The notes under the pieces: model-generated | Databases searched by the model: none | Told to the model about the DNA's origin: nothing | Seen by the model: only the letters and a program-made list of their open reading frames with translations | Shown here: piece by piece, positions 1 to 64,000 of the stretch | Layout of the letters: every line of letters begins with the position of its first letter | How positions within the stretch are numbered: position 1 is the stretch's first letter | NCBI GenBank assembly: GCA_021324815.1 | Contig: JAJPIJ010000006.1 | Span: 24,814 to 88,813, forward strand | Reading direction: 5' to 3' | Length of the DNA stretch: 64,000 bases | From: Gammaproteobacteria bacterium | Lineage (GTDB): Bacteria > Pseudomonadota > Gammaproteobacteria > JAJPIJ01 | Made by a program: the position numbers and the translations under genes

Positions 1-2
1 TG

Positions 3-452
3 CGCTGGACCGCCGTCATTAGCATAGGGATCGAAGCGGTGGTGTGGTTTGGCTGGATGTGGTGGATCGGCCGCTTCGGCAGCATCGAGGATTTGCGGGC
101 CGCCGATCTTTACATGGGGCCCTATGCGCCCACGGTTTTCTGGAACTGGACCGTCGTAGGCGTCATTGGGCCTCTTGTGCTGCTCGTAACCCCGCTGGGC
201 CGGTGGCGCTGGGCGCAGCTTCTCGCGGCGCTTGGCGTCATGTGGGGCAGCTATGCCGTGCGCATGCTGGTCCTGATCGGCGGAGAGGCATTCATTCGCA
301 GCGGCGCCGGCTATCAGACCTTCACGCCGAGCACTGAGACGTTGCTCTATACCGGCTTCAGCGTGCTTGCGTTTGCTGGCATCTTGGCGGTCCTGCTGCT
401 GGCGCTGCCGGCGGATCGGGCGCCGGAGCTTGGCCCGCCGTCTGCCCGCTGA
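3..452 (+). CDS. C-terminal fragment of a polytopic membrane protein, NrfD/PsrC/TtrC-like quinol-interacting subunit of a molybdoenzyme complex (5' end lies outside the window)
   Basis: Reading frame is open from nt 3 to the stop at 452 with no in-frame stop, so the listed 39..452 ORF is a truncated piece. The sequence is strongly hydrophobic with several predicted TM helices. It sits immediately upstream of a TAT-signal molybdopterin oxidoreductase, which matches ttrBCA-like order. Confidence 0.45.
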   Translation, partial: RWTAVISIGIEAVVWFGWMWWIGRFGSIEDLRAADLYMGPYAPTVFWNWTVVGVIGPLVLLVTPLGRWRWAQLLAALGVMWGSYAVRMLVLIGGEAFIRSGAGYQTFTPSTETLLYTGFSVLAFAGILAVLLLALPADRAPELGPPSAR

Positions 453-480
453 GCGGATAGGAGTCTACAGGAGTGTGCCG

Positions 481-3400
481 ATGATCGACCGCAGAAGTTT
501 TCTTAAGGCCTGTGCCGTGGGCGGCGTCGGCGTCGGGTTCGGCGGGTTTTACGACACCTTCTATCACCTTGTCCCCTTCAACGACCGCGGCCGCAAGGCG
601 CTGCACCGCGTCTACGGCAATTCAAACAGTCCCGAGTGGCTGCGCGATCACGCGACGGGCAAGCTCGCGCATAACCCTGACTGGACGCTGCGCCATACGG
701 TTGACCAGCAATGTCACAGCGAATGCGGCCTCAGGGTGAAGATCGATCGCAAGACCGGCCGGGTGCAGCGCATCATTGGCAACCCCTATCACCCCAACAC
801 GCTGATGGACTATGCGAGCATGGACACTCCCTTGCTCGAGACTGCGGCCCGCTCCGGCACGGTCTGCGCCCGCGGCAACGCCGGTATTCAGTCGGCCTAT
901 GATCCCTATCGCATCACCGTGCCGCTCAAGCGCAAAGGCCCGCGCGGCAGCGGCCAGTGGCAGCCGATCGGTTGGGAGCAGCTGATCCGGGAAGTGACCG
1001 ATGGCGGCAAGATATTCGCCGACACAGGCGATCCCGCGAGCGCGAATCTTGACGTGCTCGGGTTCAAGGGGCTCTACGCGAAGCGCGGGGAACCGATGGA
1101 TCCGAATGCGCCCGAGCTGGGCCACCGTACCAACGGCTACGTCTTCCAAGGCGGACGTATCGTCGGCAGCCGGCTGGACTTCGCCAGGCGCTTCGGTCGG
1201 GCGTTCGGCAGCGTCAATACCTACGAGCACGTGAACGTGTGCGAGGTGAGCCACCACGTGGCGATTGCCCAGGTCTATCCCGGCAAGCACATGACCAAGC
1301 CGGACATCACGGAGGCCGAGTTCATCATTTTCTGGGGCACCCAACCAGGCGATGCGAACTTCCCGATGCAGACCTTCGCCAAGTACACTGCTGAAGCGCG
1401 GGCCAAGCCCGGAGGGCTGAAGTACGTGGTGGTCGACCCCTTGCTCGGGCGAGGGGGCGTGATGGGAGATCGTGCCGCCTGGCTGCCGATCAAGCCCGGC
1501 ACCGACGGAGCGCTGGCGCTCGCGATGATCCGCTGGATCATCGAGAACAGCCGCTATGACGCAGACTACCTGAGCCGGCCCACGCAGAGCGCCGCCGAGG
1601 CGCATGGCGAGCTTTCCCACACCGACGCGAGCCATCTCGTCGTAGACGATCCTCAACACCCTGGGTTCGGTCGATTCCTGACCGCGAAGCTAGCTGGCCT
1701 GGGCGCGGGCCCGAAGGAGCCGGATCTCGATCGCGTGGTGATCGATGCCGGAAGCGGCAAACCGGCAGCAGCAGAGAGCAGCCAACAGGCTGTCATCGAC
1801 TACAGCGGCGAGGTCAACGGCATTCGCGTCAAAAGCGCGTTCGCCAGGCTGCGTGAATCGGCTTCCAAGCACAGCGTGGAAGAGTACGCCCAGATCTGCG
1901 GCATCGACGCGGAGAAGATTGTGGCGCTCGCGCGCGAGTTCACGAGCCACGGTCGCAAGGCGGCCTGCGAGACGTATCGGGGCGTATGCAAGCATCCCAA
2001 CGGCTACTACAACGTCATGGCCGTCCTGATGTTGGACCTGCTGATCGGCAACTTCAACTGGACCGGGGGTCTCACCGTCGGCGGCGGCGAATACGGCTAC
2101 AAGAGTGGCCGTTACGACGTGCTCGGCGTGCCGGAGGCAAAGGGTTTAGCTTACGGCGTGAAGCTCTCGAGGGAAGAGGCGCAGTACGAGGACTCGAGCG
2201 AATACAAGGCCAAGGTCGCTAAGGGCGAGAATGCTTACCCGGCCAAGCGGCCCTGGTTTCCGCTGAGTTTCGAGGTGTACACGGAGCTTTTGCCCTCGGC
2301 GATCCAACGCTACCCTTACGGCGTCGACATTCTCGTCTGGCACATGGCGACGCCGTTCTACAGCGTCCCGGGCCAAGGCAACGAGGGGCTGATCGCGGCA
2401 GTCAAAGATCCCAAGAACATCCCGCTCATCATCGCCTGCGACATCGTCGTCGGTGACACGAGCATGTATGCCGACTACATTGTCCCCGACGGCAGCTTCC
2501 TGGAGCGCTGGTGCCACATCGGAACGCTCCCGACGACCTTGACCAAAGGCAGTGGTGTTCGCTGGCCGGTGATCGAGCTGACCGAGAAGACCCCCGATGG
2601 CCGCCACATCTGTCTCGAGGAGTTCCTGATCGACATAGCCAAGCGCGTGGGCCTTCCTGGGTATGGTGACAAGGCGATCAAGGACGCCGACGGGCGCTGG
2701 TGGCCGCTGAACCGCAAAGAGGACTGGTACCTCAAAGCCACGGCCAACGTGGCCTTCGCGCCCGGCGGGCCCGACGAGCAGGTTCCGGATGTCACCGAGC
2801 TGGAGATGCAGGTCAATGACCTTGGCAGCTTCCACGAAGCCTTTAAAGACGCACTCAAGCCCGAGGAGTGGCCGAAGGTGCTCTCGGTGCTCGCGAAGGG
2901 CGGTCGCATGGAGCCGCGTCGTAATGCGCGTCAAGGCGACAAGCTCACCCACCGCTTCACCAAAACGCTGCACTTCTATGCGGAGGAAGTGGCCCTCACG
3001 CGCAACAGCATGACGGGCGAACGCTTCCTCGGCACCACCGCGTGGGTCGAACCGACAACGGCGCTCGGCACGCCGCTTGACAAGCTTGACGATCCGAAGG
3101 ACTGGCCGCTGACCATCATCACTTTCAAGGGGGCGCTGCAGAGCCATTCGCGGCTTCCATCCAACTACGTGCTGCGCCAGATCATGCCGGACAACGGCAT
3201 TCAGGTGGCGGTCGAGGATGCGCGCCGCCTGGGCATCCGGGACGGCGAGAAGGTCTGGGTGGTCACGCCGCACGGCAAGCGCAAGGGCACGGCGTGCGTG
3301 GTCGAGGGCATTCGCCCCGGCGTAATCACCTTCAGCGTGGGTTACGGTCACTGGGGCTATGGCGCCACTAACTACCAGCTCGGCGGCAAGCGCATTGAGG

Positions 3401-3552
3401 GCGACCGTGTGCGCCGCGCGGGTATTCATCTCAATCCGATCATGCGCCGCGATCCGGATGTCGAGCAGATGGCGTTAATGGATTTGGTCGGCGGTAGCGT
3501 CGTGTTTTTCAACACCCGCGCCCGGCTGGAGAGGGACGGCGCTCATGTCTGA
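481..3552 (+). CDS. Molybdopterin-dependent oxidoreductase catalytic subunit, tetrathionate reductase TtrA-like (1023 aa) with a twin-arginine signal
   Basis: Internal ATG at 481 gives MIDRRSFLKACAVGG, a TAT motif (RRSFLK), and is preceded by GGAG. The GNPYHPN block and overall length (~1020 aa) resemble TtrA. The 367 start of the listed ORF would add an Arg/Cys-rich non-signal N-terminus. Confidence 0.7.
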   Translation: MIDRRSFLKACAVGGVGVGFGGFYDTFYHLVPFNDRGRKALHRVYGNSNSPEWLRDHATGKLAHNPDWTLRHTVDQQCHSECGLRVKIDRKTGRVQRIIGNPYHPNTLMDYASMDTPLLETAARSGTVCARGNAGIQSAYDPYRITVPLKRKGPRGSGQWQPIGWEQLIREVTDGGKIFADTGDPASANLDVLGFKGLYAKRGEPMDPNAPELGHRTNGYVFQGGRIVGSRLDFARRFGRAFGSVNTYEHVNVCEVSHHVAIAQVYPGKHMTKPDITEAEFIIFWGTQPGDANFPMQTFAKYTAEARAKPGGLKYVVVDPLLGRGGVMGDRAAWLPIKPGTDGALALAMIRWIIENSRYDADYLSRPTQSAAEAHGELSHTDASHLVVDDPQHPGFGRFLTAKLAGLGAGPKEPDLDRVVIDAGSGKPAAAESSQQAVIDYSGEVNGIRVKSAFARLRESASKHSVEEYAQICGIDAEKIVALAREFTSHGRKAACETYRGVCKHPNGYYNVMAVLMLDLLIGNFNWTGGLTVGGGEYGYKSGRYDVLGVPEAKGLAYGVKLSREEAQYEDSSEYKAKVAKGENAYPAKRPWFPLSFEVYTELLPSAIQRYPYGVDILVWHMATPFYSVPGQGNEGLIAAVKDPKNIPLIIACDIVVGDTSMYADYIVPDGSFLERWCHIGTLPTTLTKGSGVRWPVIELTEKTPDGRHICLEEFLIDIAKRVGLPGYGDKAIKDADGRWWPLNRKEDWYLKATANVAFAPGGPDEQVPDVTELEMQVNDLGSFHEAFKDALKPEEWPKVLSVLAKGGRMEPRRNARQGDKLTHRFTKTLHFYAEEVALTRNSMTGERFLGTTAWVEPTTALGTPLDKLDDPKDWPLTIITFKGALQSHSRLPSNYVLRQIMPDNGIQVAVEDARRLGIRDGEKVWVVTPHGKRKGTACVVEGIRPGVITFSVGYGHWGYGATNYQLGGKRIEGDRVRRAGIHLNPIMRRDPDVEQMALMDLVGGSVVFFNTRARLERDGAHV

Positions 3553-4192
3553 GCCGAGCCTTTCACGATTGCTCGCGGCAGCGGCGGCCTTGCTGTTGCG
3601 TCCGCCCGACGCCTCCGTCCTGACGGCTCTGGCCGAGAGCAGCGGGATCAATCTTGATCTCGGCCCTGCGCGGCAGGATTTTTATGACGTGTTGTGTGTG
3701 CCCCAATCCGGTCGCTACATCCCGTCCTACGCCCACGTGCTTGCGCAGGGCAGGGTACGCGATGGCGGGTGGTGGCATTTCCCGCCGCCGCGCTTCGACG
3801 GCGGCGATGCCCTCGCGCCTTGGTATGAGGCGGTCGGCTTCGAGCCGATGCGGCTCAACGTCGATCCGATGCTCAAGGGACCCCATCGACCGCTCGACCA
3901 GGCCGGCTTCATGCTCGCCTACCTGGCGGGGCTGGTCGCCAGCCGCGAGACCGATAAGACCGACGGGGCCACCGCCGACGCCATCATCGCTGCTTTCTTG
4001 GCCGAGCATGTGGGGGCCTGGCTGGAGCGTTTCTGCGAGCTTCTCGGCGGCAGCGGAAGTCGGTATCTTCAGGCCGTGGGCGAGGCCGTGGAGGAAGTCG
4101 CGCAGGCTGTTCGTTCATGCTACCCGGCCGCGATTCCCGAAGCGGCATCCCTCACGGTGCCCTGCGTATCTTCGTCACGGAGCGACAGATGA
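3545..4192 (+). CDS. TorD/DmsD-family redox-enzyme maturation chaperone (215 aa)
   Basis: Start overlaps the stop of the upstream molybdoenzyme gene by 8 nt (translational coupling). Size, Ala/Leu-rich helical composition and position after a TAT molybdoenzyme are typical of TorD-family chaperones. Confidence 0.5.
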   Translation: MSEPSLSRLLAAAAALLLRPPDASVLTALAESSGINLDLGPARQDFYDVLCVPQSGRYIPSYAHVLAQGRVRDGGWWHFPPPRFDGGDALAPWYEAVGFEPMRLNVDPMLKGPHRPLDQAGFMLAYLAGLVASRETDKTDGATADAIIAAFLAEHVGAWLERFCELLGGSGSRYLQAVGEAVEEVAQAVRSCYPAAIPEAASLTVPCVSSSRSDR

Positions 4193-4193
4193 G

Positions 4194-4526
4194 CACGCAA
4201 TCAAAGATGACTTAACCGGCTACGCCCGTCATGTCGCGGACACGAAGCCGGCCTTATGGGAAGCCTACGAGAAACTTGGCCAGGCCTGTGCCGAGGCCGG
4301 CCCGCTCACCGGCGCGGCCGTTCATCAGGTCAAGCTGGCGCTCGCCATCGGCGCCGCAGGCGAGGGCGCGGTTCACAGCCATGTCCGGCGCGCGCTCGCC
4401 ACCGGGATCGAGCCGGAGGCGATCCGCCACGTAGCGTACCTTGCCGCCACGACACTCGGTTTTCTGCGCGCCGTTGCCGCCTTGACCTGGATTGAACACG
4501 TGCTGTCAGCGTCCGGTGATGATTGA
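4194..4526 (+). CDS. Carboxymuconolactone decarboxylase (CMD/AhpD-like) domain ORF, start codon unresolved
   Basis: The C-terminal ~110 aa of the 3654..4526 reading frame (…DEHAIKDDLTGYARHVADTKPALWEAYEKLG…IEPEAIRHVAYLAATTLGFLRAV…) looks like a CMD/AhpD fold. The frame is open back to 3654, but there is no ATG/GTG/TTG between nt 4005 and the domain. The domain begins right after the TorD-like stop, in a different frame. Confidence 0.35.
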   Translation, partial: HAIKDDLTGYARHVADTKPALWEAYEKLGQACAEAGPLTGAAVHQVKLALAIGAAGEGAVHSHVRRALATGIEPEAIRHVAYLAATTLGFLRAVAALTWIEHVLSASGDD

Positions 4527-4722
4527 GCTAGAGCGTGTTAACACTAACTGTTTGCCGACTCAGCGTGGCAACGTGAGCCTCTCGAATCTGCGGGTGTTGA
4601 ATGCCATTGTCATGATTCATGGCCTTCATCAACTTCGCACTCATCGCCGATGGACTGCGCGTTAGTGTGAACACGCCCTTGGTCTGGAATTATGACAGGC
4701 GTGTGAAGAAATCAGCATGCCG

Positions 4723-4762
4723 CCGTCATCAAACCGTCATCTTATCGCAATCAGGCTGTCAC
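4723..4762 (+). promoter_or_regulatory. Pho box (PhoB binding site): 7-bp direct repeats at 11-bp periodicity
   Basis: CCGTCAT-caaa-CCGTCAT-ctta-tcgcaat-cagg-CTGTCAC. Three of the four 7-mers match the CTGTCAT/CTGTCAC consensus and the spacers are 4 bp. It ends ~90 bp upstream of the porin start codon at 4854, where a Pho box would replace a -35 element. Confidence 0.5.
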
Positions 4763-4853
4763 GGCGCGTGCTTAGTGTTTCTTGCACAACAACAACCGCA
4801 CACCCGCATGATGCGGAGCCTGTTTTTTAATCCATTTTTTAGAGGAGAAGATC

Positions 4854-6374
4854 ATGCTGCCCAACCGTTCACGTTGCAAACCATTGCTTGGCGCCTTTCT
4901 GGCCGCCTTCACCGCGGCCGCAACGGCGCCAGCGGCCCTCGCCGCCAACAATGACGCCCTGCTGGAGCTGCTGCGGGTGCTCAAGGAGAAGGGCACCATC
5001 GACCAGGCGACCTACGATCAATTGAAGGGTGTCGCCCAGGTCGAGAGCGAGCAGACCACGAAGGAACAGGAGGACATGAAGAAATCCACCAAGGAAGTCG
5101 CCGAAAAGGTCAGCAAGGACGAAAGCAAGCATAGTTGGGTCGACAAGGTCAAGGTCTCGACATTGTTGTACGCGGATTACGCCAACTACTACGAAACCGG
5201 ATTCGGTCCGCAGTTTCTCACCCAGATCAATCCGCCCGGCCCGGGCAACGACGGTTTCAACTCGTTTGACATCACCCGCACCTATCTCAACGTGCTGTTC
5301 ACGCCCAATGACGACTGGACCTTCCGGCTGACGCCCAACATCTACCGCGCGATCGGCTCCAGCACCGCCGACAAGAGCGGAAAAACCGGTGCGATAGGCA
5401 GCAATCTCGATGGCAACCTGAATTTCCGCCTGAAATACGCCTACGTGCAGTACAACAAACTGCTCGACGGCATCGAACCGCTGAAGGGCGGCATGATCAC
5501 GGTCGGCCAGCAGATGAACCCGCTGGTGGACTGGGAGGAGGCGCTGTACGGGTTCCGCTATGTCAATCTGGTGCCGTGGAACTACTTGAGCCTGTCATCG
5601 ACGCAGGTGGGCGTCTCTCTCAAGGGACCCATCAAGTTCAACGGCAGGACCTACGTGGACTACGACTTCGGCGTTTACAACAACGCGGCGTTCCGCACCT
5701 TCGAGCAGACCGATGAAAAACAGGGCATGGTGCGCGTGTCGGTCTACCCCTTTGGCGCCGAGAAGCGGTTCGACGGCCTGGGGCTGACGGGGTTCTACGA
5801 TCGCGGCCACGGCAACGTCACGCCGGACACGACGATCACCACGGCACTCAAGGGACCTGATTCGGACATTGAACGTGTCGCCGCCCTCGTGCATTACACG
5901 ACCAACGACTGGCAGCTCGCCGGTGAATACGACTGGGGCAAGAATGCCTTCACGCCCGGAAACCTGTTCTCCGGCAGCGGTCCCGGCGATGTATTTGGCG
6001 TGGCGACCGGCTTCGCCGATTTCACCACCATGACCAACAACATCCTGAACACGGGGAAGAGCGAGCAGGAAGGGTATGACGTCTTCGGCCACTATCACAT
6101 CCCCGGCACGCCGCTGACGCTGTTCGGCATGTATGAGAAATTCATGCCCAACACGAGGGTCGACCATAATCCGCTCGACTTCGAGCGCTTCGTCGGCGGC
6201 ATCAACTGGGATTACAGCAAGTTCCTGCGGCTGGCGCTGGCCAGCCAGAATTTGTGGTACTCGCATGATCAATTCGACTTCCCCATCACGCCGGGGATAA
6301 GCACGAAGGTCGTCAAGAACGCCGTGCCGGAAGGCATACATGCGATGTTCGTGAACCTTGAGTTCAGTTACTAA
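4854..6374 (+). CDS. Outer-membrane porin, phosphate-selective porin OprO/OprP-like (506 aa) with signal peptide
   Basis: Strong RBS (AGAGGAGAAG). N-terminal signal peptide MLPNRSRCKPLLGAFLAAFTAAATAPAALA. The rest is a long beta-rich, aromatic/Gly-rich sequence typical of a porin barrel. A Pho box lies upstream. Confidence 0.55.
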   Translation: MLPNRSRCKPLLGAFLAAFTAAATAPAALAANNDALLELLRVLKEKGTIDQATYDQLKGVAQVESEQTTKEQEDMKKSTKEVAEKVSKDESKHSWVDKVKVSTLLYADYANYYETGFGPQFLTQINPPGPGNDGFNSFDITRTYLNVLFTPNDDWTFRLTPNIYRAIGSSTADKSGKTGAIGSNLDGNLNFRLKYAYVQYNKLLDGIEPLKGGMITVGQQMNPLVDWEEALYGFRYVNLVPWNYLSLSSTQVGVSLKGPIKFNGRTYVDYDFGVYNNAAFRTFEQTDEKQGMVRVSVYPFGAEKRFDGLGLTGFYDRGHGNVTPDTTITTALKGPDSDIERVAALVHYTTNDWQLAGEYDWGKNAFTPGNLFSGSGPGDVFGVATGFADFTTMTNNILNTGKSEQEGYDVFGHYHIPGTPLTLFGMYEKFMPNTRVDHNPLDFERFVGGINWDYSKFLRLALASQNLWYSHDQFDFPITPGISTKVVKNAVPEGIHAMFVNLEFSY

Positions 6375-6613
6375 CGGACTGCAAACCCCACGGATCGCCC
6401 AGGCACAGGGAGGTGCCTGCGCGGGTTTCAATCCCGCCCGTCCAAGCCAGCGCGTCCGGGCAGTCCCACGGACGCACGGGGGTGATTCCCCACGCCCGGA
6501 CAAGGCGGGTGGCGGTCGCCGTGATGGGCCGCAGAGCCGCCGGGGAAACGGTGGTGCCAGGTCAGGCGCGGGCATGATTCCTGGAATGCTCAGCGGGCCG
6601 CGCGGCGCCCGCG

Positions 6614-7939
6614 TTAACGCAGGTTGCCGATCTGGAAATTGAGCACCGTATTCTGGATCTGGTATTCGTACTTGGCGCGGTTATAGGCGATCTCCGCCTC
6701 GGTTTCGTTGAGTTGCGCCTGCGTCACGTCAATGATGGAGCTCAAGCCGATGTTGTATCGCGACTGGGCGAGATCGAGGGCCTGCGCGGCGTACTCTTTC
6801 AGATGCATGGTGACATCCAGGCTTTCAAAGCCGGCCTTGGTGTCCAGCCACGCGATGCGCACGTCGCGCACCACGCGGTTCTCCGCGTCCGTGAGCAACT
6901 CGTTCACCGAGTCGGCCTTCAGCTTCGCCTGCTCCTCCATGGCGGTGTATTTCCCGCCGTTGAAGATGGGCACGCTGACGTTGATGCCCGCCGCCTCGTA
7001 GGTGTCGCCGAGCCTGGAGTCGCCCACCGGCGTCACGCCCGCCACGGCGAGGAGGTTCACCGTCGGGTAATTGAGCGCCCGCTCGGCCTTGACGAATTTG
7101 AGCGCGGCGTTGTGATCGGCCCGCAGGCTGGCCAGCTCCGGCCTGGCTTCGATGGCGCGGGACAGCAATGCGGCAAGATCGGCCGGCGGCGCCGTCGTGG
7201 TGGCGTTGTCCGCGAGCTGGAAACTGCGCGTGTCGCGGTACCCCATGCTGGTCGACAGGTTGGCGAAGGCGGCCTCCAGGGCGTTCTGCGCCTGGACCAG
7301 GAGCAGCCTGGCCTGTTCGACATTCACCTTCGCGAAACTGACGTCGAGCTCGGACTTGAGCTTGTTTTGCGCCAGCAGCGTGACCCTGGTCAGCAGCAAC
7401 TGCCGTGTGTCCAGGGTTTGCGAGGCCACCTTCACGATGGCCTGCGCCTCCAGCGCCCGGTAGTAGGCCTGGCTGACTTCGAGCAGGATTTGCGCGCGCT
7501 CGGTGTTGAACTGTTCCTCCCGCGACGCCGAGGTGTAGCGTGAACTGTCCACCAGGTTCCTGGTGCGCCCGAAGTCGGTGACCAGCTGATCCACCATCAA
7601 GCCGTTGGATTCCCGCGACAGCACGGTGGGATTGTTCAATCCGCCCGCGGCAATCCGCGTGTCGATGGTGGTGGGAACGCCGTTCCTGTCGCGCGTGAAA
7701 CTGTCGGCGCCGGCCGCCGTGACGCTGGCGGACACGAGCGGGTAATAAGCCGACTCCACTTCGCGGGTCGCCGCCTGCGCCTCGGACACGGCCAGTCTCG
7801 CCGCCCGGATGCGCGGCTGGTTCTCAAGGGCTATCGCCTGCGCCTCCTTGAGGGTCAGGGCCCGGGGAGGCACGTCGGCGGCCGGGGCATGCGGGGAAAG
7901 CAACAGCGCCACAGCGAACATCGGGACATGGTATTTCAT
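6614..7939 (-). CDS. TolC-family outer membrane efflux factor (OMF) of an RND system
   Basis: 441 aa with signal peptide (MKYHVPMFAVALLLSPHAPAA). Two helical-repeat halves and composition are typical of TolC/OprM-family proteins. It is the last gene of the MFP-RND operon on the minus strand. Confidence 0.8.
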   Translation of the reverse strand: MKYHVPMFAVALLLSPHAPAADVPPRALTLKEAQAIALENQPRIRAARLAVSEAQAATREVESAYYPLVSASVTAAGADSFTRDRNGVPTTIDTRIAAGGLNNPTVLSRESNGLMVDQLVTDFGRTRNLVDSSRYTSASREEQFNTERAQILLEVSQAYYRALEAQAIVKVASQTLDTRQLLLTRVTLLAQNKLKSELDVSFAKVNVEQARLLLVQAQNALEAAFANLSTSMGYRDTRSFQLADNATTTAPPADLAALLSRAIEARPELASLRADHNAALKFVKAERALNYPTVNLLAVAGVTPVGDSRLGDTYEAAGINVSVPIFNGGKYTAMEEQAKLKADSVNELLTDAENRVVRDVRIAWLDTKAGFESLDVTMHLKEYAAQALDLAQSRYNIGLSSIIDVTQAQLNETEAEIAYNRAKYEYQIQNTVLNFQIGNLR

Positions 7940-7978
7940 AACGCTGATCCATCCCTTCTCGGACGTGGCGGGCGCGGA

Positions 7979-10900
7979 TTACGCCGCCGGGACGTGTTCC
8001 GCGCGCCGCCGGTAGAACAGAAAATAGGCCACCGGCACGATAAAGATGGTGGTAATCACCGACACCGACAGCCCGCCGATGATCGCCCTGGCCAGCGGGG
8101 CGTAGGCCTCGCTGCCCGTGCCCAGCTTGGCCGCCATCGGGATCAATCCAAAAATGGTCGCCAGCGAGGTCATGAGCACGGGCCGCAGGCGCACCCGGCA
8201 GGCCAGCGCCACCGCCTCGCGCAGGGGCGTGCCCTCCTCCCGCAGCCGGCGGGTGAACTCCACGATCAAAATGCTGTTGGACACCACGATTCCCACCATC
8301 ATGACGATGCCCATCAGTGACATGATATTGAGCGTCGTGCCGGTGGCGAGCAGCATGGCCAGTACTCCCGTCAGTCCCGGTGGAATGGCGAGAAGAATGA
8401 TAAACGGATCGGAAAAAGAGGCAAATTGCGCCACCAGGATCAGATAAACCAGAATCACGGAGAGGATGAGACCCAGTCCGAAGCTGGTGAAGGAGGCCCG
8501 CATGCTCTGCACCGTGCCGCGCAAATCGATTTTCACGCCCTCGGGCAGGGTCGTGTTTTTGACCAGTTGATCGATGGCCGAGGATATCTTCCCGATATCC
8601 TCGGTCACCGTGCCGACGTAGACGTCGATGACGCGCCGCAGTTGATAATGATCGACCTCGGTCGGCGCCTCGACCTTGCTGACCTTCACGACGGCGTCGA
8701 GCAGCGCGGAGCGCCTCTGGTCGCGCGAGCGTATGGGGATGGATTTGAGATCGGACATGCTTTTCACGGCGTCCTCCGGATATTGAACCGTCAGCATGTA
8801 ATCATTGCCGGTGCGGGGATCCACCCAGTAGCTCGGCGCGATCATCGCGTTGGAGGTCAGCGCGGTGATGACGTTGCTCACCACCTCCTTCTGGCTCAGG
8901 CCCAGTTCGCTGGCGCGGACGCGATCCACGTCAAGGCGCAGCGACGGCGCGTCGATGTCCTGCGGTATGAGGACGTCGCTGACGCCCGGCAGCCCGCGGA
9001 TCCGGCCCGCCAGTCCGGCCGCCGTGGCATAGGCGGCCTTGAGATTGGAGCCGCTGACCTGGACGTCAATGGGCGTGGGCAATCCCAGGTTGAGAACGGC
9101 GTCCACCAGCCCGCCGGACTGAAAATAGCTGGTGAGCTGCGGCAATTCGCGGTGGATGCGCTCGCGCACGCGGTCCATGTATTCGTAACTGCCGATCTTG
9201 TGATCCTGCTTCAGACTGGCCTGGACAAAGGCGGTGTGCGTGGCGGAGTTGCTGGTGTACATGGAGGAGTAGCCCGGCGTGGCCCCGATGTTGGACACCA
9301 CGACGTCGAGATCCTCCGGACGGACCTCCTGGCGGATGATATCCTCCACCCTTTTCACCAGCTTCTCCGTCATGGCGAGTTTCAGGCCGGTGGGCGCCTT
9401 GAGATTGACCACGAACTGGCCGGGATCGGTGCGCGGAAAGTAGGCCAGTCCCAGCCGCGGGATGAGGCCCATGCTCATGACGCATATTCCCACGAGGCCC
9501 ACCAGCGTGGCGACGGGGCGCAGCAGCGTGGCCTGCACGCTCCGGTCGTAGCGTTCCAGCATCACCTCGAACTTTCGGTTGAACCAGCGATTGAACCGCG
9601 TCCCCCAGCCGCCGGAGACGGGCGCAGCGTCGTCATCAAGGGCGGCATGACCCTTGATCAGCCTGGCGCAAAACAGCGGCACCACGGTCATGGCCACCAG
9701 GTATGATGCGAACAGGGACAGGACCACGGCGATGGCCAGCGCGGAGAACAGGAAACGGCTGACCCCGTAGAGAAACGTCACCGGGAAGAAGACCACGGCG
9801 GTGGTCAGCGTCGCCGCCAGCACCGGCAGCGCCACCTCCTTGCCGCCCTTTTCGGCCGCCACTTCCGGGCTTTCGCCCAGCTCCATGTGACGGAAAATGT
9901 TTTCCAGCACCACCACGGAATTATCGATGAGCCGGGAGAAGGCCAGCGCGAGCCCTCCCAATATCATCGAATTGACGGAGCTGCCGCCGAAGTAGAGGAT
10001 GATGAAGGCGCCGAGGGCGGACAGCGGTATGGACAGGAATACCGCCGCCGTCGCCCGCAGGCTGCCCAGGAAAATCAATATCATCAATCCCGTCAGCACC
10101 AGCCCGATGGCGCCCTCGTGTATCAGGTTTTCGATGGCCGTCTTGACGAAGATGGACTGGTCGAACACCACCTCGGCGATTAATTCCTTGGGGACGTCGA
10201 CCAGATGGGACAGCGCGTTCTTGATGCCGTCCACCACGGCGATGGTGTTGGTGTCGCCACCCTGTTTCATGACGGGGAGATACACGGATCGCTGCCCGTC
10301 GACGCGCACCACGCTGGTCTGGATTTGCGACGCGTCCCTCGCTTCGCCGACGTCAGCCACCAGGACCGAGGCGTTGTTGACCGTCTTGAGCGGCAGCCGG
10401 TTGATTTCATCGACGCCCGCCAGCTGGCTGTTGGTGTAGATGTTGTAGTCGTACGGACCCACGATCACGTCGCCTGCGGGCAGAATGAGATTGGAATCGT
10501 TCACCGACCTCACCACGTCCATGACGCTGAGCTGGTGCGCCTCGAGTTTCAGCGGATCGACGTAGACCATGATCTGGCGGTACCTGCCGCCGAAGGGCGG
10601 CGGCACGGTGGATCCGGGCACGTTGGCGACCTGGTTGCGGACCTCGAACTGCCCCAGATCGCGCAGGCTGGTCTCGTTGAGTCCCTGCCCCTTCAGGGTG
10701 ATGAGGCAGACCGGCAGGCTGGAGGCGTCGAACTTGAGCACCACCGGCGGCAGGGTGCCGGGCGGCAGCCGGCGCAGATCGGCCATCGCCAGGTTGGAGA
10801 TCATGGAGACCGCCGAATCCGCGCTGGTGCCCGGCTGAAAATAGATTTTGATCAGGCTGACGCCGGGAAGCGAACGGGATTCCATGTGATCGATGCCGCT

Positions 10901-11116
10901 GCCCAGCGTGAAGAACCGCTCGAAGCGGCCGGTGATGTCGTTCTCGATGTCCTCCGGCGGCATCCCGGAGAAAAACGTGGCCACGACGACCACCGGGATG
11001 TTGATGCCGGGGAACAGGTCGACGGGCATGCGCACGAGGCTGCTGACGCCCACCACCACTACCATCAGGCAGGCAACGATGATGAAGTACGGATATCGCA
11101 GGGAAAATTTAGACAT
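7979..11116 (-). CDS. RND efflux transporter permease subunit (AcrB/MexB-like, 1045 aa)
   Basis: 12-TM RND topology with two large periplasmic loops. N-terminus MSKFSLRYPYFIIVACLMVVVVGVSSLVRMPVDLFP… is typical of HAE1-family pumps. Confidence 0.9.
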   Translation of the reverse strand: MSKFSLRYPYFIIVACLMVVVVGVSSLVRMPVDLFPGINIPVVVVATFFSGMPPEDIENDITGRFERFFTLGSGIDHMESRSLPGVSLIKIYFQPGTSADSAVSMISNLAMADLRRLPPGTLPPVVLKFDASSLPVCLITLKGQGLNETSLRDLGQFEVRNQVANVPGSTVPPPFGGRYRQIMVYVDPLKLEAHQLSVMDVVRSVNDSNLILPAGDVIVGPYDYNIYTNSQLAGVDEINRLPLKTVNNASVLVADVGEARDASQIQTSVVRVDGQRSVYLPVMKQGGDTNTIAVVDGIKNALSHLVDVPKELIAEVVFDQSIFVKTAIENLIHEGAIGLVLTGLMILIFLGSLRATAAVFLSIPLSALGAFIILYFGGSSVNSMILGGLALAFSRLIDNSVVVLENIFRHMELGESPEVAAEKGGKEVALPVLAATLTTAVVFFPVTFLYGVSRFLFSALAIAVVLSLFASYLVAMTVVPLFCARLIKGHAALDDDAAPVSGGWGTRFNRWFNRKFEVMLERYDRSVQATLLRPVATLVGLVGICVMSMGLIPRLGLAYFPRTDPGQFVVNLKAPTGLKLAMTEKLVKRVEDIIRQEVRPEDLDVVVSNIGATPGYSSMYTSNSATHTAFVQASLKQDHKIGSYEYMDRVRERIHRELPQLTSYFQSGGLVDAVLNLGLPTPIDVQVSGSNLKAAYATAAGLAGRIRGLPGVSDVLIPQDIDAPSLRLDVDRVRASELGLSQKEVVSNVITALTSNAMIAPSYWVDPRTGNDYMLTVQYPEDAVKSMSDLKSIPIRSRDQRRSALLDAVVKVSKVEAPTEVDHYQLRRVIDVYVGTVTEDIGKISSAIDQLVKNTTLPEGVKIDLRGTVQSMRASFTSFGLGLILSVILVYLILVAQFASFSDPFIILLAIPPGLTGVLAMLLATGTTLNIMSLMGIVMMVGIVVSNSILIVEFTRRLREEGTPLREAVALACRVRLRPVLMTSLATIFGLIPMAAKLGTGSEAYAPLARAIIGGLSVSVITTIFIVPVAYFLFYRRRAEHVPAA

Positions 11117-11162
11117 GACGCATGAACCAATTCATCAAATCAGAGAATGGCGGCGGCAGGTT

Positions 11163-11888
11163 CTAGTCGCGATTCGCCTTGAGCAGCCGCCGCAGTCCTT
11201 CGATTGAAAATTCCGGCGAACGGCAGAAATCGATGATCGCGGATTTCTCCCGGCGCTGGCGTGCGGCGATTTGCGGCAGCTGACCGGCGATCTGCGGCGG
11301 AATCGACAATACGCCGTGCTGGTCGCCGTGCAAGAGATCGCCGGTCCTCACGGTCAGGCCGCCGATCCGCACCGGTTCCCCCGCCTCGACGATGTGCATG
11401 TAGGCGTGAGACACGGTGACGTTCGACGCGAAGACATGAAATCCCAGCGCCTGCACGGCGGGCAGATTGCGCACCGCGCCGTTGGTGACCACCCCGACAC
11501 ATCCCAGGGCCTTGAAGATGTTCGCATGCACCTCGCCGAGGAAGGCGCCCATGCCCGGATGCCTGTCGATATCCTCGACCGCCAGCACCCGCGGCGCCGG
11601 GACGCCGAGCAGATTCTCCCACCAATCGTTACGCACGCCGGTGAAGCGCGCGCGAAAAGGGTCCTGCATCGGCGGCTCGGCCGTGCTGATGCGCAGCGGA
11701 AAGGCGTAGGCGACGAGGGGCTCCGGGCCGGCGGACAGACAGCGGATGCTCGAATCCATGAAGCCCTCGTTGCGCATGCGTATGCCGGTGCTTTCGATGG
11801 CGCTGGCCACGGCGCAACTGTCGAGCCGGCGAAGTTGTTCCACGATGTCGCCCGGAGCACCCGCCCGGCCGGAAGATCCCGCGTTCAT
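11163..11888 (-). CDS. RraA-family protein (ribonuclease E inhibitor RraA / 4-hydroxy-4-methyl-2-oxoglutarate aldolase-like), 241 aa
   Basis: Carries the RraA-type motif …GDLLHGDQHGVLSIP…. Its start overlaps the MFP gene stop by 4 nt (ATGA), and it lies 46 bp upstream of the RND permease. Confidence 0.75.
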   Translation of the reverse strand: MNAGSSGRAGAPGDIVEQLRRLDSCAVASAIESTGIRMRNEGFMDSSIRCLSAGPEPLVAYAFPLRISTAEPPMQDPFRARFTGVRNDWWENLLGVPAPRVLAVEDIDRHPGMGAFLGEVHANIFKALGCVGVVTNGAVRNLPAVQALGFHVFASNVTVSHAYMHIVEAGEPVRIGGLTVRTGDLLHGDQHGVLSIPPQIAGQLPQIAARQRREKSAIIDFCRSPEFSIEGLRRLLKANRD

Positions 11889-13153
11889 TCAAGCTCACCC
11901 TCGCTGATGATTTTCGGACTGACCCTCTCCCCCGGCCTGTAGATGCCGTGCCGCCCCACCACGACGAGGTCGTTCTCCATCAGCCCGGAGATCACCTCGG
12001 CCCGCGTGGAAGTCTCCATTCCCAGGGTGATCGGGCGCTGTTCGAGTTTGTGATCCCGGTCAAGCACGAGAATCGACACGGAACCGTTCCTGCGGTTGGG
12101 CACGGCCTCAATCGGGATCGACAGGGCGTCCTTGTGCCTTTCGACGGTCAGGGTCACGGTGGCATACATGCCCGGCGCCAGTGAAAGATCCGGATTGGGA
12201 ACATCGACCTCGACATGCATGGTGCGCGTGTCGGTCTTGATTTCATCGCTGATGCGCGTGATGTGCGCCGTGAAGGTTTTGTGGATCGACTGGATGTTGA
12301 CCGCCACGGGGTCGCCGATCCGGATCGTGGACGCGACGGATTCCGGCACCGGCAGAACCAGCCGGAGGGGATTCATTTGCGAGATGCGAACCAGGACCTG
12401 GCTGCCGGCCGAGGTGCCGGCGCCGACCAAGGCGCCGGTGTCCGCCAGACGCTCGGTGATCACGCCGTCAAAAGGGGCGATGATTTTGCTGTAATTCAGC
12501 GTGTCCTGGAGGCGGGTCACGTTGGCTTCGGCCTCCTGGATGGCGGCTTCGGCGGCGACCCAGGCGGCGTTGGTCGTTTCGTCATGGGCCCGTGCCTCAT
12601 CCAGGTCCTGTTGTGCAACGAGGTTGGGATGCTCTTTCATCACCCCCGTGAGGCGGGTGTAGGCCAGATGCGCATCCTCATAGGCGGCCTCGGCGCGCGC
12701 CGCCTCGTGCTTGCTGCGTTCCACCGCCGCGCGCGCCTTGCGCAATTCGTCCTGAAGTTCGGGCACTTCCAGGACGGCGAGGACGTCCCCTTCCTTGACG
12801 CGATCCCCCACATCCACGTTCATGACTTGTATGTAACCGGTGACCTTGGCGTGAAGATCCACCCTCTGGAACGGATGAAATTCCGCGGCGATCTCGATCT
12901 GGCGGACAAGATCCTCTCTTTTGACGGGCGCAACGAGCACCGAGGGAAGGCCGGGGGCCCGCCTTGCGGCCTCCGGCGGCGGCCCGCCATGTCTATGGGC
13001 CCGGTCGAACATGACGCCGGCCGCGGCGGCGCCGGCGATGATGATCCCGGCGATGGCCAGCAGACGACGCCGGTCCCCCTGGGGCCGGCGGGGGGCCTTT
13101 TTCACTAAAGCAGCGCCATCGTCAGGCGGGTTCATTGCGGATTCAAGTTCCAT
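11885..13153 (-). CDS. RND efflux periplasmic adaptor (membrane fusion protein, HlyD/AcrA family), 422 aa
   Basis: N-terminal membrane anchor, coiled-coil hairpin region (…ELQDELRKARAAVERSKHEAARAEAAYEDAHLAYTRL…) and beta-barrel domains. It is the first gene of the efflux operon. Confidence 0.85.
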   Translation of the reverse strand: MELESAMNPPDDGAALVKKAPRRPQGDRRRLLAIAGIIIAGAAAAGVMFDRAHRHGGPPPEAARRAPGLPSVLVAPVKREDLVRQIEIAAEFHPFQRVDLHAKVTGYIQVMNVDVGDRVKEGDVLAVLEVPELQDELRKARAAVERSKHEAARAEAAYEDAHLAYTRLTGVMKEHPNLVAQQDLDEARAHDETTNAAWVAAEAAIQEAEANVTRLQDTLNYSKIIAPFDGVITERLADTGALVGAGTSAGSQVLVRISQMNPLRLVLPVPESVASTIRIGDPVAVNIQSIHKTFTAHITRISDEIKTDTRTMHVEVDVPNPDLSLAPGMYATVTLTVERHKDALSIPIEAVPNRRNGSVSILVLDRDHKLEQRPITLGMETSTRAEVISGLMENDLVVVGRHGIYRPGERVSPKIISEGELE

Positions 13154-13299
13154 GTCTTGTACTTTTCCCCGGAGAGGCGTTACGAACCGGCCGCAGCGCT
13201 TGCATGATCGCGGACGGCATCGCCTGAATCCCTGTGGATTTCATGTACAGATTTCCTATTATCCAGAGCGGCGTTTGCCGGCGTGTCCCGCGTTCCGGA

Positions 13300-14697
13300 C
13301 TACGCACACATTCCCTTGGGAATCGTCATGGTGACGCGGCAACCGATTTCCCGCCCGCCATCCATGCGGCCGGCACCGATGGTGACGGCCCCGCCATGGA
13401 CCCGGGCGACGAGGGCCACCAGTGTGAGGCCGAGTCCCGCGCCCGTCCGGCCCCCGCCGGTCCTTGCCGGGGTTCGCGCCGCCTCCAGACGATAAAAGGG
13501 CATCAACACCCGTTCCCGCTCGGCTGGCGGGATGCCCGGCCCCTCGTCGGAAACGCTGAGCGACACGTCCGCGCCGGTGTCGGCGGCGGCCAGGATAATC
13601 CGCCCTGATCCGTATTTTGCCGCGTTCTCGATCAGGTTCCATAGCGCCCGCTTCAGCAATGCCGGATCGGCGATGAGGTGCAGCGGTTCACCCTCCGCGA
13701 CTTCCACCGCCCTGCCCGCCACCAGCGGATCATGCGCGACCTGTTCGGCGATCTGGGCGAGGAACTCCCGCACGTCGATGTCTTCAAGATTCGCCGGCAG
13801 GCCCGTTGCGTCCAGGCGCGTCGCGGTCAGCACGTCCTCCACCAGGCGATCCAGTTCCGCCAGGTCGGTCTCCACGGCGCGCAGGCGATCTTCGGCGATT
13901 TCCCGGCAGGGCAAGAGCTCGAGTGCCACGCGTATGCGCGCCAGGGGTGAGCGGATTTCGTGTGATATGTTCGCCAGCAACTGCCGCTGTCCCCGCAGCA
14001 GGGCGTCGATGCGCTCCGTCATCTGGTCGAAAGCCAGGGACAGTTGTTGCAACTCGTCCGCCTGCCACTGCGCAGGCTTCCACCACGCGGAATTCCGGCG
14101 GCGGGGAGCGGACGCGCGCCAGGTGAAGTCGCCGCGGCCGATACGCCGCGCGGCCTCGGTCAGCCGCTCCAGCGGATGGGAGATGTGCCTGGCCAGCGGC
14201 CGGGTCGCCAGCGCCACGATCAGCCACGCCAGCGTCCAGGTCAGCAGGGGCTGCGGGAGGCCGAAGAACCGCGACCGTTGGTGCGCGGACGCCTCCAGTA
14301 TTCCCAGGCGCTGACCGGAGCGGGGATCGCGGATCAGGAGCTTGACGAGCAATGCCGGCCGGGACAGCCGGATCACTTCCCCGCTCTCGATTTTTTTCAT
14401 TTCCTCGGCGGTTACCGGGGGCAGCTCCTCCCCCGCCGCGGCGAGCACGGACCCCGCGCGATCGCGCACGGTCATGTCCACGTCCAAATCATCGTGAAGT
14501 TGCCGCACCCGCAACGTCAGCGCGGCGCGGTCGTGAAAACTCTCGCCGACGAGGGAGGCCAGATGCGGCCACAGGCGCTCGGACACCTCCGTCTGGAAGG
14601 CGCTGCGGGCGCTGAGATTGAAAAGCGCGCCCGACGTGAGCGAGACGACGAGCACGATCGCGATGAAATACAGATAAATGTGGGTGTGCAAATGCAT
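13300..14697 (-). CDS. Sensor histidine kinase (two TM helices, HAMP, HisKA, HATPase_c), 465 aa
   Basis: H-box …ANISHEIRSPLARI… and N/G-box regions are present (GLGLTLV…). It follows the OmpR-type regulator gene and precedes the efflux operon. Confidence 0.85.
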   Translation of the reverse strand: MHLHTHIYLYFIAIVLVVSLTSGALFNLSARSAFQTEVSERLWPHLASLVGESFHDRAALTLRVRQLHDDLDVDMTVRDRAGSVLAAAGEELPPVTAEEMKKIESGEVIRLSRPALLVKLLIRDPRSGQRLGILEASAHQRSRFFGLPQPLLTWTLAWLIVALATRPLARHISHPLERLTEAARRIGRGDFTWRASAPRRRNSAWWKPAQWQADELQQLSLAFDQMTERIDALLRGQRQLLANISHEIRSPLARIRVALELLPCREIAEDRLRAVETDLAELDRLVEDVLTATRLDATGLPANLEDIDVREFLAQIAEQVAHDPLVAGRAVEVAEGEPLHLIADPALLKRALWNLIENAAKYGSGRIILAAADTGADVSLSVSDEGPGIPPAERERVLMPFYRLEAARTPARTGGGRTGAGLGLTLVALVARVHGGAVTIGAGRMDGGREIGCRVTMTIPKGMCA

Positions 14698-14783
14698 GAT
14701 GACCGGCTTCCGGTTCGGCGGACTACGGTGTTGCGCCGGCCCGGGCCGGCCTTGGGAGGTGGGCGACGCCCCGCGGTTTCATG

Positions 14784-15494
14784 TCAATGTGCGCCATGGC
14801 GCATGAACGCGTATCCCACGCCGCGCACCGTCTTGATGTAACGAGGCTCCCTGGGATTGGCCTCGATCTTGGCGCGCAATCTGGCGATGTACACGTCAAT
14901 CGTTCGATCGAAGACATCGCCCCCCCTCTTGAGGGCGTCGAGCAACTGGTCGCGGGAAAGCACCCGGCCGGCAGAACGCGCCAGCAGCGCCAGCAGATCG
15001 AATTCATACTGCGTCAACACCAGCCGCCGGCCGGCGAGGGACACCTCCCGCGTGTCAAGATTGACCGTCAGATCTCCGGAGGAGACGCACGCCGGCGCCG
15101 GGCTGGCGGCGCCCCCGGAGGCTCGCCGCAGCAACGCCCGCACGCGGGCCAGCAACTCGCGGGGATTGAACGGTTTGGCCAGGTAATCGTCGGCGCCCAG
15201 TTCGAGTCCAACCACCCTGTCCATGACGTCGCCCTTCGCGGTCAGCATCATGACCGGTATCGCGGCCAGTTCCGGCGTCGCCCGGATGCGGCGGCACAGT
15301 TCCAAGCCGTCCAATCCGGGCAGCATGATGTCCAGAATGACGATGTCGAATCGCTTGTTTCGCAATGTGGAGAGACTCGCCGCCGGGTCGCTGATGACGG
15401 TAAGATCGATGTCGTTCGCACCCAGATACTCCCTGGCAAGGGCGCCCAGCCGGGCGTCATCATCAACTAGAAGGACGGAGGCGCGGGATGCCAT
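14784..15494 (-). CDS. OmpR/PhoB-family response regulator (receiver domain plus winged-helix), 236 aa
   Basis: MASRASVLLVDDD…FDIVILDIMLPGLDGLELCRRIR…, with a C-terminal wHTH (…YIKTVRGVGYAF). Confidence 0.9.
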   Translation of the reverse strand: MASRASVLLVDDDARLGALAREYLGANDIDLTVISDPAASLSTLRNKRFDIVILDIMLPGLDGLELCRRIRATPELAAIPVMMLTAKGDVMDRVVGLELGADDYLAKPFNPRELLARVRALLRRASGGAASPAPACVSSGDLTVNLDTREVSLAGRRLVLTQYEFDLLALLARSAGRVLSRDQLLDALKRGGDVFDRTIDVYIARLRAKIEANPREPRYIKTVRGVGYAFMRHGAH

Positions 15495-15630
15495 GACTTT
15501 CTCGTTTCCATCTTCGGATCAGCAGAACCGTAATCAATCATGCCGTCCTCAACCCCTTCGTGCGGGGGGCGGCGCCTGACGGCGGCGCACCTGCCCTTGA
15601 GCGTCGCGCCTGGATGATGACCGCGCCTTC

Positions 15631-15654
15631 AAGGCATATATGGTGATATGCCTT
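15631..15654. promoter_or_regulatory. Perfect 9-bp inverted repeat AAGGCATAT-N6-ATATGCCTT, a candidate operator upstream of the OmpR-type regulator gene
   Basis: Read directly from the sequence. Located ~140 bp upstream of the response-regulator start codon (15494, minus strand). Confidence 0.3.
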
Positions 15655-15822
15655 CGCATATAGACCGATGCCCGCAGTGAAGTTCCTGGGACACCCGCAA
15701 GGTACGGCGCACGGCCACGCTCCGGCGCAGCCTGAATCATTGCTCTTTACGGCGCGAACGGGCTTGTTCGTTTCGGGGCGTGGCCTCCGGATGAGACAAG
15801 GCTACCGGCTTCGTGTTAAGGC

Positions 15823-15838
15823 CATATGTAGAAATATG
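15823..15838. promoter_or_regulatory. Second CATAT-N6-ATATG inverted repeat sharing the core of the 15631 palindrome
   Basis: gCCATATgtagaaATATGac. Same CATAT/ATATG half-sites and 6-bp spacer, 190 bp away in the same intergenic region. Confidence 0.25.
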
Positions 15839-16011
15839 ACTGATTGTTACGATGGCGGGCGGGGCGGGGAAAAAACCGAACGACATCGATCGTCTGGCTG
15901 GTCGATGAAGAAACAAGGAAGCAAGGCTCGCCCTGGCGGAGGCCGGACGGCAGGGTTCCGGGCGTCAGGCGGATGCGCGGCCCATGTCCCCTTCCGTGCC
16001 AGGTGCCGGGA

Positions 16012-16539
16012 TCAGGGGCGGGACGCGGTCTTGTTTTTGTAATTGATGGTGAAGGTGGCGAGATAAATGCCCATCACCGCGCCAACAGAGCCGAATATGA
16101 AATGGGTCAGGATGGGATAGTAGTAGCCGTGTTTGCCGAGACTGCCGGCGGTGACTTCAAACAGAACCGCCAGCGGCACGTCCAGAACCGGCTTCACCAG
16201 AAAGCTGACGCCGCCAAGAACCACGCCCTTGACAATCACCGGCAGACCTTTCGGCGTCACCTTGAACAACAAATCCAGGCAGACGCCGTTCAGCAGGTAA
16301 ATCAACGCGGGCTTGAAGTCATGCGCCAGCAGCATGAAGGACGATTGCACCAGATACGCCATGGCCGCGCCACTGCCCGTCATCAGGCCGGCCCAGGGAT
16401 TGCGGGATTGCATCCGGCCGAACAGCAGCAGCGTCATCCATTCCAAACCATGGCGCCCCGGGATGTTCAACCCGAATCGCAAATGTTGATGCAGGAGGGC
16501 GGCGGCCACGCCCAGGGTGAACAGGGCGAAGAGCGTCAA
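16012..16539 (-). CDS. Small polytopic membrane protein (~175 aa, 5-6 TM), uncharacterised; start inferred at TTG 16539
   Basis: Hydrophobic ORF. In-frame TTG at 16539 lies 9 nt after a GAGGA and 14 nt after the upstream gene stop. Other possible starts are 16602 or 16671, which would overlap the upstream gene. Last gene of the TonB-receptor cluster. Confidence 0.45.
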   Translation of the reverse strand: MTLFALFTLGVAAALLHQHLRFGLNIPGRHGLEWMTLLLFGRMQSRNPWAGLMTGSGAAMAYLVQSSFMLLAHDFKPALIYLLNGVCLDLLFKVTPKGLPVIVKGVVLGGVSFLVKPVLDVPLAVLFEVTAGSLGKHGYYYPILTHFIFGSVGAVMGIYLATFTINYKNKTASRP

Positions 16540-16552
16540 ACTGCCGTCGTCC

Positions 16553-17320
16553 TCAAGGACGTACTGATTTAATGACCGCCTTGTCCAGGACCTTGTATTC
16601 ATGCCGGGCCTCGTCGTGTTCCACCAGCAACACCGCGTGATTATCCACCCTGACCGCCCGGGGCCAGTCACCCAGGTTGATCAGCGCCGTTTCATCCTCA
16701 ATTTCCGCGCCGCCGAGCAGTGACACCTTTTCTATTCCCGCATCCCTCTTCAGATCGCTCACGGTGAGCCTCTGCCCGGCGTACTGCCGCAGCCCCCTGG
16801 GCCACAGATAGCGGCCGTCATTCCCCTGCACGTGCAGGCCGACGGCCGAAAGGGATCCAATGATCCCCTGCTGATTGCCGGTCAGACCCTCAAGCCGGAT
16901 GCCATGTTTGCGCGCCGTAGACCGTGCCTCGTCCTGCCCGACCACGTCCACCTGGGCCTTGCGACCGAAGTCGATGACATTGGACGCCTGAACGTGAGTC
17001 GCGAGGCACAGTCCGGCATCGGACCCTTCCGCCGCCGTCTCCAGCAGGAAGGCACGGCAAAAATCCATCAGTTGATCATCGTCTACGCCGTCGTGGCGCT
17101 TCACCACGAGGCAGGCGGAACTGTTGTGCGAGGTGTAAGGCACCCGGTCATCCACCAGCAATTGATGGCGGGTCACGGCAATCCCCCCCGCCAGATTGTT
17201 CTCCTGCAACCGCTCAATAAGCTGCCTCGCCCTGAATCCCGTGCCCCGGGTTTCCAGGTTGTCCGTGTCGTCAATGCCTATATAGGTCAGGTCATTGCTC
17301 AATGGGATCAGCCGCTTCAT
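16553..17320 (-). CDS. Uncharacterised soluble protein (256 aa) with N-terminal motif YIGIDDTDN…TRGTGF
   Basis: Internal ATG at 17320 gives MKRLIPLSNDLTYIGIDDTD…. The listed 17485 start would overlap the receptor gene 3' end. No signal peptide or TM helix. Sits between the TonB-dependent receptor gene and the small membrane protein gene. Confidence 0.5.
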   Translation of the reverse strand: MKRLIPLSNDLTYIGIDDTDNLETRGTGFRARQLIERLQENNLAGGIAVTRHQLLVDDRVPYTSHNSSACLVVKRHDGVDDDQLMDFCRAFLLETAAEGSDAGLCLATHVQASNVIDFGRKAQVDVVGQDEARSTARKHGIRLEGLTGNQQGIIGSLSAVGLHVQGNDGRYLWPRGLRQYAGQRLTVSDLKRDAGIEKVSLLGGAEIEDETALINLGDWPRAVRVDNHAVLLVEHDEARHEYKVLDKAVIKSVRP

Positions 17321-17399
17321 GCATGGCCCGCCACCGGGTGGCGGAGGCAAACACTGGCCGGTGGAACGTTCAACGGGGATTGATCTTATCCCAACGGCA

Positions 17400-19463
17400 T
17401 TACGATCCAAAATGCAGCTCGCCGCCAAAGAATATGGTTCTCCCGGGAGAGGGGAATCCGCCGCTGTCCATGTAGTTTTCATCAAACAGGTTCAAGGCGC
17501 GGCCGAAGATGCTGATATCGCCGAAACTTTTCTCCACCTTGAGATCGAACAGGTCGTAGTCGCCTATGTTCCTGGAGACGGTCGGCGTGGCCTTGGAAAG
17601 ATCGACGCTGCCGTCGACGTGGTAATAAGAGGCATACAATTCCACGCCGAACGGCAGGAGATAATTGACCTCGGTGGTGACGCGATGGCGGGGCCTGTTC
17701 TGCAGGTCATGGTCGGTCACGCCGGCCGACAGGTTCCTGGAGTCCATGAACGTGTAACCGGCCCGGATTTGCAGGTTCCGCAGCGGCGCGATCTCGCCGG
17801 CCAGCTCAATGCCCTGAAACCTGTCCCGGTCGATGTTCTGGGCGACGCCGTTACTGTCCGCCTCGATGAAATTGTTTGCATCGGTGCGGAAAAATGTGAT
17901 GCCCGCGCTCGCAGGGATGACGGCGAAGGTTTGGGTGACGCCGGCCTCATACTCCTTTGTCACCTCCGGCTTGAGACCCGGATTCGCGCGCCCCGGTTCG
18001 AACAAATCGGTCAGCGTGGGAAAGCGAATCTGGCGGGAATGATTGAAATGCAACCGGGTGTGCTCAAAGACGTCATAATACGTTCCAACAAGATAGGATA
18101 CATCGTCATTATTGCCGGCCGTGCGGGTCTGCCAATTGTAACCGACGCCGCCGACCAGTCCCAGCCGCTCGTACAGTCGCAACTCGTGCTCGTAACTGAC
18201 CGAACAAATATCGTCGGATTCGTCCACCAATGTGGGCTGGGTTATGTTGGTCGTGGTGCTGGTGGTGGTTTTCTTCTTTCCTTTCCCCGTTGTGCCCGTC
18301 GTGGTTTGGCCCACTATCTGGAATCCATCGTCATGCCACTGCTCATTACGACAATTCAATGCCACGGAGCTCAAACCCGCCGCGGCAAAATCATAGCTGG
18401 CCACCAGGCTGCCTCCCAGAATATCGGAGCGGGTGTTGTCACCGAAGGCGCCGGCGGCGCTCCGGGTGTTGAAGTTGGCGTTGTCGTAATTGTTGTCCAG
18501 TTCATCCAGGCGGTTGAAATAAATCGTCGGGCGGATCGTCAATGGCGCCTGGAATTTATGCTGCCCGGTCAGGTTGAGGGAGAATCCCTCGAAATCGTTT
18601 ACCCGTTCGAAGCGCGAGCGGGTCGCGAACGGATCAGCGTCGGTACCCGTGAAATCGCGCACATCCGGGGGTATGCCGAAGGAGCCTTTTTTATAACTTC
18701 CGCTGATGCCGATCTCGGTGCCAGGCAACCCCTGCCATATTGAATTGGCATAAAGATTCAAATTGTCGCGATCGCTGTTGATTCTCTGCCCCTGGGGTTG
18801 AAAGTTGTTGGGGGTGGGCGGACCGGTGACGGGCACGGGATTGTAGTCATCCGAGAGATGAAAACTGTCCTGATGGAATCCTGATGCACTCATGAAGGAA
18901 TGCCAGTCTTCGCCGCCGGTACCCGCGCTGATCTGGCCGTGTTTGACGCCGTCCCCGTTGCCGCCGAATTCCGTCAGGGCGTGGCCTTGGAATCTTTCCC
19001 CGCCGGCCTTGGTGATGATGTTGATCACGCCAGCGGTGCCGCCGGATCCGTACAATAATGAACTGGTGCCGCGCGTGATCTTGATGCGCTCGATGTTTTC
19101 CACGTCGATGGCCGAGGGATCGAATTGACCGTCGATGGCCGAATTGATTGGCACGCCATCAAGCAGCAGAATGATTTGACGCGTCCGCAATCCGCGGATG
19201 TCGATGCGCGGTGTCCCGTCCCCGCCCGTCCGGACGTAGAGGCCCGGCAGCAGTTTGAGAGCCTCGTTGAGGTCGCGGGCCCCCGATCGATGAATGTCCT
19301 CGGCCGTCACTTCATCGACGGTGCCCACTTCCTCGACGACGCGAGGCTTGTCGCCCGAGACGACGATTTCGCCCAAATCAAAGGCCGGGTCCTGGGCTTG
19401 TACAGCCGTGCTGATCAATGCCGCGCTGACGATCAGCGGCGGATTCCGCCGTCTTGTACCCAT
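17400..19463 (-). CDS. TonB-dependent outer-membrane receptor (687 aa)
   Basis: Signal peptide, TonB box (DLGEIVVSG), plug domain motifs (…RGTSSLLYGSGGTAGVINIITK…) and a long beta-barrel. The C-terminus ends …GGELHFGS, with the aromatic residue at -3 rather than terminal. Confidence 0.85.
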   Translation of the reverse strand: MGTRRRNPPLIVSAALISTAVQAQDPAFDLGEIVVSGDKPRVVEEVGTVDEVTAEDIHRSGARDLNEALKLLPGLYVRTGGDGTPRIDIRGLRTRQIILLLDGVPINSAIDGQFDPSAIDVENIERIKITRGTSSLLYGSGGTAGVINIITKAGGERFQGHALTEFGGNGDGVKHGQISAGTGGEDWHSFMSASGFHQDSFHLSDDYNPVPVTGPPTPNNFQPQGQRINSDRDNLNLYANSIWQGLPGTEIGISGSYKKGSFGIPPDVRDFTGTDADPFATRSRFERVNDFEGFSLNLTGQHKFQAPLTIRPTIYFNRLDELDNNYDNANFNTRSAAGAFGDNTRSDILGGSLVASYDFAAAGLSSVALNCRNEQWHDDGFQIVGQTTTGTTGKGKKKTTTSTTTNITQPTLVDESDDICSVSYEHELRLYERLGLVGGVGYNWQTRTAGNNDDVSYLVGTYYDVFEHTRLHFNHSRQIRFPTLTDLFEPGRANPGLKPEVTKEYEAGVTQTFAVIPASAGITFFRTDANNFIEADSNGVAQNIDRDRFQGIELAGEIAPLRNLQIRAGYTFMDSRNLSAGVTDHDLQNRPRHRVTTEVNYLLPFGVELYASYYHVDGSVDLSKATPTVSRNIGDYDLFDLKVEKSFGDISIFGRALNLFDENYMDSGGFPSPGRTIFFGGELHFGS

Positions 19464-19526
19464 GCCAATCCCCGCTTCAAGAAATTTTCTTATTAAGTTA
19501 CAAAAGTGTGTTTTAAATTAATATGC

Positions 19527-19543
19527 AATGATATTCATATTAT
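19527..19543. promoter_or_regulatory. Fur-box-like AT-rich element AATGATATTCATATTAT in the promoter of the TonB-dependent receptor
   Basis: About 12/16 identity to the AATGATAATCATTATC portion of the Fur consensus. Located 64-80 bp upstream of the receptor start. Confidence 0.3.
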
Positions 19544-19594
19544 GTTGTACTTATTATTTTTTCAGAAATATAAATGACAATTTTCGTACATAAA

Positions 19595-19614
19595 ATATGT
19601 ATATATATGCATAT
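19595..19614. promoter_or_regulatory. Near-perfect 20-bp AT palindrome ATATGTATATATATGCATAT, a candidate metalloregulator (Zur/Fur-type) operator
   Basis: 18/20 symmetric. Lies inside a ~150-bp stretch of <30% GC (19490-19640) in an otherwise ~68% GC window. Confidence 0.3.
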
Positions 19615-19716
19615 TAAAGGAAGTCAAAAGAAGCGCCGGAAAGGGGCGAGACAAGATTTAAGCATTCACCGCAACAACCACGGGGCCGGCGGCAGATAAG
19701 CCTAGAATAGCTCCCT

Positions 19717-20649
19717 TCAGCAGTCCTGCAACGCCTTCAGTATTTCACCGGCGCCGCGTCTCAGGAGGTCTTCAGCGAGGCGACAAGCCAGCCCCTCCGC
19801 TTCCATGCGCGGGCCGCGGAGTTCTCCACGTATGATCTCGCCGCCGTCGGGACGGCCCACCAGGGCGCGCAAGATCAATTGTGCGCCGCTCAACTGGGCA
19901 CAACCGGCGATCGGCACCTGGCAGTTGCCGCCGAGCCGTCGGTTGAGCGCCCGCTCGGCCAGCACGCAGGTTTGCGTCTCGGCGTCATTGAGCGGCGTGA
20001 TCAATTCCAGAACGCGCGCATCGTCACTGCGGCACTCAATGCCGATGGCGCCCTGGCCGATGGCCGGCAGCATGACTTCAATGGGCAAATGCTGGCGCAC
20101 ATGCTTCTCCAGCCCCAGCCGTCTGACGCCGGCGGCGGCCAGCACGATGGCGTCATATTCGCCGGCCTCCAGTTTTTTCACGCGCGTGCCCACATTGCCG
20201 CGCAAGGGCAGCACCTGCGCGTCGCTGCGCCAGGCCTTGAGCTGGCACTGGCGGCGCAGGCTGGCGGTGCCCAGCCGCGCGCCGCGCGGCAGGGCATCGA
20301 GGCTGGCGTAATGAACGGACAGCAGCACATCACGCACATCCTCCCGTTTCAACGTCACCGGCACCGCGAGCCCGGCGGGCAGATCCACAGTGACGTCCTT
20401 CATTGAATGCACGGCGATGTCGGCGCGCCCGTCCAGCAGGCTCTCCTCCAGTTCCTTGGTAAACAGGCCCTTGCCGCCGGCGCGGGCAAGCGGACTGTCG
20501 AGGATTTTGTCGCCGCGCGTGTGCATGCCGGTGATCCGCACGTCGAGGCCGGGATGGCGCGCCAAGAGCAAGCCGCGTACGTGCTCCGCCTGCCACAGGG
20601 CCAGCGGGCTTTTGCGGGTGGCGATGGTGAGCGATGTCAGGGAGGACAC
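19717..20649 (-). CDS. hemC: Hydroxymethylbilane synthase (porphobilinogen deaminase)
   Basis: Near-colinear with E. coli HemC (…[13 protein letters not shown]…[15 protein letters not shown]…[11 protein letters not shown]…). Confidence 0.9.
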
Positions 20650-20743
20650 GGGCGGTTATACTGCAACGCTGATGGGCCTATGCTACGCGGACCGGCTTGA
20701 ACAGCGCAAACCGCGTCGCGGCGACGGAAAGAGATTCACGAAC

Positions 20744-21697
20744 ATGTCCCTGAAACTGGCGGTGGTCATGGATCCGATCTCCGGGATCCACATCGAAAAG
20801 GACACCACCTTCGCATTGCTGCTGGCGGCGCAGGCGCGCGGTTATGAACTGTCCTATCTGGAATTGAACGATCTGCTGCTGCGGGACGGCGTGGCCCTGG
20901 GCCGGCCGCGGCGCGTGGAGGTGCGCGACGATGTGCAGCACTGGTTCACCCTGGCGACCGCCGAAATGCGGCCGCTCTCGGAGTTCGACGTCATCCTCAT
21001 GCGCAAGGACCCGCCGTTCAACACGGAGTACATCTACGCCACCTATATGCTGGAACAGGCGGAGCGGGCCGGCGCGCTGATCGTCAACCGCCCGCAATCG
21101 CTGCGTGACGCCAACGAGAAATTGTTCACCGCCTGGTTCCCGCAGTGCTGCCCGCCGACCCTGGTCAGTCGCGAAAAGGAACTGCTGCGCGCCTTCGTGG
21201 AGGAACATCACGAGGTGGTGCTGAAGCCGCTGGACGGCATGGGCGGCGTTTCCATCTTCCGCGTGCATCTGGGCGACGCGAACCTGAGCGTCATACTGGA
21301 GGCCATGACCGATCACGGCCGCAAATTCGTCATGGCGCAGCGCTTCCTGCACGAGATTGCCCGCGGCGACAAGCGCATCCTGATGATTGACGGCGAACCC
21401 GTGGAATACGCGCTGGCGCGCATCCCCGCCGCCGGGGAGACCCGTGGCAACCTGGCCGCCGGCGGCCGTGGCGAGGGCCGGCCCCTGAGCGAGCGCGATC
21501 GCTGGATCGCCGCGCAGGTGGGGCCGTCGCTGCGCGAGCGCGGACTCCTGTTCACGGGGCTGGACGTCATTGGCGACTATCTGACCGAGATCAACGTCAC
21601 CAGCCCCACCTGCGTGCGCGAACTCGAGGCGATTTACGGGATCGACATCAAGGGCCGGGTGCTGGACGCAATTGAGCGGCGCCTGAGGCGCCGCTGA
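20744..21697 (+). CDS. gshB: Glutathione synthetase
   Basis: MSLKLAVVMDPI…ILMRKDPPFNTEYIYATYMLE…VLKPLDGMGG…GNLAAGGRGE… matches GshB throughout. The ATG at 20744 is internal to the longer listed ORF. Confidence 0.9.
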   Translation: MSLKLAVVMDPISGIHIEKDTTFALLLAAQARGYELSYLELNDLLLRDGVALGRPRRVEVRDDVQHWFTLATAEMRPLSEFDVILMRKDPPFNTEYIYATYMLEQAERAGALIVNRPQSLRDANEKLFTAWFPQCCPPTLVSREKELLRAFVEEHHEVVLKPLDGMGGVSIFRVHLGDANLSVILEAMTDHGRKFVMAQRFLHEIARGDKRILMIDGEPVEYALARIPAAGETRGNLAAGGRGEGRPLSERDRWIAAQVGPSLRERGLLFTGLDVIGDYLTEINVTSPTCVRELEAIYGIDIKGRVLDAIERRLRRR

Positions 21698-21743
21698 TGC
21701 CGCCCTTCCACGATTGCCGCTGGCGGGCCCATTCGGCGTTATA

Positions 21744-22790
21744 ATGCGGGCGGCGGGAAAAGAGGGAATTCTATTGTCCGCAGTCACTGCTGCCCCAATA
21801 ATCACGCCGGGTGACCGTCTGGGTCTCACCCTCTGCCTGGCCTTACTTCTTCACGCGATGTTTGTGTTTGGCATCGCCTTCAAGCCGTCGGGCAAGGCCA
21901 CGCGCTACAACATGATGGAAATCGTGCTGGTGCAGAGCCGCTCCGATGTGCCGCCCGTGGACGCCGAACGGCTGGCGCAGGCCAATCATGTCGGCGGCGG
22001 GGAGTCGGAGGAAAACACCCGTCCGGCCACGCCGTTTCACGCCGTGCTGCCCGCGGCCTTCGGGCCGCTGCCGCCCGCGGCCGCGGCGCCCGCGCCCGCC
22101 ATCAATCCATCGGCCGGCAGCGCCGCCCCGCCGACACCGCCCCCGCCATCCGCATCCACCGACGTCCATAAGCTCGCGGCGGAGACGCCAGCATCGCCTG
22201 CCGCGGCGCCGCCAAGGGCGAAGATCAGGCCGGATAGAAGGATCGAAAAGGTGGTTCCGAAAAAAATCCCCCGGGATGCCGAGCAGAAAAGCCCGCCGCC
22301 GAAAACGCAGGCCGTTGCCCAAACACCGCCGCCCGCGCCGGTGCCGACGGCGGCAACCCTGGTGGCGAGGAGTTTCGCCATCGCCAGCCTCGATGCGGAG
22401 ATCGAGGAGCGCGAAAATGCCATTGCCAAGCGGCCGCGGCGCAAGTTCATCTCCGCCAGCACCCGCGAGTACAAATATGCCGCCTATATGGAGGCGTGGC
22501 GCGCCAAGGTCGAACGCGTGGGTAATCTCAATTATCCGGATGAGGCACGCCGCAAAAAACTTTCCGGCAGCCTCATCCTCGATGTCGCTCTGAACTCCGA
22601 CGGTTCCATCAACGAGATCACCATCCGGCGTCCCTCCGGCCAGCCCGTGCTGGACGACGCCGCGGTCCGCATCGTCAAAATGGCGGCGCCTTACGCGCCT
22701 TTCCCCGAGGATTTCGTCAAGGAGGTCGACATCCTGCACATCACCCGCACCTGGCAGTTCCAGAGCAGCGAACGTTTTGCCGCGCAATGA
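21744..22790 (+). CDS. tonB: TonB-family energy transducer (N-terminal TM helix, Pro/Ala-rich spacer, C-terminal TonB domain)
   Basis: Pro-rich central region (PPPAPVPTAAT…) and conserved C-terminal TonB domain (…YPDEARRKKLSGSLILDVALNSDGSINEITIRRPSGQPVLDDAAVRIVK…). Start is ATG 21744; an alternative is TTG 21714. Confidence 0.75.
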   Translation: MRAAGKEGILLSAVTAAPIITPGDRLGLTLCLALLLHAMFVFGIAFKPSGKATRYNMMEIVLVQSRSDVPPVDAERLAQANHVGGGESEENTRPATPFHAVLPAAFGPLPPAAAAPAPAINPSAGSAAPPTPPPPSASTDVHKLAAETPASPAAAPPRAKIRPDRRIEKVVPKKIPRDAEQKSPPPKTQAVAQTPPPAPVPTAATLVARSFAIASLDAEIEERENAIAKRPRRKFISASTREYKYAAYMEAWRAKVERVGNLNYPDEARRKKLSGSLILDVALNSDGSINEITIRRPSGQPVLDDAAVRIVKMAAPYAPFPEDFVKEVDILHITRTWQFQSSERFAAQ

Positions 22791-22946
22791 AGCCCGCGCG
22801 GCGCAAAACAGCCGGAAAGCGCGCTCATGGCGGGAATGAAGGGGACTGCCGACCATGAAACGCCGGGTTGGCGTAAATGTCCAAAAAGGAACGACCAACT
22901 CTCCGGCGGCTTGAGAATTATCGATTTCGCGCCGATACTTGATTTT

Positions 22947-23507
22947 ATGGAAGCGTTGAATCTGACCAACCAGTTTCTGATCGCCATGCCGACGCTGGCC
23001 GACCCGAATTTCAGCCAGACGGTGACGTACATCTGCGCGCACAGCGAGGAGGGCGCCATGGGCATCGTCATCAACCGGCCCATGAACATCGCCTTGGGCG
23101 AGGTCCTCTCGCAGATGAAGATGTCAGCCACTGATCCGCAAATCAACAGCCGGCCGGTGTTCAGCGGCGGGCCGGTGCAGCCGGATCGAGGTTTCGTGCT
23201 GCACCGCCCCATGGGTGCGTGGAGTTCCAATCTGCAGGTGAGCATGGAGATCGGCGTCGCCACCTCGCGCGATATTCTGGAGGCCATCTCCAAGGGTGAG
23301 GGACCGGCGGACGCGCTGGTGGCGCTGGGCTACGCCGGCTGGGGCGCGGGCCAGCTGGAACGCGAAATGCTGGAAAATTCCTGGCTCAGCGCGCCAGTGA
23401 ATGAAGACATATTGTTCCGACTGTCACCCGAGGACCGCTGGCATGCCGCCGTCGCGCTCCTCGGCATACGGGCCGACAGCTTATCCACAGACGCCGGCCA
23501 TGCATGA
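22947..23507 (+). CDS. YqgE/AlgH-family protein (UPF0301)
   Basis: MEALNLTNQFLIAMPTLADPNFSQTVTYICAHSEEGAMGIVINRP… is typical of YqgE/AlgH. The listed ORF carries an implausible N-terminal extension. Confidence 0.8.
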   Translation: MEALNLTNQFLIAMPTLADPNFSQTVTYICAHSEEGAMGIVINRPMNIALGEVLSQMKMSATDPQINSRPVFSGGPVQPDRGFVLHRPMGAWSSNLQVSMEIGVATSRDILEAISKGEGPADALVALGYAGWGAGQLEREMLENSWLSAPVNEDILFRLSPEDRWHAAVALLGIRADSLSTDAGHA

Positions 23508-23947
23508 ACGAGGGCACGCTGACGGTGATGGGCTTCGACTATGGCACGCGCCGCATCGGCGTGGCGGTGGGACAGACCGTGACACAGACGGCGACGCCCT
23601 TGCGCAGCGTCGTGGTCCGCGCCCGGCGCCCCGACTGGGATCAGATTGCGGCCTGGGTGCGTGAATACCAGCCGCAGAAATTCATCGTCGGCCAGCCCTT
23701 GAGGCTGGATGATCGCCGCCATCCCCTGGCCGATCGGGTCTTGCGCTTCGGCCGTGAACTTCGGGATCGCTTCCACCTGCCGGTGGAGTTCATTGATGAG
23801 CGCCTGTCGTCGCACGAGGCGATGGGCCGGGCGGTGGAGAACGACGCCATTGACATAGACGCCGAGGCGGCACGCATCATTCTGGAGTCATGGCTGCGGG
23901 AACACGCCGTCCTTCCGCGCGCGTCCGCGGCCGCCGCGCGCGCATGA
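23504..23947 (+). CDS. ruvX: Holliday-junction resolvase-like nuclease RuvX/YqgF
   Basis: …LTVMGFDYGTRRIGVAVGQ… is the RNase H-like YqgF signature. Overlaps the algH-like stop by 4 nt. Confidence 0.85.
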   Translation: MNEGTLTVMGFDYGTRRIGVAVGQTVTQTATPLRSVVVRARRPDWDQIAAWVREYQPQKFIVGQPLRLDDRRHPLADRVLRFGRELRDRFHLPVEFIDERLSSHEAMGRAVENDAIDIDAEAARIILESWLREHAVLPRASAAAARA

Positions 23948-24483
23948 AGCGGGACGGGACTGACATTGAAGGCCTCGATATCCGGAAACTGCTGTCCGCC
24001 ATGGCGGCGAAGCTGCACGCGTTTCTGGAATCCCGCGGGCGGCAGGCCACGGAGATCATCGGCGTGCGCACCGGCGGTGTGTGGATTGCCGAGGTCCTGC
24101 GGCGCCGGCTGAAGATCCGTGGCCCCCTGGGGGCGCTGAACATCGCCTACCATCGCGATGATTTCGGGCGCGTCGGCGTTCACCCCACCGTCGAACCCTC
24201 CGACCTGCCCTTCACCGTCACCGACCGCCACATCCTGCTGGTGGACGACATCCTCTACACCGGCCGCACCGTGCGCGCGGCCTTGAACGAGATCTTCGAC
24301 TACGGCCGTCCGGCCAGCGTCACCCTGGCCGCGCTGGTGGATCGGGGCGGCCGCGAACTGCCCATCCAGGCCGACGTGACGGGAGTGTCGCTGTCACTCA
24401 AATCCGGGGAACATGTTAAACTGCAGGGCCCGGACCCCCTGCGACTGAGTTTGTTGAAGAACCCTGACTCTCCGACGGCATGA
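23944..24483 (+). CDS. pyrR: Bifunctional pyrimidine operon regulator / uracil phosphoribosyltransferase PyrR
   Basis: PRTase motif …[18 protein letters not shown]…. The ATG at 23944 overlaps the ruvX stop (ATGA). Confidence 0.9.
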
Positions 24484-25445
24484 AGCGGGAACGCAATCTC
24501 CAGATCAACGCCCATGGCCGTCTCCAACATTTTTTAACCATCGAGGGTCTGCCCCGCGAATTGCTGATTGAGATTTTGGACCGGGCGGAAGGCTTCGCCG
24601 GCATCGGCGGGCGGGCGGTGAAGAAGGTTCCGCTGTTGCGCGGCAAGACCATCGTCAACCTGTTCTTCGAACCCAGCACGCGCACGCGCACCACCTTCGA
24701 GCTGGCGGCCAAGCGCCTGTCCGCCGACGTGCTCAATCTCAACATCGAAAGCTCATCGGCAAAAAAGGGGGAAACGCTGCTCGACACGCTGCGCAACCTG
24801 GAGGCGATGCACTGCGACATGTTCGTGGTGCGGCATCACTTAAGCGGCGCGGCCCACTTCATCGCCCGCAACGTGGCGCCGCACATCAGCGTCATCAACG
24901 GCGGCGATGGTCGCCACGCGCATCCGACCCAGGCCATGCTGGACGCCTACACCATCCGCCGCCACAAGCGGGACTTCATGCGGCTCAAAGTCGCCATCGT
25001 CGGCGACGTTTTGCACTCGCGCGTGGCGCGATCCGAGATTCACGCGCTGAAGACGCTGGGCGTGCCGGAGGTGCGCGTCGTCGGCCCGCGCACGCTGATC
25101 CCCGCCGGCGTCGAGGAGATGGGCGTCAGCGTATGCCACGACATCGAGACGGGTTTGAAGAATGTCGACGTCATTGTCATGCTGCGATTGCAGACCGAAC
25201 GCATGCGCGGAGCGCTGCTCCCAAGCGCGGCGGAATATTTCCGCCTCTACGGCCTGACGCCGGCAAGATTAAAGCTGGCCCGATCAGACGCCATCGTCAT
25301 GCATCCGGGACCCATCAACCGCGGCGTCGAGATCGACTCGCAGGTGGCCGACGGGGGCCGCTCCGTCATCCTGCAGCAGGTCAGCCACGGCATCGCCGTG
25401 CGCATGGCGGTGATGGCGATGACCGCCGGCAGCCAGGCAGGCTGA
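24480..25445 (+). CDS. pyrB: Aspartate carbamoyltransferase catalytic subunit
   Basis: …[21 protein letters not shown]…HPTQAMLD… ATCase signatures. Overlaps the pyrR stop. Confidence 0.9.
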
Positions 25446-25446
25446 C

Positions 25447-26763
25447 GTGAATCTGCACATCAAGAACGGCCGTGTCGTGGATCCCGCCAACGGCGTCGAC
25501 GCGGTCACGGACGTCTACATCTCGGAAGGGCGGATCGCCGCCGTTGGGCGCGCGCCGCGCGGTTTTCGCGCCGCCGAAATCATCGACGCGAGCAAACTCA
25601 TCGTCACGCCGGGATGGGTGGATTTGTGCGCCCGCCTGCGCGAACCAGGCCAGGATCAAAAGGCCACCATCGCCAGCGAGACCATGGCGGCGGCGGCTGG
25701 CGGTGTGACGACGTTGTGCTGCCCGCCCGACACCCGGCCGGTGATCGATACGCCCGCCGTGGTGGAGCTCATTCATCAACGGGCCGCGCGGGCCGGACGG
25801 GCGCGCGTGGTCTGCCTCGGCGCCCTGACGCAGGAACTCAAGGGCGAAGTGCTGGCGGGAATGCACAGTCTGAAGCGCGCCGGCTGCGTGGGCGTCAGCA
25901 ATGCCAGGGCCTCCATCGTCAATACCGAGGTGCTGCGCCGGGCGCTGGAGTACGCCCGGACCTGTGATCTCACCGTGTTTCTGCACGCGGAGGATGCCTG
26001 GCTGGCCGGGCAGGGATGCATGCACGAAGGCCCGATCAGCACCCGGCTGGGGCTGCCGGGCATCCCCGAGGCCGCGGAAACCGTGGCGGTGGCCCGCGAA
26101 TTACTGTTGATCGAAGACACCGGTGCCCGCACGCATTTCTGCCGCCTGTCCTCGGCGCGGGCCGCCGCGCAGATTGCGGAGGCGCGGCAACACGGCCTGC
26201 CGGTCACGGCCGATGTGAGCGTGCAGCATTTGTTTTACACGGACGATGAAATTGCCGGATTCAACAGCGCCTATCACGTACGGCCGCCGTTTCGCTCCGG
26301 CCGTGACCGCGACGGCCTGCGCAAGGCTCTACGGCAGGGCTTGATCAGCGCGGTCTGCTCGGACCATGAACCGCAGGATCAGGATGCCCAGCGCCAGCCC
26401 TTCGCGGCCACCGAGCCCGGCATTTCGGCGCTGGAAACCTGGTTGCCGCTCATGCTTCGCCTCGTCCGCGACAACCTCCTCGATCTCCCCGCCGCCATCG
26501 CCACCTGCACCGTCAACCCCGCGCGCATATTGACCGTCCCCGCCGGGACATTGACGCCGGGCGTGGCCGCGGATGTGTGCGTTTTTGACCCACAGGAAAC
26601 CTGGGTCGTGGGGGAGGACACCCTGCAGAGTGCCGGGAAAAACACGCCGCTCCTCGGCAAACAAGTGCAGGGCCGGGTGCGCATGACCCTGCTGGGCGGA
26701 CAGCTGGTCCATCGCGCAACCATCCCCTCGAAACGCCCCCCGCGGCGAATCAGGCGATCGTGA
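25447..26763 (+). CDS. Dihydroorotase-like protein (PyrC'-type, the structural partner of ATCase in pseudomonads)
   Basis: 438-aa amidohydrolase-fold protein directly after pyrB, matching the pyrR-pyrB-pyrC' cluster of Pseudomonas. Confidence 0.75.
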   Translation: MNLHIKNGRVVDPANGVDAVTDVYISEGRIAAVGRAPRGFRAAEIIDASKLIVTPGWVDLCARLREPGQDQKATIASETMAAAAGGVTTLCCPPDTRPVIDTPAVVELIHQRAARAGRARVVCLGALTQELKGEVLAGMHSLKRAGCVGVSNARASIVNTEVLRRALEYARTCDLTVFLHAEDAWLAGQGCMHEGPISTRLGLPGIPEAAETVAVARELLLIEDTGARTHFCRLSSARAAAQIAEARQHGLPVTADVSVQHLFYTDDEIAGFNSAYHVRPPFRSGRDRDGLRKALRQGLISAVCSDHEPQDQDAQRQPFAATEPGISALETWLPLMLRLVRDNLLDLPAAIATCTVNPARILTVPAGTLTPGVAADVCVFDPQETWVVGEDTLQSAGKNTPLLGKQVQGRVRMTLLGGQLVHRATIPSKRPPRRIRRS

Positions 26764-26838
26764 AGCATGTTTGCAGGCGGGGTTATTCTTCGGTAAACGG
26801 CAAGGGACCGGGCGTCTTTATTTTCCCGGCACCGCATT

Positions 26839-27330
26839 TCAGGGATTCCCCACCTCCACCACGTAGCCATGCTCGAGAAAATCACGGCCCACCAGCATCT
26901 TCTCGTTCATGGCGCTGCGGTCATTGAGATTCACAAGCAGCCGCTCCCCCCGCCCGCGGAAGAGGAGCGTCAGGTAAACATGATAACGCCACTCACGGCA
27001 GTCGCCCGTGCGCACACTTTTGACGTCAGCGACCGTCGAATCCATGGTCACCGATTCGTCCTTTTCATTCACCAGCGTGAAGCGAATCGGTTTGCCGATG
27101 TCGCGGCGCGGGTGCGATTCATCGGCGCCGGTCACCAGGATGTCGCGGGCATTGATGGAGGAAATCGCCGCGCCGGTATCCAGCCTCGCCATGAAGGTGA
27201 TCGGTCCCTCGGCTATGGTAAACGGCTCGGTGGCATGGATGATATGGCCGCCGCGCCAGACGTAACCCACCCACACGCCGACGCCTAGGCTCAGGCAGAG
27301 GGCGGCAAGAAGGAAACGATAATGGGGCAC
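26839..27330 (-). CDS. Retropepsin-like protein, 'putative ATP-dependent zinc protease' family (COG4067/DUF785), with N-terminal membrane anchor
   Basis: …ARLDTGAAISSINA… aspartic-protease-like DTGA motif, preceded by a hydrophobic N-terminus (MPHYRFLLAALCLSLGVGVWVGYVW). Confidence 0.6.
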   Translation of the reverse strand: MPHYRFLLAALCLSLGVGVWVGYVWRGGHIIHATEPFTIAEGPITFMARLDTGAAISSINARDILVTGADESHPRRDIGKPIRFTLVNEKDESVTMDSTVADVKSVRTGDCREWRYHVYLTLLFRGRGERLLVNLNDRSAMNEKMLVGRDFLEHGYVVEVGNP

Positions 27331-27531
27331 GCAAGAATCTCAATCAGGGACGGGCAGCCATCTGCGCCGCAGCGCCGGTGCGCGACCTATTCTAAGGGAA
27401 GTCTGCTGCTGCGGTGAATCCCCGACGACGGAGGAGGACTGGAAATCGTTTACGCCGGGGCGCGTATGGATTATCTTTGGCCCTTTCCGGTGAAAACGGC
27501 CATGGATAGATAATCAACCATTCTCGAGATC

Positions 27532-28053
27532 ATGAACGATGCACGCATACGTTTGTTGCAAAACATGCCGATCTTCGGCGGCGTCAACGCGGACATCTTG
27601 AGCTACCTCTTGCAGTTTACGCGCATCGTCAAACAGCCCGCGGGCGCCTATTACTTCCGCGAACGGGACCCGGGCGATTCGATGTTCGTGCTGGAGGAGG
27701 GCGAAATCGACATCGTCAAGAGCTGGAAGGACAACACCTATCTGTTGCGCAGGCTGGGGGTTGGTGATTGTTTCGGAATTTTGACGTTGCTTGATCTGGG
27801 GCCCCGCAGCGGGTCGGCAATCGCGCGCCAGCCCTGTTCGGCGATCGAAATCTCCACCGCCAACATGTACGAGATTTACAAAAAGGATCCCGAGCAGTAC
27901 ACGCTGTTGCTGATGAATCTGGGCCGCGAGGTCAGCCGCCGGCTGCGCGAGGCCGACACGCAATTGTTCAAGACGCTGGTGGAGCCGGAATATGCGGCCC
28001 GCGACTGGATCGCGGCGGATCGCTACATCGACCCCGTAGACACCCCTTTGTAA
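27532..28053 (+). CDS. Stand-alone cyclic-nucleotide-binding (CAP effector) domain protein, 173 aa, no DNA-binding domain
   Basis: …FGGVNADILSYLLQFTRIVKQPAGAYYFRERDPGDSMFVLEEGEIDIVK…LLRRLGVGDCFGILTLL… cNMP-binding beta-roll motifs. Too short for Crp/Fnr, with no HTH. Confidence 0.6.
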   Translation: MNDARIRLLQNMPIFGGVNADILSYLLQFTRIVKQPAGAYYFRERDPGDSMFVLEEGEIDIVKSWKDNTYLLRRLGVGDCFGILTLLDLGPRSGSAIARQPCSAIEISTANMYEIYKKDPEQYTLLLMNLGREVSRRLREADTQLFKTLVEPEYAARDWIAADRYIDPVDTPL

Positions 28054-28238
28054 AAAATTCAAGTTCCGCAATCCCCGGCCGGGCCGGCGGAGATTTAGCC
28101 ATTGTCGCCACCCGCCGACAGATGTTCGGTGGTTTCCCCCCGGAGGTCTAGAAGCATGAGGGTGGGCAACCTCGCAAACCGCATCTAATTTATTGTTAAT
28201 AAATGAATTTTACGGCTCTGATCCACGGCGGGAACGGC

Positions 28239-28254
28239 TGGCATGCGCGCTGCT
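28239..28254 (+). promoter_or_regulatory. Candidate sigma-54 (-24/-12) promoter TGGCATgcgcgcTGCT
   Basis: GG and GC dinucleotides are spaced exactly as in the TGGCACG-N4-TTGC consensus. Located ~60 bp upstream of the 28314 ORF. An AT-rich palindrome ATTTATTgttAATAAAT lies ~55 bp further upstream. Confidence 0.4.
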
Positions 28255-28313
28255 AGGAAACAATCCAAGAGAGACCGCGCGAAAATCCGCGAAAGCAGGT
28301 TAAAGAGGCACTC

Positions 28314-28607
28314 ATGGACAACAAGGCGTTATTGCAGCTGGTGGTCGACAACAGCAGCCGCACCGGGCGCGAGTGTGTGTTGCAGCCCGCCGATTTGGAA
28401 TACTTCGATGCCGCCATTGAGCGCGCCCGCGGACAGTTGCTCGAAGACTTGGCCTACTACCAAGGCCGGATTTCCGACCTGCAGCAAATGGATCCCCACA
28501 ACCGGACGGGCCTGATGACGCTTTACCGTGCCCACGAATTCCACCTGCACCGGTTGCTCGGCATGCTGTGCGAGCCGCCGCGGGCCGTCCGTCAGGAAAC
28601 GAAGTAG
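28314..28607 (+). CDS. Hypothetical 97-aa soluble protein (orphan)
   Basis: ATG with upstream AAAGAGG RBS. Followed by a strong intrinsic terminator. No family recognised. Confidence 0.45.
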   Translation: MDNKALLQLVVDNSSRTGRECVLQPADLEYFDAAIERARGQLLEDLAYYQGRISDLQQMDPHNRTGLMTLYRAHEFHLHRLLGMLCEPPRAVRQETK

Positions 28608-28634
28608 TCGCTGTTCCCTTCTCGTTGGGATTTG

Positions 28635-28662
28635 AGCCCGCCGTCTGGCGGGCTTTTTTTTT
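28635..28662 (+). terminator. Rho-independent terminator (8-bp GC stem AGCCCGCC/GGCGGGCT, loop GTCT, T9 run)
   Basis: agcccgccgtctggcgggcttttttttt, immediately after the 28314..28607 ORF. Confidence 0.7.
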
Positions 28663-28667
28663 GGCGA

Positions 28668-29351
28668 TCAACGCCGCCGGCGGGCAAGGGAAGGCGCGAT
28701 ATAGCGTGTCAGCAAAACCAGCAAGGCCAGCAGACCGAGCAACCCCAGCAAGTCCGGCGACAACACGTCCCCTATGCTTTGGATCTGCGCCAGTTCGGTG
28801 CCGGCACTGACCAGGATGAACATGACCGGCAGCAGGCCGATGAGACTGACGACGCAAAAGGTAAAGACATCCATGGAGGTCAGGCCCATGACCAGATTGA
28901 GTATCCAGAATGGGAAGGCGATTAAACGCATGGTCAACAGGAAAAGCCAGCCTTCACGGCGGAAGCCCGCATCCAGCCGGTGGTAATGACGGGCCAGGCG
29001 GCTGCGCACCCAGTCGCGCAACCAATAGCGGGCACTCAAGAAAGCAATGATGGCGCCGCCGCCGGCGGCGGACATCACCGCGAGCAACCCCACCCAGCGG
29101 CCGAACAACGCGCCCGCCAGCAGCGCCAGCACGCCCGCGAATGGCAGCGAGGCGCCGGTCAGAATGATGAACACCAGCATGAAGCCGCCGATCGTCAACC
29201 ACGGATGACCGGCATAGAACAATTGCCAGTCATGCAGCCGGGCCTGCAACGTTTCCAGACGCAGGACCTCTCCGAGGTCAAAATACCAAGCCGATCCCCA
29301 GATTAAGAACAGGCCGCACAATGCCAGGAGCCGTTTCCACATCATCAACAT
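28668..29351 (-). CDS. DedA/TVP38/TMEM64-family membrane protein
   Basis: 227-aa polytopic protein (…AGVLALLAGALFGRWVGLL…) typical of the SNARE-associated/DedA family. Confidence 0.75.
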   Translation of the reverse strand: MLMMWKRLLALCGLFLIWGSAWYFDLGEVLRLETLQARLHDWQLFYAGHPWLTIGGFMLVFIILTGASLPFAGVLALLAGALFGRWVGLLAVMSAAGGGAIIAFLSARYWLRDWVRSRLARHYHRLDAGFRREGWLFLLTMRLIAFPFWILNLVMGLTSMDVFTFCVVSLIGLLPVMFILVSAGTELAQIQSIGDVLSPDLLGLLGLLALLVLLTRYIAPSLARRRR

Positions 29352-29363
29352 TTCACCGCCGGT

Positions 29364-30236
29364 TTACGGCGGATGGAGTGATTTATCACCATTGACGAGC
29401 CAGGATTTGCGCGTTTTGTCCCGCGTTCCCAGGCCGGCGAAGTCGTAAAGACTGCGATCGGCGAGGTGTGATGGATTGACCGTTTGCAGCGCGGAGAAAA
29501 TGTTGTTGAGGCGCCCCGGCCATTTTTTTTCCCATTCCCGCAGCATGGATTTGATTTGGTTGCGCTGCAGATTTTCCTGGCTGCCGCAGAGATTGCAGGG
29601 AATGATCGGGAAGCCGCGCAGCGCGGCGTATGCCCCTATATCGGCTTCGGGACAATAGGCCAGCGGCCGGATGACGATATGCGCACCGTCGTCGGAGCGC
29701 AGTTTCGGCGGCATGGCCTTCATCCGACCGCCGAAGAACAGGTTGAGAAACAATGTCTCGATGATGTCATCGCGATGGTGGCCCAGCGCGATCTTGGTGA
29801 CGCCGGTTTCTTTGGCATGCCGGTAGAGGATGCCGCGCCGCAGCCGCGAACACAGCCCGCAGGTGGTTTCGCCCTCCGGCACCACGCGCTTGACCACGCT
29901 GTAGGTGTCCTCGCTCAGGATATGGAAGGGGACGCCCCGCGCGGTCAGGTACTCCGGCAGCACGTGCGCCGGGAATCCCGGCTGTTTCTGGTCCAGGTTG
30001 ACGGCGATGAGCTCAAAATCCACGGGCGCGCTGCGCTGCAGGCTCAGCAGAACGTCCAGCAGCGTGTAGGAGTCCTTGCCGCCCGACAGGCAGACCATGA
30101 CTCGATCCCCGGCCTCAATCATCTGGTAGTCCTCGATGGCGCGTCCCACGAGGCGCCGCAGGCGCTTGGCCAGCTTGTTCAATTCAAGCCGGTCCCTTCT
30201 GTCATCGCCTGCGGATGGGAGAACGGAGATGTTCAT
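29364..30236 (-). CDS. ttcA: tRNA 2-thiocytidine(32) synthetase TtcA
   Basis: PP-loop SGGKDS plus the CxxC pairs (…[11 protein letters not shown]…PCNLCGSQ…) characteristic of TtcA. Confidence 0.85.
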
Positions 30237-30528
30237 GGGCGGTGAAAACTATACCCGCAGCAAAAGACCGCCACAATCCTGCAACACCGGCGGAATTTCA
30301 GGAAATCACCCGGACTGGCGGCCGGTCTGGTACGCGCACGTCCGGGTGCGGCCCCTGCCGCCCGCGTGACGGAACCGGGGCATCCGTTCCGGGGGCGAAA
30401 GCGCGGCGCCCGGGGACCGGCCGGAGTTCAACGCGCGGACAACATGGCCGATCAGTGTGGTGGCACGTATCAGCCCCGTGTTTCGGAAGATTCCGCCGCC
30501 TTCGGCGGTCCGAAGAAAAAACCCCGGG

Positions 30529-30738
30529 TCAGGCCTCCGCCGGCGTCACCGCCGATGCCTGTAGGCCCTTGGGGCCGCGCTGCACCTCGAAGTTTACTTT
30601 CTGACCTTCCTGCAGGGTCCGGAAGCCGGAGCCCTTGATTGCGGAGTAGTGTACGAACACATCGTCACCACCTTCACTCGGAGTAATAAAACCATACCCC
30701 TTCGCTTCATTGAACCACTTTACAGTACCTGTTGCCAT
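30529..30738 (-). CDS. Cold-shock protein, CspA family (69 aa)
   Basis: [52 protein letters not shown]… RNP1/RNP2 motifs. A ~190-nt lower-GC 5' leader (30739-30930) is typical of csp genes. Confidence 0.9.
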
Positions 30739-30987
30739 GCGAATTGACTCCAAAAAATTAAACGAGTGCGTTGCAGATTGATCGAGGGCAGCATAGAGAG
30801 GTTTTCGAGGAACATCTTCACCATCCTGCGACTTACACTGCAGCGATACAAAGCATAGACTAATCTGACGATGGAAGCCACTTTTTTCTTGCATGCGGTT
30901 TGTGACGCAATAGACGCATTCGTTGGAGATCAGTTATGGTGCGCGTAAAAACCTTCCCCCGGGCATGAAGCAATCACCGCGCCTCAC

Positions 30988-31764
30988 ATGACATCCGGCA
31001 TGTCTCCATCGTTGATGAACAAAGTCGCGCTCGTGACCGGCGGCGCCCGGCGCGTGGGCCGCGCCGTGGCGCTCAAGCTGGCCGAGGCCGGCATGGATGT
31101 CGCCATCACCTATCAGCGCAGCCGCGAGGAGGCCGCCGAGGTGGTGGCCCGCATCGAGGCGCTGGGCCGGCGCGGGCTCGCCATCGCCGTGGACCTGGCA
31201 CATCCGGAGGCCGATGCCGTGATCGTCTCGGCGATCATGGAACGTTTTGATCGTCTGGATGCGCTCATCAACAATGCCAGCAGTTTCGCGCCCACGCCGT
31301 GGGGCGGGATCAGCGCGGCGGATTATGATCTCAACCAGGCCGTGAACGCCCGCGCACCCCTGCGGCTCATCCAGCGCTTCGCCCCGCTTCTGGGCGCGCA
31401 TCATCATCCCGGTGATCCCGACAGCGCCGGCCGTGTGGTGAACTTCATTGACATTCATGTCATGGGGGAGCCGCTGAAACATTATCTGGCATACAATGCC
31501 TCCAAGGCCGCCTTGATGGAGATCACCTCCTCCTGTGCCATCGAGCTGGCGCCGCGGGTGACCGTCAACGCCATCGCGCCGGGCGTGATCGAATGGGCCG
31601 AATCCTATACCGAGGCGGAGCGGCGCGCCTACATGACCCGCGTGCCGTTGGGGCGGCCGGGCACGCCGGAAGACGCCGCCCGCGCCGTCCTGTTTCTGGT
31701 GCGTGACGCCAGTTACTGCACCGGCCAGATCATCCGCCTTGATGGAGGCCGGTTCTTGACCTGA
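30988..31764 (+). CDS. Short-chain dehydrogenase/reductase, pteridine reductase (FolM/PTR1)-like
   Basis: …[30 protein letters not shown]…YNASKAAL… Rossmann and YxxxK motifs. An alternative start is the ATG at 31015 ([10 protein letters not shown]). Confidence 0.65.
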
Positions 31765-31816
31765 AACTAGTGACATCCCCGACCGGAGGCGGATCGGGGC
31801 GTGGGGAGGCGGGGGC

Positions 31817-32281
31817 ATGATCACGCCGCTGGCAAAAATGGTGCGGGTCGGATGGCGCGAATGGGTGGGCCTGCCGGACCTGCATATTCGCGCCATCAAG
31901 GCCAAGGTGGACACCGGCGCCCGCACCTCCGCGCTGCACGCGTTTTCCGTGGCCCGCATCGTGGAGCGCGGCGTGCCCCGCGTGCGGTTTCAGATGCATC
32001 CCAGCCAGTATCGCACCGACAGGATCGTGACCTGCGTGGCCGACATCCTGGATGAACGCTGGGTGACCGATTCCGGGGGGCACCGGGAAAGGCGCATCGT
32101 CATCGAAACCACGGTGCAGTTGCGCGAGCAGCGCCACCGCATCGAGGTCACGATCACCGATCGCGACACCATGCGCTTTCGCATGCTGCTGGGGCGCACC
32201 GCCATGCGTCATCGTTTCGTGGTCGATCCCGCCGCCTCCTATCTGCTGGGCCGGCCGGCGGGGAAGGGAGGCGGCGCATGA
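31817..32281 (+). CDS. Retropepsin-like COG4067/'ATP-dependent zinc protease' family protein (RimK-associated), cytoplasmic paralog
   Basis: …[16 protein letters not shown]… DTGA motif. Its stop overlaps the rimK start (ATGA). Confidence 0.6.
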
Positions 32282-33183
32282 AGATTGCGGTGCTTTCGCG
32301 CAATCCCAGACTGTATTCCACACGCCGCCTGGTGGAGGCGGCGGAGCAGCGCGGCCATGAGGTGCGGGTCATTGATTTCCTGCGCTGTTACATGGACATC
32401 ATCGCCCATCAACCCCGCATCTTTTACCATGGCGAGGAATTGACCGGCTTCAACGCCATCATTCCCCGCATCGGCGCCTCGGTGACGTTCTACGGCGCCG
32501 CCGTGGTGCGGCAGTTTGAAATGATGGGCGTGTTCAGCGTCAACGAATCGGTGGCCATCACCCGATCCCGCGACAAGCTGCGCTGTCTGCAACTGCTGGC
32601 GCGCCGGGGCGTGGGGCTGCCGGTCACGGGTTTCGCCCATGCGCCGGAGGACATCAAGAACCTCATCCGCCATGTCGGCAGCGCGCCGGTCGTCATCAAG
32701 CTGCTGGAGGGCACACAGGGCGTCGGGGTGATGCTGGCGGAGACCGCCAAGGCGGCGGAGAGCGTGATGGAGGCCTTCATGGGCCTCAAGGCCAACATCA
32801 TGGTGCAGGAATACATCCGCGAGGCCAGGGGCATGGACATCCGCTGCCTGGTCGTCGGCGGCAAGGTCATTGCCGCCATGCGGCGCCAGGGCCGCGAAGG
32901 AGAATTCCGCTCCAACCTCCACCGCGGCGGCAGCGCGTCGCTCATCCGCATCACACCCGAGGAGCGTGCCATCGCCGCGCGCGCCGCCCGCATCATCGGT
33001 CTCAACGTTTGCGGGGTGGACATGCTGCGTTCCAACCACGGTCCGCTGGTGATCGAGGTCAATTCCTCGCCGGGGCTCGAGGGCATCGAGACGGCCTCGG
33101 GGAAGGACGTCGCCGGGGCCATCGTCGAGTTCATCGAGAACAAGGCGCGTCCGCATCGCACCCGCACCCGCGGCAAGGGCTAG
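32278..33183 (+). CDS. rimK: Ribosomal protein S6 L-glutamate ligase RimK (ATP-grasp)
   Basis: [29 protein letters not shown]…[13 protein letters not shown]… is colinear with RimK. Confidence 0.85.
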
Positions 33184-33193
33184 CGCGGATGCG

Positions 33194-34219
33194 TTATTGC
33201 GCCGGCACGATGCGTTTGCGGTGATCGACCGGCGCCAGCAGGGAGGCGAATCGTTCGGCGCAGGCGCGCCAGGTGCGGCGGCGCGCGTAGTCCACGCAAT
33301 TCTGGCGCGGGATTTTCAGGGCGCCGGCGATGGCGGTGGCCAGGTCCTCGTCCAGCACGCCGGTCTTGCCGTCGCGGACGACGTCGATGGGGCCGGTGAC
33401 CGGAAAGGCCGCCACCGGCACGCCGCAGGCCATCGCCTCCAGCATGACCAGGCCGAAGGTGTCGGTGCGGCTGGGAAACACGAGCACGTCCGCCGCCGCC
33501 ATGATGGCGGCCAGCGCCCTGCCACGCTTCTCCCCGAGGAAACGGCCGTCGGGGTGGGCGGCGCGCAATCGCGCGCTGTCCGGCCCGTCGCCGACGATGA
33601 CCTTGGTGCCGGCGACTTGCAGTTGGAGGAAGGCCTCAAGATTCTTCTCCACCGCCACGCGTCCCACATACAGCAACAACGGCCGCGGCCAGTCGATGGA
33701 TGAGCGGGGCTGCGGCTTGAACAGATTGCAATCGACACCCCGCGACCACAGCGCCAGCCGCCGGAAACGCCGCTGCTCAAGCCGCATCAGCATCGACGGC
33801 GTGGCCACCATGGTCACCGCCGCGGCGCCGTGGAAGCGGCGCAGATAGGCGTACGACCACGGCAGCGGCACCGGCACGCGGGCGCGGAGGTACTCCGGAA
33901 ACTGGGTGTGAAATGAGGTGGTGAAGCGCCAGCCGTGGCGCCGGCAAAACGCGCGGGCGGCGTGGCCGAGCGGCCCCTCGGTGGCGATGTGCACGGCATC
34001 GGGCGCGAACTTCCGCAACATGCGGGCCACGCCCGCGGCCGGCAGGACCGCCAGCCGGATGGAGGGATAGGTCGGGCAGGGAACCGTGCGAAAGGACTGC
34101 GGGGTGACGAACGATACCTCGTGTCCCAGCGCGCACAGCTCCGCGCCCGTTTGTGCAAGGGTGTTGACGACGCCATTGACCTGCGGGTGCCAGGCATCGG
34201 TGACGATCGCGATGCGCAT
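33194..34219 (-). CDS. GT4-family glycosyltransferase, SQD2/SqdX/Agt-like (candidate glycosyl-diacylglycerol synthase), paralog A
   Basis: MRIAIVTDAWHPQVNGVVNTL…GHEV… N-terminal GT-B acceptor domain and C-terminal …PSRTDTFGLVMLEAMACGVPV… EX7E-type donor motif. The ATG at 34219 is internal to the longer listed ORF. Confidence 0.7.
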   Translation of the reverse strand: MRIAIVTDAWHPQVNGVVNTLAQTGAELCALGHEVSFVTPQSFRTVPCPTYPSIRLAVLPAAGVARMLRKFAPDAVHIATEGPLGHAARAFCRRHGWRFTTSFHTQFPEYLRARVPVPLPWSYAYLRRFHGAAAVTMVATPSMLMRLEQRRFRRLALWSRGVDCNLFKPQPRSSIDWPRPLLLYVGRVAVEKNLEAFLQLQVAGTKVIVGDGPDSARLRAAHPDGRFLGEKRGRALAAIMAAADVLVFPSRTDTFGLVMLEAMACGVPVAAFPVTGPIDVVRDGKTGVLDEDLATAIAGALKIPRQNCVDYARRRTWRACAERFASLLAPVDHRKRIVPAQ

Positions 34220-34560
34220 GCGGGGCGATGGTCCCGACCGTGGTCGCGCGGACGGCGGCTCGATGTTTATGTTTGCCCCGACAAGGGCATGCATGGTGAC
34301 GGTATCCCGCAATCAAACGCAAGCATTGAAACCAATTCACATCGGCGGAATCCGGCCGCGTCGTCTGCGTCGACGGCAGGGGTTCCTCCCGTCGTGAATG
34401 AACGGCGACGGATCGGCGATCGTGCGATGAGCCGGTGAACCCGGTAAGCTTGAATTCGCCATTCGAACGTCCCGTAAATTCCGCGGCAAAGGGTGCGGGC
34501 GTTTGATGGCGATGGCGTGAAAACAAAAAGTCATTTTGATGACAACAGGGAGAATGATGA

Positions 34561-34959
34561 ATGACCGCGATGAACGACAACGCCGTCCCCAAGGGTCAGA
34601 ACCGGGGCTGGCGGCGGTTGCGCAATGCCCTGTCGTATTCCAGGCTCGGTCTGCTGGCGGCCTACCGCCACGAGGAGGCGTTCCGCATGGAGTTCTGGCT
34701 GGCGGTGTGCATGGCCGTGCTCGCGCTGCTGCTGCCGGTGAGCCGCCTGGAAAAACTGCTCATGGTGGCGAGCCTGCTGGTCGTGCTCATCGTGGAACTG
34801 CTCAATTCGGCCATCGAGGCGGTGGTGGATCGCATCTCCACCGCCCAGCACGAGCTTGCGGGCCGCGCCAAGGACATGGGCAGCGCCGCCGTGCTGCTGT
34901 CCCTGCTGCTGTGCGTGATGGTGTGGTCCGCCATCCTCGTCCACCGCTGGTTTTACTGA
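34561..34959 (+). CDS. dgkA: Diacylglycerol kinase (prokaryotic DgkA family, 3 TM)
   Basis: …SLLVVLIVELLNSAIEAVVDRISTAQHELAGRAKDMGSAAVLLSLLL… is nearly identical in pattern to E. coli DgkA. Confidence 0.85.
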   Translation: MTAMNDNAVPKGQNRGWRRLRNALSYSRLGLLAAYRHEEAFRMEFWLAVCMAVLALLLPVSRLEKLLMVASLLVVLIVELLNSAIEAVVDRISTAQHELAGRAKDMGSAAVLLSLLLCVMVWSAILVHRWFY

Positions 34960-35025
34960 GGCATTGCCTGATTTCAGCGGCCTGGCGGAGAGGGCGGGCC
35001 CCCGAGCCCTTCGGATTTCCCGCTT

Positions 35026-35928
35026 GTGACCGAACTGTCACGAAACCGCAATACGGCTGTCATGCCGTCGTGTCTGAATGCCGGCGGTTCGTACGTGAGG
35101 ATGCCCGTGCTGGACACCGCGGAATTTCTGATTTTCCGTCCGCAACATTACCGCGCCATCTGGATCTCCGACATCCATCTTGGCACGCCTGGCTGTCAGG
35201 CCGGGTATCTCCTCGATTTTCTGCGCCGCCATGAGTCGGACTACCTCTACCTGGTCGGCGACATCATCGACTGCTGGCAGCTCAAGCGCCGCTGGTACTG
35301 GGTCCAGAGCCACAACGACGTGGTGCAGAAAATCCTGCGCAAGGCGCGCAAGGGCACGAAGGTCGTCTACATCGCCGGCAATCATGACGAAGTGGCCCGG
35401 CAGTTCCTTGGCTACCGTTTCGGCGACATCGAGATTGCCAACGAGGCCGCGCATACGCTGGCCGACGGCCGGCGGCTGCTGGTCACGCACGGTGATCTGT
35501 ACGACGCCGTGGTCCAGCGGGCCCGCTGGCTGGCGCTGCTGGGGGATCACCTCTACACCCTCATCCTCAAGCTCAACCGGTGGTTCAATCACCTGCGCGC
35601 GCGCTTGGGGCTGGGTTACTGGTCGCTGTCCCAGTATCTGAAACACAAGACCAAGAACGCGGTGGATTTCATCACCGATTTTGAGAACGCCGTCGCCATT
35701 GATGCGCGCCGCCGCGGCTTTCACGGCGTGGTGTGCGGACACATCCACAAGCCCGTCATCAAGGTCATCGACGGCGTGCTCTATTGCAACGACGGCGACT
35801 GGGTGGAGAGCCTCTCCGCACTGGCCGAAACCATGGAGGGCGAGCTGCGGCTCATCGAGTGGCGGCGGCTGGGCGGCGTGCCGCGGGAACCGTGGCACGA
35901 GGCCCGCGAGGCGGAGATCTCGGCTTGA
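35026..35928 (+). CDS. Calcineurin-like metallophosphoesterase, LpxH/PlcP-like (UDP-2,3-diacylglucosamine hydrolase family homolog)
   Basis: …AIWISDIHLG…YLVGDIIDCWQ…YIAGNHDE…VCGHIHKP… metallophosphoesterase motifs I-V. The start may be the ATG at 35101 (MPVLDTAEF…). Confidence 0.6.
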   Translation: MTELSRNRNTAVMPSCLNAGGSYVRMPVLDTAEFLIFRPQHYRAIWISDIHLGTPGCQAGYLLDFLRRHESDYLYLVGDIIDCWQLKRRWYWVQSHNDVVQKILRKARKGTKVVYIAGNHDEVARQFLGYRFGDIEIANEAAHTLADGRRLLVTHGDLYDAVVQRARWLALLGDHLYTLILKLNRWFNHLRARLGLGYWSLSQYLKHKTKNAVDFITDFENAVAIDARRRGFHGVVCGHIHKPVIKVIDGVLYCNDGDWVESLSALAETMEGELRLIEWRRLGGVPREPWHEAREAEISA

Positions 35929-36935
35929 AGGTGCTGATCGTCACCGACGCCTGGGCGCCGCAGGTCAACGGCGTGGTGACGGTCCTGCGCACGATCGGAA
36001 GGACCATGGGCCGGCGCGGGCATGTCGTGGAGTTCCTGTCGCCGGCGGGCTTCAAGTCGCTGCCCTGCCCCACTTATCCGGAAATCCGGCTGAGCGTGCT
36101 GCCGTACCGCCGGGTGGTGGCGTGCATCGAATCCTCGGCGCCGGACGCCATCCACATCGCCACCGAGGGGCCGCTGGGCCTGGCCGCCCGCCGCTATTGT
36201 CTCAATCGCGGCATGCCGTTCACCACCGCCTACCACACCCGCTTCCCGGAATACGTGCACGCCCGCGTCCGGCTGCCGCTGTCGATCACCTATCGCTGGC
36301 TGCACCGCTTCCACCGGCATGCGCGTGCGTTGATGGTGCCCACGGCGGCGGTGCGTCGCGAGTTGCAGCACCGGGGCTTCACCAACACCGTGCCCTGGAG
36401 CCACGGCGTGGACACGGAAATCTTCTCGCCGGGCGACCGTGAATTCCTCGACACGGCGCGGCCGATCTTTCTCTATGTGGGCCGCGTCGCGGTGGAGAAA
36501 AACATCGAGGCGTTTTTGCAGCTGAACCTGCCGGGATCGAAATGGGTGGTGGGCGAGGGGCCGCTGCGCCCCTGCCTGGAGCACCGCTATCCCCATGTCA
36601 ATTTCGCCGGCATCCAGCCGGTGGAGCAACTGGTCCGCTTTTACCGGGCCGCCGATGTGTTCGTGTTCCCCAGCCTCACCGACACCTTCGGGCTGGTGCT
36701 GCTGGAGGCGCTGGCCTGCGGCACGCCCGTGGCCGCGTTTCCGGTCGCCGGGCCCGCCGATGTCATCGGCAACAGCCCGGTGGGCGTGCTCGATTGGAAC
36801 CTGCAGTCGGCCTGCCTGCGCGCGCTGGAAATCTCCCGGCAGGAGGCGCGCCGGTATGCCGGGTGTTTTTCATGGGACCACGCGGTGCGGCAGTTCGAAT
36901 CCTACCTCGCGCCCCTCGGGCGCGGCGATCAGTGA
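35925..36935 (+). CDS. GT4-family glycosyltransferase, SQD2/Agt-like, paralog B
   Basis: LKVLIVTDAWAPQVNGVVTVLRTIGRTMGRRGHVVEF… parallels paralog A at 33194..34219 residue for residue. TTG 35925 overlaps the phosphoesterase stop; GTG 35931 is an alternative. Confidence 0.7.
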   Translation: MKVLIVTDAWAPQVNGVVTVLRTIGRTMGRRGHVVEFLSPAGFKSLPCPTYPEIRLSVLPYRRVVACIESSAPDAIHIATEGPLGLAARRYCLNRGMPFTTAYHTRFPEYVHARVRLPLSITYRWLHRFHRHARALMVPTAAVRRELQHRGFTNTVPWSHGVDTEIFSPGDREFLDTARPIFLYVGRVAVEKNIEAFLQLNLPGSKWVVGEGPLRPCLEHRYPHVNFAGIQPVEQLVRFYRAADVFVFPSLTDTFGLVLLEALACGTPVAAFPVAGPADVIGNSPVGVLDWNLQSACLRALEISRQEARRYAGCFSWDHAVRQFESYLAPLGRGDQ

Positions 36936-36973
36936 ACCACGGCGGCGGGGTTGCACGAAATGGTTTGAAGGTG

Positions 36974-37047
36974 TGGCTACGGGTGGGCTCGAACCACCGA
37001 CCTCAGCATTATGAGTGCCGCGCTCTAACCGGCTGAGCTACGTAGCC
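36974..37047 (-). tRNA. tRNA-Met (anticodon CAT, elongator type)
   Basis: Reverse complement GGCTACGTAGCTCAGCCGGTTAGAGCGCGGCACTCATAATGCTGAGGTCGGTGGTTCGAGCCCACCCGTAGCCA folds as a cloverleaf. Anticodon loop CTCATAA. Near-identical to E. coli metT. Confidence 0.85.
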
Positions 37048-37100
37048 TTAGCAAGAGGGCGCGATTGTCCGGAGTCACCTCCGGCTTGTCAATGGTGGTG

Positions 37101-37742
37101 CTAGCGCACGCCAAAGACCACGATGGTCTTGCCGTGGGCCGTCAGCAGGTGCTGCTCTTCGAGTGACTTGAGCACGCGGCCGACCATCTCACGCGAACAG
37201 CCGACGATGCGCCCCAGCTCCTGGCGGGTGATGCGGATCTGCATGCCGTCGGGATGGGTCATGGCGTCGGGTTCCTTGCAGAGGTCCAGCAGCGTGCGCG
37301 CGATCCGGCCGGCGACGTCATGGAACGCCAGGTCGCCGACCTTGGTGTTGGTGCGGCGCAGGCGCAGCGCCAGTTGCGAGGCAATCAGAAAAATCAAATC
37401 CGGCATGAGCGTGGTGAGGGATTTGATGGCGTCATAGCTGATGCTGGCGATGTCGCAGGCGGTGCGCGCGCGCACGAAGGCGGTGCGGCTGACATTCTCG
37501 TTGAAGAGGCCGATCTCACCGAAGAAATCGCCGGTGTTCAGGTAGGCCAGCACGATCTCGCGGCCATTCTTGTCCTCCAGCAGGACCGTCACCGAACCGC
37601 TGACGATGTAGTACAGCTCGTTCGAAGGATCGCCCTGCCGGATGATGGTGCTTTTGGCGGGATACATCTTCCTCTGGCAATGCTCGAGGAAGCGGCGAAT
37701 GGTTTCATTGCCCTTCGCGGGCTGGCGCAGATCAGGCATCAC
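37101..37742 (-). CDS. crp: cAMP receptor protein CRP/Vfr (cNMP-binding domain plus HTH)
   Basis: …[36 protein letters not shown]…[39 protein letters not shown]…GKTIVVFG… is colinear with E. coli CRP. Confidence 0.9.
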
Positions 37743-37863
37743 TCATCCCCGTCCCCGGTCTCTAGATGGGGCGGACAGGCCTCTAGTCTAGTGAAGCCGC
37801 GATGGAATGTCGATGTGCGATAATTCCCGGGGTTCGAGTTCGACGTTCACGACAGGAGGCCGG

Positions 37864-38283
37864 ATGAAAGGCGTGGTGAAATGGGTGGACGGGGCGATGT
37901 TCGTGGCCGAATCGGCCAGCGGGCATGCCGTCGTCATCGACGGTCCGCCGGAGGGCGGCGGACGCAATCTGGGGGTCCGGCCGATGGAAATGGTGCTGCT
38001 CGGCATGGGCGCTTGCACCGCCTACGACGTCGTGCACATCCTCAAAAAGGCCCGCCAGGACATCCTTGGCTGCCGGGTCGAGCTGGACGCCGAGCGGGCG
38101 GAATCCCCGCCGCAGGTGTTCACACGCATCCGGGTGCATTACTTCGTTCGCGGGCGGCGGCTTTCGGAATCACAGGTCAGGCGCGCGGTGGAGCTGTCCG
38201 CCGAAAAATACTGCTCGGCCTCGATCATGCTGGGCAAGACCGCGGCCATCACCCACGAGCTCACGATCGAAGAAGCTCCCTGA
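37864..38283 (+). CDS. OsmC/Ohr-family peroxiredoxin-like protein
   Basis: …GGRNLGVRPMEMVLLGMGACTAYDVVHILKK…SAEKYCSASIML… carries the two conserved Cys of the OsmC family. The ATG at 37864 is internal to the listed ORF. Confidence 0.75.
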   Translation: MKGVVKWVDGAMFVAESASGHAVVIDGPPEGGGRNLGVRPMEMVLLGMGACTAYDVVHILKKARQDILGCRVELDAERAESPPQVFTRIRVHYFVRGRRLSESQVRRAVELSAEKYCSASIMLGKTAAITHELTIEEAP

Positions 38284-38334
38284 CCAGGTATTCGCAAAGA
38301 TTGATGATTTTCCTGTTCGGAGTTTTGCTGAGAT

Positions 38335-39048
38335 TCACGCGACGCAGCGTAGATACGCCTCCTCCAGGGTGGGCGCCGCGAACTTCCCGCAGCACTCCGC
38401 CGGGTGGCCGACGTAGCGCAACACGCCGCCGTGCAGGATGGCGATGCAATCGCACAGCGCCTCGACGTCGCTCAAGAGATGGGTGCTGAAGAACAGGGTC
38501 TGTCCCCGCCCGCGCAGTCCCAGCAGGTATTTCTTGAGCAGGGCGCGGGCCTTGGGATCCAAGCCGCTCATCGGCTCGTCGAGCACGAACAACGGTTTGC
38601 CCGACAACAGGGTGGCCGCCAATCCCAGCTTCTGCGCCATGCCCTTGGACAGCGCCCGCACCGGCTTTTCCAGCGCGGCGGGCTCGAAGTCCAGCCCCGC
38701 CAGCACCGCCTCGAGCCGCCCGGCATCGTACCTCGCTGCGTGCAGCGTGCGCATGATCGTGAGGAAATCCCTGCCGGTGGTGTAGTGCGGCGGCAGGAAG
38801 CGCTCGGGCAGATAGGCCAGTTGCGAGCGCGCGGCGGTCTGCCGGTGCGGAATGCCGAAGATTTCGATGCGCCCGCCGTCGATGGCGCAGAGGTCCAGCA
38901 GGTTTTTGATCAGCGTGGTCTTGCCGGCGCCGTTGACGCCCACCAGCCCGCAGAACCCGCCGCTGGCCACTTCGAGATCGACGTCTTGCAGTACGCGCAG
39001 CCGCCCGTAGCTTTTGCGGACGGCCTGGAAGCGGAGGGCGGGCGGCAT
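38335..39048 (-). CDS. ABC transporter ATP-binding protein with no adjacent permease gene (orphan ATPase)
   Basis: Walker A GVNGAGKTT, signature LSKGMAQKL, Walker B LFVLDEP. Confidence 0.8.
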   Translation of the reverse strand: MPPALRFQAVRKSYGRLRVLQDVDLEVASGGFCGLVGVNGAGKTTLIKNLLDLCAIDGGRIEIFGIPHRQTAARSQLAYLPERFLPPHYTTGRDFLTIMRTLHAARYDAGRLEAVLAGLDFEPAALEKPVRALSKGMAQKLGLAATLLSGKPLFVLDEPMSGLDPKARALLKKYLLGLRGRGQTLFFSTHLLSDVEALCDCIAILHGGVLRYVGHPAECCGKFAAPTLEEAYLRCVA

Positions 39049-39134
39049 GTGGAGAGTCTAGCAACTCGGAACGCCGCAAGGGGCGCAAACAAAAAGCCCG
39101 CCGGAGGCGGGCTCAAGTTGGAGGAGTCGCAATC

Positions 39135-39854
39135 TCAGTACAGGAAGCTCAGGTTACATTGCTGCGCATTGTTGGTAATGTCCCAGTTGCCACTGGCGTC
39201 CATGCAGTTGGTGGCCGTCGGCTTGCTCACCGCGTTAAAATCAGGGCCGGCCTGCTGGTTGAGGCGCAGGACGCCACTGCCGGCAATGCCGTCATCCACC
39301 TTGACGTCCAGTTCGCGCGCGATATTGACCGGAATGTTATTGCCGATGATGAGGCTCAGGCGGGCCGATGCCGGCGCGGCGCAGGAATTGTCGCCGCAGA
39401 AGTCCTTGTGGAAAGCGAGCAGCAGTTCGCCGTTGAACGCATTCACCGGCGCGACGTTGGCATTGGCGGTGTACAGGGCCGCCGTCGTGGCGTTGCCCGC
39501 GTAGGCGCCCTGTATGAAGCCGGCCTTGGAAAGCTGCTCCCACATGGCGGAGGCCTCCGCCCAGGAACCCTCGTCAAGCTGGCCGTTGCCATTGCCGCCA
39601 CCATTGATGGTTTGACCTATGGCGGTCTGCGCGGCTGCAGCCGACCAATCCCCGGGAACCTGGCGGAAACGATCGATGAAGCCGTAATAGGCGGCCTGGA
39701 CGCCGGAACTCTGGTCGGCCAGATTGCGCACGCGGGCGCTGTTGATGAGTTCCTGGCCTTTCAGGATGCCGCCAAGAAGCAGGCCGATGATGACCAGCAC
39801 GATGGCGATTTCCACCAGCGTAAAGCCGCGTTGTTTGTCGTAGGCGGTGTTCAT
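39135..39854 (-). CDS. Type IV pilin / pseudopilin-like protein (prepilin N-terminal cleavage-methylation domain), 239 aa
   Basis: MNTAYDKQRG|FTLVEIAIVLVIIGLLLGGIL class-III signal peptide. C-terminal Cys pair(s). Confidence 0.75.
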   Translation of the reverse strand: MNTAYDKQRGFTLVEIAIVLVIIGLLLGGILKGQELINSARVRNLADQSSGVQAAYYGFIDRFRQVPGDWSAAAAQTAIGQTINGGGNGNGQLDEGSWAEASAMWEQLSKAGFIQGAYAGNATTAALYTANANVAPVNAFNGELLLAFHKDFCGDNSCAAPASARLSLIIGNNIPVNIARELDVKVDDGIAGSGVLRLNQQAGPDFNAVSKPTATNCMDASGNWDITNNAQQCNLSFLY

Positions 39855-39904
39855 GATTTTTTAAAACCTCATAAAGTATGGATTTATCACTTGCCTTAGC
39901 ATAA

Positions 39905-39919
39905 GCATTGGTTGTGCCA
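39905..39919 (-). promoter_or_regulatory. Candidate sigma-54 promoter (minus strand) TGGCACaaccaATGC upstream of the pilin gene
   Basis: Reverse complement of 39905-39919. GG/GC spacing matches the consensus. Located ~50 bp upstream of the pilin ATG inside an AT-rich region. Confidence 0.4.
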
Positions 39920-40035
39920 TATATATAATTGCTTATTTATTATAGGGTTGATTAATGCATCCACAAAATGGTGCATCGCCCACTGTTAGTGTTTACGACA
40001 GAATTGTCAGTGTTTTGACAATGTCTGACACCGAA

Positions 40036-40545
40036 TCAGTTCACGAAACGCCCGGCCACGGCCGCGAGCGTTGCCAAGAGTCCAAGTGTGGTATTGATGC
40101 CGATGATGCGACGGATGCGGGCCAGTTGCCGCGCGCCTTCCTTGAAATCGCCGCCGGCCACGCTCCGTCGCAGACGGCGGTAAGGCGCAAAAAAGACGTG
40201 CAGGTACAGCAGGATCATGATCATGCCCACGCCAGCCATCAGCCAAACCGCCACAGGGGCAAACGTGAGCCCGCCGTAAAGCCGGCCCGCCATGTACCAG
40301 CCGCTTGCGGGCAGCAGCATCACCGCCAGCCACACAAACAGGAAGAAACGCCGGAAGGCGCCGATCCACAATCGCAGGCGAAGCGATGGTTCCAACAATG
40401 ACGCGGCCACCGGCCGCAGGCACACATAGGCGAAAAACATCCCGCCCACCCAGAGGATGGCCGCGAGCATGTGAAGCGCGAGCGCGAGGTACATGGCGGA
40501 CATGAACGAAGTATCGCACAGCCTGGCCTGCATCATGCGGCGCAT
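40036..40545 (-). CDS. Small polytopic membrane protein (4 TM; CopD-C-terminal-like/DUF-type), start uncertain
   Basis: Hydrophobic core MSAMYLALALHMLAAILWVGGMFFAYVCLRP…. Candidate ATGs at 40545 and 40503. The listed 40743 start would run into the rpe promoter region. Confidence 0.45.
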   Translation of the reverse strand: MRRMMQARLCDTSFMSAMYLALALHMLAAILWVGGMFFAYVCLRPVAASLLEPSLRLRLWIGAFRRFFLFVWLAVMLLPASGWYMAGRLYGGLTFAPVAVWLMAGVGMIMILLYLHVFFAPYRRLRRSVAGGDFKEGARQLARIRRIIGINTTLGLLATLAAVAGRFVN

Positions 40546-40624
40546 GGTTTTCCGGCGGCGGCGGACGGGCTGAAATACAGCGGCTGATCGGGTAAAGTGG
40601 CGCCCCCTGACAAGGGACCGGCTT

Positions 40625-41299
40625 ATGAATCCGTACGTTATCGCGCCTTCCATCCTCTCCGCCGACTTCGCCCGGCTGGGCGAGGAGGTCGCGCGCGTGA
40701 TCGAGGCCGGCGCCGATTTCATCCATTTCGACGTCATGGACAACCACTACGTGCCGAACCTGAGTTTCGGCCCGGTGGTCTGCGAGGCGCTGCGCAGGCA
40801 CGGCGTCACCGCGCCCATCGACGCGCACCTGATGGTGAAGCCGGTGGATCGGCTGATCAGCGATTTCGCCCGGGCCGGCGCCACCTACATCACCTTTCAC
40901 CCGGAGGCGAGCGAGCATGTCGATCGCTCGTTGCAGCTCATCCGCGACGCGGGCTGCAAGCCCGGCCTAGTGTTGAACCCCGCCACGCCGCTCAATGTGC
41001 TCGACCATGTGCTTGACAAGCTGGACATGGTGTTGATCATGTCGGTGAACCCCGGGTTCGGCGGGCAGTCGTTCATTCCCTCGGCGCTCGGCAAGCTGCG
41101 CGCCGCCCGCCGGCTCATCCGCGACAGCGGACGCGACATCCGGCTGGAGGTCGACGGCGGGGTCAGGGTCGACAACATCCGCGCCATCGCGCAGGCCGGG
41201 GCGGACACCTTCGTCGCCGGCTCGGCCATCTTCGGCAGCCCGGACTACGCGGCGACCATCAGCGCCATGCGCGCCGAACTCGCGAAGGCGGCCGCATGA
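40625..41299 (+). CDS. rpe: Ribulose-phosphate 3-epimerase
   Basis: …[17 protein letters not shown]…[22 protein letters not shown]… are canonical Rpe motifs. Confidence 0.9.
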
Positions 41300-41991
41300 A
41301 AAACCATGCGCCCGTCCTGAGCGCGGTCGAAGGGCCGGAACTGGTCCTCTTTGATCTGGACGGCACGCTGGTGGACAGCGTCCCGGACATTGCCTATTGC
41401 ATCGATCGAATGCTGGGCGAACTGGGACGCGCGCCGGCGGGCGAGCACCGCGTGCGCATGTGGGTGGGCAACGGCGCCGAGCGGCTCATCAAGCGCGCGC
41501 TCACCGGCGCGATGGACGCGGAGCCGGCGGATGCCGCGGAATTCCGCCGCGCGCACGATCGCTTCCTCGAGTTGTACGGCGAGCACACCGATGAATTGAG
41601 CCGGCTGTATCCCGGCGCCGTGGAGGGGCTGCGCCATGCGCGTAGCCTCGGCTGCCCGGTGGGCTGCGTCACCAACAAGGCGGCGCGCTTCACCGAACCG
41701 TTGCTGCAATCGCTCGGCATCCGCGACCAATTTGAGATCGTGGTGAGCGGCGATACGCTGGCGCGGCGCAAACCCGATCCGATGCCGCTCCTGTATTGCG
41801 CGGAGAAGTATGCCGCGCAGCCCGCGCGCAGCGTCATGGTGGGCGACTCCATCAACGACATCCACGCCGCCCGCGCCGCGGGTTTCCGCATCGTCTGCGT
41901 CAGCTACGGCTACAACCATGGCAACGACATCGGCATCGAGAAACCGGATGCCGTGATTGAGACTCTGGCGGACTTGTCCGCACATCTGTAA
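41296..41991 (+). CDS. gph: Phosphoglycolate phosphatase (HAD superfamily)
   Basis: …[12 protein letters not shown]… HAD motif I. It follows rpe, as in the conserved rpe-gph-trpE arrangement. Confidence 0.8.
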
Positions 41992-41997
41992 CTCCGC

Positions 41998-43482
<1,485 letters not shown>

Positions 43483-43539
43483 TCGGCGGGCCGGTTCGCG
43501 GCTAAAATTGGGATCAGTGGGAAGCTGCTGACTCAAGCC

Positions 43540-45564
43540 ATGAAACGGGTATTGCTGATCCTCGTCGTGCTGGGACTCCTAGCCGCAGGCGCCGCGGCCG
43601 TGCTGCTCGGCCGCTTCGACATTCACCGCCACCAGGGCGAACTGTCGGCGCTGATCGCCAGACAGACCGGTCGCAGCTTCGCCATCACCGGCGACATCCA
43701 TTTCGCGCCTTCGCTGGTGCCGACGCTGGCGGTGGAGGGCGTCAGGCTCGGCAATGCGGCGTGGAGCAAGCGCGGCGACTTCATCGTCATCGATCGCGCG
43801 GAGGCGCAGGTGGCCTTGCTGCCGCTGCTGCGGGGACAGCTGGAGATCAAGCGCCTGCTGCTCTCCGGCGCGAAAATTTCGCTGGAGACGAACGAAAAAG
43901 GCGAAGGCAACTGGGTGCTCGGCGAACAAAAAACGAATGCCAGGGGCGCCGCGCCCTCCCTTCCCCTGGCGCTGGCGATACGGCAGGTACGCATCGAAAA
44001 ATCCACGCTTCGCTACCATGCGGTCAAGAGCGAAACGGCTCAAGTGCTCGATGTCAAATCACTGCAACTGGATAGTGCCTCCGCGAGTTCCCCGCTGGCG
44101 GTGGATTTCAGCGGGACATACCGCGGCCTGCCTTTCACGCTGACTGGCACGGTTGGATCATTGGACGCATTGCGCGCCGACCGGCGCTGGCCCTTCGATC
44201 TCGACGCCCGGATCAAGACGGTGAAGGCCGCCGTGCACGGCGAGGCTGAAAAACCGCTTGCTGGTGAAGGCGTCAGGGCGGAAGTCGCGCTCAGTGCCGA
44301 TTCATTGGCCGCGCTGGGTGATCTCGGCGGCTGGAAATTGCCGGCATTGTCGCCGGTTTCCATATCGGCTTCGATTATTCCGCCGGAGAATAAAAACAAC
44401 CGCGGCTATTCCCTGCCGAATGTGACAATAAAGCTGGGCCACTCCGATCTGGCCGGCCACATGCGACTGGACCCCGCCGGCGCGCGGCCGCTGATCGAAG
44501 GTGAATTCACCTCCACTCTCATCGATCTGACGGAAGCGCTGCCGCCACCGCCCAAGGAGCGGAAAAACGAGCGCATGTTCTCCGTCGATCCGCTGCCGTT
44601 TGCGACATTGCGCGGGGTGGACGCGAAGGCTTCGCTGCGGGCGGGCGCGCTCAAGACGCACAAGATGGTTTACGACAAGGTCACCGCCGCCCTTGTCCTG
44701 ACCAACGGCCGTCTGAACCTGAGTCCTCTTGCGGCCGTGCTGGCCGGCGGCCGGGTGGAGGGAGCGCTTTCAGCCGATGCCACCACCGCAAGACCCAAGG
44801 TCAACATCGATTTGCGCGGCAAGGGCATCCTGCCCGGTCAGTTGCCCCAACTGGCCGGCAAGCACCTGGAGAATGCGCCGACTGATTTCGTCTTCGAAGT
44901 GCACGGCAGCGGCGTTTCGGTTGCGGACATCATGGGTGGCGGCGACGGCAAATTATTTGTGCATACGGGCCCGGGGCGCATGCCGAATAATCTGGCCAGC
45001 GCCGATCTGCTGCTCGACGGCCTGCGCCTGTTCAACCCGCTGGCCAAGTCCGATCCCTACACCACCATCGAATGCGCGGTGGTGAATTTCGGCATCAAGA
45101 ACGGCGTTGCCAGCGGTCCCGCGGGAATAGGCGTGCGCACCGACAAGCTTAACATCCTGGGCGGCGGCACGGTGGACCTCAAGACCGAACGCATCGACAT
45201 CGGCGCCAAGCCCAAGCCGCGCACCGGCATCGGTCTCAACATCGCCGCCCTGGGCGATTTCGTGCGCCTCGGCGGCACGCTGTCCAATCCGCACCCGGTC
45301 ACCAACGCCGTGGGTGCCGCGGAAGCGGGGCTCAAGGTCGGCGCGGCGGTGGCTACCGGCGGCCTCTCGCTGCTGGCCGAGGGCCTCATCGATCGAACTT
45401 CCGCGGACGATGACGTCTGCGCCATTGCCGCCGGCACGCAGCCGCTCAAGCCGGCGCAAAAGCCGAAATCGGTGCTGCAGAAGACCACGGACACCACCAA
45501 AGAGGCGGCCAAAAGCGCCACCGATGCCGTGGAGGGCGTGTTCAAGAGCCTGTTCGGCAATTAA
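43540..45564 (+). CDS. asmA: AsmA-family outer-membrane biogenesis protein (674 aa)
   Basis: N-terminal anchor MKRVLLILVVLGLLAAGAAAVLL followed by the AsmA N-terminal domain (…GELSALIARQTGRSFAITGDIHFAPSL…LLRGQLEIKRLLLSGAKISLE…). Confidence 0.7.
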   Translation: MKRVLLILVVLGLLAAGAAAVLLGRFDIHRHQGELSALIARQTGRSFAITGDIHFAPSLVPTLAVEGVRLGNAAWSKRGDFIVIDRAEAQVALLPLLRGQLEIKRLLLSGAKISLETNEKGEGNWVLGEQKTNARGAAPSLPLALAIRQVRIEKSTLRYHAVKSETAQVLDVKSLQLDSASASSPLAVDFSGTYRGLPFTLTGTVGSLDALRADRRWPFDLDARIKTVKAAVHGEAEKPLAGEGVRAEVALSADSLAALGDLGGWKLPALSPVSISASIIPPENKNNRGYSLPNVTIKLGHSDLAGHMRLDPAGARPLIEGEFTSTLIDLTEALPPPPKERKNERMFSVDPLPFATLRGVDAKASLRAGALKTHKMVYDKVTAALVLTNGRLNLSPLAAVLAGGRVEGALSADATTARPKVNIDLRGKGILPGQLPQLAGKHLENAPTDFVFEVHGSGVSVADIMGGGDGKLFVHTGPGRMPNNLASADLLLDGLRLFNPLAKSDPYTTIECAVVNFGIKNGVASGPAGIGVRTDKLNILGGGTVDLKTERIDIGAKPKPRTGIGLNIAALGDFVRLGGTLSNPHPVTNAVGAAEAGLKVGAAVATGGLSLLAEGLIDRTSADDDVCAIAAGTQPLKPAQKPKSVLQKTTDTTKEAAKSATDAVEGVFKSLFGN

Positions 45565-45700
45565 ACCGCCTGTCCGGTCGATTCCAGTCATGCGGGGATT
45601 CCGTTGGCCGTCATTTCCGGCGACAATGCCGCCCTCCGTTTGGTAATGGCTGACGGCCGATTCCCCGTAATCTTGAAGGGATGAGTAGAGTACACGCATC

Positions 45701-46279
45701 ATGCTGCTGATGATCGACAATTACGACTCCTTCACCTACAACCTGGTGCAGTACCTTGGCGAGCTGGGGGCGGACGTGCGCGTGTACCGCAACGATCAGA
45801 TCACGGTGGATGAGATGGAGAAAATGAGGCCGGATCAGATCGTCATCTCCCCGGGCCCCTGCACGCCCAACGAGGCCGGCGTGTCGATGGATGTCATCAA
45901 GCACTTCCAGTCGAAGGCGCCCATCCTCGGCGTCTGCCTCGGGCATCAGGCCATCGGCCAGGTGTACGGCGGCGAGGTGGTGCACGCGCGCGAGGTGATG
46001 CATGGCAAGACCTCGCCAATCAAGCACACCGGCCAGGATGTGTTTCGCAATCTGGCCAACCCCTTCACCGCCACCCGCTATCATTCACTGGTGATCAAGA
46101 AGGAGACCCTGCCCGGGTGTCTTGAGATGACGGCGTGGACCGAACACAACGGCGGCGTGGACGAGATCATGGGCGTGCGGCACCGGCAATATCGCGTCTC
46201 CGGCGTGCAGTTCCATCCCGAGTCCATCCTGACCGAGCACGGCCACGAGTTGTTGAAGAATTTCCTCGAAGCCCGCTGA
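45701..46279 (+). CDS. trpG: Anthranilate synthase component II (glutamine amidotransferase)
   Basis: [19 protein letters not shown]…[10 protein letters not shown]…HPES…. Confidence 0.9.
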
Positions 46280-46283
46280 CCGC

Positions 46284-47303
46284 ATGTCGATAACGGCCTA
46301 TCTGCGCGCGCTGACGGAGCGGCGTGATCTCACGTCCGGAGAAATGACGGCGGCCATGCGCGCGCTCATGAGCGGCGAGGCCACGCCGGCGCAGATCGCG
46401 GGGTTTCTGATCGCGCTGCGCATGAAGGGCGAGACCGTGACCGAAATCGCCGCCGCCGCGCGCGTCATGCGCGAACAGGCCGCCGCGGTGGAGATTGACC
46501 TCCCGCATCTGGTCGACACCTGCGGCACGGGCGGCGACGGCGCCCGCACCTTCAACGTCTCCACCGCCAGCGCCTTCGTCGTCGCGGCGGCCGGCGGGCA
46601 CGTGGCGAAACACGGCAATCGCGCCCATTCCAGCCGCTGCGGCAGCGCCGACGTGCTGGAGGCCGCCGGCGCGAAGATCGATCTCACGCCCGCGCAGGTG
46701 GCGGAATGCATCAAGGAGACCGGCGTGGGCTTCATGTTCGCGCCCAGGCACCACGCCGCGACCCGTCACGTCGTCGGGCCGCGCCGCGAGCTCGGCGTGC
46801 GCACGCTGTTCAACCTGCTGGGGCCGCTCACCAATCCCGCGCGTACGGTCAACCAGGTGATCGGCGTGTACAGTCGCAAGTGGCTGCAGCCGCTGGCCGA
46901 GGTGCTGCGCGAACTTGGCGGCCGCCATGTCTGGGTGGTGCACGCCGAGGACGGGCTCGATGAGATCAGCATCGCCGGCCCGACCCACGTCGCGCAATTG
47001 CGCGACGGCGTGATCCGCGGCTTCACGATCACGCCGGAGGAGGCGGATGTTCCGCGCGGCGCGCTCACGGAACTCACGGCCGGCGATGCGGCGGAAAGTC
47101 TGCGCAAACTCCAATCGTCCCTGCGCAACGAGCCGGGGCCGGCGCGCGACATCGTGTGCCTCAATGCCGGCGCCGCCATTTACGTCTGCGGTTTGGCCCC
47201 CGACTGGAGGGGCGGTGTGCAGAAGGCGCAACAGGCGATCGCATCAGGCCGGGCACTGGATCGTTTTCAACGATTCATCAGCTACACGCAGAAGGTGCGC
47301 TGA
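46284..47303 (+). CDS. trpD: Anthranilate phosphoribosyltransferase
   Basis: …[28 protein letters not shown]…KHGNRA…. Confidence 0.9.
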
Positions 47304-48115
47304 TGAACACCTCCGTCACGGGCGTGCCGGACATCCTGCGCGGGATCGTGGAGCACAAGCGCAAGGAAGTGGCGGCGCGCGCCGCCAGCATGAAACTCGC
47401 GGCGCTGAAGAAAAAGGCGGCGGCGGCCGGGCCCGCGCGCGGCTTTGTGAGCGCCATCCAGAACAGGATTGCCGGGGGCGGGCCGGCCGTGATCGCAGAA
47501 TGCAAGAAGGCCTCGCCCAGCCGCGGCGTGATCCGCAAGGATTACTCCCCGGCGGCCATCGCAAGATCCTACGCCGCGGCGGGGGCGGCGTGCCTGTCCG
47601 TGCTGACCGACGTTGATTATTTCCAGGGCGCCGATCAACATCTCATCGAGGCCCGCAACGTCTGCGCGCTGCCCGTCCTCCGCAAGGACTTCATGATCGA
47701 TCCCTATCAGGTGTACGAGTCCCGCGCGATCGGCGCCGACTGCATCCTGCTCATCGCCGCCTGTCTGCCGGACGCGCTGATGCAGGAGCTGGCCTCCCTG
47801 GCGCGGGAGCTTGGAATGGACGTGCTGGTCGAGGTGCACGATCGCAGGGAGCTGGAGCGGGCGCACCTGCTGCGCACGCCGCTCATCGGCATCAACAACC
47901 GCGATCTGCACTCCTTCACCACCGATCTCAAAATCACGCTGGATCTGCTGGTTGACGTGATGCCCGATCGCATCGTTGTCACCGAGAGCGGCATCCACGC
48001 TCATGAGGACGTGGCCTTGATGCGGCGGCGCGGCGTCAATGCCTTCCTAGTCGGCGAGGCGTTCATGTCGGCGGCGGACCCCGGCGCGAAGCTCAAGGAA
48101 TTGTTTTCGCTTTGA
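47304..48115 (+). CDS. trpC: Indole-3-glycerol-phosphate synthase
   Basis: …IAECKKASPSRGVI…LRKDFMIDPYQVYESRAIGADCILLI… The ATG at 47304 abuts the trpD stop. Confidence 0.9.
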
Positions 48116-48155
48116 GAAGCCGGAATACGGGTTGATTCAACAAGGAGAATTCACC

Positions 48156-49031
48156 ATGCGATCGATGATGTTTTGCCTGCTGGGTCTGGTTTCCTTCGCC
48201 GCGAGCGCGGCGGAATGGAGCGTGGAGAAGCTCTGGGAGACGGAGGCGGTGTTCAAGAATCCGGAATCCGCGCTCAACGATGGCCAGCGCGGCGTCATTT
48301 ACGTCTCCAACGTCAACGGCGACGCCAACGCCAAGGACGGCAACGGCTTCATCTCGCGCCTGTCGCCGGACGGCCGTGTGCTCGAGCTGCAATGGGTGAC
48401 GGGCCTCGACGGCCCCAAGGGGCTGGGCCGCGTCGGCAACAAACTCTATGCCGCCGATATCGACACGCTGGTCGAGATCGACATCAGGCGGGGGAAGATC
48501 ATCCACCGTTACGAGGCCGCCGGCGCGAAATTCCTGAACGACGTCGCCACCAGCCGCGGGGGCGACGTGTACGTCTCCGACATGGTGGCGGACAGGATCT
48601 ACCGCCTGCATGACGGCAAGCTGGAGGTGTGGTTGGAATCACCGGCGCTGGAGAATCCCAACGGCCTGCACGTCGCCGGCGGACGCATGATCGAGGGCGC
48701 CTGGGGCGTCATGTCGGGCGGCGGCTTTGCCACGCCCGTCCCCGGCCATGTCAAGGTGATCTCCATGCAAGACAAGTCCATACAGGATTTCGGCGGCAGC
48801 CAGCCCATCGGCAACATGGACGGCATCGAGCTGCTGCCCGACGGGCAGGTGCTGGCCACCGACTGGATGGCGGGCAAGCTCATGACCGTGGCGCCGGACG
48901 GGAGGGTCAGTGTGCTGGCCACCCTGCACCAGGGCACGGCCGACATTGGCTACATGAGCAGAAAGAAAATCGTTCTGCTGCCGATGATGATGGACGGCAC
49001 CGTCATCGCCTATCAATTGAGATCGCGATAA
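48156..49031 (+). CDS. Secreted beta-propeller-like protein (SMP-30/gluconolactonase/LRE-like repeats), function unknown
   Basis: ATG 48156 with CAAGGAGAA RBS. Signal peptide MRSMMFCLLGLVSFAASAA. Repeated …YVSN/YVSD…G… blades. Confidence 0.5.
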   Translation: MRSMMFCLLGLVSFAASAAEWSVEKLWETEAVFKNPESALNDGQRGVIYVSNVNGDANAKDGNGFISRLSPDGRVLELQWVTGLDGPKGLGRVGNKLYAADIDTLVEIDIRRGKIIHRYEAAGAKFLNDVATSRGGDVYVSDMVADRIYRLHDGKLEVWLESPALENPNGLHVAGGRMIEGAWGVMSGGGFATPVPGHVKVISMQDKSIQDFGGSQPIGNMDGIELLPDGQVLATDWMAGKLMTVAPDGRVSVLATLHQGTADIGYMSRKKIVLLPMMMDGTVIAYQLRSR

Positions 49032-49040
49032 GCGTCGGCG

Positions 49041-49403
49041 ATGGCTGATTACGACAACACCGGCTTCGGCACGCAGTACTCGGATAAATCATTCTGGGAC
49101 ACGCTCAAGGCCTATGCGCTTGCCGCGGGGCGCGATGTCATCGAGAAGGCGCTGATTCTTTACTACACGGCGCGCAGTCCGGCCACGCCCGCGTGGGCCA
49201 AGGCCGCCATCTACGCCGCGCTGGGATATTTCGTCAGCCTGATCGACGCCATCCCTGATCTGACGCCGATCATCGGTTACGCCGATGATCTCGGCGTGCT
49301 GGTCGCGGCAATCGCCACGGTCGCCTCCACCATCACACCGGAGATCCGTGAGCAGGCGGCGCAGAAACTTCAGGAATGGTTCGAGACCCCGCCCGCGTCC
49401 TGA
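49041..49403 (+). CDS. YkvA/DUF1232-family small membrane protein
   Basis: …LIDAIPDLTPIIGYADDLGVLVAAI… is the DUF1232 signature. Confidence 0.55.
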   Translation: MADYDNTGFGTQYSDKSFWDTLKAYALAAGRDVIEKALILYYTARSPATPAWAKAAIYAALGYFVSLIDAIPDLTPIIGYADDLGVLVAAIATVASTITPEIREQAAQKLQEWFETPPAS

Positions 49404-49410
49404 TAGAATC

Positions 49411-49561
49411 CGCAGAAACGCGCCCGTAGCTCAGCTGGGTGAGCCGGAGAAGAAAACGCTCCGGTGGAGCGTTTTCCCGGCGAACGCCCGGTCAGGGATG
49501 ACCGGGCCGGGTAGTCGCTCCACGGATTGGATGAGATCGCAAACGTTGCCAGCGCAGAAAC
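49411..49561 (+). repeat. 28-bp perfect direct repeat (cgcagaaacGCGCCCGTAGCTCAGCTGG, copies at 49411-49438 and 49553-49580) bracketing a 114-nt highly structured insert; the upstream copy is a truncated tRNA-Arg 5' fragment
   Basis: Read directly from the sequence. The repeat spans 9 nt of tRNA-Arg 5' flank plus the first 19 nt of the tRNA. The insert contains the hairpin AAAACGCTCC-ggt-GGAGCGTTTT and a second hairpin CCCGGTCA-ggga-TGACCGGG. Confidence 0.6.
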
Positions 49562-49638
49562 GCGCCCGTAGCTCAGCTGGATAGAGTACCCGGCTTCGAA
49601 CCGGGTGGTCGGGGGTTCGACTCCCTCCGGGCGCGCCA
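49562..49638 (+). tRNA. tRNA-Arg (anticodon TCG)
   Basis: GCGCCCGTAGCTCAGCTGGATAGAGTACCCGGCTTCGAACCGGGTGGTCGGGGGTTCGACTCCCTCCGGGCGCGCCA. Cloverleaf with anticodon loop CTTCGAA. Close to E. coli argV apart from the anticodon. Confidence 0.85.
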
Positions 49639-49670
49639 TTCTGTTTCATCACGGGAATCGCGAAACCGCA

Positions 49671-50447
49671 TCAATGCGAACCGGAGCGGCCCGCACGTTG
49701 TGGAAAAATCATGATGCAGGCGAGCATGAAAAGAAGAAGAGCGATGGATGCGGAATAACGGCTTAATGCGAGCCCTCCAGAACCGACCGGTTTGTCGAGA
49801 AAGTCGCCGACAACCGCGCCCAGAGGTCTGGTCAGAATGAACGCCGTCCAGAAAAGCGTCGTACGCGAGAGGGATGTCCAATAGCGGGCCGCGACCACAA
49901 AACCCAGCAGGGTGCTGAATACAACCGCGCCACCTTCGTAGCCAAGCCCGGCGGTATCCGCGGTCCAATCGCCCAGCGCGGTGCCCAGTGTCTGGGAAAA
50001 CATGATGGTGACCCAATAAAATATTTCGGCTTTTGGAGTGCTCACTGTGTCGACGGATATGGAACCCAGTGTGCGGTGCCAAAGAAGCAGGGACATCATC
50101 AGCATGACGAGCAACAGCGAGGAACCGCCCGCGTAGCCTATGCCCAGAGATCGGTCCGCGAAATCAGCGAGTGTGGTTCCAACGGTTGTCGTGGCAATGA
50201 TGGTGGTCCAGTAAAGGAATGGATGAAACCGCCTGGCCATGATCTGCGCAAACACGGAAGCGAGGAAGATGACGGAAAAAATGGCCGTGCCTACGAGATA
50301 GCCCAGATTCATGGACATCGATACGGCGTCGCCGCCGGTTTCACCCAGGGTCGTTGCCGCGATTTTGATAATCCAAAAAATGAGCGTCACCTCGGGGACC
50401 TTGCTCAAATTTTTTTCCATCGAGTTCCTCGCTTCGGGTTCTGTCAT
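49671..50447 (-). CDS. Polytopic membrane protein built from three internal repeats (COG4705-like 'membrane-anchored protein'), lower GC than its surroundings
   Basis: Repeats …TLIFWIIKIAATTLGETGGDAVS…, …EIFYWVTIMFSQTLGTALGDWTAD…, …TLFWTAFILTRPLGAVVGDFLDK…. Candidate starts at 50447, 50420 and 50498. GC content is visibly lower (~55%). Confidence 0.5.
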   Translation of the reverse strand: MTEPEARNSMEKNLSKVPEVTLIFWIIKIAATTLGETGGDAVSMSMNLGYLVGTAIFSVIFLASVFAQIMARRFHPFLYWTTIIATTTVGTTLADFADRSLGIGYAGGSSLLLVMLMMSLLLWHRTLGSISVDTVSTPKAEIFYWVTIMFSQTLGTALGDWTADTAGLGYEGGAVVFSTLLGFVVAARYWTSLSRTTLFWTAFILTRPLGAVVGDFLDKPVGSGGLALSRYSASIALLLFMLACIMIFPQRAGRSGSH

Positions 50448-50555
50448 GTCATTTCCTGCGTCTTCGGATGACGCATTGCCGGACGGCAAGTTCCCCAAAG
50501 GGAGGGGACTTTCTCCGCGCCGTGCTGCACAGCGTGCTCACGCCGCCGGTGCGGC

Positions 50556-51417
50556 CTATCTCATCTGCTTGAGACGGATGGGGACGTTGTCGATGAGGCG
50601 CGCACTGCCGAGCCAGGCCGCGGCGAGGATGCGCAGCTCCCGGTCGCCGGGCTCCGGCGGCGCGAGGTCGGCGTTGCGGCGGACGCTGACATATTCGGGG
50701 CGGAAGCCGGCGCGCGCCAGCGTCGCCATGGCCTCCGCCTCGATGCCCTGATAGTTCAGGTCGCCGTTCTCGATCATCGCCGCCGCCGCCGACAGCACCT
50801 TGTAGATGAGCGTGGCCTTCCTGCGCTCCTCCGCATTCAGGTAGGCGTTGCGCGAACTCATCGCCAGCCCGTCCGGCTCGCGCACGATGGGCATGGCGAC
50901 GATCTCCACCGGCATGCAGAGGTCGTGCACCAGGCGCTTGATGACCAACACCTGCTGGTAATCCTTCTCGCCGAACAGCGCCACGTCCGGCTGCACCATG
51001 ATGAACAGCTTGGTGACGACGGTGGCGACGCCGGAAAAGTGCCCCGGACGGAAGGCGCCGCAGAGGATGTGATCGAGGATCGGCACGGTCACGCGCGTGT
51101 CGCGATCCGTGCCGCCGGGATAGAGATCATCGAGATTCGGCGCGAACAGAAGATCAAGTCCGTTGGCCGAAAGCTTCACGCTGTCGGATTCCAGCGTGCT
51201 GGGATAGCGCGCGTAATCCTCGCCCTTGCCGAACTGGATGGGGTTGACGAAGATCGACACCACCGTCCGGTCGGCGAGCGCGTGCGCCCGCTCCAGCAGC
51301 GACAGGTGGCCGTCATGCAGGTTGCCCATCGTCGGCACCAGCGCCACGCGCTGTCCGGCCCGCCGCCAGTCGCGGAGCACGTCGCGCAGCTTTTGTGGAT
51401 CTCTCACCGTCAGCATC
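50556..51417 (-). CDS. panC: Pantoate--beta-alanine ligase
   Basis: …VALVPTMGNLHDGHLSL… HIGH-type motif. The ATG at 51417 overlaps the panB stop. Confidence 0.9.
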
Positions 51418-52216
51418 AGTCGAAACCATGCTCGGCGGCGGGGAATTCGCCACTCTTCACCGCCCGCACGTAGGCGGCGATGGCCTCGGGAATGTTGCGG
51501 CAGTCGCCGTCGAGGAAATTCCGCGTGTGTTTGGTGGCGCGGCCGATGCCGAGCACGTCCTGCAACACCAGCACCTGCCCGTCGCAGTCCGGCCCCGCGC
51601 CGATGCCGATGACCGGGATGCTCAATTCCGAGGTGATCCGCGCCGCCAGCCGGCGCGGCACGCATTCCAGCACCAGCATCATCGCCCCCGCCGATTGCAG
51701 AATCTTCGCGTGTTCGCGGATGGCCTCCGCCTCCGTGGCGTCGCGGCCCTGCACGCGGTAGCCTCCCATGCGGTGCACGGACTGCGGCAGCAGGCCGAGA
51801 TGCGCGCAGACGGGAACGCCGCGCTCGCTCAAGAGCCTCACCGTGTCGGCGAGCCACGCGCCGCCCTCCATCTTGACCACCTCCGCCAGGCCCTCGCTCA
51901 TCAGGCGCGCGGCGTTGCCCAGCGCCTGCGCCGGCGAGGCGTAGCACATGTAGGGCATGTCCGCGACCCGCAGCGCGCGTTCGCAGCCGCGCGCGACGCA
52001 GGCGGCGTGATAAATCATGTCCGCAAGCGTCACCGGCACGGTGGACCCCAGGCCCTGCATCACCATGCCGAGCGAATCGCCAATCAGCGCCACCTCCACG
52101 CCGGCCTCGTCCAGCACGCGGGCGAAGGAGGCGTCATAGGCGGTGAGGCAGGCGATCTTTTCGCGCGCCTTTTTCATTTCGCGCAGGCGGTGCAGCGTGA
52201 TCTTGCCGGCGGTCAT
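51416..52216 (-). CDS. panB: 3-methyl-2-oxobutanoate hydroxymethyltransferase
   Basis: …KIACLTAYDASFARVLDEAGVEVALIGDSLGMV… The ATG at 52216 is internal to the longer listed ORF. Confidence 0.9.
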   Translation of the reverse strand: MTAGKITLHRLREMKKAREKIACLTAYDASFARVLDEAGVEVALIGDSLGMVMQGLGSTVPVTLADMIYHAACVARGCERALRVADMPYMCYASPAQALGNAARLMSEGLAEVVKMEGGAWLADTVRLLSERGVPVCAHLGLLPQSVHRMGGYRVQGRDATEAEAIREHAKILQSAGAMMLVLECVPRRLAARITSELSIPVIGIGAGPDCDGQVLVLQDVLGIGRATKHTRNFLDGDCRNIPEAIAAYVRAVKSGEFPAAEHGFD

Positions 52217-52227
52217 GGAGCGAAGCC

Positions 52228-52869
52228 CTAGTAACGCAGATTGACGTAATGCCGGCCCGGCGGCGCCTGGCGCACGCGCTCCAGCAACGCCGCGCAATCG
52301 GCCTCGTCATTGGCGAGATCGATCTCGGTGGCGTTGACGATCAGGAGCGGCGCGGCGTCATAGTGATGAAAGAAGCGCACATAGGCCTCCACGAGCCGGT
52401 TCAGATAATCCTCGCTGATGCGGCGTTCATACGCCACGCCCCGCCGCGCGATGCGCTGGAGCAGCACCGGCGCCGGCGCCTGCAGATAAATCACGAGGTC
52501 GGGCGCGGCCGCCTCGACGGCGAGATGTTTCTCCACCTGATTGTACAGGTTCAGTTCCTCGGGAGTCAGCGTCAGCTCGGCAAACAGGCGATCCTTTTCC
52601 AGCAGAAAATCGCCGACCCGCACCGGCGTGAACAGGTCGGCCTGCTGCAGCGATTGAATCTGCCGCGTCCGCTGGAACAGGAAGAAAAGCTGGGTGGGCA
52701 GGGCGTAGCGGCGCGGCTGCTCGTAGAAGTGCGGCAGGAAGGGATTCTCCTCCGGCGACTCCAGCATCGGCTCGCAGCCGAGCGATTGCGCGAGGCGCCG
52801 GGCCAGCGTGGTCTTGCCGACGCCGACCGGACCCTCGATGACGATGTACTTTCCCGCCGCTTCGTTCAT
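52228..52869 (-). CDS. Deoxynucleoside kinase family protein (P-loop)
   Basis: …YIVIEGPVGVGKTTLARRLAQ… plus dNK-type lid motifs. Inserted between folK and panB. Confidence 0.7.
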   Translation of the reverse strand: MNEAAGKYIVIEGPVGVGKTTLARRLAQSLGCEPMLESPEENPFLPHFYEQPRRYALPTQLFFLFQRTRQIQSLQQADLFTPVRVGDFLLEKDRLFAELTLTPEELNLYNQVEKHLAVEAAAPDLVIYLQAPAPVLLQRIARRGVAYERRISEDYLNRLVEAYVRFFHHYDAAPLLIVNATEIDLANDEADCAALLERVRQAPPGRHYVNLRY

Positions 52870-53360
52870 GCCGTCAGCCGTTCGATGCCGGTGCGATCGC
52901 AGTTCCGCACCAGATCGCGCAGGGCACCCCGGCCCGGCACGACAAGATCGGGCGCCAGTTCAAAGAGCGGCAGCAGCACGAAGGCGCGCTCGGCGATGCC
53001 GGGATGCGGCACGGTCAGCCGCGCATCACTCAACACCGCCTCGCCGTAGAGCAGGATGTCGAGGTCGAGGATGCGCGGTCCCCAGCGGCTGCCGTCACGG
53101 ATGCGGCCGTGGGCGCGCTCGATGGCCAGCAGTTCATCGAGCAACTCGTGCGCGGAAAGCCGCGTGTCGATCGCGGCGGCGGCGTTGATGTAGGCCGGCT
53201 GCGGCGCGGGACCCATCGGCGGCGTGCGATACAGGGCGGAGGCGCCGCGCCAGGCCGACTGGCGCAGCCGGGCGAGATGTTTCAACCCGCTTTCGACCTG
53301 GGCCCGCGGATCGTCGAGATTGCTGCCCAGGGCGATGTAGGCGCGCACCGCCGCGGTCAC
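52866..53360 (-). CDS. folK: 2-amino-4-hydroxy-6-hydroxymethyldihydropteridine diphosphokinase
   Basis: …YIALGSNLDDPRAQVESGLKHL…WGPRILDLDILLYG… GTG start at 53360 is inferred. The listed ORF has an Arg/Pro-rich extension. Confidence 0.8.
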   Translation of the reverse strand: MTAAVRAYIALGSNLDDPRAQVESGLKHLARLRQSAWRGASALYRTPPMGPAPQPAYINAAAAIDTRLSAHELLDELLAIERAHGRIRDGSRWGPRILDLDILLYGEAVLSDARLTVPHPGIAERAFVLLPLFELAPDLVVPGRGALRDLVRNCDRTGIERLTA

Positions 53361-54706
53361 GCGGGCGCGCCCTGCCCGCCGTGGCGGCGCCGCCGGCCGC
53401 CCCGGCGTTTGCGCCCGCCGCCCGGCGGTTTCGGCAGGGCCGCGATCATCTCCGCGCGCCGGCCCTCGGAGGCGTCCTGGAATTCCGTCCACCAATCCGC
53501 GGCCTCGCGCACGGCCTCGCCGGCCTCGGCGCGCATCAGCAGGAAATCATAGCCGGCGCGGAAGCGCGGATGCATGAGGGTGCGCAGCACGGCGCGCGGG
53601 GGACGGTTCTCCAGCGGGTGTTGCAGCAGCCAGATCTCGCGCGCCATTTGCGTGAAACGGCGCGGCACCGCCACGCGCGCGATTTGGCGGGAGATGGCGT
53701 CGTCCTGCGCCAGCTGCGCCGCCTGCGCCGGGGGATGATCCTGCGCCTGATACTGCCGCGCGCGCCGCTGCACCGGCGCCCACAGGAGCGCCGCCAGCAG
53801 GAACGCCGGCGTCACCGGTTTGTCCTCCGCCAGCCGGCGATCGGTGTTTTCCAGCGCCTTGACGAGCAGCATCTTGGGGAAGCCGCCCTCCTCCTCGGCC
53901 AGCGCCTCCTCCACGTCGGGAAACAGGCGGCTGAACAGGCCGTAGTGGCGCAGCAGTTCGAAGCTTTGCACCGCCGTGCCGCCGAGGAAGAGCTTCAGCA
54001 TCTCCTCGAACAATCGCGACGGCGAGATGGCGTCCAGCAGTTCGCCCAGTACATGCAGCGGCGCCTCGGTGTCCGGATGCATGCGGAAGCCGAGCTTGGC
54101 GGCGAAGCGCACGGCGCGCAGCAGGCGCACCGGGTCCTCGCGGTAGCGCACGAGGGGATCACCGATCAATCGCAACCGCCCGGCGGCGATGTCGGCGACG
54201 CCGCCGACGTAATCGACGACGGAAAAATCCTCGATGTTGTAATACAGGGCGTTGGCGGTGAAGTCGCGCCGCCAGACGTCCTCATCGATGGTGCCGTAGA
54301 CGTTGTCGCGCAGGATGCGGCCGTCCTCCTCGACCACGCGGGCGTCGCCGCCGCCGGCATGGGCGTGGGCGCGGAAGGTGGCGACCTCGATGATCTCGGG
54401 GCCGAAGTGCACGTGCGCGAGACGGAAGCGGCGGCCGATCAGCCGGCAGTTGCGGAACAACCCGCGCACCTGCTCCGGCAGCGCGTTGGTGGCGACGTCG
54501 AAGTCCTTCGGCTCGCGGCCGAGCAGCAGGTCGCGCACGCTGCCGCCGACCAGGTACGCCTGGTAGCCGGCGTTCCTCAGGCGGTAGAGCACCTTGAGGG
54601 CGTGCTCGGAGATGTTGTCGCGCGAGATGTTGTGCTCCGCGCGCGGAATGATGCGCGGCGCGACCGGCAGGCGCTCGACGGAGGCGGGAGGGGCCGATGA
54701 GATCAT
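53357..54706 (-). CDS. pcnB: Poly(A) polymerase I
   Basis: …ISRDNISEHALKVLYRLRNAGYQAYLVGGSVRDLLLGREPKDFDVAT… The ATG at 54706 aligns with the E. coli PcnB start. Confidence 0.85.
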   Translation of the reverse strand: MISSAPPASVERLPVAPRIIPRAEHNISRDNISEHALKVLYRLRNAGYQAYLVGGSVRDLLLGREPKDFDVATNALPEQVRGLFRNCRLIGRRFRLAHVHFGPEIIEVATFRAHAHAGGGDARVVEEDGRILRDNVYGTIDEDVWRRDFTANALYYNIEDFSVVDYVGGVADIAAGRLRLIGDPLVRYREDPVRLLRAVRFAAKLGFRMHPDTEAPLHVLGELLDAISPSRLFEEMLKLFLGGTAVQSFELLRHYGLFSRLFPDVEEALAEEEGGFPKMLLVKALENTDRRLAEDKPVTPAFLLAALLWAPVQRRARQYQAQDHPPAQAAQLAQDDAISRQIARVAVPRRFTQMAREIWLLQHPLENRPPRAVLRTLMHPRFRAGYDFLLMRAEAGEAVREAADWWTEFQDASEGRRAEMIAALPKPPGGGRKRRGGRRRRHGGQGAPA

Positions 54707-54861
54707 GGTGGACAAGTCAACCCCGGGCGAACAGCAGTCCGGCGGGACATCGGGTCGAAATGGTGCAGAGTGGGTCTGGAAATAAAAATCAATGATTGAG
54801 ATGGGCGGACAGGCGCTTATAATAGCACCGTTTAACGCCTCCAATCAGAAAATCGTCTTTC

Positions 54862-54937
54862 GCTCCCTTCGTCTAGCGGCCCAGGACGTCGCCCTCTCAC
54901 GGCGAAAACGCGGGTTCGATTCCCGCAGGGAGCGCCA
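54862..54937 (+). tRNA. tRNA-Glu (anticodon CTC)
   Basis: GCTCCCTTCGTCTAGCGGCCCAGGACGTCGCCCTCTCACGGCGAAAACGCGGGTTCGATTCCCGCAGGGAGCGCCA. Cloverleaf with anticodon loop CTCTCAC. Close to E. coli tRNA-Glu. Confidence 0.85.
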
Positions 54938-55037
54938 TCGGGATACACGCGGATACATTTGCATACTGCCCGCGGGAGGTTGATTTGGATAACATTCCCG
55001 GGTGGAGGAAAATTGCCGCCGGTGCGCGGCGTGTTGA

Positions 55038-56078
55038 ATGCGCGCCCGCGGTGGCATGTCTACACCCGATGGACCCGCAAATAGAGCCGGCACGTTGAAG
55101 AATGCGATTTTCCTGGGTTTGGTCGCGGGACTGGCGCTCGCCGCCGGCCTATTGATCAATTCGGGGCTCGCGGACGTCGGGCATGCGATCGCCGTGGGCG
55201 GCTGGCCGGCGCTGCTGGCGGTCACGGTTTTGCATCTCCCCTCCATGGTGCTGTGCGGGCTGGCGTGGCATCAGGTGTCCTTCGCCGCCGGCAATCCGAT
55301 CGGCCTGTTCGCCGCCGCGCGCCTGGTTCGGGACGGCGCCGGCAGCGTGATCGCGGTGTTGCCGATCAGCGGCGAGCTCGCCGGCATGCGGGCCCTGGTC
55401 TGCTGCGGGTTCACCGCGTCCGACGCCATCGCCAGCGTGGTCGTCGACGTCACCATGGAGCTCTTAAGCCAGGTGGCGTTTTCCATCATCGGCGTGGCGC
55501 TGTTGTACTGGCAGAACCCGCAGGATCCAATCATTAAAACCGCCGCCCTCGGCATCGCGGTGGCGGTGCCGGCGGTGTTCGGTTTCATGAAGATGCAGCG
55601 CTCCGGCCTGCTGAGCGGGCTCGAGCAGCTGTCCTTCAAGCTGGCGGAGGCGCAGCAATGGCCGGCCGCGCGCGGCGTGTCGAGGATCGAGGCGGCCATC
55701 CACGGCCTCTATCTCCGCCGGCGCCGGGTCTGGCGCGCCTTTACGCTGCACCTGCTGGCCTGGATCGCCGGCGCCGCCGAGGCATGGGCCGGCCTGTGGT
55801 TCCTGGGGCACCCGCTGGCGGTCTGGCAGGTGCTGGCCATCGAGAGTCTGGTCTATGCCATCCGCACGGTGGTGTTTTTCGTGCCGGCCGCGGTCGGCGT
55901 GCAGGAGGGGAGCTACGTGATGCTGGGCGCGATCTTCGGCCTGGGGCCGCAGGTGGCGCTGGCGATCTCGTTGCTCAAGCGCGGGCGCGAGCTGGCGCTG
56001 GCGGTGCCGGCGATGTTGATGTGGCATCTCCTGGAGAGCAGGCTGATGTTGCGGCGGCGGACGCCGTCGCCGGATTGA
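55038..56078 (+). CDS. Flippase-like / lysylphosphatidylglycerol-synthase transmembrane-domain family protein (HpnL-like), ~8 TM
   Basis: Polytopic 346-aa protein with the pattern of the UPF0104/LPG-synthase TM region. An alternative start is the ATG at 55056. Confidence 0.6.
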   Translation: MRARGGMSTPDGPANRAGTLKNAIFLGLVAGLALAAGLLINSGLADVGHAIAVGGWPALLAVTVLHLPSMVLCGLAWHQVSFAAGNPIGLFAAARLVRDGAGSVIAVLPISGELAGMRALVCCGFTASDAIASVVVDVTMELLSQVAFSIIGVALLYWQNPQDPIIKTAALGIAVAVPAVFGFMKMQRSGLLSGLEQLSFKLAEAQQWPAARGVSRIEAAIHGLYLRRRRVWRAFTLHLLAWIAGAAEAWAGLWFLGHPLAVWQVLAIESLVYAIRTVVFFVPAAVGVQEGSYVMLGAIFGLGPQVALAISLLKRGRELALAVPAMLMWHLLESRLMLRRRTPSPD

Positions 56079-57312
56079 AGGTCGGGATGCCCGCCGGCGC
56101 GGTTCCGTCTGCCAGGGGGTGAACGGCCATCTGCAGGCCCTTTTCGGCCCGCAGGACATGCCCGCCCCAGCGCATCGACCGCGAGGCGAAGCTGGCCAGC
56201 CAGACGTTGAAGGTGAGACATTCACGCACCAGCAGCATGCCCAGGGATGCGTGCCGCCGGCATCCCAGCCGCCCGGAGACCACGATGTCCAGTTGCTGTT
56301 TCAGGGCGGCATGCAGCAGCAGCAGAACCAGATAGCTCAATCGGAAGTGCGGCCACAGCAACAGCACCGAGCACGGCAGCAGCCCATGCATCACCAGGGC
56401 GCAGGCATGGGCCAGCGGACGGCAGGCCCGCAGCGAGCGCATCCACCGCAGTTCGTGCTCGAACAGCGTTTCAACGCCGTCCTCGGCGACGATCGTGCCG
56501 ACGACATAAGGCGCCAGCCGCAGGCGGAAGCCCGCCCCGCGCAGGAGCCTGCCCAGCACGTCGTCCTCGGCGACGGCGGACGCCAGGGCGCGAAATCCAC
56601 CGGCGCTTTCGAGCGAACGGCGCGTCACCGCCATCACCGCCCCGTAGAGCAGGTCGATCTCCCGCAGGCCGGAATCCACCAGCATCGAGGGCAGCAGCCA
56701 GTTGTTGATGTGCATGGCGCCGAGTCGCGAGGCCAGGTTCTCGACCGGCTCGCCCTTGTACAGGCAGGTGACCCCGCCCACACCGTCCTCCGACAGCGGC
56801 GCGACCACCGTGGTGAGGAAGGCCGGATCCACCTTCACGTCGCTGTCCACCATGACGATGACGTCATGCCGGACGGCGCGGTACATGTTGGCGAGATTGG
56901 AGACCTTGGGATTGGAACCGATGCGGGCGTCGTCCACGACCAAGGCCGCATCCAGGTGCGGCAACTCGGACATGATCCTTTCGATCACGCCGCGGCCGGC
57001 GTCATCGGCGCGGTGAAGCCCGAACACCACCTGGTACACGGGATAATCCTGCTCGCAGCAGGAGCGCAGGCATTCATAAAGGCCGCGCGGCGCGCCGCAC
57101 ACCGGCAGCATGATCGTCACCGGCGGCTGGAAGGGGGAGGTGAACAGCCGGCGCTCATGGAAACGCGACATGCGCCACAGGGCCACCATCAGATAGGCGA
57201 TGCTGGCCAGCGACAACAGGACGCCGGCGGCGTGCACGCGGCTCATGTGATAGAAGGCGTGATGATGATGGGCGTGCCAATGGCCCCAATGATGGAGTGC
57301 GTAATAGTCCAA
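55975..57312 (-). CDS. Membrane-bound GT2 glycosyltransferase (HpnI-like / ceramide-glucosyltransferase-like) with His-rich N-terminus
   Basis: …PVTIMLPVCGAP…VVFGLHRADDAGR…DSDVKVDP… GT2 DxD-type motifs, flanked by TM segments. The N-terminus is MDYYALHHWGHWHAHHHHAFYH when the TTG at 57312 is taken as start. Its last 104 bp overlap the convergent HpnL-like gene. Confidence 0.6.
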   Translation of the reverse strand: MDYYALHHWGHWHAHHHHAFYHMSRVHAAGVLLSLASIAYLMVALWRMSRFHERRLFTSPFQPPVTIMLPVCGAPRGLYECLRSCCEQDYPVYQVVFGLHRADDAGRGVIERIMSELPHLDAALVVDDARIGSNPKVSNLANMYRAVRHDVIVMVDSDVKVDPAFLTTVVAPLSEDGVGGVTCLYKGEPVENLASRLGAMHINNWLLPSMLVDSGLREIDLLYGAVMAVTRRSLESAGGFRALASAVAEDDVLGRLLRGAGFRLRLAPYVVGTIVAEDGVETLFEHELRWMRSLRACRPLAHACALVMHGLLPCSVLLLWPHFRLSYLVLLLLHAALKQQLDIVVSGRLGCRRHASLGMLLVRECLTFNVWLASFASRSMRWGGHVLRAEKGLQMAVHPLADGTAPAGIPTFNPATASAAATSACSPGDATSTSPAPPAPARARA

Positions 57313-57465
57313 GGTTGCCGCCCCTGTCGTGGTTGGTTCTTCCCGGCTCGTGACGCTTGAAACACTAAAGCCAGCTTGGACGGGAGCGGGCCCCGCAACC
57401 GTCCCTCATCATGCACGCCGCGCTCGTGTCCCCTGCCGCAAAAACACAATTGCCGGTGGACAAAC

Positions 57466-57480
57466 GCAAATCACATGCCG
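57466..57480 (-). promoter_or_regulatory. Candidate sigma-54 promoter (minus strand) CGGCATgtgatTTGC upstream of the GT2 gene
   Basis: Reverse complement of 57466-57480. GG and GC are spaced exactly as in the consensus. It lies between the NtrC-type regulator gene and the GT2 gene on the same strand. Confidence 0.4.
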
Positions 57481-57667
57481 GAATTGCAACCGTATGTTCT
57501 GATGAGCGCGGCAGGCACCGGCGGGGGCGGCAGCCCGCAGGATATTGCAGACCGCGCAAAAAATGTCTGCAACGAGTGGGCGGAATGACGGGATGACCCG
57601 TGCCGCTCCCCGGGTATGACGGATCTGGAACGCTTCCGCGCGGGTTAACGTCAGCGCCGCGTATGTG

Positions 57668-59034
<1,367 letters not shown>

Positions 59035-59038
<4 letters not shown>

Positions 59039-60825
59039 GTCCCGGCGTCCTCCCGCGCCGTCCGTGGAAAGGTCACGCGAAACAGGGCGCCGCCCCACTG
59101 GCTGGCATCGATCTCGATGACGCCGCGATGCAGGCGCACCACCTGCTGGACGACGGTCAGCCCTAGGCCGATTCCGCCCTCGCGCAGGGAGACAAAGGGA
59201 TCAAATATCCGCTCCCGGTTCTTGGAGGTGACGCCGGGGCCGTCGTCGGCGACCTCGATGACGACGCCCCGCGGTTCCAGACGGGTGGTTACGCGCACGC
59301 GACCGCCGGGTTTCAGGATTTGAATCGCGTTGAGCACCAGGTTGAGCAGCACCTGCATGATTTGCTCCGGGTCGCCGACCAGAAGCGGGGGATCGGCCCG
59401 CAGATCCTGCTCCAGTTTCACCCCGCGTTTGTCCGCCTGCAGCGTGAGAAGTTCCAGGGCGCGGCGGATGATGACGTGCACATCCACCTCGTGGAAGTCC
59501 GGTGGACGCGGGCGGGCGCTTTCGATCAGCGTGGTGATGAGGCGGTTGAGGCGCTCCGTCTCGCTCAGGATGAATTCGACCATCTCGCGGCCCTCCTTCG
59601 ACAATTCCCGCTCCTGGGAAAGCAGCTGCCCCGAGGATCGGATGATGCCGAGCGGCGTGCGCACCTCATGGGCCAGGATCGCGGCCATTTCCCCGACCAC
59701 CGCCAGTTTCCCGGCGCGAACCAGCTGCTCCTGTGATTGCTTGAGCGCCGCGATCATCTGCGTGAAGGCGCGCGTCAGCTCGCCCACTTCGCTTTGATCC
59801 GGTGCCGGCAGCGCCGGGACCTCGCCGCCCTCGTGAAAGCGGCGCGTGTAGCGCGTGAGTTGCTGGATCGGCAGGGCGATGGCCCGGGCCGTCACCCCGG
59901 CAAGCGCGGCGGCGATGGCCACGGTCAGCAGCAATATCGCGGACAACGTCCACAGCAGATTGGAGACCTTCGCGAAGGCCACCGCCTTGGGTTCAATGAT
60001 CTGCACCTGCCAGCCGAAACCACCGAACCCGTGGTATCCCGTCGAGGTCGCGTAGCCGATCTCGACATCATCCAGGCCGAGGGGCCGGCCGTCACGGGTG
60101 TAGGTCCCGCTTCCGCGCCGGTCCCGCCGCCAGCCGGCCAGACGGCTGCCGAGCATGATTTCCTGATTGCGCAACGATTTGGAAGCGGCGATCACCCGGC
60201 CGTCGCCGTCCAGCAGCAAGGCGGACTGCATCGCATCCGGGCCGCCGGCCGCGGCGACGTCCAGAAGCCGCATGACCTCGCCCCAGTCGAAGACGGCGGT
60301 GAACGCGCCCAGCGGCCGCCGATCAAACGCATCGGAGAGCATCGCGGTAAACTCCATCCGCGCCCCGCCCGGCGGCGGGTCGAACTCGGGCGCCGCGACT
60401 TCCACCGAACCCTGGGGCAACGGCGCCTGCAGCCAGTGTTTCGCCCCCGGCCGCCGCCGCCCGATCAGGGCGGGCGAACTCGCGGCGATCACCCGGCCGC
60501 CGGTGTCCGTGCACAGCAGCTCGCGGTAGACGCCGCCGTAGGCCGCTTGCGATTCCGTCAGAAACTGCGCCAGGCGCTTGTCGACATCCCCGATCCGCGC
60601 GTCCTGCATCACGTCAAGCTGGCTCCAGCCGCCGACATTCTGAAGGCGCTCGAAAAGCATGGTGTCAATCTGCTGCATCACCTCCACGGCGCGAGCGCGC
60701 AGATTCTGGCGGATCTCGCCCTCCAGCGCCGTGCGCGAGCGAGAATAGGCGAGCACCATCATGAACACGGCCGAGAGCACGCTCAGGCCGAGAAACGCGA
60801 TTCTCAACGTGCGACCGATGGTCAT
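59035..60825 (-). CDS. Sensor histidine kinase with a ~280-aa periplasmic sensing domain between two TM helices (NtrY/KinB-like)
   Basis: TM1 LRIAFLGLSVLSAVFMMVLA, TM2 LLWTLSAILLLTVAIAAALAGV, H-box …AAILAHEVRTPLGII…, HATPase (…GGIGLGLTVV…). Confidence 0.85.
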
Positions 60826-61064
60826 GTTGGTGCCCGCCGGAGGGATGTTGCTACCATAGCGCCGCAACGCCGTGAGAGCGTCCGCCGGAGTGAGCCACTC
60901 GTTCCGGTTTTTGGAGATAAAAAATGCAAACCCGATGCCATCCCGCCACGCGTTCAATTCAAACCGCCGCTTCTTCGTTTCATCGTCGTGCCGACCTGAG
61001 GGGGCGGCTGCGAGCCCCGCCGTGCGATGGGCCTGCTGACGCAGTTTGCCATTGTCCGCAGGGC

Positions 61065-62129
61065 TTGGCACGCCTTGCGGTCGCGCTGGTCATGGCCTGC
61101 TGCATGTCACGCGCCTGGCCGGATGCCCCGGCGGTTCCGACGAACCTCGAACGCTATGAACTCGGCCAGGGATATTCGCTGCCGGCCTATCATCTGATCC
61201 TGGGCGGCTACGCGAACCTGCAGGCGCAGGATATTGAAGAGCTGCCCGCCAAGGTGAACCTCCAGGATTTCAGCCTGTTCATCAACTGGACGCCGCTGGA
61301 TCGCTGGCAGTTCTTCTCCGAGGTCGAGTTGAACGATGCGTTCGGCTACGAGGGGGGCGGCTTCACGACCCGCCACGCGGACGTGGACGTCGAGCGCCTG
61401 TACGTCGACTACACGGCCACCGACGCGCTGTCACTGCGGCTGGGAAAATTCCTCACGCCGGTGGGCCGGTGGAATGAATTGCACGCCGCGCCGCTGGAAT
61501 GGACCGTTTCCCGCCCCCTGGTCACGGAGGAGCTCTTCGCCCACAAGCTGACCGGACTCATGATCCACGGCACCCGGCTCATCTCCGGCAACGAATTCGA
61601 TTACTCGCTGTTCGGCGACGCCAGCCGGGAGCTGGATCCGGATCAGGTGGATTCCGAGGACACCGGTCCGAACGTCCTCCCGTCGCGCAACTTCGACAAT
61701 GCCTTCGGCCTGAACCTGCGGTATCACTTTTGGGATGATTCACTGCAGGTCGGGGTGTCGTATCTGAACTCCCGCGTCAATGGCCTGGAGGCGCGCAAGC
61801 ACCTCTTCGACGCGGACCTGCTGTGGACTCACCGGGACGTCGAGGTGAGCGGGGAGGTCAGTTACCGCATCAGCGAAAGCAGGCAGGCGGGAGACGAATG
61901 GGGCGGCTTTCTGCAGGGGGTGGTTCCGATTTACGGCCGCATCTACGGCGTGGCGCGCGCGGAGATCTTCGACAGCGCCGAGGTCAATCGGACCGTCCAC
62001 ATCGGCTCCCTCGGGATCGCGTACCGGCCGCGGCCTTCGCTGGTGTACAAGTTTGAATACCGCCTCAGCGATTCCAGCGAGGGGGTGGCCCCCGAGGGCT
62101 GGCTGGGTTCGATTGCCTTACTGTTCTGA
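61065..62129 (+). CDS. Putative outer-membrane beta-barrel protein (355 aa), uncharacterised
   Basis: In-frame TTG at 61065 gives signal peptide MARLAVALVMACCMSRA|W. Alternating hydrophobic beta-strand pattern. C-terminus …GSIALLF ends in Phe (BAM beta-signal-like). Confidence 0.45.
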   Translation: MARLAVALVMACCMSRAWPDAPAVPTNLERYELGQGYSLPAYHLILGGYANLQAQDIEELPAKVNLQDFSLFINWTPLDRWQFFSEVELNDAFGYEGGGFTTRHADVDVERLYVDYTATDALSLRLGKFLTPVGRWNELHAAPLEWTVSRPLVTEELFAHKLTGLMIHGTRLISGNEFDYSLFGDASRELDPDQVDSEDTGPNVLPSRNFDNAFGLNLRYHFWDDSLQVGVSYLNSRVNGLEARKHLFDADLLWTHRDVEVSGEVSYRISESRQAGDEWGGFLQGVVPIYGRIYGVARAEIFDSAEVNRTVHIGSLGIAYRPRPSLVYKFEYRLSDSSEGVAPEGWLGSIALLF

Positions 62130-62137
62130 TCAGGGAC

Positions 62138-62629
62138 ATGCCCACCCGCGGAGGATTATTGCTGGCGCTGCTCGGTCTGGCCATGATCGCCGGCGCGCCG
62201 GCGGCACGGGCGGAGCCCGTGGTGGTGGTCGTCGCCGCCGCCGATTCGAGAGCGCGGATCGACCCCGGGGAACTGGCCGGCATCTTTCGGCGCAAAATCA
62301 GGATGGATGGCGAAGGTCGGCCGGTGGTCCCGGTCAATCTGCCGGCCGCCCATCCCCTCCGGCGCCTTTTCTCGCTGGCCGTGTTCGGGCGCCTGCCCGA
62401 GGATCTCCAGGCCTATTGGAACGAGCAGTACTTCCAGGGAATTTCACCGCCGCTGGTGCTCGACTCCGAGGAGGCCGTCCTGCGTTTTGTCGCCTCCACG
62501 CCGGGCGCGATCGGTTACGTCTCCGGTTGCAGCATAGATAAGCGCGTGAAGATCCTAGCGAGCCTGGACGTGCCCGGCGAAGCGGGCCCCGGAACCGGCG
62601 ACTGCCGGAAAAAAACCGGCGGCGGATGA
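62138..62629 (+). CDS. Small periplasmic PBP-like domain protein (PhnD/PstS-like mini substrate-binding fold, 163 aa)
   Basis: Signal peptide MPTRGGLLLALLGLAMIAGAPAARA. …LAGIFRRKIRMDG…GAIGYVSG… resembles phosphonate/phosphate-binding-like domains. Starts 8 bp after the OMP gene. Confidence 0.5.
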   Translation: MPTRGGLLLALLGLAMIAGAPAARAEPVVVVVAAADSRARIDPGELAGIFRRKIRMDGEGRPVVPVNLPAAHPLRRLFSLAVFGRLPEDLQAYWNEQYFQGISPPLVLDSEEAVLRFVASTPGAIGYVSGCSIDKRVKILASLDVPGEAGPGTGDCRKKTGGG

Positions 62630-62757
62630 TTTCTCGATCATCACGACCATTCTTGCAGACTCAATTTGCAGGGACACCGTCCTCGCGGCAATGAAACGCG
62701 CCCCTCCCCCCGCCCGCCTCCGAGGTTCGTCAGGAGATCGTTCTCCTGGCATGGCCC

Positions 62758-63540
62758 TTGCCTCGCGGACGGTGGTTCATGCAGGAGGAGGTGCCCATGC
62801 AAAGCGCGCCCGGCGTGATGCCGGCCCCGGCCCCCGGCGCCGCCGTTCCGCCGCCGGCGTTCAATGAACCGCCCGCGCTGCTGACGTTGCGGCTTTATTC
62901 GCGGGGAGCGGCCGGCAGGTGGCGCCTCGAAGACATGATTTGCGACAGCTTCCGGCGCAGGCACGGCGCGGCAGTGTGTGAATTCTATCCCGACCTCCTC
63001 GGCTTCGAAGGCGGCAACGTCCTGCATGCGGCGGTCGGGCTGCGCGAGGGAACCGGCCGGGCCTTTTTCGCCGAGCACTATCTTGACGCGCCCGCCGAGT
63101 TGCTCATCGGCCGCGAACTTGGACTGGCCGTCACCCGCGCGGAAATCGTCGAGCTCGGCCACATGGCGCTGACCGCGCCCGGCCAGTCACGCTGGCTGAT
63201 CGCGGCGGTGACCGCGTATTTGTACAACGCCGGTTATCGCTGCGCGTTGTTCACCGCGATCCCTCCCCTGTACAACGCCTTCCGGCGCATGGGCTTGGGG
63301 CCGCTGCACCTGGCCGCCGCCGATCCCGCGCGCCTGCCCGGCGGCGGAAAAGAGTGGGGCGACCATTGCAGTCTCGGGCCGCGGGTGTGCGCCGGCAACA
63401 TCGTCCGGGGATTTCGCACGCTTCGTCACGCGGTGCAACGGGGCACGCCGCGTTTGCAAACCCTGTGGCAGTCGGCCTGTCTGCGCGCCGCGTTTCATCA
63501 CCGCGACAAGAGCGGCGGGCTGCTGTCGCAGCGGAGATGA
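62758..63540 (+). CDS. Hypothetical protein (possibly thermostable-hemolysin-like/acyltransferase fold)
   Basis: ORF with a Pro/Ala-rich N-terminus followed by a globular region (…EFYPDLLGFEGGNVLHAAVGL…). Family assignment is tentative. Confidence 0.35.
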   Translation: MPRGRWFMQEEVPMQSAPGVMPAPAPGAAVPPPAFNEPPALLTLRLYSRGAAGRWRLEDMICDSFRRRHGAAVCEFYPDLLGFEGGNVLHAAVGLREGTGRAFFAEHYLDAPAELLIGRELGLAVTRAEIVELGHMALTAPGQSRWLIAAVTAYLYNAGYRCALFTAIPPLYNAFRRMGLGPLHLAAADPARLPGGGKEWGDHCSLGPRVCAGNIVRGFRTLRHAVQRGTPRLQTLWQSACLRAAFHHRDKSGGLLSQRR

Positions 63541-63717
63541 GCGCGCCCCGCTTCGCAGGCCCTCCTCGCAATCTGGATCGCCATGACGACCCGCGCCGCC
63601 GGCGGGCGCCGCGACCGCCGTGGCGCCCTGCAGCCGCGACCTTGCAGCCGGCAACGCATCCCCCGCGGGGATTTATGAGCGGTGTCCCGGTATTGAGATG
63701 CGGGCGGGGAAACTGCG

Positions 63718-64000
63718 ATGATTCGCCCCATGTCCCTCTGGCCGCGATCCGGGCGCGCCCAACTGCTGAAGCGGTTGCGGGCGGCGCTGCCCCGCGGCGC
63801 GCTGCTGCACGCCGCGGAGGACATCAAGCCCTATGAATGTGACGGGCTGACGATGTACCGTCAGCTGCCGCTCGCGGTGGCGCTGCCGGAGGACGAGGCG
63901 CAGGCGCGGGCGGTGCTGCGCGCCTGCCACGAGCTGCGGGTGCCGGTGGTGGCGCGTGGCGCCGGCACCGGCCTCTCCGGCGGCGCGCTGCCGATCGCTT
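63718..64000 (+). CDS. FAD-linked oxidase, glycolate oxidase subunit GlcD / D-lactate dehydrogenase-like (N-terminal fragment; continues beyond the window)
   Basis: MIRPMSLWPRSGRAQLLKRLRAALPRGALLHAAEDIKPYECDGLTMYRQLPLAVALPEDEAQARAVLRACHELRVPVVARGAGTGLSGGALP is the FAD-binding PCMH N-terminus. It has no stop before the window end, so it is absent from the ORF track. Confidence 0.7.
   Translation, partial: MIRPMSLWPRSGRAQLLKRLRAALPRGALLHAAEDIKPYECDGLTMYRQLPLAVALPEDEAQARAVLRACHELRVPVVARGAGTGLSGGALPIA

What the first reader, a model, noticed from the sequence alone, without database searches (positions are those of the whole stretch)
11163..11888. RraA-family gene embedded in, and translationally coupled within, an RND efflux operon
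Gene order on the minus strand is MFP, RraA-like, RND permease, TolC-like OMF. The RraA-like start overlaps the MFP stop (ATGA). RraA-like proteins are RNase E inhibitors or small-molecule aldolases/decarboxylases, and I do not know them as parts of tripartite pumps. Its fixed stoichiometric position suggests either an enzyme that modifies the pump substrate or an RNA-decay modulator co-induced with efflux.
Basis: partly seen in the sequence, partly recalled or inferred. Interest (0 to 1): 0.5.

Follow-up and report, generated by a model that had tools for sequence, protein, structure and literature searches.

The report
RraA-fold accessory gene of efflux pumps
A small cytoplasmic protein of the RraA/aldolase fold sits inside an efflux-pump operon, and its close relatives in soil bacteria of at least four phyla are almost always next to the same kind of pump, yet about half of those pumps lack it, so it looks like an undescribed optional helper of unknown chemistry.

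Summary
On the minus strand lie a response regulator, a histidine kinase, the adaptor (MFP), a 241-aa RraA-like gene (11163-11888), the RND permease and the outer-membrane factor. The RraA-like ATG overlaps the MFP stop (ATGA).

The linkage is conserved. Of 81 species-level genomes carrying a close relative (49-63% identity), 79 have it beside an MFP-RND-OMF pump. Two gene orders occur: MFP-RraA-RND (Verrucomicrobiota, Proteobacteria) and RraA-MFP-RND (Acidobacteriota). RraA-like and RND divergence are correlated, and dN/dS is about 0.07.

The reverse does not hold. Only about half of 50 evaluable pumps of the same RND clade (65-75% identity) carry the gene, so it is an optional accessory, not a subunit.

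The protein has the RraA/HMG-CHA-aldolase fold, the essential Arg (R140) and an invariant His-rich pocket. The aldolase's two acidic metal ligands are replaced in a quarter of members. Both are replaced in this window (N141, K215). It falls below the curated cut-offs for both the aldolase and RraA models.

My best reading, which is inferred, is a cytoplasmic small-molecule-processing or small-molecule-binding protein co-induced with the pump. No literature on this was found. I class it as a new variant of a known kind, of moderate interest.

The parts
14784..15494 (-). OmpR-family response regulator, the first gene of the cluster
   Evidence: Pfam Response_reg plus Trans_reg_C. The best NCBIfam matches are OmpR, CreB and BaeR types, all below their cut-offs. 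An RR-HK pair precedes the pump in most loci with the MFP-RraA-RND order.
13300..14697 (-). Sensor histidine kinase (HAMP-HisKA-HATPase) with an N-terminal periplasmic sensor region
   Evidence: Pfam. The best NCBIfam matches are RstB, CpxA, EnvZ and BaeS. The heavy-metal type ranks sixth, and every model is below its cut-off.
11885..13153 (-). RND periplasmic adaptor (MFP), whose N-terminal region was not resolved here; its stop overlaps the RraA-like start
   Evidence: TIGR01730 at 216 bits against a cut-off of 94.9, and HlyD_D23. The overlap is read directly from the sequence.
11163..11888 (-). RraA-fold protein of 241 aa with no signal peptide, so presumably cytoplasmic. It has R140, G118 and the invariant pocket residues H121, S160, H161, H165, H187, D189 and H191, but N141 and K215 at the two aldolase metal-ligand positions.
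   Evidence: PF03737. AF2 model with pLDDT 89.8. Foldseek best matches are 3K4I, 5IR2, 3NOJ, 5X15 and 2C5Q at TM about 0.7.
11117..11162 (-). 46-nt spacer between the RraA-like stop and the RND start, with no terminator-like hairpin
   Evidence: The equivalent spacer is mostly 5-38 nt in other loci with this order, with extremes of -34 and 185 nt, and overlaps by 4 nt in L067.
7979..11116 (-). RND permease of a distinct clade. The AcrB/MdtB-type Asp-Asp (TM4) and Lys (TM10) are replaced by S394-R395...D398-N399-S400 and S946-N947-S948.
   Evidence: PF00873 at 697 bits. The best solved relative is MdtB at only E=1e-92. The motif is near-invariant in 140 clade members: R395, D398 and S394 occur in all, N399 in 132 and S946 in 138.
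6614..7939 (-). TolC-family outer-membrane factor, the last gene of the operon
   Evidence: PF02321 with two OEP repeats. TIGR01844 scores 152 bits, below its 225-bit cut-off.

Best explanation
This is a two-component-regulated tripartite RND efflux operon of an uncharacterised RND clade found mainly in uncultured soil bacteria. It carries a dedicated but dispensable cytoplasmic accessory protein of the RraA/class-II-aldolase fold. The accessory belongs to its own clade, which occurs almost only next to these pumps and is inherited together with them. The pumps themselves exist with or without it. The most likely mechanism is inferred, not shown. The protein binds and probably converts a small carboxylate or 2-oxo-acid-like compound in the cytoplasm. 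It would use the conserved enolate-stabilising Arg (R140) and a His-rich pocket in place of the canonical Mg2+ site. It is placed under the pump's inducible promoter because its substrate is the pump's substrate, or a metabolic consequence of it. In this picture it is a second, intracellular line of defence behind the pump, not a pump component.
For: Shown:
- RraA-like to pump linkage holds in 79 of 80 evaluable species-level loci from Acidobacteriota, Verrucomicrobiota, Beta- and Gammaproteobacteria and Dormibacterota, in two gene orders.
- No other neighbour is conserved.
- RraA-like and RND pairwise identities are correlated (r=0.65; 0 of 2000 Mantel permutations reach it).
- dN/dS is 0.04-0.2, similar to the RND and MFP genes.
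- Pump to RraA-like linkage holds in only 24 of about 50 evaluable loci. RraA-less operons are nested among RraA-containing ones, for example L102 next to the window's own group.
- The model has the RraA/HMG-CHA aldolase fold.
- G118, R140 and H161/A162/H165 align to G101, R123 and G144/T145/E148 of the aldolase. Those aldolase residues line the pyruvate and general-acid/phosphate pocket.
- These residues plus H121, S160, H187, D189 and H191 are 98-100% conserved in 81 pump-linked sequences.
- The nearest out-paralogues (30-36% identity) lie in sugar-acid and hydroxy-acid catabolic clusters, so they look like enzymes.

Inferred: a His at the Gly-144 position could act as general acid/base in place of the phosphate/water site. 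Co-regulation would explain the one-way linkage.
Against: - The two acidic metal ligands of the aldolase (D124, E199) are not conserved. Position 141 is D 52%, E 35% and N/S/G 13%. Position 215 is E 79%. At least one ligand is lost in 21 of 81 sequences and both in 5, including the window protein. A metal-dependent lyase activity may therefore be absent.
- No candidate substrate, pathway partner or riboswitch was found.
- RND pumps normally capture substrates from the periplasm, so a cytoplasmic enzyme has no direct mechanistic contact with the pump.
- I could not inspect the model coordinates, so clustering of the invariant His, Asp and Cys residues in one pocket is inferred from alignment only.
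- No experimental data exist for any member.
Confidence: 0.4

Rival explanations
1. Ligand-sensing regulatory cap. The RraA-like protein is presumably a homotrimer, as other RraA-fold proteins are. It would dock on the cytoplasmic face of the homotrimeric RND permease and switch or tune transport in response to a metabolite, as GlnK does with AmtB.
For: - The gene is tightly embedded, with start/stop overlap to the MFP gene in 9 of 21 loci of this order and a spacer to the RND gene that is mostly 5-38 nt.
- The pocket is strictly conserved while the catalytic metal ligands decay, as expected for a sensor derived from an enzyme.
- The founding member RraA acts by protein binding (established knowledge).
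- In one related operon (Granulicella pACIX902) a DUF190 protein is encoded upstream of the TolC gene, and there is no RraA-like gene. That DUF190 is PII-like is from my own recall.
- The RND clade has an unusual, invariant TM4/TM10 charge network.
Against: - Half of the closely related pumps lack it, with no visible compensating change in the RND.
- The RND has no extra cytoplasmic domain; it is 1045 aa, a normal length.
- The MFPs share no common cytoplasmic tail. Those in the RraA-first order are lipoproteins.
- The DUF190 case is a single locus, and no DUF190 was found in 80 further loci.
Confidence: 0.15
2. Biosynthetic enzyme. The RraA-like protein makes, by aldol condensation or decarboxylation, a small acid that the pump then secretes, for example a chelator or signal.
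For: The family chemistry is reversible pyruvate aldol addition. The protein is strictly dependent on pump context. The RND sequence is highly conserved across phyla (57-78% identity), which hints at one specific physiological cargo.
Against: Half of the pumps have no such enzyme. No inner-membrane exporter or further biosynthetic gene is conserved nearby. The metal ligands needed for aldolase chemistry are lost in the window protein.
Confidence: 0.1
3. RNase E/degradosome modulator co-induced with efflux. It would bind RNase E or a DEAD-box helicase and reshape mRNA decay during envelope or toxin stress.
For: It has the RraA fold, with Foldseek matches to E. coli, P. aeruginosa and T. thermophilus RraA and to Streptomyces RraAS2. 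The metal ligands have decayed in some members.
Against: It scores only 24 bits against the RraA equivalog model, whose cut-off is 136. It shares 16-24% identity with solved RraA-fold proteins. Its architecture is the 230-240 aa aldolase type, not the roughly 160 aa RraA type. The nearest paralogues sit in catabolic clusters. Nothing explains why such a regulator would be found only beside one pump clade.
Confidence: 0.07
4. Functionally unrelated passenger: a gene that happened to insert into the operon and is carried along.
For: The pump clearly does not need it.
Against: The linkage is kept in 79 of 80 loci across at least four phyla and through a gene-order rearrangement. Purifying selection is strong (dN/dS about 0.07) and the gene co-diverges with the RND gene.
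Confidence: 0.03

Closest known systems
HMG/CHA aldolase / oxaloacetate decarboxylase (LigK, GalC, ProA; PDB 3NOJ)
   Same: Same alpha-beta-beta-alpha fold and same length class of about 230-240 aa, with the C-terminal helix. The pocket Gly (G118=G101) and the essential Arg (R140=R123) are conserved.
   Different: Profile E-value is only 6e-8 and identity 19%. It is far below the equivalog cut-offs. Metal ligands D124 and E199 are N141 and K215 here. The Gly-144/Thr-145/Lys-147 pocket wall is replaced by an invariant S-H-A-Y-x-H. It is not in a protocatechuate or gallate pathway but in an efflux operon.
RraA, regulator of RNase E (E. coli; PDB 1Q5X, 2YJV)
   Same: Common fold and Pfam family PF03737.
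   Different: RraA is about 160 aa. This protein scores 24 bits against a cut-off of 136. Nothing links it to RNase E.
PSPTO_3204 of Pseudomonas syringae (PDB 3K4I), an uncharacterised structural-genomics protein
   Same: It is the best sequence match (E=2e-14) and best structural match (TM 0.70-0.78) among solved structures.
   Different: Identity is 19-20%. It lacks the invariant His residues (its pocket loop and hairpin read MQSAKN and VCDGSG). Its function is unknown, so it gives no mechanistic help.
RraA-family genes in hydroxy-acid and sugar-acid catabolic clusters (for example Advenella pWTk445, Variovorax plasmid)
   Same: These are the nearest annotated paralogues, at 30-36% identity. 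They share S160, H161, H187, D189, H191, TNG135-137 and R140.
   Different: They lie next to TTT-type binding proteins, dehydratases and dehydrogenases, never next to RND pumps. They have Pro instead of C25, and their metal ligand is D in 89% of representatives.
Enzyme genes embedded in RND operons: sulfide:quinone oxidoreductase in the Azospira suillum pump operon (Dsui_3440-3443), and llpE (lipase/esterase) in llpE-bpeEF-oprC / ceoAB-opcM of Burkholderia
   Same: An enzyme-like gene sits inside an RND operon and is not required for the pump. The Azospira case is from PMC5358917. The llpE case is from my own knowledge.
   Different: The protein families are different, and those cases are restricted to one genus. 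Here the linkage spans several phyla and hundreds of genomes.
Small accessory proteins of RND systems (CusF, AcrZ, MexG)
   Same: An extra gene within a tripartite pump operon (own knowledge).
   Different: Those proteins are periplasmic (CusF) or membrane proteins (AcrZ, MexG) that contact the pump or its cargo. This one is a soluble cytoplasmic protein with an enzyme fold.

Membership tests
Pfam PF03737 RraA-like / aldolase superfamily | Score above the Pfam gathering threshold | tested here: met
   68 bits against 24.5, E=1.4e-18, although only residues 96-194 align.
Pfam PF03737 RraA-like / aldolase superfamily | RraA-type alpha-beta-beta-alpha fold | tested here: met
   AF2 model with pLDDT 89.8. 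The 26 matches with E <= 0.001 are all RraA-fold proteins, with TM 0.6-0.8 normalised to the target.
HMG/CHA aldolase / oxaloacetate decarboxylase (TIGR02798, NF006731) | Score above the curated equivalog cut-off | tested here: not met
   31.6 against 304.5 bits, and 38.4 against 179 bits.
HMG/CHA aldolase / oxaloacetate decarboxylase (TIGR02798, NF006731) | Essential enolate-stabilising Arg-123 and pocket Gly-101 | tested here: met
   R140 is conserved in 80 of 81 sequences. G118 is invariant in the 48-sequence alignment A1. The roles of the aldolase residues are from PMC5065237.
HMG/CHA aldolase / oxaloacetate decarboxylase (TIGR02798, NF006731) | Acidic metal ligands Asp-124 and Glu-199 | tested here: not met
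   The window protein has N141 and K215. E214 is adjacent, so a one-residue helix shift cannot be excluded. In the clade, position 141 is D/E in 86% and position 215 is E in 79%.
HMG/CHA aldolase / oxaloacetate decarboxylase (TIGR02798, NF006731) | Genomic context in the protocatechuate 4,5-cleavage or gallate pathway | tested here: not met
   The only conserved neighbours are the MFP, RND and OMF genes, with or without a two-component system.
HMG/CHA aldolase / oxaloacetate decarboxylase (TIGR02798, NF006731) | Aldolase or decarboxylase activity | not testable with these tools
   Requires a biochemical assay.
RraA, RNase E activity regulator (NF006875, TIGR01935) | Score above the curated cut-off | tested here: not met
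   24.1 against 136 bits, and 19.5 against 123.8 bits.
RraA, RNase E activity regulator (NF006875, TIGR01935) | Compact protein of about 160 aa | tested here: not met
   The protein is 241 aa.
RraA, RNase E activity regulator (NF006875, TIGR01935) | Binds and inhibits RNase E | not testable with these tools
   No interaction prediction or assay was available.
Tripartite RND efflux system (MFP + RND + OMF) | All three components encoded together on one strand | tested here: met
   TIGR01730 at 216 bits against 94.9; PF00873 at 697 bits; PF02321 with two repeats.
AcrB/MexB/MdtB-type HAE-1 RND permeases | TM4 Asp-Asp and TM10 Lys proton relay, and a score above the NCBIfam subfamily cut-off | tested here: not met
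   The alignment to MdtB shows D398-N399 and S946 at those positions, plus a clade-specific R395. These are near-invariant in 140 sequences. NF033617 scores 566 bits against a cut-off of 1250.
Pump-linked RraA-like clade (defined here) | At least about 41% identity to the window protein, with C25, H121, S160-H161, H165, H187-x-D189-x-H191 and R140 | tested here: met
   The window protein has all of these residues, and they are 98-100% conserved in 81 pump-linked sequences.
Pump-linked RraA-like clade (defined here) | Encoded co-directionally next to an MFP-RND(-OMF) set of the S-R-x-x-D-N-S RND clade | tested here: met
   True in the window and in 79 of 80 evaluable loci.

The most novel reading that the evidence does not exclude
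The RraA-like protein is a C3-symmetric, metabolite-sensing cytoplasmic cap that docks onto the trimeric RND permease and gates it, the way GlnK gates AmtB. This would add a fourth, regulatory subunit to a tripartite efflux pump. The pump clade concerned has a rewired transmembrane charge relay (R395/D398/N399 ... S946/N947/S948).
Probability: 0.12. Interest if true: 0.85.

Novelty: new variant of a known kind. Interest (0 to 1): 0.55.

Why it matters
RND pumps are central to bacterial tolerance of toxic compounds. Their known accessory proteins are periplasmic or membrane-embedded. A soluble cytoplasmic enzyme-fold protein that is found almost only next to one pump clade, is under strong purifying selection, and occurs in abundant but uncultured soil phyla is not in the literature I could search. 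If it is an enzyme, it should reveal the natural substrate of a widespread and very conserved pump family of Acidobacteriota and Verrucomicrobiota. It would also be a clean example of coupling efflux with intracellular detoxification. If it is a regulator, it would be a new way of controlling RND transport. Either way, it gives a function-discovery handle on a large uncharacterised branch of the RraA/aldolase superfamily (162 clusters at E<=1e-30).

Tried and rejected
1. Other conserved neighbours that could name a pathway. All-against-all ORF clustering of 80 genome loci and 80 metagenome loci found only RraA-like, MFP, RND and OMF genes, the two-component system, and antisense shadow ORFs.
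2. Riboswitch or other known RNA element in the window and five loci with the RraA-first order. Only tRNAs were found.
3. Heavy-metal system. The regulator and kinase rank as OmpR, RstB, CpxA and BaeS types ahead of CusS/CzcS types, and the RND scores higher with multidrug than with CusA/CzcA models. No support was found.
4. Binding to a cytoplasmic tail of the MFP. Rejected as a general mechanism, because MFPs in the RraA-first order are lipoproteins without a tail.
5. DUF190 as a recurrent substitute. It was seen once (Granulicella plasmid) and was absent from 80 further loci.
6. The MFP-RraA fused ORF P0230 as a Rosetta-stone fusion. It is a single metagenomic ORF that is topologically implausible, so probably a frameshift.
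7. A close relative for dN/dS in the window's own lineage. P0002/L174 is the same organism with an in-frame deletion and is not informative. Other pairs were used instead (one search timed out).
8. Four-cysteine signature as clade-specific. Only C25 is specific; C50, C130 and C222 are common in out-paralogues.
9. Literature. Four keyword searches linking RraA, the aldolase or the methyltransferase annotation with RND, efflux or Acidobacteria gave nothing relevant. The 2014 RraA/aldolase paper and the 3NOJ paper are not held.
Model coordinates could not be inspected, so spatial clustering of the invariant residues is untested.
11. Promoter and terminator scan. Nothing above the shuffle expectation within the operon.
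Full report
**1. What is in the window**

The minus strand between 15494 and 6614 carries six co-directional genes:
- an OmpR-family response regulator (14784-15494);
- a HAMP/HisKA histidine kinase (13300-14697);
- an RND adaptor, or MFP (11885-13153; TIGR01730 at 216 bits against a cut-off of 94.9);
- an RND permease (7979-11116; PF00873 at 697 bits);
- a TolC-family outer-membrane factor (6614-7939).

The sequence "cttgaATGAacgc" shows that the RraA-like ATG overlaps the MFP TGA by 4 nt. A 46-nt spacer without a terminator-like hairpin separates the RraA-like stop from the RND start.

**2. Is the arrangement conserved? RraA-like gene to pump: yes**

The identical protein occurs only on metagenomic and MAG contigs of the same organism. 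The next relative (63% identity, in a Gammaproteobacteria MAG with different flanking genes) has the same order RR-HK-MFP-RraA-RND-OMF and the same 4-nt overlap.

I scanned one genome per species with a profile of 48 homologues. It found 576 relatives, and the best 80 were kept (49-55% identity). They come from Acidobacteriota, Verrucomicrobiota, Beta- and Gammaproteobacteria and one Dormibacterota MAG. I then ran tblastn with the six window proteins against these loci. The results were:
- 20 loci, plus the window, have the order MFP-RraA-RND. These are mostly Verrucomicrobiota and Proteobacteria.
- 56 loci have the order RraA-MFP-RND. These are mostly Acidobacteriota.
- Two loci (L017, L027) have the RraA-like and OMF genes divergent from the MFP-RND pair.
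- One locus (L088) has the two-component genes inserted between the RraA-like and MFP genes.
- One locus (L058) has only fragmentary RND-like ORFs, and one contig (L087) is too short to judge.

That makes 79 of 80 evaluable loci. In the MFP-RraA-RND order, a 4-nt start/stop overlap with the MFP gene recurs in 8 of 20 loci. The spacer to the RND gene is mostly 5-38 nt.

All-against-all clustering of ORFs found no other conserved neighbour. The MFP-RraA-RND order is monophyletic in an RND tree. RraA-like and RND pairwise identities are correlated (r=0.65; none of 2000 Mantel permutations reach it). dN/dS of the RraA-like gene is 0.04-0.2, like that of the RND and MFP genes. This is a co-inherited, selected module and not a recent insertion.

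**3. The reverse test: pump to RraA-like gene holds only about half the time**

In the plasmid collection, the only RND above 38% identity (57.7%) is on a Granulicella tundricola plasmid. Its cluster reads DUF190-TolC-MFP-RND-RR-HK and has no RraA-like gene.

A metagenome scan centred on the RND gene returned 80 loci with 65-75% identity to the window permease. Of these:
- 24 have the RraA-like gene, in either order;
- 26 have at least 1 kb of sequence upstream of the MFP gene and no RraA-like gene;
- the rest are too short to judge.

The RraA-less loci include five with RR-HK-MFP-RND-OMF directly abutting (L102, L116, L134, L149, L164). In a distance tree, the RraA-less operons form one large block plus isolated cases nested inside the MFP-RraA-RND clade. 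L102 sits next to the window's own group. The tree is neighbour-joining with midpoint rooting, so the number of gains and losses is uncertain. The patchiness itself is clear.

The protein depends on the pump context, but the pump does not depend on the protein. This contradicts the idea of a fixed stoichiometric subunit.

**4. What kind of protein it is**

Curated models do not place it in a characterised family:
- HMG/CHA aldolase models score 32 against 304 bits, and 38 against 179 bits.
- The RraA model scores 24 against 136 bits.
- The best model is a "hypothetical protein" (PRK08245), at 62 against 208 bits.

An AlphaFold2 model built on the 48-sequence alignment is confident (pLDDT 89.8). 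It matches only RraA-fold structures at TM about 0.7 and 16-24% identity. These are the uncharacterised PSPTO_3204 (3K4I), 5IR2, HMG/CHA aldolase (3NOJ), RraAS2 (5X15) and yeast Yer010c (2C5Q). There is no signal peptide, so the protein is presumably cytoplasmic (read from the sequence).

The profile alignment to 3NOJ can be combined with the residue roles described for that enzyme in PMC5065237. This gives the following correspondence:

| This protein | 3NOJ aldolase | Role in the aldolase | Conservation in the pump-linked clade |
|---|---|---|---|
| G118 | Gly-101 | pyruvate pocket | invariant |
| R140 | Arg-123 | essential, stabilises the enolate | 80 of 81 |
| position 141 | Asp-124 | acidic metal ligand | D 52%, E 35%, N/S/G 13% |
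| position 215 | Glu-199 | acidic metal ligand | E 79% |
| S160-H161-A162 and H165 | Gln-143/Gly-144/Thr-145 and Glu-148 | wall of the phosphate/general-acid site | S160, H161, H165 at 98-100% |

In the 81 pump-linked sequences, H121, S160, H161, H165, H187, D189, H191, D106, T135 and C25 are 98-100% conserved. In 71 more distant representatives, position 141 is D in 89% (Fisher p=6e-7 for D).

Twenty-one of the 81 sequences lack at least one of the two acidic ligands, and five lack both. The window protein is one of those five (N141, K215). E214 lies next to K215, so a one-residue register shift cannot be excluded.

The nearest annotated paralogues (30-36% identity, on plasmids of Advenella, Variovorax and others) lie among tripartite tricarboxylate transporter binding proteins, dehydratases and dehydrogenases of hydroxy-acid or sugar-acid catabolism. 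They are not next to pumps. They share most of the His-rich pocket.

The pump-linked proteins are therefore a distinct branch of an enzyme-like, structurally uncharacterised part of the superfamily. The pocket is more constrained than in the relatives, and the canonical Mg2+ site less so.

**5. Mechanism**

The following is shown: a dedicated, selected but dispensable cytoplasmic accessory of one RND clade, sharing the pump's operon and, in the window, its two-component control.

The following is inferred. The conserved Arg and the invariant polar pocket argue for binding, and probably conversion, of a small carboxylate or 2-oxo-acid-type ligand. A His at the Gly-144 position could take over the general-acid/base role that phosphate and water play in the aldolase.

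The one-way linkage is most simply explained if the protein acts in the cytoplasm on the compound that induces and is exported by the pump, or on a metabolite that accumulates because of it. It would then be useful only when the pump's inducer is present. I give this reading about 0.4.

The rivals are:
- a ligand-sensing cap that regulates the trimeric permease (0.15);
- a biosynthetic enzyme for the exported cargo (0.1);
- an RNase E/degradosome modulator (0.07);
- an unrelated passenger gene (0.03).

The remainder is "something else". The loss of both metal ligands in the window copy counts against classical aldolase/decarboxylase chemistry and slightly favours the sensor reading. Dispensability, the absence of any extra cytoplasmic domain on the RND, and the lack of a common cytoplasmic MFP tail count against a structural partnership.

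**6. Comparison with what is known**

The system works like other RND operons that carry an enzyme gene. One example is the sulfide:quinone oxidoreductase in the Azospira suillum pump operon, which also encodes the MFP and the pump (PMC5358917). Another is llpE in the Burkholderia bpeEF-oprC and ceoAB-opcM operons (my own knowledge). It is not like CusF, AcrZ or MexG, which are periplasmic or membrane proteins.

It is a member of the Pfam RraA-like superfamily by score and by fold. It is not a demonstrable member of either characterised family, since the curated cut-offs and the metal-ligand test are not met.

The permease is itself atypical. The Asp-Asp/Lys relay of AcrB/MdtB is replaced by a near-invariant S394-R395-x-x-D398-N399-S400 and S946-N947-S948 in 140 sequences (R395 and D398 in all; N399 in 132). 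This holds whether or not the RraA-like gene is present. The closest solved pump is MdtB, at only E=1e-92.

**7. Novelty and verdict**

Four keyword searches linking RraA, the aldolase annotation or the methyltransferase mis-annotation with RND, efflux or Acidobacteria found nothing describing this association. Every member I could trace is from a MAG or a metagenome, which probably explains the silence.

I rate it a new variant of a known kind: a tripartite RND operon with a dedicated cytoplasmic RraA-fold accessory. Interest is about 0.55. The association is robust and unreported, and it concerns abundant soil phyla. The function is still unknown, and the protein is clearly not essential to the pump.

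Noticed in passing
window 7979-11116 (-), residues 394-400 and 946-948 of the RND permease; also L007-L173: The whole RND clade lacks the canonical AcrB/MdtB Asp-Asp (TM4) and Lys (TM10) proton relay. It has a near-invariant S-R-x-x-D-N-S in TM4 and S-N-S in TM10 in 140 sequences, with a new Arg one turn before the single Asp. This suggests a rewired, possibly different, coupling mechanism.
   Followed up: partly
window 4854-6374 (+); L007:18025-19587 (-): A 506-aa protein with a signal peptide and a C-terminal ...EFSY, with no Pfam or NCBIfam match, lies convergent with the OMF gene. It is probably an outer-membrane beta-barrel. A 69%-identical homologue lies a few kb downstream of the pump in the related L007 genome, so it may be a conserved neighbour.
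   Followed up: partly
L093 (Granulicella tundricola plasmid pACIX902) 4985-5338: A pump of the same RND clade (57.7% identity) has no RraA-like gene. A DUF190 gene (PF02641, E=6e-21) lies upstream of the TolC gene, giving DUF190-TolC-MFP-RND-RR-HK. This was seen only once.
   Followed up: partly
L171:3243-3608 and eight other RraA-less metagenome loci (L139, L140, L142, L143, L152, L156, L159, L170): A family of proteins of about 120 aa with one hydrophobic helix and the motifs LYNPF...RATVGSSEL...LWFRPPP, with no Pfam match, lies just upstream of the MFP gene in pumps that lack the RraA-like gene. It may be an alternative accessory.
   Followed up: partly
L126, L127, L128, L138, L139, L141, L156, L159, L170, L171: A 590-830 aa protein with a signal peptide, an N-terminal coiled coil and a C-terminal ...FTSFRYYLP (outer-membrane-like) flanks ten RraA-less pumps. 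It is not detectably related to the window's 506-aa protein.
   Followed up: partly
L083 5824-6510 and 8001-8663: One Limisphaerales locus carries two RraA-like genes, one before the MFP gene (39% identity to the window protein) and one between the MFP and RND genes (54%). Both known positions are therefore occupied at once.
   Followed up: no
L174 2557-3222 (same organism as the window, about 100% nucleotide identity): In another assembly of the same organism, the RraA-like gene has an in-frame deletion of about 20 codons that removes residues around G137-T158, including R140. The MFP gene also has a gap in the alignment. This is either an assembly artefact or a strain variant.
   Followed up: partly
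P0230 (metagenomic ORF, 486 aa): A single predicted ORF fuses the C-terminal part of an MFP with an RraA-like domain. Given the usual 4-nt overlap of the two genes, this is probably a frameshift or miscall and not a real fusion.
   Followed up: partly
window 16553-17485 (-) and 16012-16671 (-): Two ORFs lie between a TonB-dependent receptor gene and the response regulator. The first has weak similarity to methanogenesis marker 11 and to the TiaS N-terminal region (E=1e-9, far below the cut-off). The second has no family match in NCBIfam. Function is unknown.
   Followed up: no
window 367-3552 (+) and 3545-4192 (+): A large molybdopterin oxidoreductase is followed by an overlapping 215-aa ORF without a family match, downstream of the pump cluster. 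I did not examine it further.
   Followed up: no

Follow-up and report, generated by a model that had tools for sequence, protein, structure and literature searches.

The window analyzed here, a 64-kb stretch of DNA, contains three minus-strand genes behind an AT-rich intergenic region. The first gene (17400..19463) encodes a 687-aa TonB-dependent outer-membrane receptor, the second (16553..17320) encodes a cytoplasmic protein, here called T, with homology to the TiaS-type kinase domain (TCKD), and the third (16012..16602) encodes S, a membrane protein whose six transmembrane helices match the ECF S-component fold. The upstream neighbor of the receptor is hemC, and the AT-rich regulatory island lies in the hemC-receptor intergenic region (19464..19716, minus strand). 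An initial annotation had described the three genes, the island, and two sequence elements, and all of these are real. Its motif for T, YIGIDDTDN...TRGTGF, is present, but the protein is 255 aa long and not 256. S is a multispanning membrane protein as described, but 196 aa is a more likely length than the 175 aa given, because the extra N-terminal stretch that begins at the ATG at 16602 is conserved across 22 homologues. With this start, S overlaps the 3' end of T by 50 nt. About 80 nt past the S stop codon, a consensus scan found a weak terminator-like hairpin (15922..15935, minus strand), which is tentative because such sites are rarer in the window than in shuffles.

From its sequence, the receptor is a member of the TonB-dependent receptor superfamily, with a predicted N-terminal plug and C-terminal 22-strand beta-barrel. 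It matched Pfam Plug at 7.4e-26 (91 bits versus a cutoff of 23.9) and TonB_dep_Rec_b-barrel at 4e-31 (110 bits versus a cutoff of 27), and by eye it has a candidate signal peptide (MGTRRRNPPLIVSAALISTAVQA, followed by QD) and then a candidate TonB box, DLGEIVVSG. Against the NCBIfam equivalogs, the receptor fell far under the cutoff of every model. The best of these matches was to a BtuB model (1e-43), which, with hemC as the upstream neighbor, would suit cobalamin uptake by a BtuB-like receptor and a BtuM-like solitary S-component beside a tetrapyrrole gene. We consider this highly improbable. The BtuB models TIGR01779 and NF007926 gave 150 bits versus 599.7 and 130 bits versus 836, and similarity to PDB structures is restricted to the plug. 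Rfam gave no cobalamin riboswitch in the window at the gathering threshold or even at E<=1, BtuM ranked only 19th among the fold matches of S, adjacency to hemC is not conserved among related loci, and no cobalamin gene recurs in the 80 loci compared below. Assignment as a siderophore receptor was also rejected, since TIGR01783 gave 133 bits versus 223.5, the receptor was under the cutoff of all siderophore-receptor models, and the best Fur match upstream (12/19) is at chance. By homology, the specificity of this receptor is not assignable.

The N-terminal ~165 aa of T form a TiaS-type TCKD, and the ~85 aa at the C terminus make up a beta-rich domain without family assignment. TiaS is the archaeal tRNA(Ile2) 2-agmatinylcytidine synthetase, which agmatinylates C34 in an ATP-dependent reaction that activates the oxo group via phosphorylation; its OB and zinc-ribbon domains hold the tRNA. 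T and TiaS share the GIDDTD motif (D17-D18-T19-D20 in T), the equivalent of TiaS Thr18 (T27), a PYTSHN block, and a GxIGALxAVG block. The DDTD motif and the Thr18 equivalent place T among TiaS kinase-domain homologues, and the similarity that had been offered only as a loose resemblance is real homology. Conservation of the active-site motifs makes ATP-dependent phosphotransfer by T plausible. Against the Pfam TCKD model itself, T scored 19.3 bits versus a cutoff of 27, and one relative scored above it.

The same homology would allow T to be a bacterial TiaS-like RNA-modifying enzyme whose linkage to a membrane protein is incidental, a reading to which we give very little credence. T is not a full TiaS: only 176 residues align to the 416-residue TiaS chain, T scored 26.5 bits versus a cutoff of 600 for the TiaS equivalog NF040849, and it does not have the complete TCKD, ferredoxin-like, OB, and zinc-ribbon architecture. 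TiaS is archaeal, is about 420 aa long, and contains the OB fold and the zinc ribbon, whereas T is bacterial and much shorter, has neither of these, and ends in a different domain. T also differs from TiaS in its molybdenum/tungsten (Mo/W) gene context and in overlapping a membrane-protein gene, an overlap that is kept in 74 of 80 loci. The kinase nature of the TiaS domain has been described, and the corresponding tRNA modification in bacteria relies on TilS (PMC11938285). One other candidate, methanogenesis marker protein 11 (TIGR03280), was rejected at 38 bits versus 255.8, with only model positions 136-284 of 292 aligned. To our knowledge, the TiaS kinase fold has hitherto been found solely in archaeal tRNA modification, and the TCKD chemistry known so far is limited to phosphorylation of cytidine and of the domain's own Thr.

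S has the six-helix ECF S-component fold, and the solved structures closest to it are all S-components (YkoE, RibU, PanT, BioY, ThiT, and FolT). Six helices and about 190 aa are likewise typical of solitary BioY and BtuM and of YkoE, RibU, ThiT, and CbiM, and the positively charged ends of S suggest an N-in/C-in topology. In solved S-components the helix 1-helix 2 loop is a lid over the binding pocket, and there S has a conserved polar motif, PGHHGLEW. By sequence, however, S shows no detectable relation to any S-component family: no Pfam or NCBIfam family was matched at E<=1, the S profile retrieved none of the solved S-components, and all of the S homologues (80/80) are unnamed and without a Pfam domain. 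ECF transporters combine an S-component with EcfT/EcfAA', whereas the strict partner of S is a TCKD protein. Among the neighbors of the module in 80 loci, EcfT-like genes did not form a recurrent cluster, and in this respect S resembles solitary BioY and BtuM, which also have no EcfT/EcfA module nearby; a shared EcfT-type module may be encoded elsewhere in these genomes. The ABC ATPase and permease that do recur near the module are WtpC- and TupB-like. Moreover, ECF transporters do not use a periplasmic binding protein, but S is often encoded beside an oxyanion-binding one. The ligand of S is likely inorganic (W/Mo) rather than a vitamin; the conserved His, Glu, and Asp residues of S would, however, be equally suited to binding a cation or an organic molecule.

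The neighborhood comparison that the initial annotation had proposed for T covered 80 genomes and bears out the trio as a co-conserved module. Pairing of T and S is strict: in 74 of 80 loci S comes after T, and its start lies 38 to 65 nt (median, 56) inside the end of T. The pair occurs in at least 8 phyla, with loci in Gamma-, Beta-, and Alphaproteobacteria, Chloroflexota, Bacteroidota, Cyanobacteria, Acidobacteriota, and Gemmatimonadota, and the bearers include methanotrophs, nitrifiers, Anaerolineae, and Bacteroidota. A TonB receptor adjoins the pair in about 50 of 80 loci; it is present in most loci outside Chloroflexota and in none within it. The suggested uptake role for the trio fits a TonB receptor together with a membrane protein of transporter fold. 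We know of no characterized member of the T or S family, and a search of the literature brought up no account of the pair.

Genes for Mo/W homeostasis are the recurrent neighbors of this module. At least one verified Mo/W gene lies within 6 kb in 53 of the 80 loci, and 22 have none nearby. Verified neighbors include TupA (1e-68), TupB (2e-45), WtpA (over its cutoff), the ModE repressor domain (5e-26), regulators that combine HTH and PBP_like domains (3e-63), MoaC, MoaE, MoeA, and formate dehydrogenase. In Methylotuvimicrobium the pair adjoins formate dehydrogenase genes, and in Chloroflexota the operon order is regulator-T-S-TupA-TupB-TupC. An oxyanion-type binding protein is encoded in 40 of 80 loci, 22 of which have no TupB-type permease within 6 kb. 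The module shares its neighborhoods, and in Chloroflexota even its operons, with TupABC, WtpABC, and ModABC; like them it has oxyanion-type binding proteins beside it and, in many loci (about 18 of 80), adjacent ModE-N-type genes, but the trio itself contains no ABC permease or ATPase. Apart from the trio, the 64-kb window is devoid of Mo/W genes, and it contains neither an oxyanion-binding protein nor a ModE-type gene; the Mo/W link at this locus therefore rests on the orthologues. Across the 80 loci, genes for iron, zinc, or cobalt do not recur near the module, and the suggestion of a metallophore module for one of those metals found no support in the comparison. The genes that recur instead serve tungstate/molybdate transport and regulation or the cofactor.

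At 18.7% GC, the core of the regulatory island (19480-19629) is lower in GC than any other 150-bp stretch of the window. This confirms the earlier estimate of less than 30% GC, although the mean of the window is 64.3% (standard deviation, 5.9%) rather than the ~68% given for the locus. A consensus scan of the island returned a sigma-70-like promoter candidate on the minus strand (19553..19580; TTGTCA, 16 nt, AATAAT), with 10 of 12 consensus matches, which by itself is no evidence that it functions. The two elements reported in the island, a 20-bp palindrome and a "Fur-box-like" element (AATGATATTCATATTAT, 19527-19543), both fit a single inverted repeat, ATATG-N10-CATAT (extended form, AATATG-N10-CATATT). 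Copy A (ATATGTATATATATGCATAT, 19595..19614, listed without strand) is the palindrome, is self-complementary at 18 of 20 positions, and precedes the predicted -35 hexamer by 15 to 34 nt. Copy B (ATATGCAATGATATTCATAT, 19521..19540, also without strand) overlaps the Fur-box-like element and is immediately downstream of the predicted -10; with a transcription start ~7 nt past the -10, it would span about +6 to +25. The copies are 74 nt apart and are the only sites in the 64 kb at <=1 mismatch, and no complete extended site arose in 2,000 shuffles of the island. Across 929 kb, 20 exact sites were found versus 0.65 expected; they lie upstream of receptor, T, or ModE-type regulator genes, other genera included, and some sit within GC-rich DNA. 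As judged from these motif matches, the two "boxes" are copies of one operator common to the orthologous modules.

The initial annotation had proposed Fur- or Zur-controlled uptake of an iron, zinc, or cobalt metallophore. Siderophore receptors dominate the TonB receptor family, and the island does contain a match to the Fur consensus (GATAATGATAATCATTATC) at 12 of 19 positions, but 1,204 of 2,000 composition-matched shuffles reached it and no Zur signal was found in the island. The matched bases are part of the different, conserved motif described above. Together with the siderophore-receptor scores and the lack of recurrent iron or zinc neighbors, this makes the proposal very unlikely. The Escherichia coli ModE consensus is palindromic (ATCGNTATATA-N6-TATATANCGAT) (PMC545781). 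The operator here is also palindromic and AT-rich and, in register with that consensus, has TAT(A/G) as its half-site core, but the match is confined to this core: the CG flanks are missing, and the inner half-site position is G/C. The core match of 10/12 in the island was reached by 22% of shuffles.

On balance, we favor, with moderate confidence, the explanation that the receptor, T, and S form one operon for uptake in Mo/W homeostasis. Transcription would start from the AT-rich island, and a dimeric regulator encoded outside the window, probably of the ModE family, would bind both operator copies, which flank the core promoter. The receptor would carry scarce tungstate or molybdate, free or complexed, over the outer membrane. 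S, as a solitary ECF-S-type protein, would capture the oxyanion and translocate it across the inner membrane, fed in many relatives by the "orphan" oxyanion-binding periplasmic protein, and the conserved gene overlap would keep T and S in fixed proportion. T may spend ATP at the cytoplasmic face, where it would drive substrate release or chemically trap or activate the substrate. A wider proposal is that the T-S pair is a previously unrecognized type of primary importer in many phyla. Here a TiaS-type kinase domain, in place of ABC ATPases, would energize or complete S, which would take tungstate or molybdate from the TonB receptor and the orphan binding protein, and the oxyanion might be phosphorylated or adenylated on entry (group translocation). 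We put this forward as a tentative possibility.

Two other readings keep the link to Mo/W. In Chloroflexota the pair shares an operon with a complete TupABC, where a second tungstate importer would be redundant. Salvage of an organic molecule related to the molybdenum cofactor (Moco), a pterin or precursor imported by the receptor and S and trapped through phosphorylation by T, would explain this arrangement. It would also agree with the vitamin or precursor ligands of the S-components closest to S, with T being a kinase-domain homologue, and with MoaC, MoaE, and MoeA adjoining some loci. Transporter-kinase pairs are known to trap nicotinamide riboside or thiamine; PnuC-NadR and the thiamine receptor-PnuT-kinase system follow the same logic, in which an outer-membrane receptor is encoded along with a small protein of the inner membrane and a cytoplasmic enzyme that uses ATP, although their protein families are unrelated to those of the trio and trapping by phosphorylation is hypothetical here. 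The commonest neighbors, however, are oxyanion-binding proteins and oxyanion-responsive regulators rather than cofactor enzymes, the HPPK resemblance goes no further than a generic alpha/beta fold, and a search of the window and of 12 related loci found no Moco riboswitch; we judge salvage unlikely. The complete TupABC importer would also fit a T-S pair that imports nothing and acts in sensing, W/Mo selection, ATP-dependent activation for pterin insertion, or storage, the receptor and binding proteins being merely coregulated with it. TiaS chemistry activates an oxo group by phosphorylation, and Thr27 of T could be an autophosphorylation site. This reading is quite unlikely, given that S has the fold of substrate-capture transport proteins, that S is the sole permease within 6 kb in 22 loci with a binding protein, and that the receptor lies directly within the same operon.

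The W and Mo uptake routes known in prokaryotes are ABC importers (Mod, Tup, and Wtp). We know of no dedicated or TonB-dependent outer-membrane step for Mo/W oxyanions, and no TonB-dependent step was found in the literature searched. If the uptake explanation is correct, the conserved receptor-T-S module adds such a TonB-dependent step to Mo/W acquisition, adds a new type of partner for S-component-like membrane proteins, and gives bacterial TiaS kinase-domain homologues their first function. The operator ATATG-N10-CATAT is a direct handle on defining the regulon. W- or Mo-dependent formate dehydrogenases, nitrate/nitrite enzymes, and aldehyde oxidoreductases are important in the carbon and nitrogen turnover of organisms such as those that carry the module, so the module could be relevant where trace metals become limiting, whether in the environment or in bioprocesses.

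Downstream of hemC (19717-20649, minus strand) and a 253-bp spacer, three further minus-strand genes encode a 687-aa TonB-dependent receptor (17400-19463), T (a 255-aa protein with a TiaS-type kinase domain, beginning MKRLIPLSNDLTYIGIDDTDN; 16553-17320), and S (a six-helix membrane protein with the fold of ECF S-components; gene end at 16012). The receptor gene is separated from T by 79 nt. The initial annotation had given S a length of 175 aa, but the window encodes, from an ATG at 16602, the N-terminal stretch TNTxFWKKxSLNQYV common to 22 homologues of ~195 aa; S is therefore 196 aa long and overlaps the last 50 nt of T. A consensus scan placed a weak terminator-like hairpin 3' of S, and the receptor, T, and S look like one operon. 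Where T and S overlap (16553-16602 and 74 related loci), the last ~50 to 56 nt of T are also the first ~17 to 19 codons of S. Both products are conserved there (for T, ...YKVLDKxxIKSxRP), and this dual-coding stretch is kept across phyla.

By Pfam, the receptor consists of a plug and a barrel, and its likeness to solved structures is limited to the plug. Its NCBIfam scores were far below the cutoffs (BtuB, 150 bits versus 600; a siderophore subfamily, 133 versus 223). With every equivalog model far below its cutoff, assignment of a substrate by homology was ruled out, and a cobalamin (BtuB/BtuM) reading was rejected on the scores and on context. On the plus strand at about 21858-22790, ~2.4 kb from the receptor gene and past hemC and gshB, lies the gene for a 310-aa protein that carries a TonB C-terminal domain; this protein could energize the receptor.

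T gave sub-threshold matches to TiaS_TCKD in Pfam and, over residues 13 to 165, to methanogenesis marker 11 and TiaS in NCBIfam, and a phmmer search of the PDB matched it to A. fulgidus TiaS across the whole kinase domain (2e-4). The initial annotation had noted a likeness of the T N terminus to the TiaS kinase domain, and this homology was confirmed with a profile of 57 T family members, which detected the P. furiosus and A. fulgidus TiaS proteins at E values of 2e-14 to 9.5e-14. D17-D18-T19-D20 of T aligns with the GIDDTD motif of TiaS, and T27 aligns with Thr18, where TiaS autophosphorylates. The DDTD motif, T27, the RHQ, PYTSHN, and GxIGALxAVG blocks, and a GNDGR motif show little or no variation in the T family. 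T is nevertheless not an orthologue of TiaS: it has 255 aa rather than about 420, scores 26.5 bits against a TiaS equivalog cutoff of 600, lacks the OB and zinc-ribbon domains that hold tRNA in TiaS, and bears its own ~85-aa beta-rich C-terminal domain. TiaS is a kinase that acts on both RNA and protein (PMC11938285); an RNA-modification role for T is disfavored by the tests made here. The family comprises 804 clusters (50% identity, E ≤ 1e-3), and nearly all listed members are about 245 aa long. Whole-model searches with T were dominated by TCKD, and no informative domain fusions were found among the longer family members, which show TCKD only. Relatives are annotated only as "hypothetical" or "ABC transporter substrate-binding protein," a label that probably comes from context.

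S matched no Pfam or NCBIfam family, and all 80 homologues from a profile search were unnamed; neither T nor S has a curated family. Its best-conserved motif is PGHHGLEW, in the loop that joins helices 1 and 2 and that forms a lid over the substrate pocket of solved S-components. Further invariant polar residues occur in helices 2, 4, 5, and 6 (R63, D110, K137, and H167). A literature search returned nothing on the T-S pair, bacterial TCKD proteins, or a Mo/W-linked TonB receptor.

Conservation of the module was examined in a scan with one genome per species, which yielded 565 loci encoding T relatives; the best 80 of the 565 were kept. Genes in these loci were called by a crude longest-ORF procedure, and spurious antisense ORFs of high-GC loci were ignored. 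S follows T in 74 of the 80 loci, and in all 74 the projected start of S lies 38 to 65 nt (median, 56) inside the end of T. This overlap spans Gamma-, Beta-, and Alphaproteobacteria, Chloroflexota, Bacteroidota, a Nostocales cyanobacterium, Acidobacteriota, and Gemmatimonadota. Since the out-of-frame overlap is so constant, it suggests translational coupling with fixed stoichiometry, i.e., that T and S form a complex. The nearest relatives of the window's module are 59 to 74% identical, and the complete receptor-T-S trio recurs at an unrelated place in a Pseudomonadales genome, directly after moeA; the trio is a co-conserved module. A TonB receptor adjoins the pair, on either side, in about 50 of the 80 loci and in none from Chloroflexota, indicating that T-S is the core unit and that the receptor is added in most non-Chloroflexota loci. 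A distant T relative (33% identity; L087, 1035-1775) stands alone with no S gene after it. The pairing thus holds for the sampled subfamily (at least about 43% identity) and not necessarily for all 804 clusters; partners or roles may differ for some members of the wider TCKD-like family.

In Bacteroidota (L038, L043, L048, L054, L058, L063, L064, L074, L078, L084, and L085), a conserved ~310-aa lipoprotein (c7) without a Pfam family comes after the pair, and a TonB receptor comes next; c7 might serve the receptor as a partner on the cell surface. A ~280-aa protein (c14) is encoded after the receptor in five of the loci (L048, L063, L074, L084, and L085).

Neighboring ORFs were clustered, and recurrent clusters were named by Pfam and NCBIfam. 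The clusters included TupA (1e-68, with a TTTS motif), TupB (2e-45), a WtpC-like ATPase, WtpA (above cutoff), MoaC (above cutoffs), MoaE (below), proteins with an Oxidored_molyb domain, and formate dehydrogenase alpha and beta subunits (Methylomicrobium, Methylotuvimicrobium, and others). Regulators were also among them: ArsR-, excisionase-, or ModE-type helix-turn-helix domains fused to PBP_like PF12727 (3e-63), which is also the C terminus of some MoeA proteins, and small proteins made up of the N-terminal repressor domain of ModE (TIGR00637, 5e-26), encoded directly upstream of T. At least one verified Mo/W gene lies within 6 kb in 53 of the 80 loci. Membership of the module in Mo/W homeostasis, the narrower claim, is probable; a role in Mo/W handling other than transport, one of two main rival readings, appears improbable. 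An oxyanion-binding protein is encoded in half of the loci (40/80), 22 of which have no TupB-type permease within 6 kb. Among the Gammaproteobacteria nearest to the window, the gene right after S encodes a binding protein of the oxyanion type, with SBP_bac_11 and PBP_like_2 matches that both exceed the threshold. The Chloroflexota operons run regulator, small lipoprotein, T, S, TupA, TupB, TupC. The other main rival, salvage of a pterin or cofactor precursor trapped by the kinase, would account for the coexistence of T-S and TupABC and agrees with the bias of S-components toward vitamins; we regard it as improbable.

Across the 80 loci, no iron, zinc, cobalt, or cobalamin genes and no EcfT-like cluster recurred. 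Cobalamin and Moco riboswitches were found neither in the window (gathering threshold), nor in 15400-19800 (E ≤ 1), nor in 12 related loci; the searches returned only two SAM riboswitches and a tRNA, located elsewhere. The SAM riboswitches (L025, 4115-4212, and L027, 2225-2406; minus strand) lie beside Chloroflexota T-S-Tup operons on the opposite strand, and a methionine-synthase-like gene at the start of L025 shares the strand of its riboswitch; they probably have no connection with the module. No other Mo/W gene was found in the window by tblastn with TupA-like, TupB, PBP_like-regulator, and ModE-N queries. Because the window has the minimal trio only, with neither a binding protein nor another Mo/W gene, its Mo/W assignment depends on orthology.

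The core of the AT-rich island between hemC and the receptor gene (19480-19629) has 18.7% GC, the lowest of any 150-bp stretch in the window (mean, 64.3%; standard deviation, 5.9%). The two elements described in the initial annotation, a "Fur-box-like" sequence (19527-19543) and a 20-bp palindrome (19595-19614), are both present. Metal control by Fur or Zur was not upheld: scored against composition-matched shuffles, neither box gave a signal, since the best island match to the Fur consensus (12/19) was equalled by 1,204 of 2,000 shuffles and the Zur consensus scored worse than shuffles. Fur/Zur and cobalamin readings are each disfavored by the tests made here. Alignment of the regions upstream of orthologous receptor genes from four other genera instead revealed the motif ATATG-N10-CATAT, in many cases in the longer form AATATG-N10-CATATT. 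Each of the two elements matches it exactly (copy A, 19595-19614; copy B, 19521-19540), and no other match occurs in the 64-kb window even with one mismatch allowed. The longer form was not fully matched in any shuffle of the island. Across 82 non-redundant related loci (929 kb), 20 exact sites were found versus 0.65 expected from shuffles preserving local composition. Rather than being scattered, they occur just upstream of the receptor gene (L007, L008, L009, and L010), just upstream of T (L049, L058, L067, and L073), and upstream of a ModE-type regulator gene (L051, L059, and L071). Some sites are embedded in GC-rich DNA (e.g., AAATATGCACGCGTGTGCATATCG in L067), so the motif is not a by-product of AT richness. 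One-mismatch copies lie upstream of T in further loci, and copies, exact or with one mismatch, lie at the junction of S and the c7 lipoprotein gene in Bacteroidota. Paired sites recur 66 to 74 nt apart (window, 74; L007, 67; L059, 66; L071, 67). A consensus scan predicted a sigma-70-like promoter (TTGTCA, 16 nt, AATAAT; 19580-19553, minus strand) between the copies, with A just upstream of the -35 element and B at roughly +6 to +25. This consensus match would give a repressor-like layout.

The E. coli ModE consensus is ATCGNTATATA-N6-TATATANCGAT (PMC545781). It has TATA at -9 to -6 from the dyad, whereas the new motif has TATG there, with CATA mirrored, and lacks the CG flanks. The island matches the E. 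coli ModE core at 10 of 12 positions, which is not significant alone, so it is the context that argues for a ModE-family regulator: about 18 loci have ModE-N-type genes beside the module, and such genes immediately adjoin sites in Bacteroidota and in L051, L059, and L071. No ModE-type gene was found within the 64-kb window by tblastn, and the putative regulator must therefore be encoded elsewhere.

The trio (16012-19463) has 58.9% GC versus 64.7% in its flanks and a GC3 of 0.73 to 0.77 versus 0.79 to 0.87, and its nearest relatives come from genomes of 37 to 52% GC with similarly AT-rich upstream regions. The lower GC and GC3 and the lower-GC origin of the relatives are suggestive of horizontal transfer, with which the island may have been partly inherited; H-NS-like silencers might also bind the AT tract. 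The second most AT-rich stretch of the window (39856-40005; 32.7% GC) contains no ATATG-N10-CATAT and immediately precedes a gene for a type IV pilin-like protein (39135-39854, minus strand; N terminus, MNTAYDKQRGFTLVEIAIVLVIIG). Immediately beyond the trio on the minus strand (6614-15494), genes for an OmpR-family response regulator (14784-15494) and a histidine kinase (13300-14697) precede an RND efflux operon. The membrane-fusion protein (11885-13153) and pump (about 7979-11116) genes of this operon flank an RraA-like gene (about 11163-11888), and an outer-membrane factor gene follows the pump gene. The two-component system is a generic pair of the OmpR family without a specific assignment and is more likely to act with the adjacent RND pump than with the trio.

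We interpret the locus as an operon for regulated, TonB-dependent nutrient uptake. Scarcity of W or Mo would free the operator and allow the operon to be transcribed. The receptor would then bring the oxyanion, either free or complexed, through the outer membrane. S, which in many relatives would be supplied by an orphan binding protein, would move it across the inner membrane, and T would use ATP at the inner face. The analysis shows the folds, the T-S pairing, the gene context, and the operator; transport, its substrate, the identity of the regulator, and the reaction of T are inferred. A more unusual possibility, with an appreciable though minority probability, is that a TiaS-type kinase runs an S-component-type importer. 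As a whole, the reading of these genes as a Mo/W-responsive uptake module is one toward which we lean slightly.

Follow-up and report, generated by a model that had tools for sequence, protein, structure and literature searches.

A probable PlcP-Agt-DgkA membrane-lipid remodelling locus with two glycosyltransferase genes in an uncultured gammaproteobacterium

Gene Content and Layout of the Locus

The window analysed here is a stretch of 64,000 nt from contig JAJPIJ010000006.1 of a gammaproteobacterium; the host organism is uncultured. At positions 33194-36935, two genes for GT4 glycosyltransferases on opposite strands flank dgkA and a gene for an LpxH-like metallophosphoesterase, plcP. The agtA gene (GT4-A; 33194-34219, minus strand) encodes 341 aa starting with MRIAIV and exhibits Pfam GT4 domains; a longer open reading frame beginning with TTG reaches 34312, and its N-terminal extension is not kept in relatives. 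A divergent spacer of 341 bp separates agtA from dgkA (34561-34959, plus strand), which codes for an integral-membrane diacylglycerol kinase (PF01219, 114 bits) that matches the E. coli DgkA structures (E = 1e-27) and conserves the IVE(L/I)LNSAIEAVVDRI segment. Downstream on the plus strand follow plcP (35095-35928, in a reading frame open from 35026; PF00149/PF12850) and agtB (GT4-B; TTG 35925-36935), the gene of an Agt-type diacylglycerol (DAG) glycosyltransferase. The TGA of plcP (35926-35928) overlaps the TTG of agtB (35925-35927) in a TTGA stop/start arrangement, by which agtB is translationally coupled to plcP. A tRNA-Met gene (36973-37047, minus strand; ARAGORN, Rfam 69.5 bits) forms the right-hand boundary of the locus.

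This gene content is that given in a preliminary description of the sequence, which had also named the two GT4 proteins as paralogs; they are 51% identical over 331 aa in a gap-free alignment (E = 6e-113). The agtA-dgkA-plcP-agtB layout and its flanks are kept in two related loci, L081 and L082, with protein identities of 84-87% (68% for DgkA), and a rubrerythrin gene occupies the place of the tRNA-Met gene in both. The dN/dS values of 0.12 for agtA (versus L081), 0.19 for dgkA, 0.11 for plcP, and 0.13 for agtB reveal purifying selection on all four genes and speak for their functional retention.

Synteny was followed across about 90 loci; 80 related genomic loci supply the positive evidence. 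An Agt-type GT4 gene lies directly after plcP in 66 of the 75 related loci with enough downstream sequence, and dgkA is found behind plcP-agt in 45 of 70. Members of the Burkholderia cepacia complex, in which the operon was studied experimentally, are among these loci, and B. arboris, B. dolosa, and B. latens exhibit the order plcP-agt-dgkA.

Identity of the Encoded Enzymes

Though the nearest solved fold to the metallophosphoesterase is that of LpxH, identity to it is only about 20-22%, and the two LpxH equivalog models give 41.6 bits (cutoff 134) and 35.7 bits (cutoff 190). Assignment as a true LpxH was rejected on these grounds, in agreement with the earlier proposal of a PlcP-type enzyme. 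The protein is 60-80% identical to PlcP of the 80 related loci, with 66-72% for Burkholderia cepacia-complex species, and its metal-binding motifs DxH, GD, GNHD/E, H, and GHxH are invariant across the family alignment. By sequence, the plcP product would act as a phospholipase C and set DAG free. Its start codon is probably GTG 35095, ATG 35101, or GTG 35107. ATG 35062, which is used in the public gene call, and GTG 35026 are improbable starts, because relatives carry an in-frame TGA immediately after the equivalent of ATG 35062.

Both GT4 proteins carry nearly all of the mutagenesis-validated residues of the DAG-dependent Agt/GTcp group: GRVAxEKN, FPSxTDTFG, His104, the Asp256 equivalent, G16, G82, G85, and the equivalents of R190/K195 and W320. 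In AgtA, where GRVAVEKN lies at 186 and FPSRTDTFG at 248 and where H104, G16, G82/G85, S159-R160, and W317 are present, every DAG-binding and UDP-sugar-binding residue is retained. AgtB shares this motif set except for His160, which replaces the equivalent of GTcp Arg163, a position occupied by Arg in AgtA and in 64 of 69 related Agts. This substitution need not alter function, since Arg is likewise absent from the sole-copy Agts of two related loci (L010 and L013). LPS transferase models score only 19-24 bits with either protein (cutoffs 385-618); LPS-core transferases were therefore rejected as their identity, and the Agt assignment of the preliminary description stands.

In the tree, AgtB falls into clade B and is 54-69% identical to the GT4 encoded immediately downstream of plcP in related loci; by gene position it is orthologous to Burkholderia agt. 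AgtA is 62-68% identical to Nitrospira-type GT4s whose genes adjoin PlcP-like genes. Clade-A Agts adjoin PlcP-like genes at three loci (L087, L088, and L089), and in Nitrospira sp. KM1 one is found near PlcP and pstSC. GT4-A is a member of a separate, also PlcP-linked Agt clade of Nitrospira/gammaproteobacterial type and so is no recent duplicate of GT4-B. The module had previously been described as expanded, and a second Agt gene is indeed present; a local duplication, by contrast, is not what the clade tree depicts, as two old Agt clades are juxtaposed.

Pho Boxes and Promoters

No convincing Pho box had been recognized in the preliminary description, which had searched the divergent promoter; one is present, but in the dgkA-plcP spacer. 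At 35024-35063 (plus strand), four heptamers phased by 11 bp (TTGTGAC, CTGTCAC, CCGCAAT, and CTGTCAT, separated by cgaa, gaaa, and acgg) form tandem Pho boxes whose three consecutive 18-mers score 10, 10, and 11 of 14. The middle heptamer CCGCAAT matches the consensus poorly, and two CTGTCAY heptamers at a distance of 22 bp are expected 0.02 times per window. L081 and L082 retain the core of the element between diverged flanks, and a Pho box of at least 11/14 is found upstream of plcP in 38 of 79 related loci versus 1.4% of background windows. A possible -10 hexamer, CTGAAT (35074-35079), follows the last heptamer after 10 bp, a gap that fits the usual distance between Pho box and -10 element, and TGTCnnAATGCC at this hexamer is conserved in L081 and L082. 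A sigma-70 scan did not report CTGAAT as a -10 element, nor any sigma-70-like promoter at this site. The arrangement suggests that a PhoB site at 35024-35063 would stand in for the -35 element of a plcP-agtB promoter.

The TTGTCAT half-site-like element noted earlier in the divergent spacer does exist (34539-34545, minus strand). It is part of an 18-bp element, AAGTCATTTTGATGACAA (34528-34545, minus strand), that on the minus strand reads TTGTCAT-caaa-ATGACTT, matches the Pho box at 10/14, and is conserved in L081 and L082 inside an otherwise diverged spacer. On its own this match is not significant, because about 6% of 260-bp background windows contain a score of 10/14 or better. The element, which lies about 310 bp upstream of agtA and precedes the start of dgkA by 17-31 bp, may be an operator for agtA and/or dgkA. 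Pi control of these two genes is uncertain, since the element reads equally well as the palindrome GTCAT-N4-ATGAC of another regulator.

A 29-nt composite of the plcP Pho boxes has one other copy in the window, within a region of tandem Pho boxes upstream of an open reading frame at 4854-6374. This frame is most likely the Pho-regulated porin that had been mentioned as present elsewhere in the window. Its product has no sequence match in Pfam, NCBIfam, or PDB, and a structure model predicts a porin fold. The upstream motif is credible because a homologue of the gene lies between pstS and pstCAB-phoU in a pst operon.

Proposed Function and Alternative Explanations

Model scores, motifs, synteny, and Pho boxes together support the phosphate-stress lipid-remodelling module of PlcP, Agt-type GT4s, and DgkA that had been proposed, and we consider it highly probable that the locus belongs to the Pho regulon and remodels membrane lipids by a PlcP-Agt(-DgkA) pathway. 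The enzymatic activities, products, PhoB binding, and division of labour that we infer are as follows. When phosphate is scarce, phosphorylated PhoB would bind the tandem Pho boxes and switch on plcP-agtB. PlcP, predicted to be a cytoplasmic metallophosphoesterase whose LpxH-like fold handles lipids, would remove the phospho-head group of membrane glycerophospholipids, leaving DAG and freeing phosphorus for reuse. AgtB, as a retaining GT4, would then use a UDP-sugar to glycosylate DAG with glucose and/or glucuronic acid, yielding the phosphorus-free lipids MGDG and/or GADG. The divergently transcribed AgtA would act as a second DAG glycosyltransferase, most likely with a different donor preference, as for P. 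aeruginosa Agt1 and Agt2. DgkA would convert surplus DAG to phosphatidic acid, thereby buffering the DAG pool and returning lipid to phospholipids.

The part of AgtA and DgkA in this scheme is where another explanation carries some, if limited, weight: AgtA might function outside the Pi-starvation response, making a DAG-based glycolipid or glycosylating another acceptor under a different regulator that binds the GTCAY-N4-ATGAC palindrome, with only plcP-agtB controlled by PhoB and dgkA a housekeeping bystander. The strong Pho boxes indeed follow dgkA and serve plcP-agtB alone, the element of the divergent spacer is a weak, palindromic match close to the dgkA start, and no second Agt was found within 6 kb at any of the 80 related genomic loci. 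The clade of AgtA, however, is found beside or fused to PlcP-like genes, and in one case near pstSC, in other organisms; its DAG- and UDP-sugar-binding residues are all kept; dgkA is frequently linked to plcP-agt and is Pi-induced in Burkholderia; and the complete four-gene layout is kept in relatives. We therefore consider this explanation unlikely.

Still less probable is a sequential action of the two Agts, in which the monoglycosyl-DAG formed by one would be the acceptor for diglycosyl-DAG synthesis by the other. An altered acceptor is conceivable for AgtB, given the His at its acceptor-site Arg position, but the sole-copy Agts mentioned above lack this Arg as well, and known plcP-linked di- and triglycosyl-DAG synthases are glycosyltransferases of other types. 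The characterised enzymes of the Agt group yield monoglycosyl lipids only and differ by donor, not acceptor, which also speaks against the mixture of mono- and diglycosyl lipids suggested earlier. That the locus instead serves lipid A or LPS synthesis, with LpxH (UDP-2,3-diacylglucosamine diphosphatase) and LPS-core or cell-wall glycosyltransferases, is very improbable, even though public annotation labels nearly all homologues as LpxH or "glycosyltransferase involved in cell wall biosynthesis" and the closest solved fold is LpxH. The low LpxH and LPS-transferase scores, the distance to solved LpxH, and the Agt signature motifs all contradict it, and the conserved neighbours are dgkA and Pho boxes rather than lpx or waa genes.

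Comparison With Known Systems

The proposed remodelling locus resembles several described systems, and orthology to their characterised proteins is proposed from close Burkholderia species, motifs taken from the literature, and synteny. In B. cenocepacia, the plcP-agt-dagK operon BCAL2364-BCAL2366 is induced by Pi depletion, and synthesis of MGDG, KGADG, and GADG needs plcP (bioRxiv 10.1101/2023.05.30.542800). The same three gene families occur in the window, and the link of DgkA to plcP-agt is thus already described in Burkholderia. Against B. arboris, B. dolosa, and B. latens, the species used for the comparison, identity is 66-70% for PlcP and 61-62% for AgtB, and these three exhibit a Pho-box-like CTGTCAC-N4-CAGTCAC upstream. 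In Burkholderia, dgkA lies downstream of plcP, whereas in the window it is located upstream and outside the Pho-box-driven unit; the window also has a second, divergently oriented Agt gene of a different clade.

P. aeruginosa possesses one PlcP (PA3219) with two GT4 Agts, Agt1 (PA3218), which shares an operon with plcP, and Agt2 (PA0842); both promoters carry Pho boxes, and the Agts divide by sugar donor, UDP-Glc giving MGDG and UDP-GlcA giving GADG (Jones et al., 2021, PMC8528852). The likeness, one PlcP with two GT4 Agts, is by description rather than by sequence. Agt2 is unlinked and, from gene coordinates, about 406 aa long (Agt1, about 351 aa), while both Agts of the window measure 336-341 aa and share one locus; unlike in the window, no dgkA is reported for the P. 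aeruginosa locus.

In the alphaproteobacterial SAR11 strain 'Ca. Pelagibacter' HTCC7211, PlcP (PB7211_983) and GTcp/Agt (PB7211_960) exhibit a plcP-agt arrangement; GTcp, a protein of 334 aa with GRVAxEKN, FPSxTDTFG, and a His104-Asp256 dyad, makes MGlc-, MGal-, and MGlcA-DAG, and its essential residues were shown by mutagenesis (PMC4796936, PMC8231724). These published motifs and the dyad are found at matching positions in both GT4s of the window. SAR11 has a single promiscuous Agt for three glycolipids in contrast to the two Agts described here, and the essential Arg163 of GTcp is His in AgtB. LpxH, the best structural match to PlcP, shares the calcineurin-like metallophosphoesterase core with a helical lid inserted into it, and likewise acts on a lipid, but differs in genomic context and in substrate, a pyrophosphate as opposed to the glycerophospholipid phosphodiester predicted for PlcP.

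Taken together, the locus appears as a well-preserved copy of a known system that exchanges phosphate-containing membrane lipids for sugar lipids at low phosphate, and with its extra sugar-transferase gene it makes a useful annotation rather than a new kind of biology. The departures from described loci are the origin of GT4-A in a separate Agt clade and the position of dgkA upstream, instead of downstream, of plcP.

Organization of the Locus and Gene Starts

An ORF map and domain scans confirmed the four genes that the preliminary description had placed at positions 33194-36935. The glycosyltransferase gene agtA (GT4-A) occupies 33194-34219 on the minus strand and encodes 341 aa when read from MRIAIV; the N-terminal extension offered by a longer ORF is not conserved in relatives. 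On the plus strand follow dgkA (34561-34959), the ORF of a calcineurin-type metallophosphoesterase (plcP; 35026-35928) and the second glycosyltransferase gene agtB (GT4-B; 336 aa), which extends from a TTG codon at 35925 to 36935. A tRNA-Met gene (36973-37047) closes the locus. The product of dgkA matches PF01219 with 114 bits (cutoff 22.3) and the E. coli DgkA structure (PDB 3ZE4) over residues 14-126, including the catalytic segment (E = 1.2e-27). The order agtA-dgkA-plcP-agtB recurs together with its flanks in two close relatives, L081 and L082, with proteins 84-87% identical to those of the window (68% for DgkA). With dN/dS values of 0.11-0.19, all four genes are under purifying selection.

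The stop codon of the phosphoesterase gene and the start codon of agtB overlap as TTGA, in agreement with the earlier reading, and the same junction reads CTGA in one relative, which points to translational coupling of plcP and agtB. In a public gene call, ATG 35062 serves as the start of the phosphoesterase (288 aa). In L081 and L082, however, the equivalent of this codon is directly followed by an in-frame TGA, which argues for a start at 35095, 35101 or 35107 and suggests that the public start is probably mis-annotated. Near the start of the gene, the sequence GTGAGGA(T/C)GCC(C/T)GTG is kept across the window, L081 and L082.

An Rfam scan of 33000-37300 returned no family besides the tRNA. 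In the spacers between the genes, a promoter and terminator scan likewise called no terminator and no sigma-70 consensus promoter; the six terminator-like matches that it returned are situated inside coding regions or at the margin of the divergent spacer.

Several differences and neighbors were recorded along the flanks. The agtA-dgkA spacer measures 341 bp in the window versus ~135 bp in L081 and L082, and the additional ~200 bp (34220-34440) contain no Rfam match and no obvious ORF. In the relatives, a rubrerythrin gene lies between agtB and crp (L081 9902-10549), while positions 36936-37100 of the window carry the tRNA-Met (CAT) gene instead. Two RimB-like genes (Zn_protease, PF05618) are located at 26839-28053 and 31817-33183, one of them paired with rimK directly adjoining agtA and the other beside a stand-alone cNMP-binding protein. 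The opposite flank of the locus holds a true CRP equivalog (331 bits, cutoff 266).

Identity of the Phosphoesterase and the Glycosyltransferases

The phosphoesterase scores above the cutoffs of PF00149 and PF12850, and its metal ligands D37, H39, D67, N107/H108, H143, H227 and H229 do not vary across 22 family members. It is 66-70% identical to the PlcPs of B. arboris, B. dolosa and B. latens (L014, L017 and L020); within the Burkholderia cepacia complex clade, PlcP proteins are reported to share at least 84% identity with PlcP of strain K56-2 (bioRxiv 10.1101/2023.05.30.542800). Directly 3' and overlapping its stop codon lies agtB, a predicted gene for the synthesis of phosphorus-free lipids.

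Both glycosyltransferases contain PF13439 and PF00534/PF13692, and at 341 and 336 aa they are close in length to the SAR11 Agt GTcp (PB7211_960, 334 aa), whose products are MGlc-, MGal- and MGlcA-DAG (PMC4796936, PMC8231724). The GTcp group is defined by the motifs GRVAxEKN and FPSxTDTFG, by a His104-Asp256 dyad in which Asp takes the place of the Glu of MshA, and by the mutation-sensitive residues G16, L56, G82, G85, H104, T162, R163, R190, K195, D256, T257, F258, G259, E264 and W320 (PMC4796936, PMC8231724). AgtA and AgtB both exhibit H104, GRVAVEKN at position 186 and FPS(R/L)TDTFG at position 248. Among related Agts, GRVAxEKN is present in 67 of 74 and FPSxTDTFG in 73 of 74, whereas four out of four distant GT4s encoded in the same loci lack both motifs.

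The equivalence of single residues was read from motif offsets (0, then -3) and directly from the sequences. In this way, G16, L56, G82, G85 and H104 are found in both window proteins at numbering identical to GTcp, and the equivalents of R190, K195, D256, T257, F258, G259, E264 and W320 shifted by -3. By motif offset, AgtA retains every residue of the mutagenesis set except for a Ser in place of T162, and AgtB carries the same Ser and, in addition, a His in place of R163. The latter lies in the sequence WSHGVD (GT4-B residues 158-163, window 36396-36413), and the His is shared by the AgtB proteins of the window, L081 and L082; in GTcp, Arg163 is an essential residue of the DAG site. At this position, Arg is present in AgtA and in 64 of 69 related Agts; the exceptions are AgtB of this lineage and the Agts of two related loci (L010 and L013), which are sole copies lacking the Arg.

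Two competing affiliations are named in the preliminary description, namely true LpxH for the phosphoesterase and LPS-core transferases for the GT4 proteins, and neither grouping was seen. The family of the phosphoesterase is highly conserved, and LpxH is the automatic label on nearly all homologs among the best 120 (68-85% identical) of more than 8000 database proteins. An AlphaFold model (pLDDT 75) shows a metallophosphoesterase sandwich with two long inserted helices, which is the fold of a lipid-handling enzyme, and its best structural match is LpxH (TM 0.5-0.6). However, the identity to solved LpxH amounts to 20-22%, the solved chains in the PDB match the window protein with E = 6e-7 and 32 bits, and the scores lie far under the equivalog cutoffs (NF003743, 41.6 bits versus 134; TIGR01854, 35.7 versus 190.35), so that LpxH was rejected. 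The same applies to an LPS-core or cell-wall identity of the two GT4s, for which the best LPS models reach 19-24 bits against cutoffs of 385-618; the top model matches of both proteins are lipid glycosyltransferases (GlcN-PG synthase and MGlcDAG synthase), likewise under their cutoffs. The best-supported assignment from sequence comparison is that of a PlcP-type enzyme, a putative Mn2+-dependent, DAG-releasing phospholipase C, accompanied by two predicted Agt-type DAG glycosyltransferases, which would form MGDG and/or GADG with a UDP-sugar as donor.

Two further candidates were considered. Agt2 of P. aeruginosa (PA0842) is encoded by a 1221-bp gene, corresponding to ~406 aa from the gene coordinates, and agt1 by a gene of 1056 bp (Jones et al., 2021, Table S2; PMC8528852). 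Compared by length only (341 and 336 aa versus ~406 aa), neither window GT4 looks like an Agt2 ortholog. A GT21 glycosyltransferase at 55975-57312 (minus strand) was considered as a Pgt-like lipid enzyme and rejected, as it represents the hopanoid enzyme HpnI (338 bits, equivalog cutoff 310); the host probably makes glucosaminyl bacteriohopanetetrol.

Pho Boxes Upstream of plcP

No convincing Pho box had originally been seen in the divergent promoter. This held for the agtA-dgkA spacer, which contains only an element matching 10 of the 14 positions of two heptamers, but the dgkA-plcP spacer does contain a Pho box at 35024-35063. Its four phased heptamers read TTGTGAC cgaa CTGTCAC gaaa CCGCAAT acgg CTGTCAT, and three overlapping 18-mers within it score 10, 10 and 11 out of 14. 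Scores of at least 10 are reached at merely 30 of ~128,000 window positions, and the expectation for a pair of CTGTCAY heptamers in 22-bp phase is 0.02 per window. The core of the box is kept in L081 and L082 while its flanks have diverged, and a CTG(C/A)AAT-N4-CTGTCAT variant is common to two further related loci (L001 and L003) as well. Across the family, 38 of 79 loci (48%) have, in the 250 bp preceding plcP, a box that scores 11/14 or more, versus 1.4% of background windows. A classic window-wide search for the 18-bp Pho box with up to three mismatches returned four matches where 3.1 were expected and is not significant alone; the signal instead derives from phasing, conservation and family-wide enrichment.

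The top-scoring Pho box of the window (12/14) is located at 4723-4740 and extends into the same composite as that upstream of plcP, here CCGTCAT ctta TCGCAAT cagg CTGTCAC. It lies upstream of an ORF whose homolog is found in a pst operon, which validates the motif as the local Pho box. The site at 35024-35063 is best regarded as a predicted PhoB site for plcP-agtB, and the annotated start ATG 35062 is part of this regulatory site, being situated inside the last heptamer (CTGTCATG). The hexamer CTGAAT at 35074-35079, 10 bp 3' of this heptamer, is a possible -10 element. In the agtA-dgkA spacer, the sole conserved block is AAGTCAYTTTSATGACAA at 34528-34545 (L081 7426-7443), 17-31 bp 5' of the dgkA start, which reads either as a palindrome or, on the agtA strand, as a degenerate Pho box scoring 10/14. 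An OmpR-family regulator and kinase encoded at 13300-15494 were considered as PhoBR and rejected, as neither reaches its cutoff (PhoB or PhoR) and both lie beside an RND efflux system.

A Predicted Porin-Fold Protein With a pst-Linked Homolog

The ORF downstream of the composite box (4854-6374, 506 aa) finds no sequence match in Pfam, NCBIfam or the PDB, and its more than 1000 homologs, many of them from Ca. Binataceae MAGs, are labeled "hypothetical". In its model (pLDDT 75), a coiled coil at the N-terminus accompanies a beta-barrel of the porin type; the model matches OprP, OprO, OmpF and DcaP. Four phased Pho-box heptamers precede it at 4723-4762, and in the locus L090, a 54% identical homolog is located between pstS and pstC-pstA-pstB-phoU. 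Judged by the model and its context, the ORF looks like a member of a family of outer-membrane channels of the Pho regulon for which there is no profile model. As a lead, this porin family, which lies within pst operons and has no Pfam entry, may be more original than the lipid locus itself.

Origin of the Second Agt

The two GT4 proteins are paralogs, as had been proposed (51% identity in a gapless alignment, E = 6e-113). A recent tandem duplication as their source was nevertheless rejected: outside its own lineage, AgtA finds its best matches among Nitrospira and some gammaproteobacterial proteins (62-68%), and it is more distant from AgtB (51%) and from Burkholderia Agt (53%). A neighbor-joining tree without bootstrap support values separates a clade A, comprising AgtA, the Nitrospira-type proteins and the Agt of L087, from a clade B with AgtB and the betaproteobacterial Agts, and the clade assignment therefore rests mainly on the identity pattern.

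Clade-A agts are accompanied by PlcP genes of their own. In L087, plcP and the clade-A agt overlap by their stop and start codons; in L088 and L089, dgkA is divergent from plcP and a clade-A agt; and in Nitrospira sp. KM1 the clade-A agt adjoins a PlcP-like gene and pstS-pstC. The PlcPs beside clade-A agts are just ~52% identical to the window PlcP. The window therefore unites a plcP-agt unit of type B with a lone agt of type A; within 6 kb, none of the 80 closest loci holds another close Agt. To our knowledge, the PlcP-linked clade-A Agts of the Nitrospira/gammaproteobacterial type include no characterized member. It is conceivable, though we consider it unlikely, that the head group added by AgtA differs from that of the Burkholderia-type AgtB, or that the Arg-to-His exchange in AgtB has shifted its acceptor, yielding a glycolipid pair new to the PlcP pathway; this might involve, for example, one of the Pi-stress glycolipids that await assignment, such as UGL (P. 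aeruginosa) or KGADG (Burkholderia).

The metagenomic locus L088 (5064-8944) is another version of an expanded module, in which dgkA is divergent from a plcP-agt(clade A)-PAP2 phosphatase arrangement, plus a 393-aa GT4. The latter is 32% identical to AgtA and possibly Agt2-like.

Proposed Pathway and Comparison With Known PlcP-Agt Systems

The known PlcP-Agt pathway is the best-supported reading of the locus. In this model, PhoB would induce plcP-agtB, PlcP would turn phospholipids into DAG, the Agts would glycosylate DAG to phosphorus-free glycolipids and DgkA would buffer the DAG pool. Public labels on the family are "LpxH" and "cell-wall glycosyltransferase"; its recognition as PlcP-Agt-DgkA puts right the annotation of an uncultured lineage of proteobacteria and predicts that glycolipids replace phospholipids in this lineage when phosphate is scarce. 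In pathogens, this trait affects how well the bacteria resist polymyxin and survive intracellularly (PMC8528852; bioRxiv 10.1101/2023.05.30.542800). With two Agt clades and one PlcP, the locus represents a compact natural test case, which could be used for mapping the determinants of donor and acceptor specificity in Agts.

PlcP-Agt pathways are established in Sinorhizobium, Phaeobacter, SAR11, P. aeruginosa and Methylosinus (PMC4796936, PMC8231724 and PMC8528852, among other sources). Since published work already covers the pathway, its control by Pho, its connection to dgkA and systems with two Agts, the conceptual addition is small and the interest modest. A genome scan with one genome per species yielded the 80 closest loci, with PlcPs 60-80% identical to that of the window; they derive from Burkholderia, Paraburkholderia, Cupriavidus, Ralstonia, Thiobacillus, Steroidobacteraceae and many MAGs, whereas Pseudomonas and alphaproteobacteria are not represented. 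Directly behind plcP, 66 of the 75 loci with enough sequence encode a GT4 with 40% or more identity to the window GT4s, and dgkA is next on the same strand in 45 of 70. This gene order is that of the plcP-agt-dagK operon (BCAL2364-BCAL2366) known from B. cenocepacia, where PlcP, Agt and DagK all rise under Pi depletion and deletion of plcP abolishes MGDG, KGADG and GADG (bioRxiv 10.1101/2023.05.30.542800). Compared with this operon, the window shows two variants of organization, namely Agts from two clades and a dgkA placed upstream.

Follow-up and report, generated by a model that had tools for sequence, protein, structure and literature searches.

The Locus and Its Setting

The locus is found in a 64-kb stretch of DNA, called the window below. 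The gene order around it is trpD, trpC, a gene for a 291-aa beta-propeller-like protein, a DUF1232 gene, the tRNA-Arg region considered here, a DUF347 gene in the minus orientation, panC, panB, and dNK. Judging by homologues of the 291-aa protein, the organism belongs to an uncultured gammaproteobacterial lineage represented by MAGs only.

The tRNA-Arg(tcg) gene is intact by ARAGORN and scores 66.7 bits with the Rfam tRNA model. Its beginning is present twice. An exact 28-bp direct repeat, CGCAGAAACGCGCCCGTAGCTCAGCTGG, recurs at a spacing of 142 (Table 1), and both copies consist of 9 nt of leader followed by tRNA nt 1–19. The 19-nt tRNA part taken alone has two occurrences, where none is expected by chance. 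The first copy leaves a displaced 5′-stub of the gene; the second runs on into the intact gene. The leader in the second copy is the native leader in all nine of its positions. Between the copies lies an insert of 114 nt, whose first bases complete the D-stem of the stub (GCTC agctgggt GAGC).

Table 1. Features of the tRNA-Arg locus, in window coordinates.
Feature	Position	Strand	Remarks
DUF1232 (YkvA-family) gene	49041–49403	+	conserved syntenic upstream neighbour; same in L019, L021, and L029
Promoter-like site	49381–49409	+	TCGAGA, 17-nt spacer, TAGAAT; directly upstream of stub
Direct repeat, copy 1	49411–49438	+	leader 49411–49419 and displaced tRNA stub (nt 1–19) 49420–49438
Insert, 114 nt	49439–49552		between the repeat copies
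H1, REP-like palindromic element, 47 nt	49439–49485		outer stem 49443–49447/49477–49481; inner stem 49452–49462/49466–49476
S module, 67 nt	49486–49552		H2 hairpin, conserved block, and non-conserved tail
H2 hairpin, GCCCGGTCA-GGGA-TGACCGGGC	49486–49507		9-bp stem, GGGA tetraloop
Conserved block, GGCCGGGTaGTcGCTCCAcGGATtGGATG	49505–49533		two ANGGA-type motifs, GGA at 49524–49526 and 49529–49531
Direct repeat, copy 2	49553–49580	+	9-nt leader and tRNA nt 1–19; regenerates intact gene
tRNA-Arg(TCG), intact	49562–49638	+	ARAGORN, Rfam
DUF347 membrane protein gene	49671–50420	−	variable slot between tRNA and panC

The initial annotation had reported the 28-bp duplication upstream of the intact tRNA-Arg and had raised the possibility of an assembly artefact. 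The duplication is confirmed: the repeat and the insert are exact in all ten independent metagenome assemblies, and the entire 267-nt intergenic region is identical in eight of the ten (ENA, Logan, NCBI, JGI). Since the same structure recurs in ten independent assemblies, it is not an artefact of assembly. The idea that the locus is an artefact or a collapsed repeat draws on the source data being short-read metagenome assemblies, and on one Logan contig of L021 type (a related lineage; see below) that breaks within the repeat. It is next to negligible when set against ten assemblies of differing samples and pipelines with the identical structure, and against the presence of a homologous but diverged arrangement in another species. 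The 28-bp repeat is also far below the k of 141 implied by the contig names (we take the prefix “k141_” to mean assembly at k = 141). It is possible, on the other hand, that several identical units were collapsed into one during assembly.

Relatives and Copy Number

Three other species-level lineages (L019, L021, and L029) have the same synteny. The four are about equidistant (protein identities of ~78–91%), and the two that carry the insert are not clear sisters. L019 and L029 have empty sites, where TAGAAT is followed by a 13-nt leader and then by the tRNA. Comparison of the locus among relatives thus bears out a real insertion, since the insert is absent from these two. The alternative that the identical arrangement is shared clade-wide does not hold, the number of units among the four congeners being 0 (L019 and L029), 1 (the window), and 2 (L021). 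The locus is best described as a chromosomal tRNA-Arg(UCG) gene with a 142-bp insertion allele at its 5′-end that is polymorphic among the congeners. On present data, the feature is confined to one poorly sampled lineage.

In L021 the homologous insert is present as two tandem units, visible as a direct repeat of ~100 nt with a spacing of 146 nt. The order there is native promoter, decayed stub, a palindrome called HX, S1, a second stub, an H1-type hairpin, S2, and the intact tRNA (H1 and S are the two parts of the insert described below). The second stub has one mismatch. HX is dispersed as well, with occurrences in 118 plasmid records. A second assembly has the identical tandem array, and a third is broken within the repeat. 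S1 and S2 agree at 52 of 67 positions, and the leader plus middle stub agrees with the gene copy at 30 of 31 (Fisher p = 0.018). The 12-nt leader of element type in L021 differs from the native leader of that genome. The apparent ages of the L021 fragments would fit either serial addition or continuing homogenization at the repeats.

The initial annotation had pictured the locus as a small tRNA-associated islet flanked by lower-GC genes. Low GC content holds for DUF347 (0.54–0.58 vs. ~0.62–0.72) and for that gene only, not for DUF1232. DUF1232 belongs to the conserved syntenic core and is not cargo of an islet, and it is only the downstream slot that varies. The slot holds DUF347 in the window, a methyltransferase gene in L019, a gene for a 472-aa unknown protein in L021, and an RDD-family gene in L029, the last in a different downstream context. 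Homologues of DUF347 are found in unrelated contexts, so that the gene failed as a synteny anchor, and the closest in the L021 MAG lies elsewhere in that genome. The more distant homologues of DUF1232 and of the 291-aa protein are non-syntenic, with no tRNA there.

That the locus is the remnant of a conventional integrase-borne genomic island, with DUF347 as the surviving cargo, is very improbable. Such an origin would agree with the different gene that each of the four relatives has in the downstream slot, with the lower GC of DUF347, and with the scatter of DUF347 homologues over unrelated contexts, including the one elsewhere in the L021 MAG; but the repeats enclose the upstream 114 nt only, and not DUF347. 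The interval has no integrase, no 3′-fragment of the tRNA exists anywhere in the 64-kb window, and an insert of the same small size is present in two species.

Fold of the Insert

The insert folds to −54.6 kcal/mol, with z-scores of −4.0 and −4.1 for the plus and the minus strands, respectively. The minimum free energy structure consists of two independent hairpins, H1 and H2. In H1, a perfect 11-bp inner stem with the loop GGT is enclosed by an outer stem GCCGG/CCGGC. The element resembles a bidirectional terminator, with the better U-tract on the minus strand.

The hairpins that were listed earlier as nested do exist, but they cannot be nested simultaneously and are to be taken as alternative pairings. 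This is because CCGGAG…CTCCGG and the AAAACGCTCC/GGAGCGTTTT hairpin share CTCC, and because TGGAGCG…CGCTCCA competes for the 3′-arm of the AAAACGCTCC/GGAGCGTTTT hairpin. As a whole, the insert is best regarded as a mosaic of a REP-like mobile palindrome (H1) and a conserved module (S).

The H1 Palindrome Family

When plasmids were searched by blastn with the insert, only its first 45 nt found matches, at 80–89% identity, in replicons of Paracoccus, Rhodobacter, Cereibacter, Rhodovulum, and Leisingera (Rhodobacterales). A pattern scan revealed further copies on IMG/VR viral contigs. Counting Rhodobacterales plasmids and viral contigs together, members of the family are known from at least 10 unrelated contexts, some of them within transposase ORFs. 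The elements are ~48 nt long, with the consensus RTGAGSCGG..CAGAAAACGATCCGGKGGATCGTTTTCCCGSCGAAYG and the ends RTGAG and CGAAY. Given the dispersed homologues in unrelated contexts, H1 belongs to a dispersed and evidently mobile palindrome family. The family spans Rhodobacterales plasmids, viral contigs, and an uncultured gammaproteobacterium. We found no published account of it in the literature, which was searched by sequence string only and returned irrelevant primers. H1 is present as a single copy in the 64-kb window, and no strong hairpin family was found elsewhere in the window.

Within transposase genes, members of the family are inserted at two positions in the IS256-type and at two positions in the rve-type. 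Judged against uninterrupted homologues, two insertions are in frame with a net gain of 42 nt (HPW/SEAGQKTIQWIVFPP/NGQVER and TIKE/GEADQKTIRGIVFPL/NVKRFHY), and a third mapped insertion has a net gain of 43 nt, which shifts the frame. In these three cases 4–7 nt are replaced and there is no clear duplication, and none that is long. The 28-bp repeat had been considered a candidate target-site duplication, but it is not one of the transposase type: H1-family insertions elsewhere are without long duplication. The related proposal of a miniature inverted-repeat insertion stands in part: H1 is a mobile-type palindrome, but the insert is not one MITE, the rest of it being S.

The junctions have a common feature. 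In all three mapped transposase-gene insertions the element follows directly after GGA, and the other left junctions of the family mostly follow GG(A). At the window locus, H1 stands behind CTGG in the D-loop of the tRNA; the intact gene has CTGGA there.

Pairing in H1 is well preserved. In an alignment of nine copies, including those of the window and L021, 96.5% of the cells are paired. Both sides have changed in 8 of the 16 pairs. Neither figure was attained in any of 500 shuffles. There are five compensatory pair differences between the window and L021. The balance of G-U vs. C-A cells does not decide the strand of the family.

The S Module

Homologues of S are found only in L021, in two copies (S1 and S2). 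The conserved block, GGCCGGGTnGTnGCTCCAnGGATnGGATG, is identical at 22 of 26 positions (85%) between the window and S2, and the tail together with the leader at 9 of 30, which is the random level. H2 is identical at 15 of 23 positions, with one compensatory change between the window and L021, and its loop CAGGGA does not differ among the three S copies. The stub is identical at all 20 positions compared. Three GGA motifs are found at homologous positions in each of the three S copies, and eight of the nine fit ANGGA; the whole insert holds five GGA in 114 nt, where the base composition would lead one to expect roughly 2–3 (a hand count and a hand estimate). The pattern suggests purifying conservation of the 26-nt block, as far as three S sequences from two species can tell.

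Searches for S in other places gave little. Blastn found no homologue in plasmids or phages. A covariance model found no copies elsewhere in the 64-kb window or in the other fetched loci except L021, and neither H2 nor the stub has a further copy in the window. A pattern made of the conserved block had only Dactylosporangium coding matches in genome contigs, only chance coding matches in metagenome contigs, and no match in viral contigs; as the scans of these collections also missed known carrier contigs, the absence of further S copies is a weak argument. An H2-like match in Pseudomonas aeruginosa, in frame in a cdiA-related coding sequence beside Y1-transposase genes, was judged to be due to chance. 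No second S locus was found in these searches, and mobility of the block as a whole is therefore conjectural.

It may be added that the stretch 49506–49522, at the junction of H2 and the conserved block, is 82% complementary to tRNA positions 49578–49594, and L021 keeps 12 of the 17 positions (hand count). This complementarity is equally explained by a likeness of the stretch to the 3′-strand of the anticodon stem.

Another possibility is that S was once part of a tRNA gene. The locus would then go back to an ancestral tandem pair of tRNA-Arg genes, the upstream member having been killed by an H1-type palindrome at the GGA of its D-loop, and S would be its decayed 3′-part plus the spacer. The point of insertion fits this, since the mapped members of the family have their junctions right after GGA (others mostly GG) and the D-loop reads CTGGA. 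So does the length: the stub and S together make 86 nt, near the 77 nt of the tRNA plus a short spacer. The likeness of sequence is less convincing. H2 shares a CCCGG/CCGGG stem with the anticodon stem of tRNA-Arg and CCGGGTAGTCG resembles the tRNA’s CCGGGTGGTCG, but on neither strand is the insert significantly similar to the remainder of the tRNA (p = 0.27 and 0.15), a T-arm has left no trace, and the block of S that is best conserved resembles no segment of a tRNA. Neither Rfam at E ≤ 10 nor ARAGORN, also run with relaxed settings and with H1 removed, finds a tRNA in the upstream units. Moreover, the stub is intact at 19 of 19 positions while the supposed 3′-part is unrecognizable, and neutral decay would not be so asymmetric. 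We consider this origin unlikely. The proposals that the insert is a diverged 3′-half of the tRNA, or an inverted tRNA copy, were rejected, the similarity not being significant and ARAGORN and Rfam being negative.

Transcription and a Possible RNA

The promoter-like site directly upstream of the stub is the only one called between 49000 and 50000. Its TG (extended −10) overlaps the stop codon of DUF1232, and TGaTAGAAT is conserved in all four lineages, 10–13 nt upstream of the first tRNA-type sequence. A promoter scan called no promoter within the insert or within the L021 units. Since no promoter-like signal was called other than the one before the stub, transcription of the tRNA probably starts at the native promoter and runs through the insert. 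Of the co-transcribed structured sRNA or tRNA-like leader proposed in the initial annotation, co-transcription is thus plausible, the promoter-like signal being present only before the stub, but a tRNA-like structure is not supported, ARAGORN and the Rfam tRNA model detecting no cloverleaf.

Known structured RNAs were not recognized in the insert: no Rfam 15 family reaches its gathering score within 49404–49561 on either strand. On the plus strand the best sub-threshold match is RsmW; the best on the minus strand are anti-hemB, ftsZ-DE, and sX13. All of these score 14–17 bits vs. thresholds of ~50–72; for RsmW, the score is 14–15 bits and the gathering score 52.

The insert may nevertheless have been kept as a functional small RNA or as a cis leader, which would be compatible with either origin. 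Two versions can be envisaged. A plus-strand RNA with ANGGA motifs would serve as a binding module of the CsrA/RsmA type, freed from the tRNA precursor. Alternatively, a minus-strand RNA would present UCC(C) loops and end at H1, where the U-tract is better on that strand. The three ANGGA motifs at homologous positions in all S copies would suit the first version, as would H2 with its GGGA tetraloop closed by A-U and C-G, which matches the CsrA SELEX hairpin RUACARGGAUGU. GGA as such, however, is not clearly enriched in the insert. Conservation of the block at 85% beside a tail at 30%, and the compensatory changes that separate the window from L021 (in H1, and a single one in H2), also speak for a selected RNA; but palindrome symmetry can persist by DNA-level processes without selection on RNA, and the G-U vs. 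C-A cells single out no strand. The weak Rfam likenesses are of matching kinds (RsmW for plus, anti-hemB and ftsZ-DE for minus), yet they are far under threshold (15 vs. 52 bits for RsmW), and two close relatives, L019 and L029, lack the insert. Altogether, a functional RNA is unlikely.

A Model for the Insertion

With slightly less than even confidence, we prefer the view that the insertion is a small block without an integrase, which brings its own tRNA 5′-end and is gained, lost, and amplified at tRNA-derived repeats. Taken as inserted behind G19 of the D-loop, the 142-bp block consists of H1, S, the 9-nt leader, and tRNA nt 1–19. The block carries at its end a tRNA 5′-part of its own, which keeps the downstream gene intact and leaves the original 5′-part behind as the stub beside the promoter.

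Entry would be by recombination between the tRNA gene and a DNA that already bore a tRNA 5′-segment, the block being foreign or relocated DNA. The reaction could be catalyzed in trans, or be a homology-anchored illegitimate recombination. Once in place, recombination or slippage between the tRNA-derived repeats could precisely remove or amplify the block, leading to 0, 1, or 2 copies. The slot between the stub and S would be open to colonization by palindromes, H1 in the window and in unit 2 of L021, and HX in unit 1 of L021. Transcription from the native extended −10 promoter would yield a tRNA precursor of ~230 nt, part of it possibly terminated at H1. RNase P would then free a structured 5′-leader of ~150 nt, possibly with a function of its own.

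Several features stand against this view. The second leader in the window is the native one, which would fit an in-situ event or gene conversion better than an imported att site. Also, the 114-nt interval is far below that of any known island. No integrase or other recombinase is present between the repeats, 114 nt fitting no ORF, and none was identified nearby. The earlier suggestion of an integrase footprint at the 5′-half of the tRNA is not supported, there being no integrase between the repeats and the D-loop end point being absent from the sublocations used by Islander (see below). The candidate explanations listed in the initial annotation went in the right direction, although none of them is correct in the form given.

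A bolder version, which we regard as quite improbable, would make the block a miniature recombinase-less cassette that homes to the D-loop region of tRNA-Arg, rebuilds the 5′-end of the gene, and rides its precursor, with RNase P releasing a small structured RNA whose ANGGA hairpin and twin GGA block would bind a regulator of the CsrA type, or with the minus strand giving an anti-Shine-Dalgarno RNA. The block would then be a mobile sRNA gene that borrows the promoter and the processing of a tRNA.

The significance of the locus depends on which of these views holds. Should the block be a cassette that is mobile or driven by recombination, the logic of regenerated tDNA would extend to the 100-nt scale, to the 5′-side, and to an end point in the D-loop. 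Because island finders filter on length, integrase, and sublocation, such mini-insertions could be common and unseen. If S is a functional RNA, it would be an example of an sRNA that is expressed by hitch-hiking in a tRNA precursor. If neither holds, the insert would be a harmless structural polymorphism, probably lowering or complicating the expression of a non-essential tRNA. The significance would be much greater if S were shown to be an expressed RNA that binds a regulator, or if additional copies revealed that the block is mobile.

Comparison with Known Systems

The nearest parallel is to genomic islands in tRNA genes. Islands with a displaced 5′-fragment of the tDNA are rare, 159 of 3919 in Islander (PMC4383910). 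The criteria there are a tDNA with its cognate fragment, a tyrosine integrase, a length of 2–200 kb, and crossover at the anticodon loop, the T-loop, or the T/acceptor junction (PMC4383910). Tested on them, the locus fails three of the four. It does have an intact tRNA with a cognate fragment in the same orientation, the 5′-fragment being upstream. As in the islands, the inserted DNA supplies the part that it replaces, so that the gene is regenerated, and tandem arrays are formed. In contrast to the islands, which span at least 2 kb, only 114 nt separate the repeats here, and these are without a tyrosine integrase. The identity stops at tRNA position 19 in the D-loop, and the block of identity takes in 9 nt of native leader.

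CIMEs are att-flanked, integrase-less derivatives of ICEs, kilobases long, that occur beside identifiable ICEs or derive from them. The locus is like them in being short DNA between att-like repeats of the target gene, with no recombinase of its own and with tandem arrays possible; it is unlike them in that the block is tiny and without a known parent element.

H1 on its own is reminiscent of REPs, REPINs, and the RPEs of Rickettsia. In-frame insertion in protein genes has been described for REPs and RPEs (PMC3733652). H1 is likewise a short GC-rich palindrome of ~47 nt with conserved unpaired ends and stem covariation, and like REPs and RPEs its family is dispersed in many contexts, sometimes in frame in protein genes. 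Its ends (RTGAG…CGAAY) are different, however, with neither the GTAG nor the CGTC tag of the REP super-families (PMC3733652), and no association with a RAYT was seen. REPs and REPINs come in many copies per genome, often as dimers and with a RAYT gene beside them (PMC3733652); the H1 family is multi-copy across Rhodobacterales plasmids, with one copy in the 64-kb window. H1 accounts for 47 of the 142 inserted bases, and not for the tRNA duplication. A MITE has terminal inverted repeats and a short target-site duplication of constant length; H1 is one long imperfect palindrome, and its mapped insertions are without clear duplication. CRISPR-like, dif/Xer, attC, and casposon readings were set aside, spacer length, sequence, and duplication length being a misfit.

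The sponge sRNAs of the Csr/Rsm system carry ANGGA motifs, and 3′ETS-leuZ is an sRNA that comes from a tRNA precursor. S resembles both, in having ANGGA in a hairpin loop and in the adjacent unpaired stretch, and in its putative release by tRNA processing. It differs from the Csr/Rsm sRNAs in having only three motifs and no membership in the Rfam clan (CL00106), and it lacks both a Gac-type promoter and its own terminator.

In closing, the locus combines two known kinds of feature, the tDNA fragment signature and REP-like palindromes.

Palindromes of the insert and of the two-unit relative

The palindrome H1, which forms the upstream part of the insert, belongs with a family of palindromic elements of about 48 nt (consensus RTGAGSCGG..CAGAAAACGATCCGGKGGATCGTTTTCCCGSCGAAYG) that is scattered over Rhodobacterales plasmids and IMG/VR contigs (Table). 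Transposase genes of the IS256 and rve types are recurrent sites of the palindrome; in two genes of the rve type it amounts to a net gain of 42 nt, in frame, and encodes the peptide ..QKTI(R/Q)(G/W)IVFP.. A literature search by sequence string found no published description of the family. On one viral contig (L054, 1700-1870) the inner stem is identical to that of H1 in the window, GAAAACGCTCC agt GGAGCGTTTTC. GGA motifs are very abundant in the stretch that contains it: AAGGA, CAGGGA twice and ACAGGA. This stretch may be coding sequence.

A weak similarity to the second hairpin of the insert, H2, occurs in a 24-kb Pseudomonas aeruginosa record (L044) and falls within cdiA-related coding sequence. 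The record is labelled a plasmid in its annotation. It is a CDI orphan toxin/immunity array, with a Y1 transposase present in three copies.

Predicted folding of the tRNA precursor

H2 and the anticodon stem of the window tRNA (49588-49604) have a CCCGG/CCGGG stem in common. Pair 28-42 of the anticodon stem is C-G in the window and T-A in all three relatives, a compensatory change. In the fold predicted for the whole precursor (49415-49640), the tRNA's 3' end pairs with the acceptor strand of the stub, the displaced tRNA 5' fragment, rather than with the gene's own, and base pairs also join the two quasi-palindromic AGCTCAGCTGG segments. Because of these predicted pairings, the stub could compete with correct folding of the tRNA.

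Genes flanking the locus

Four congeners carry four different genes directly 3' of tRNA-Arg, and none has a displaced 3' tRNA fragment at this slot. The MAG of the two-unit relative (L021) has a homologue of the window's slot gene, 84% identical, on another contig (L012), flanked by a pterin-binding gene and pqq genes. Upstream, an earlier stop (cgtgctTAAgcg) in the same relative shortens the DUF1232 gene (L021, 4293-4607) to 104 aa; the gene encodes 120 aa in the three remaining lineages.

Coordinates of the slots, transposase copies and palindromes
Feature	Locus	Position	Product or type
Slot 3' of tRNA-Arg	window	49639-50555	DUF347
Slot 3' of tRNA-Arg	L019	4841-5500	methyltransferase
Slot 3' of tRNA-Arg	L021	5035-6491	472-aa unknown protein
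Slot 3' of tRNA-Arg	L029	503-1344	RDD protein
Y1 transposase	L044	14239-14931, 16538-17230, 22170-22862	IS200-like, 230 aa
Palindrome	L036	1497-1550	RTGAGSCGG-type
Palindrome	L037	1497-1550	RTGAGSCGG-type
Palindrome	L039	1201-1254	RTGAGSCGG-type
Palindrome	L042	1190-1243	RTGAGSCGG-type
Palindrome, further loci	L040, L041, L043; L049-L056		RTGAGSCGG-type

A repeat widespread on plasmids

The promoter-proximal unit of L021 holds a palindrome, HX (4686-4736; CCCTCTCCCtgtGGGAGAGGG..GGGGTGAGGG), that matches a widespread repeat in 118 plasmid records at 85-99% identity, the hosts being Klebsiella, Escherichia, Enterobacter, Azospirillum and Aeromonas.
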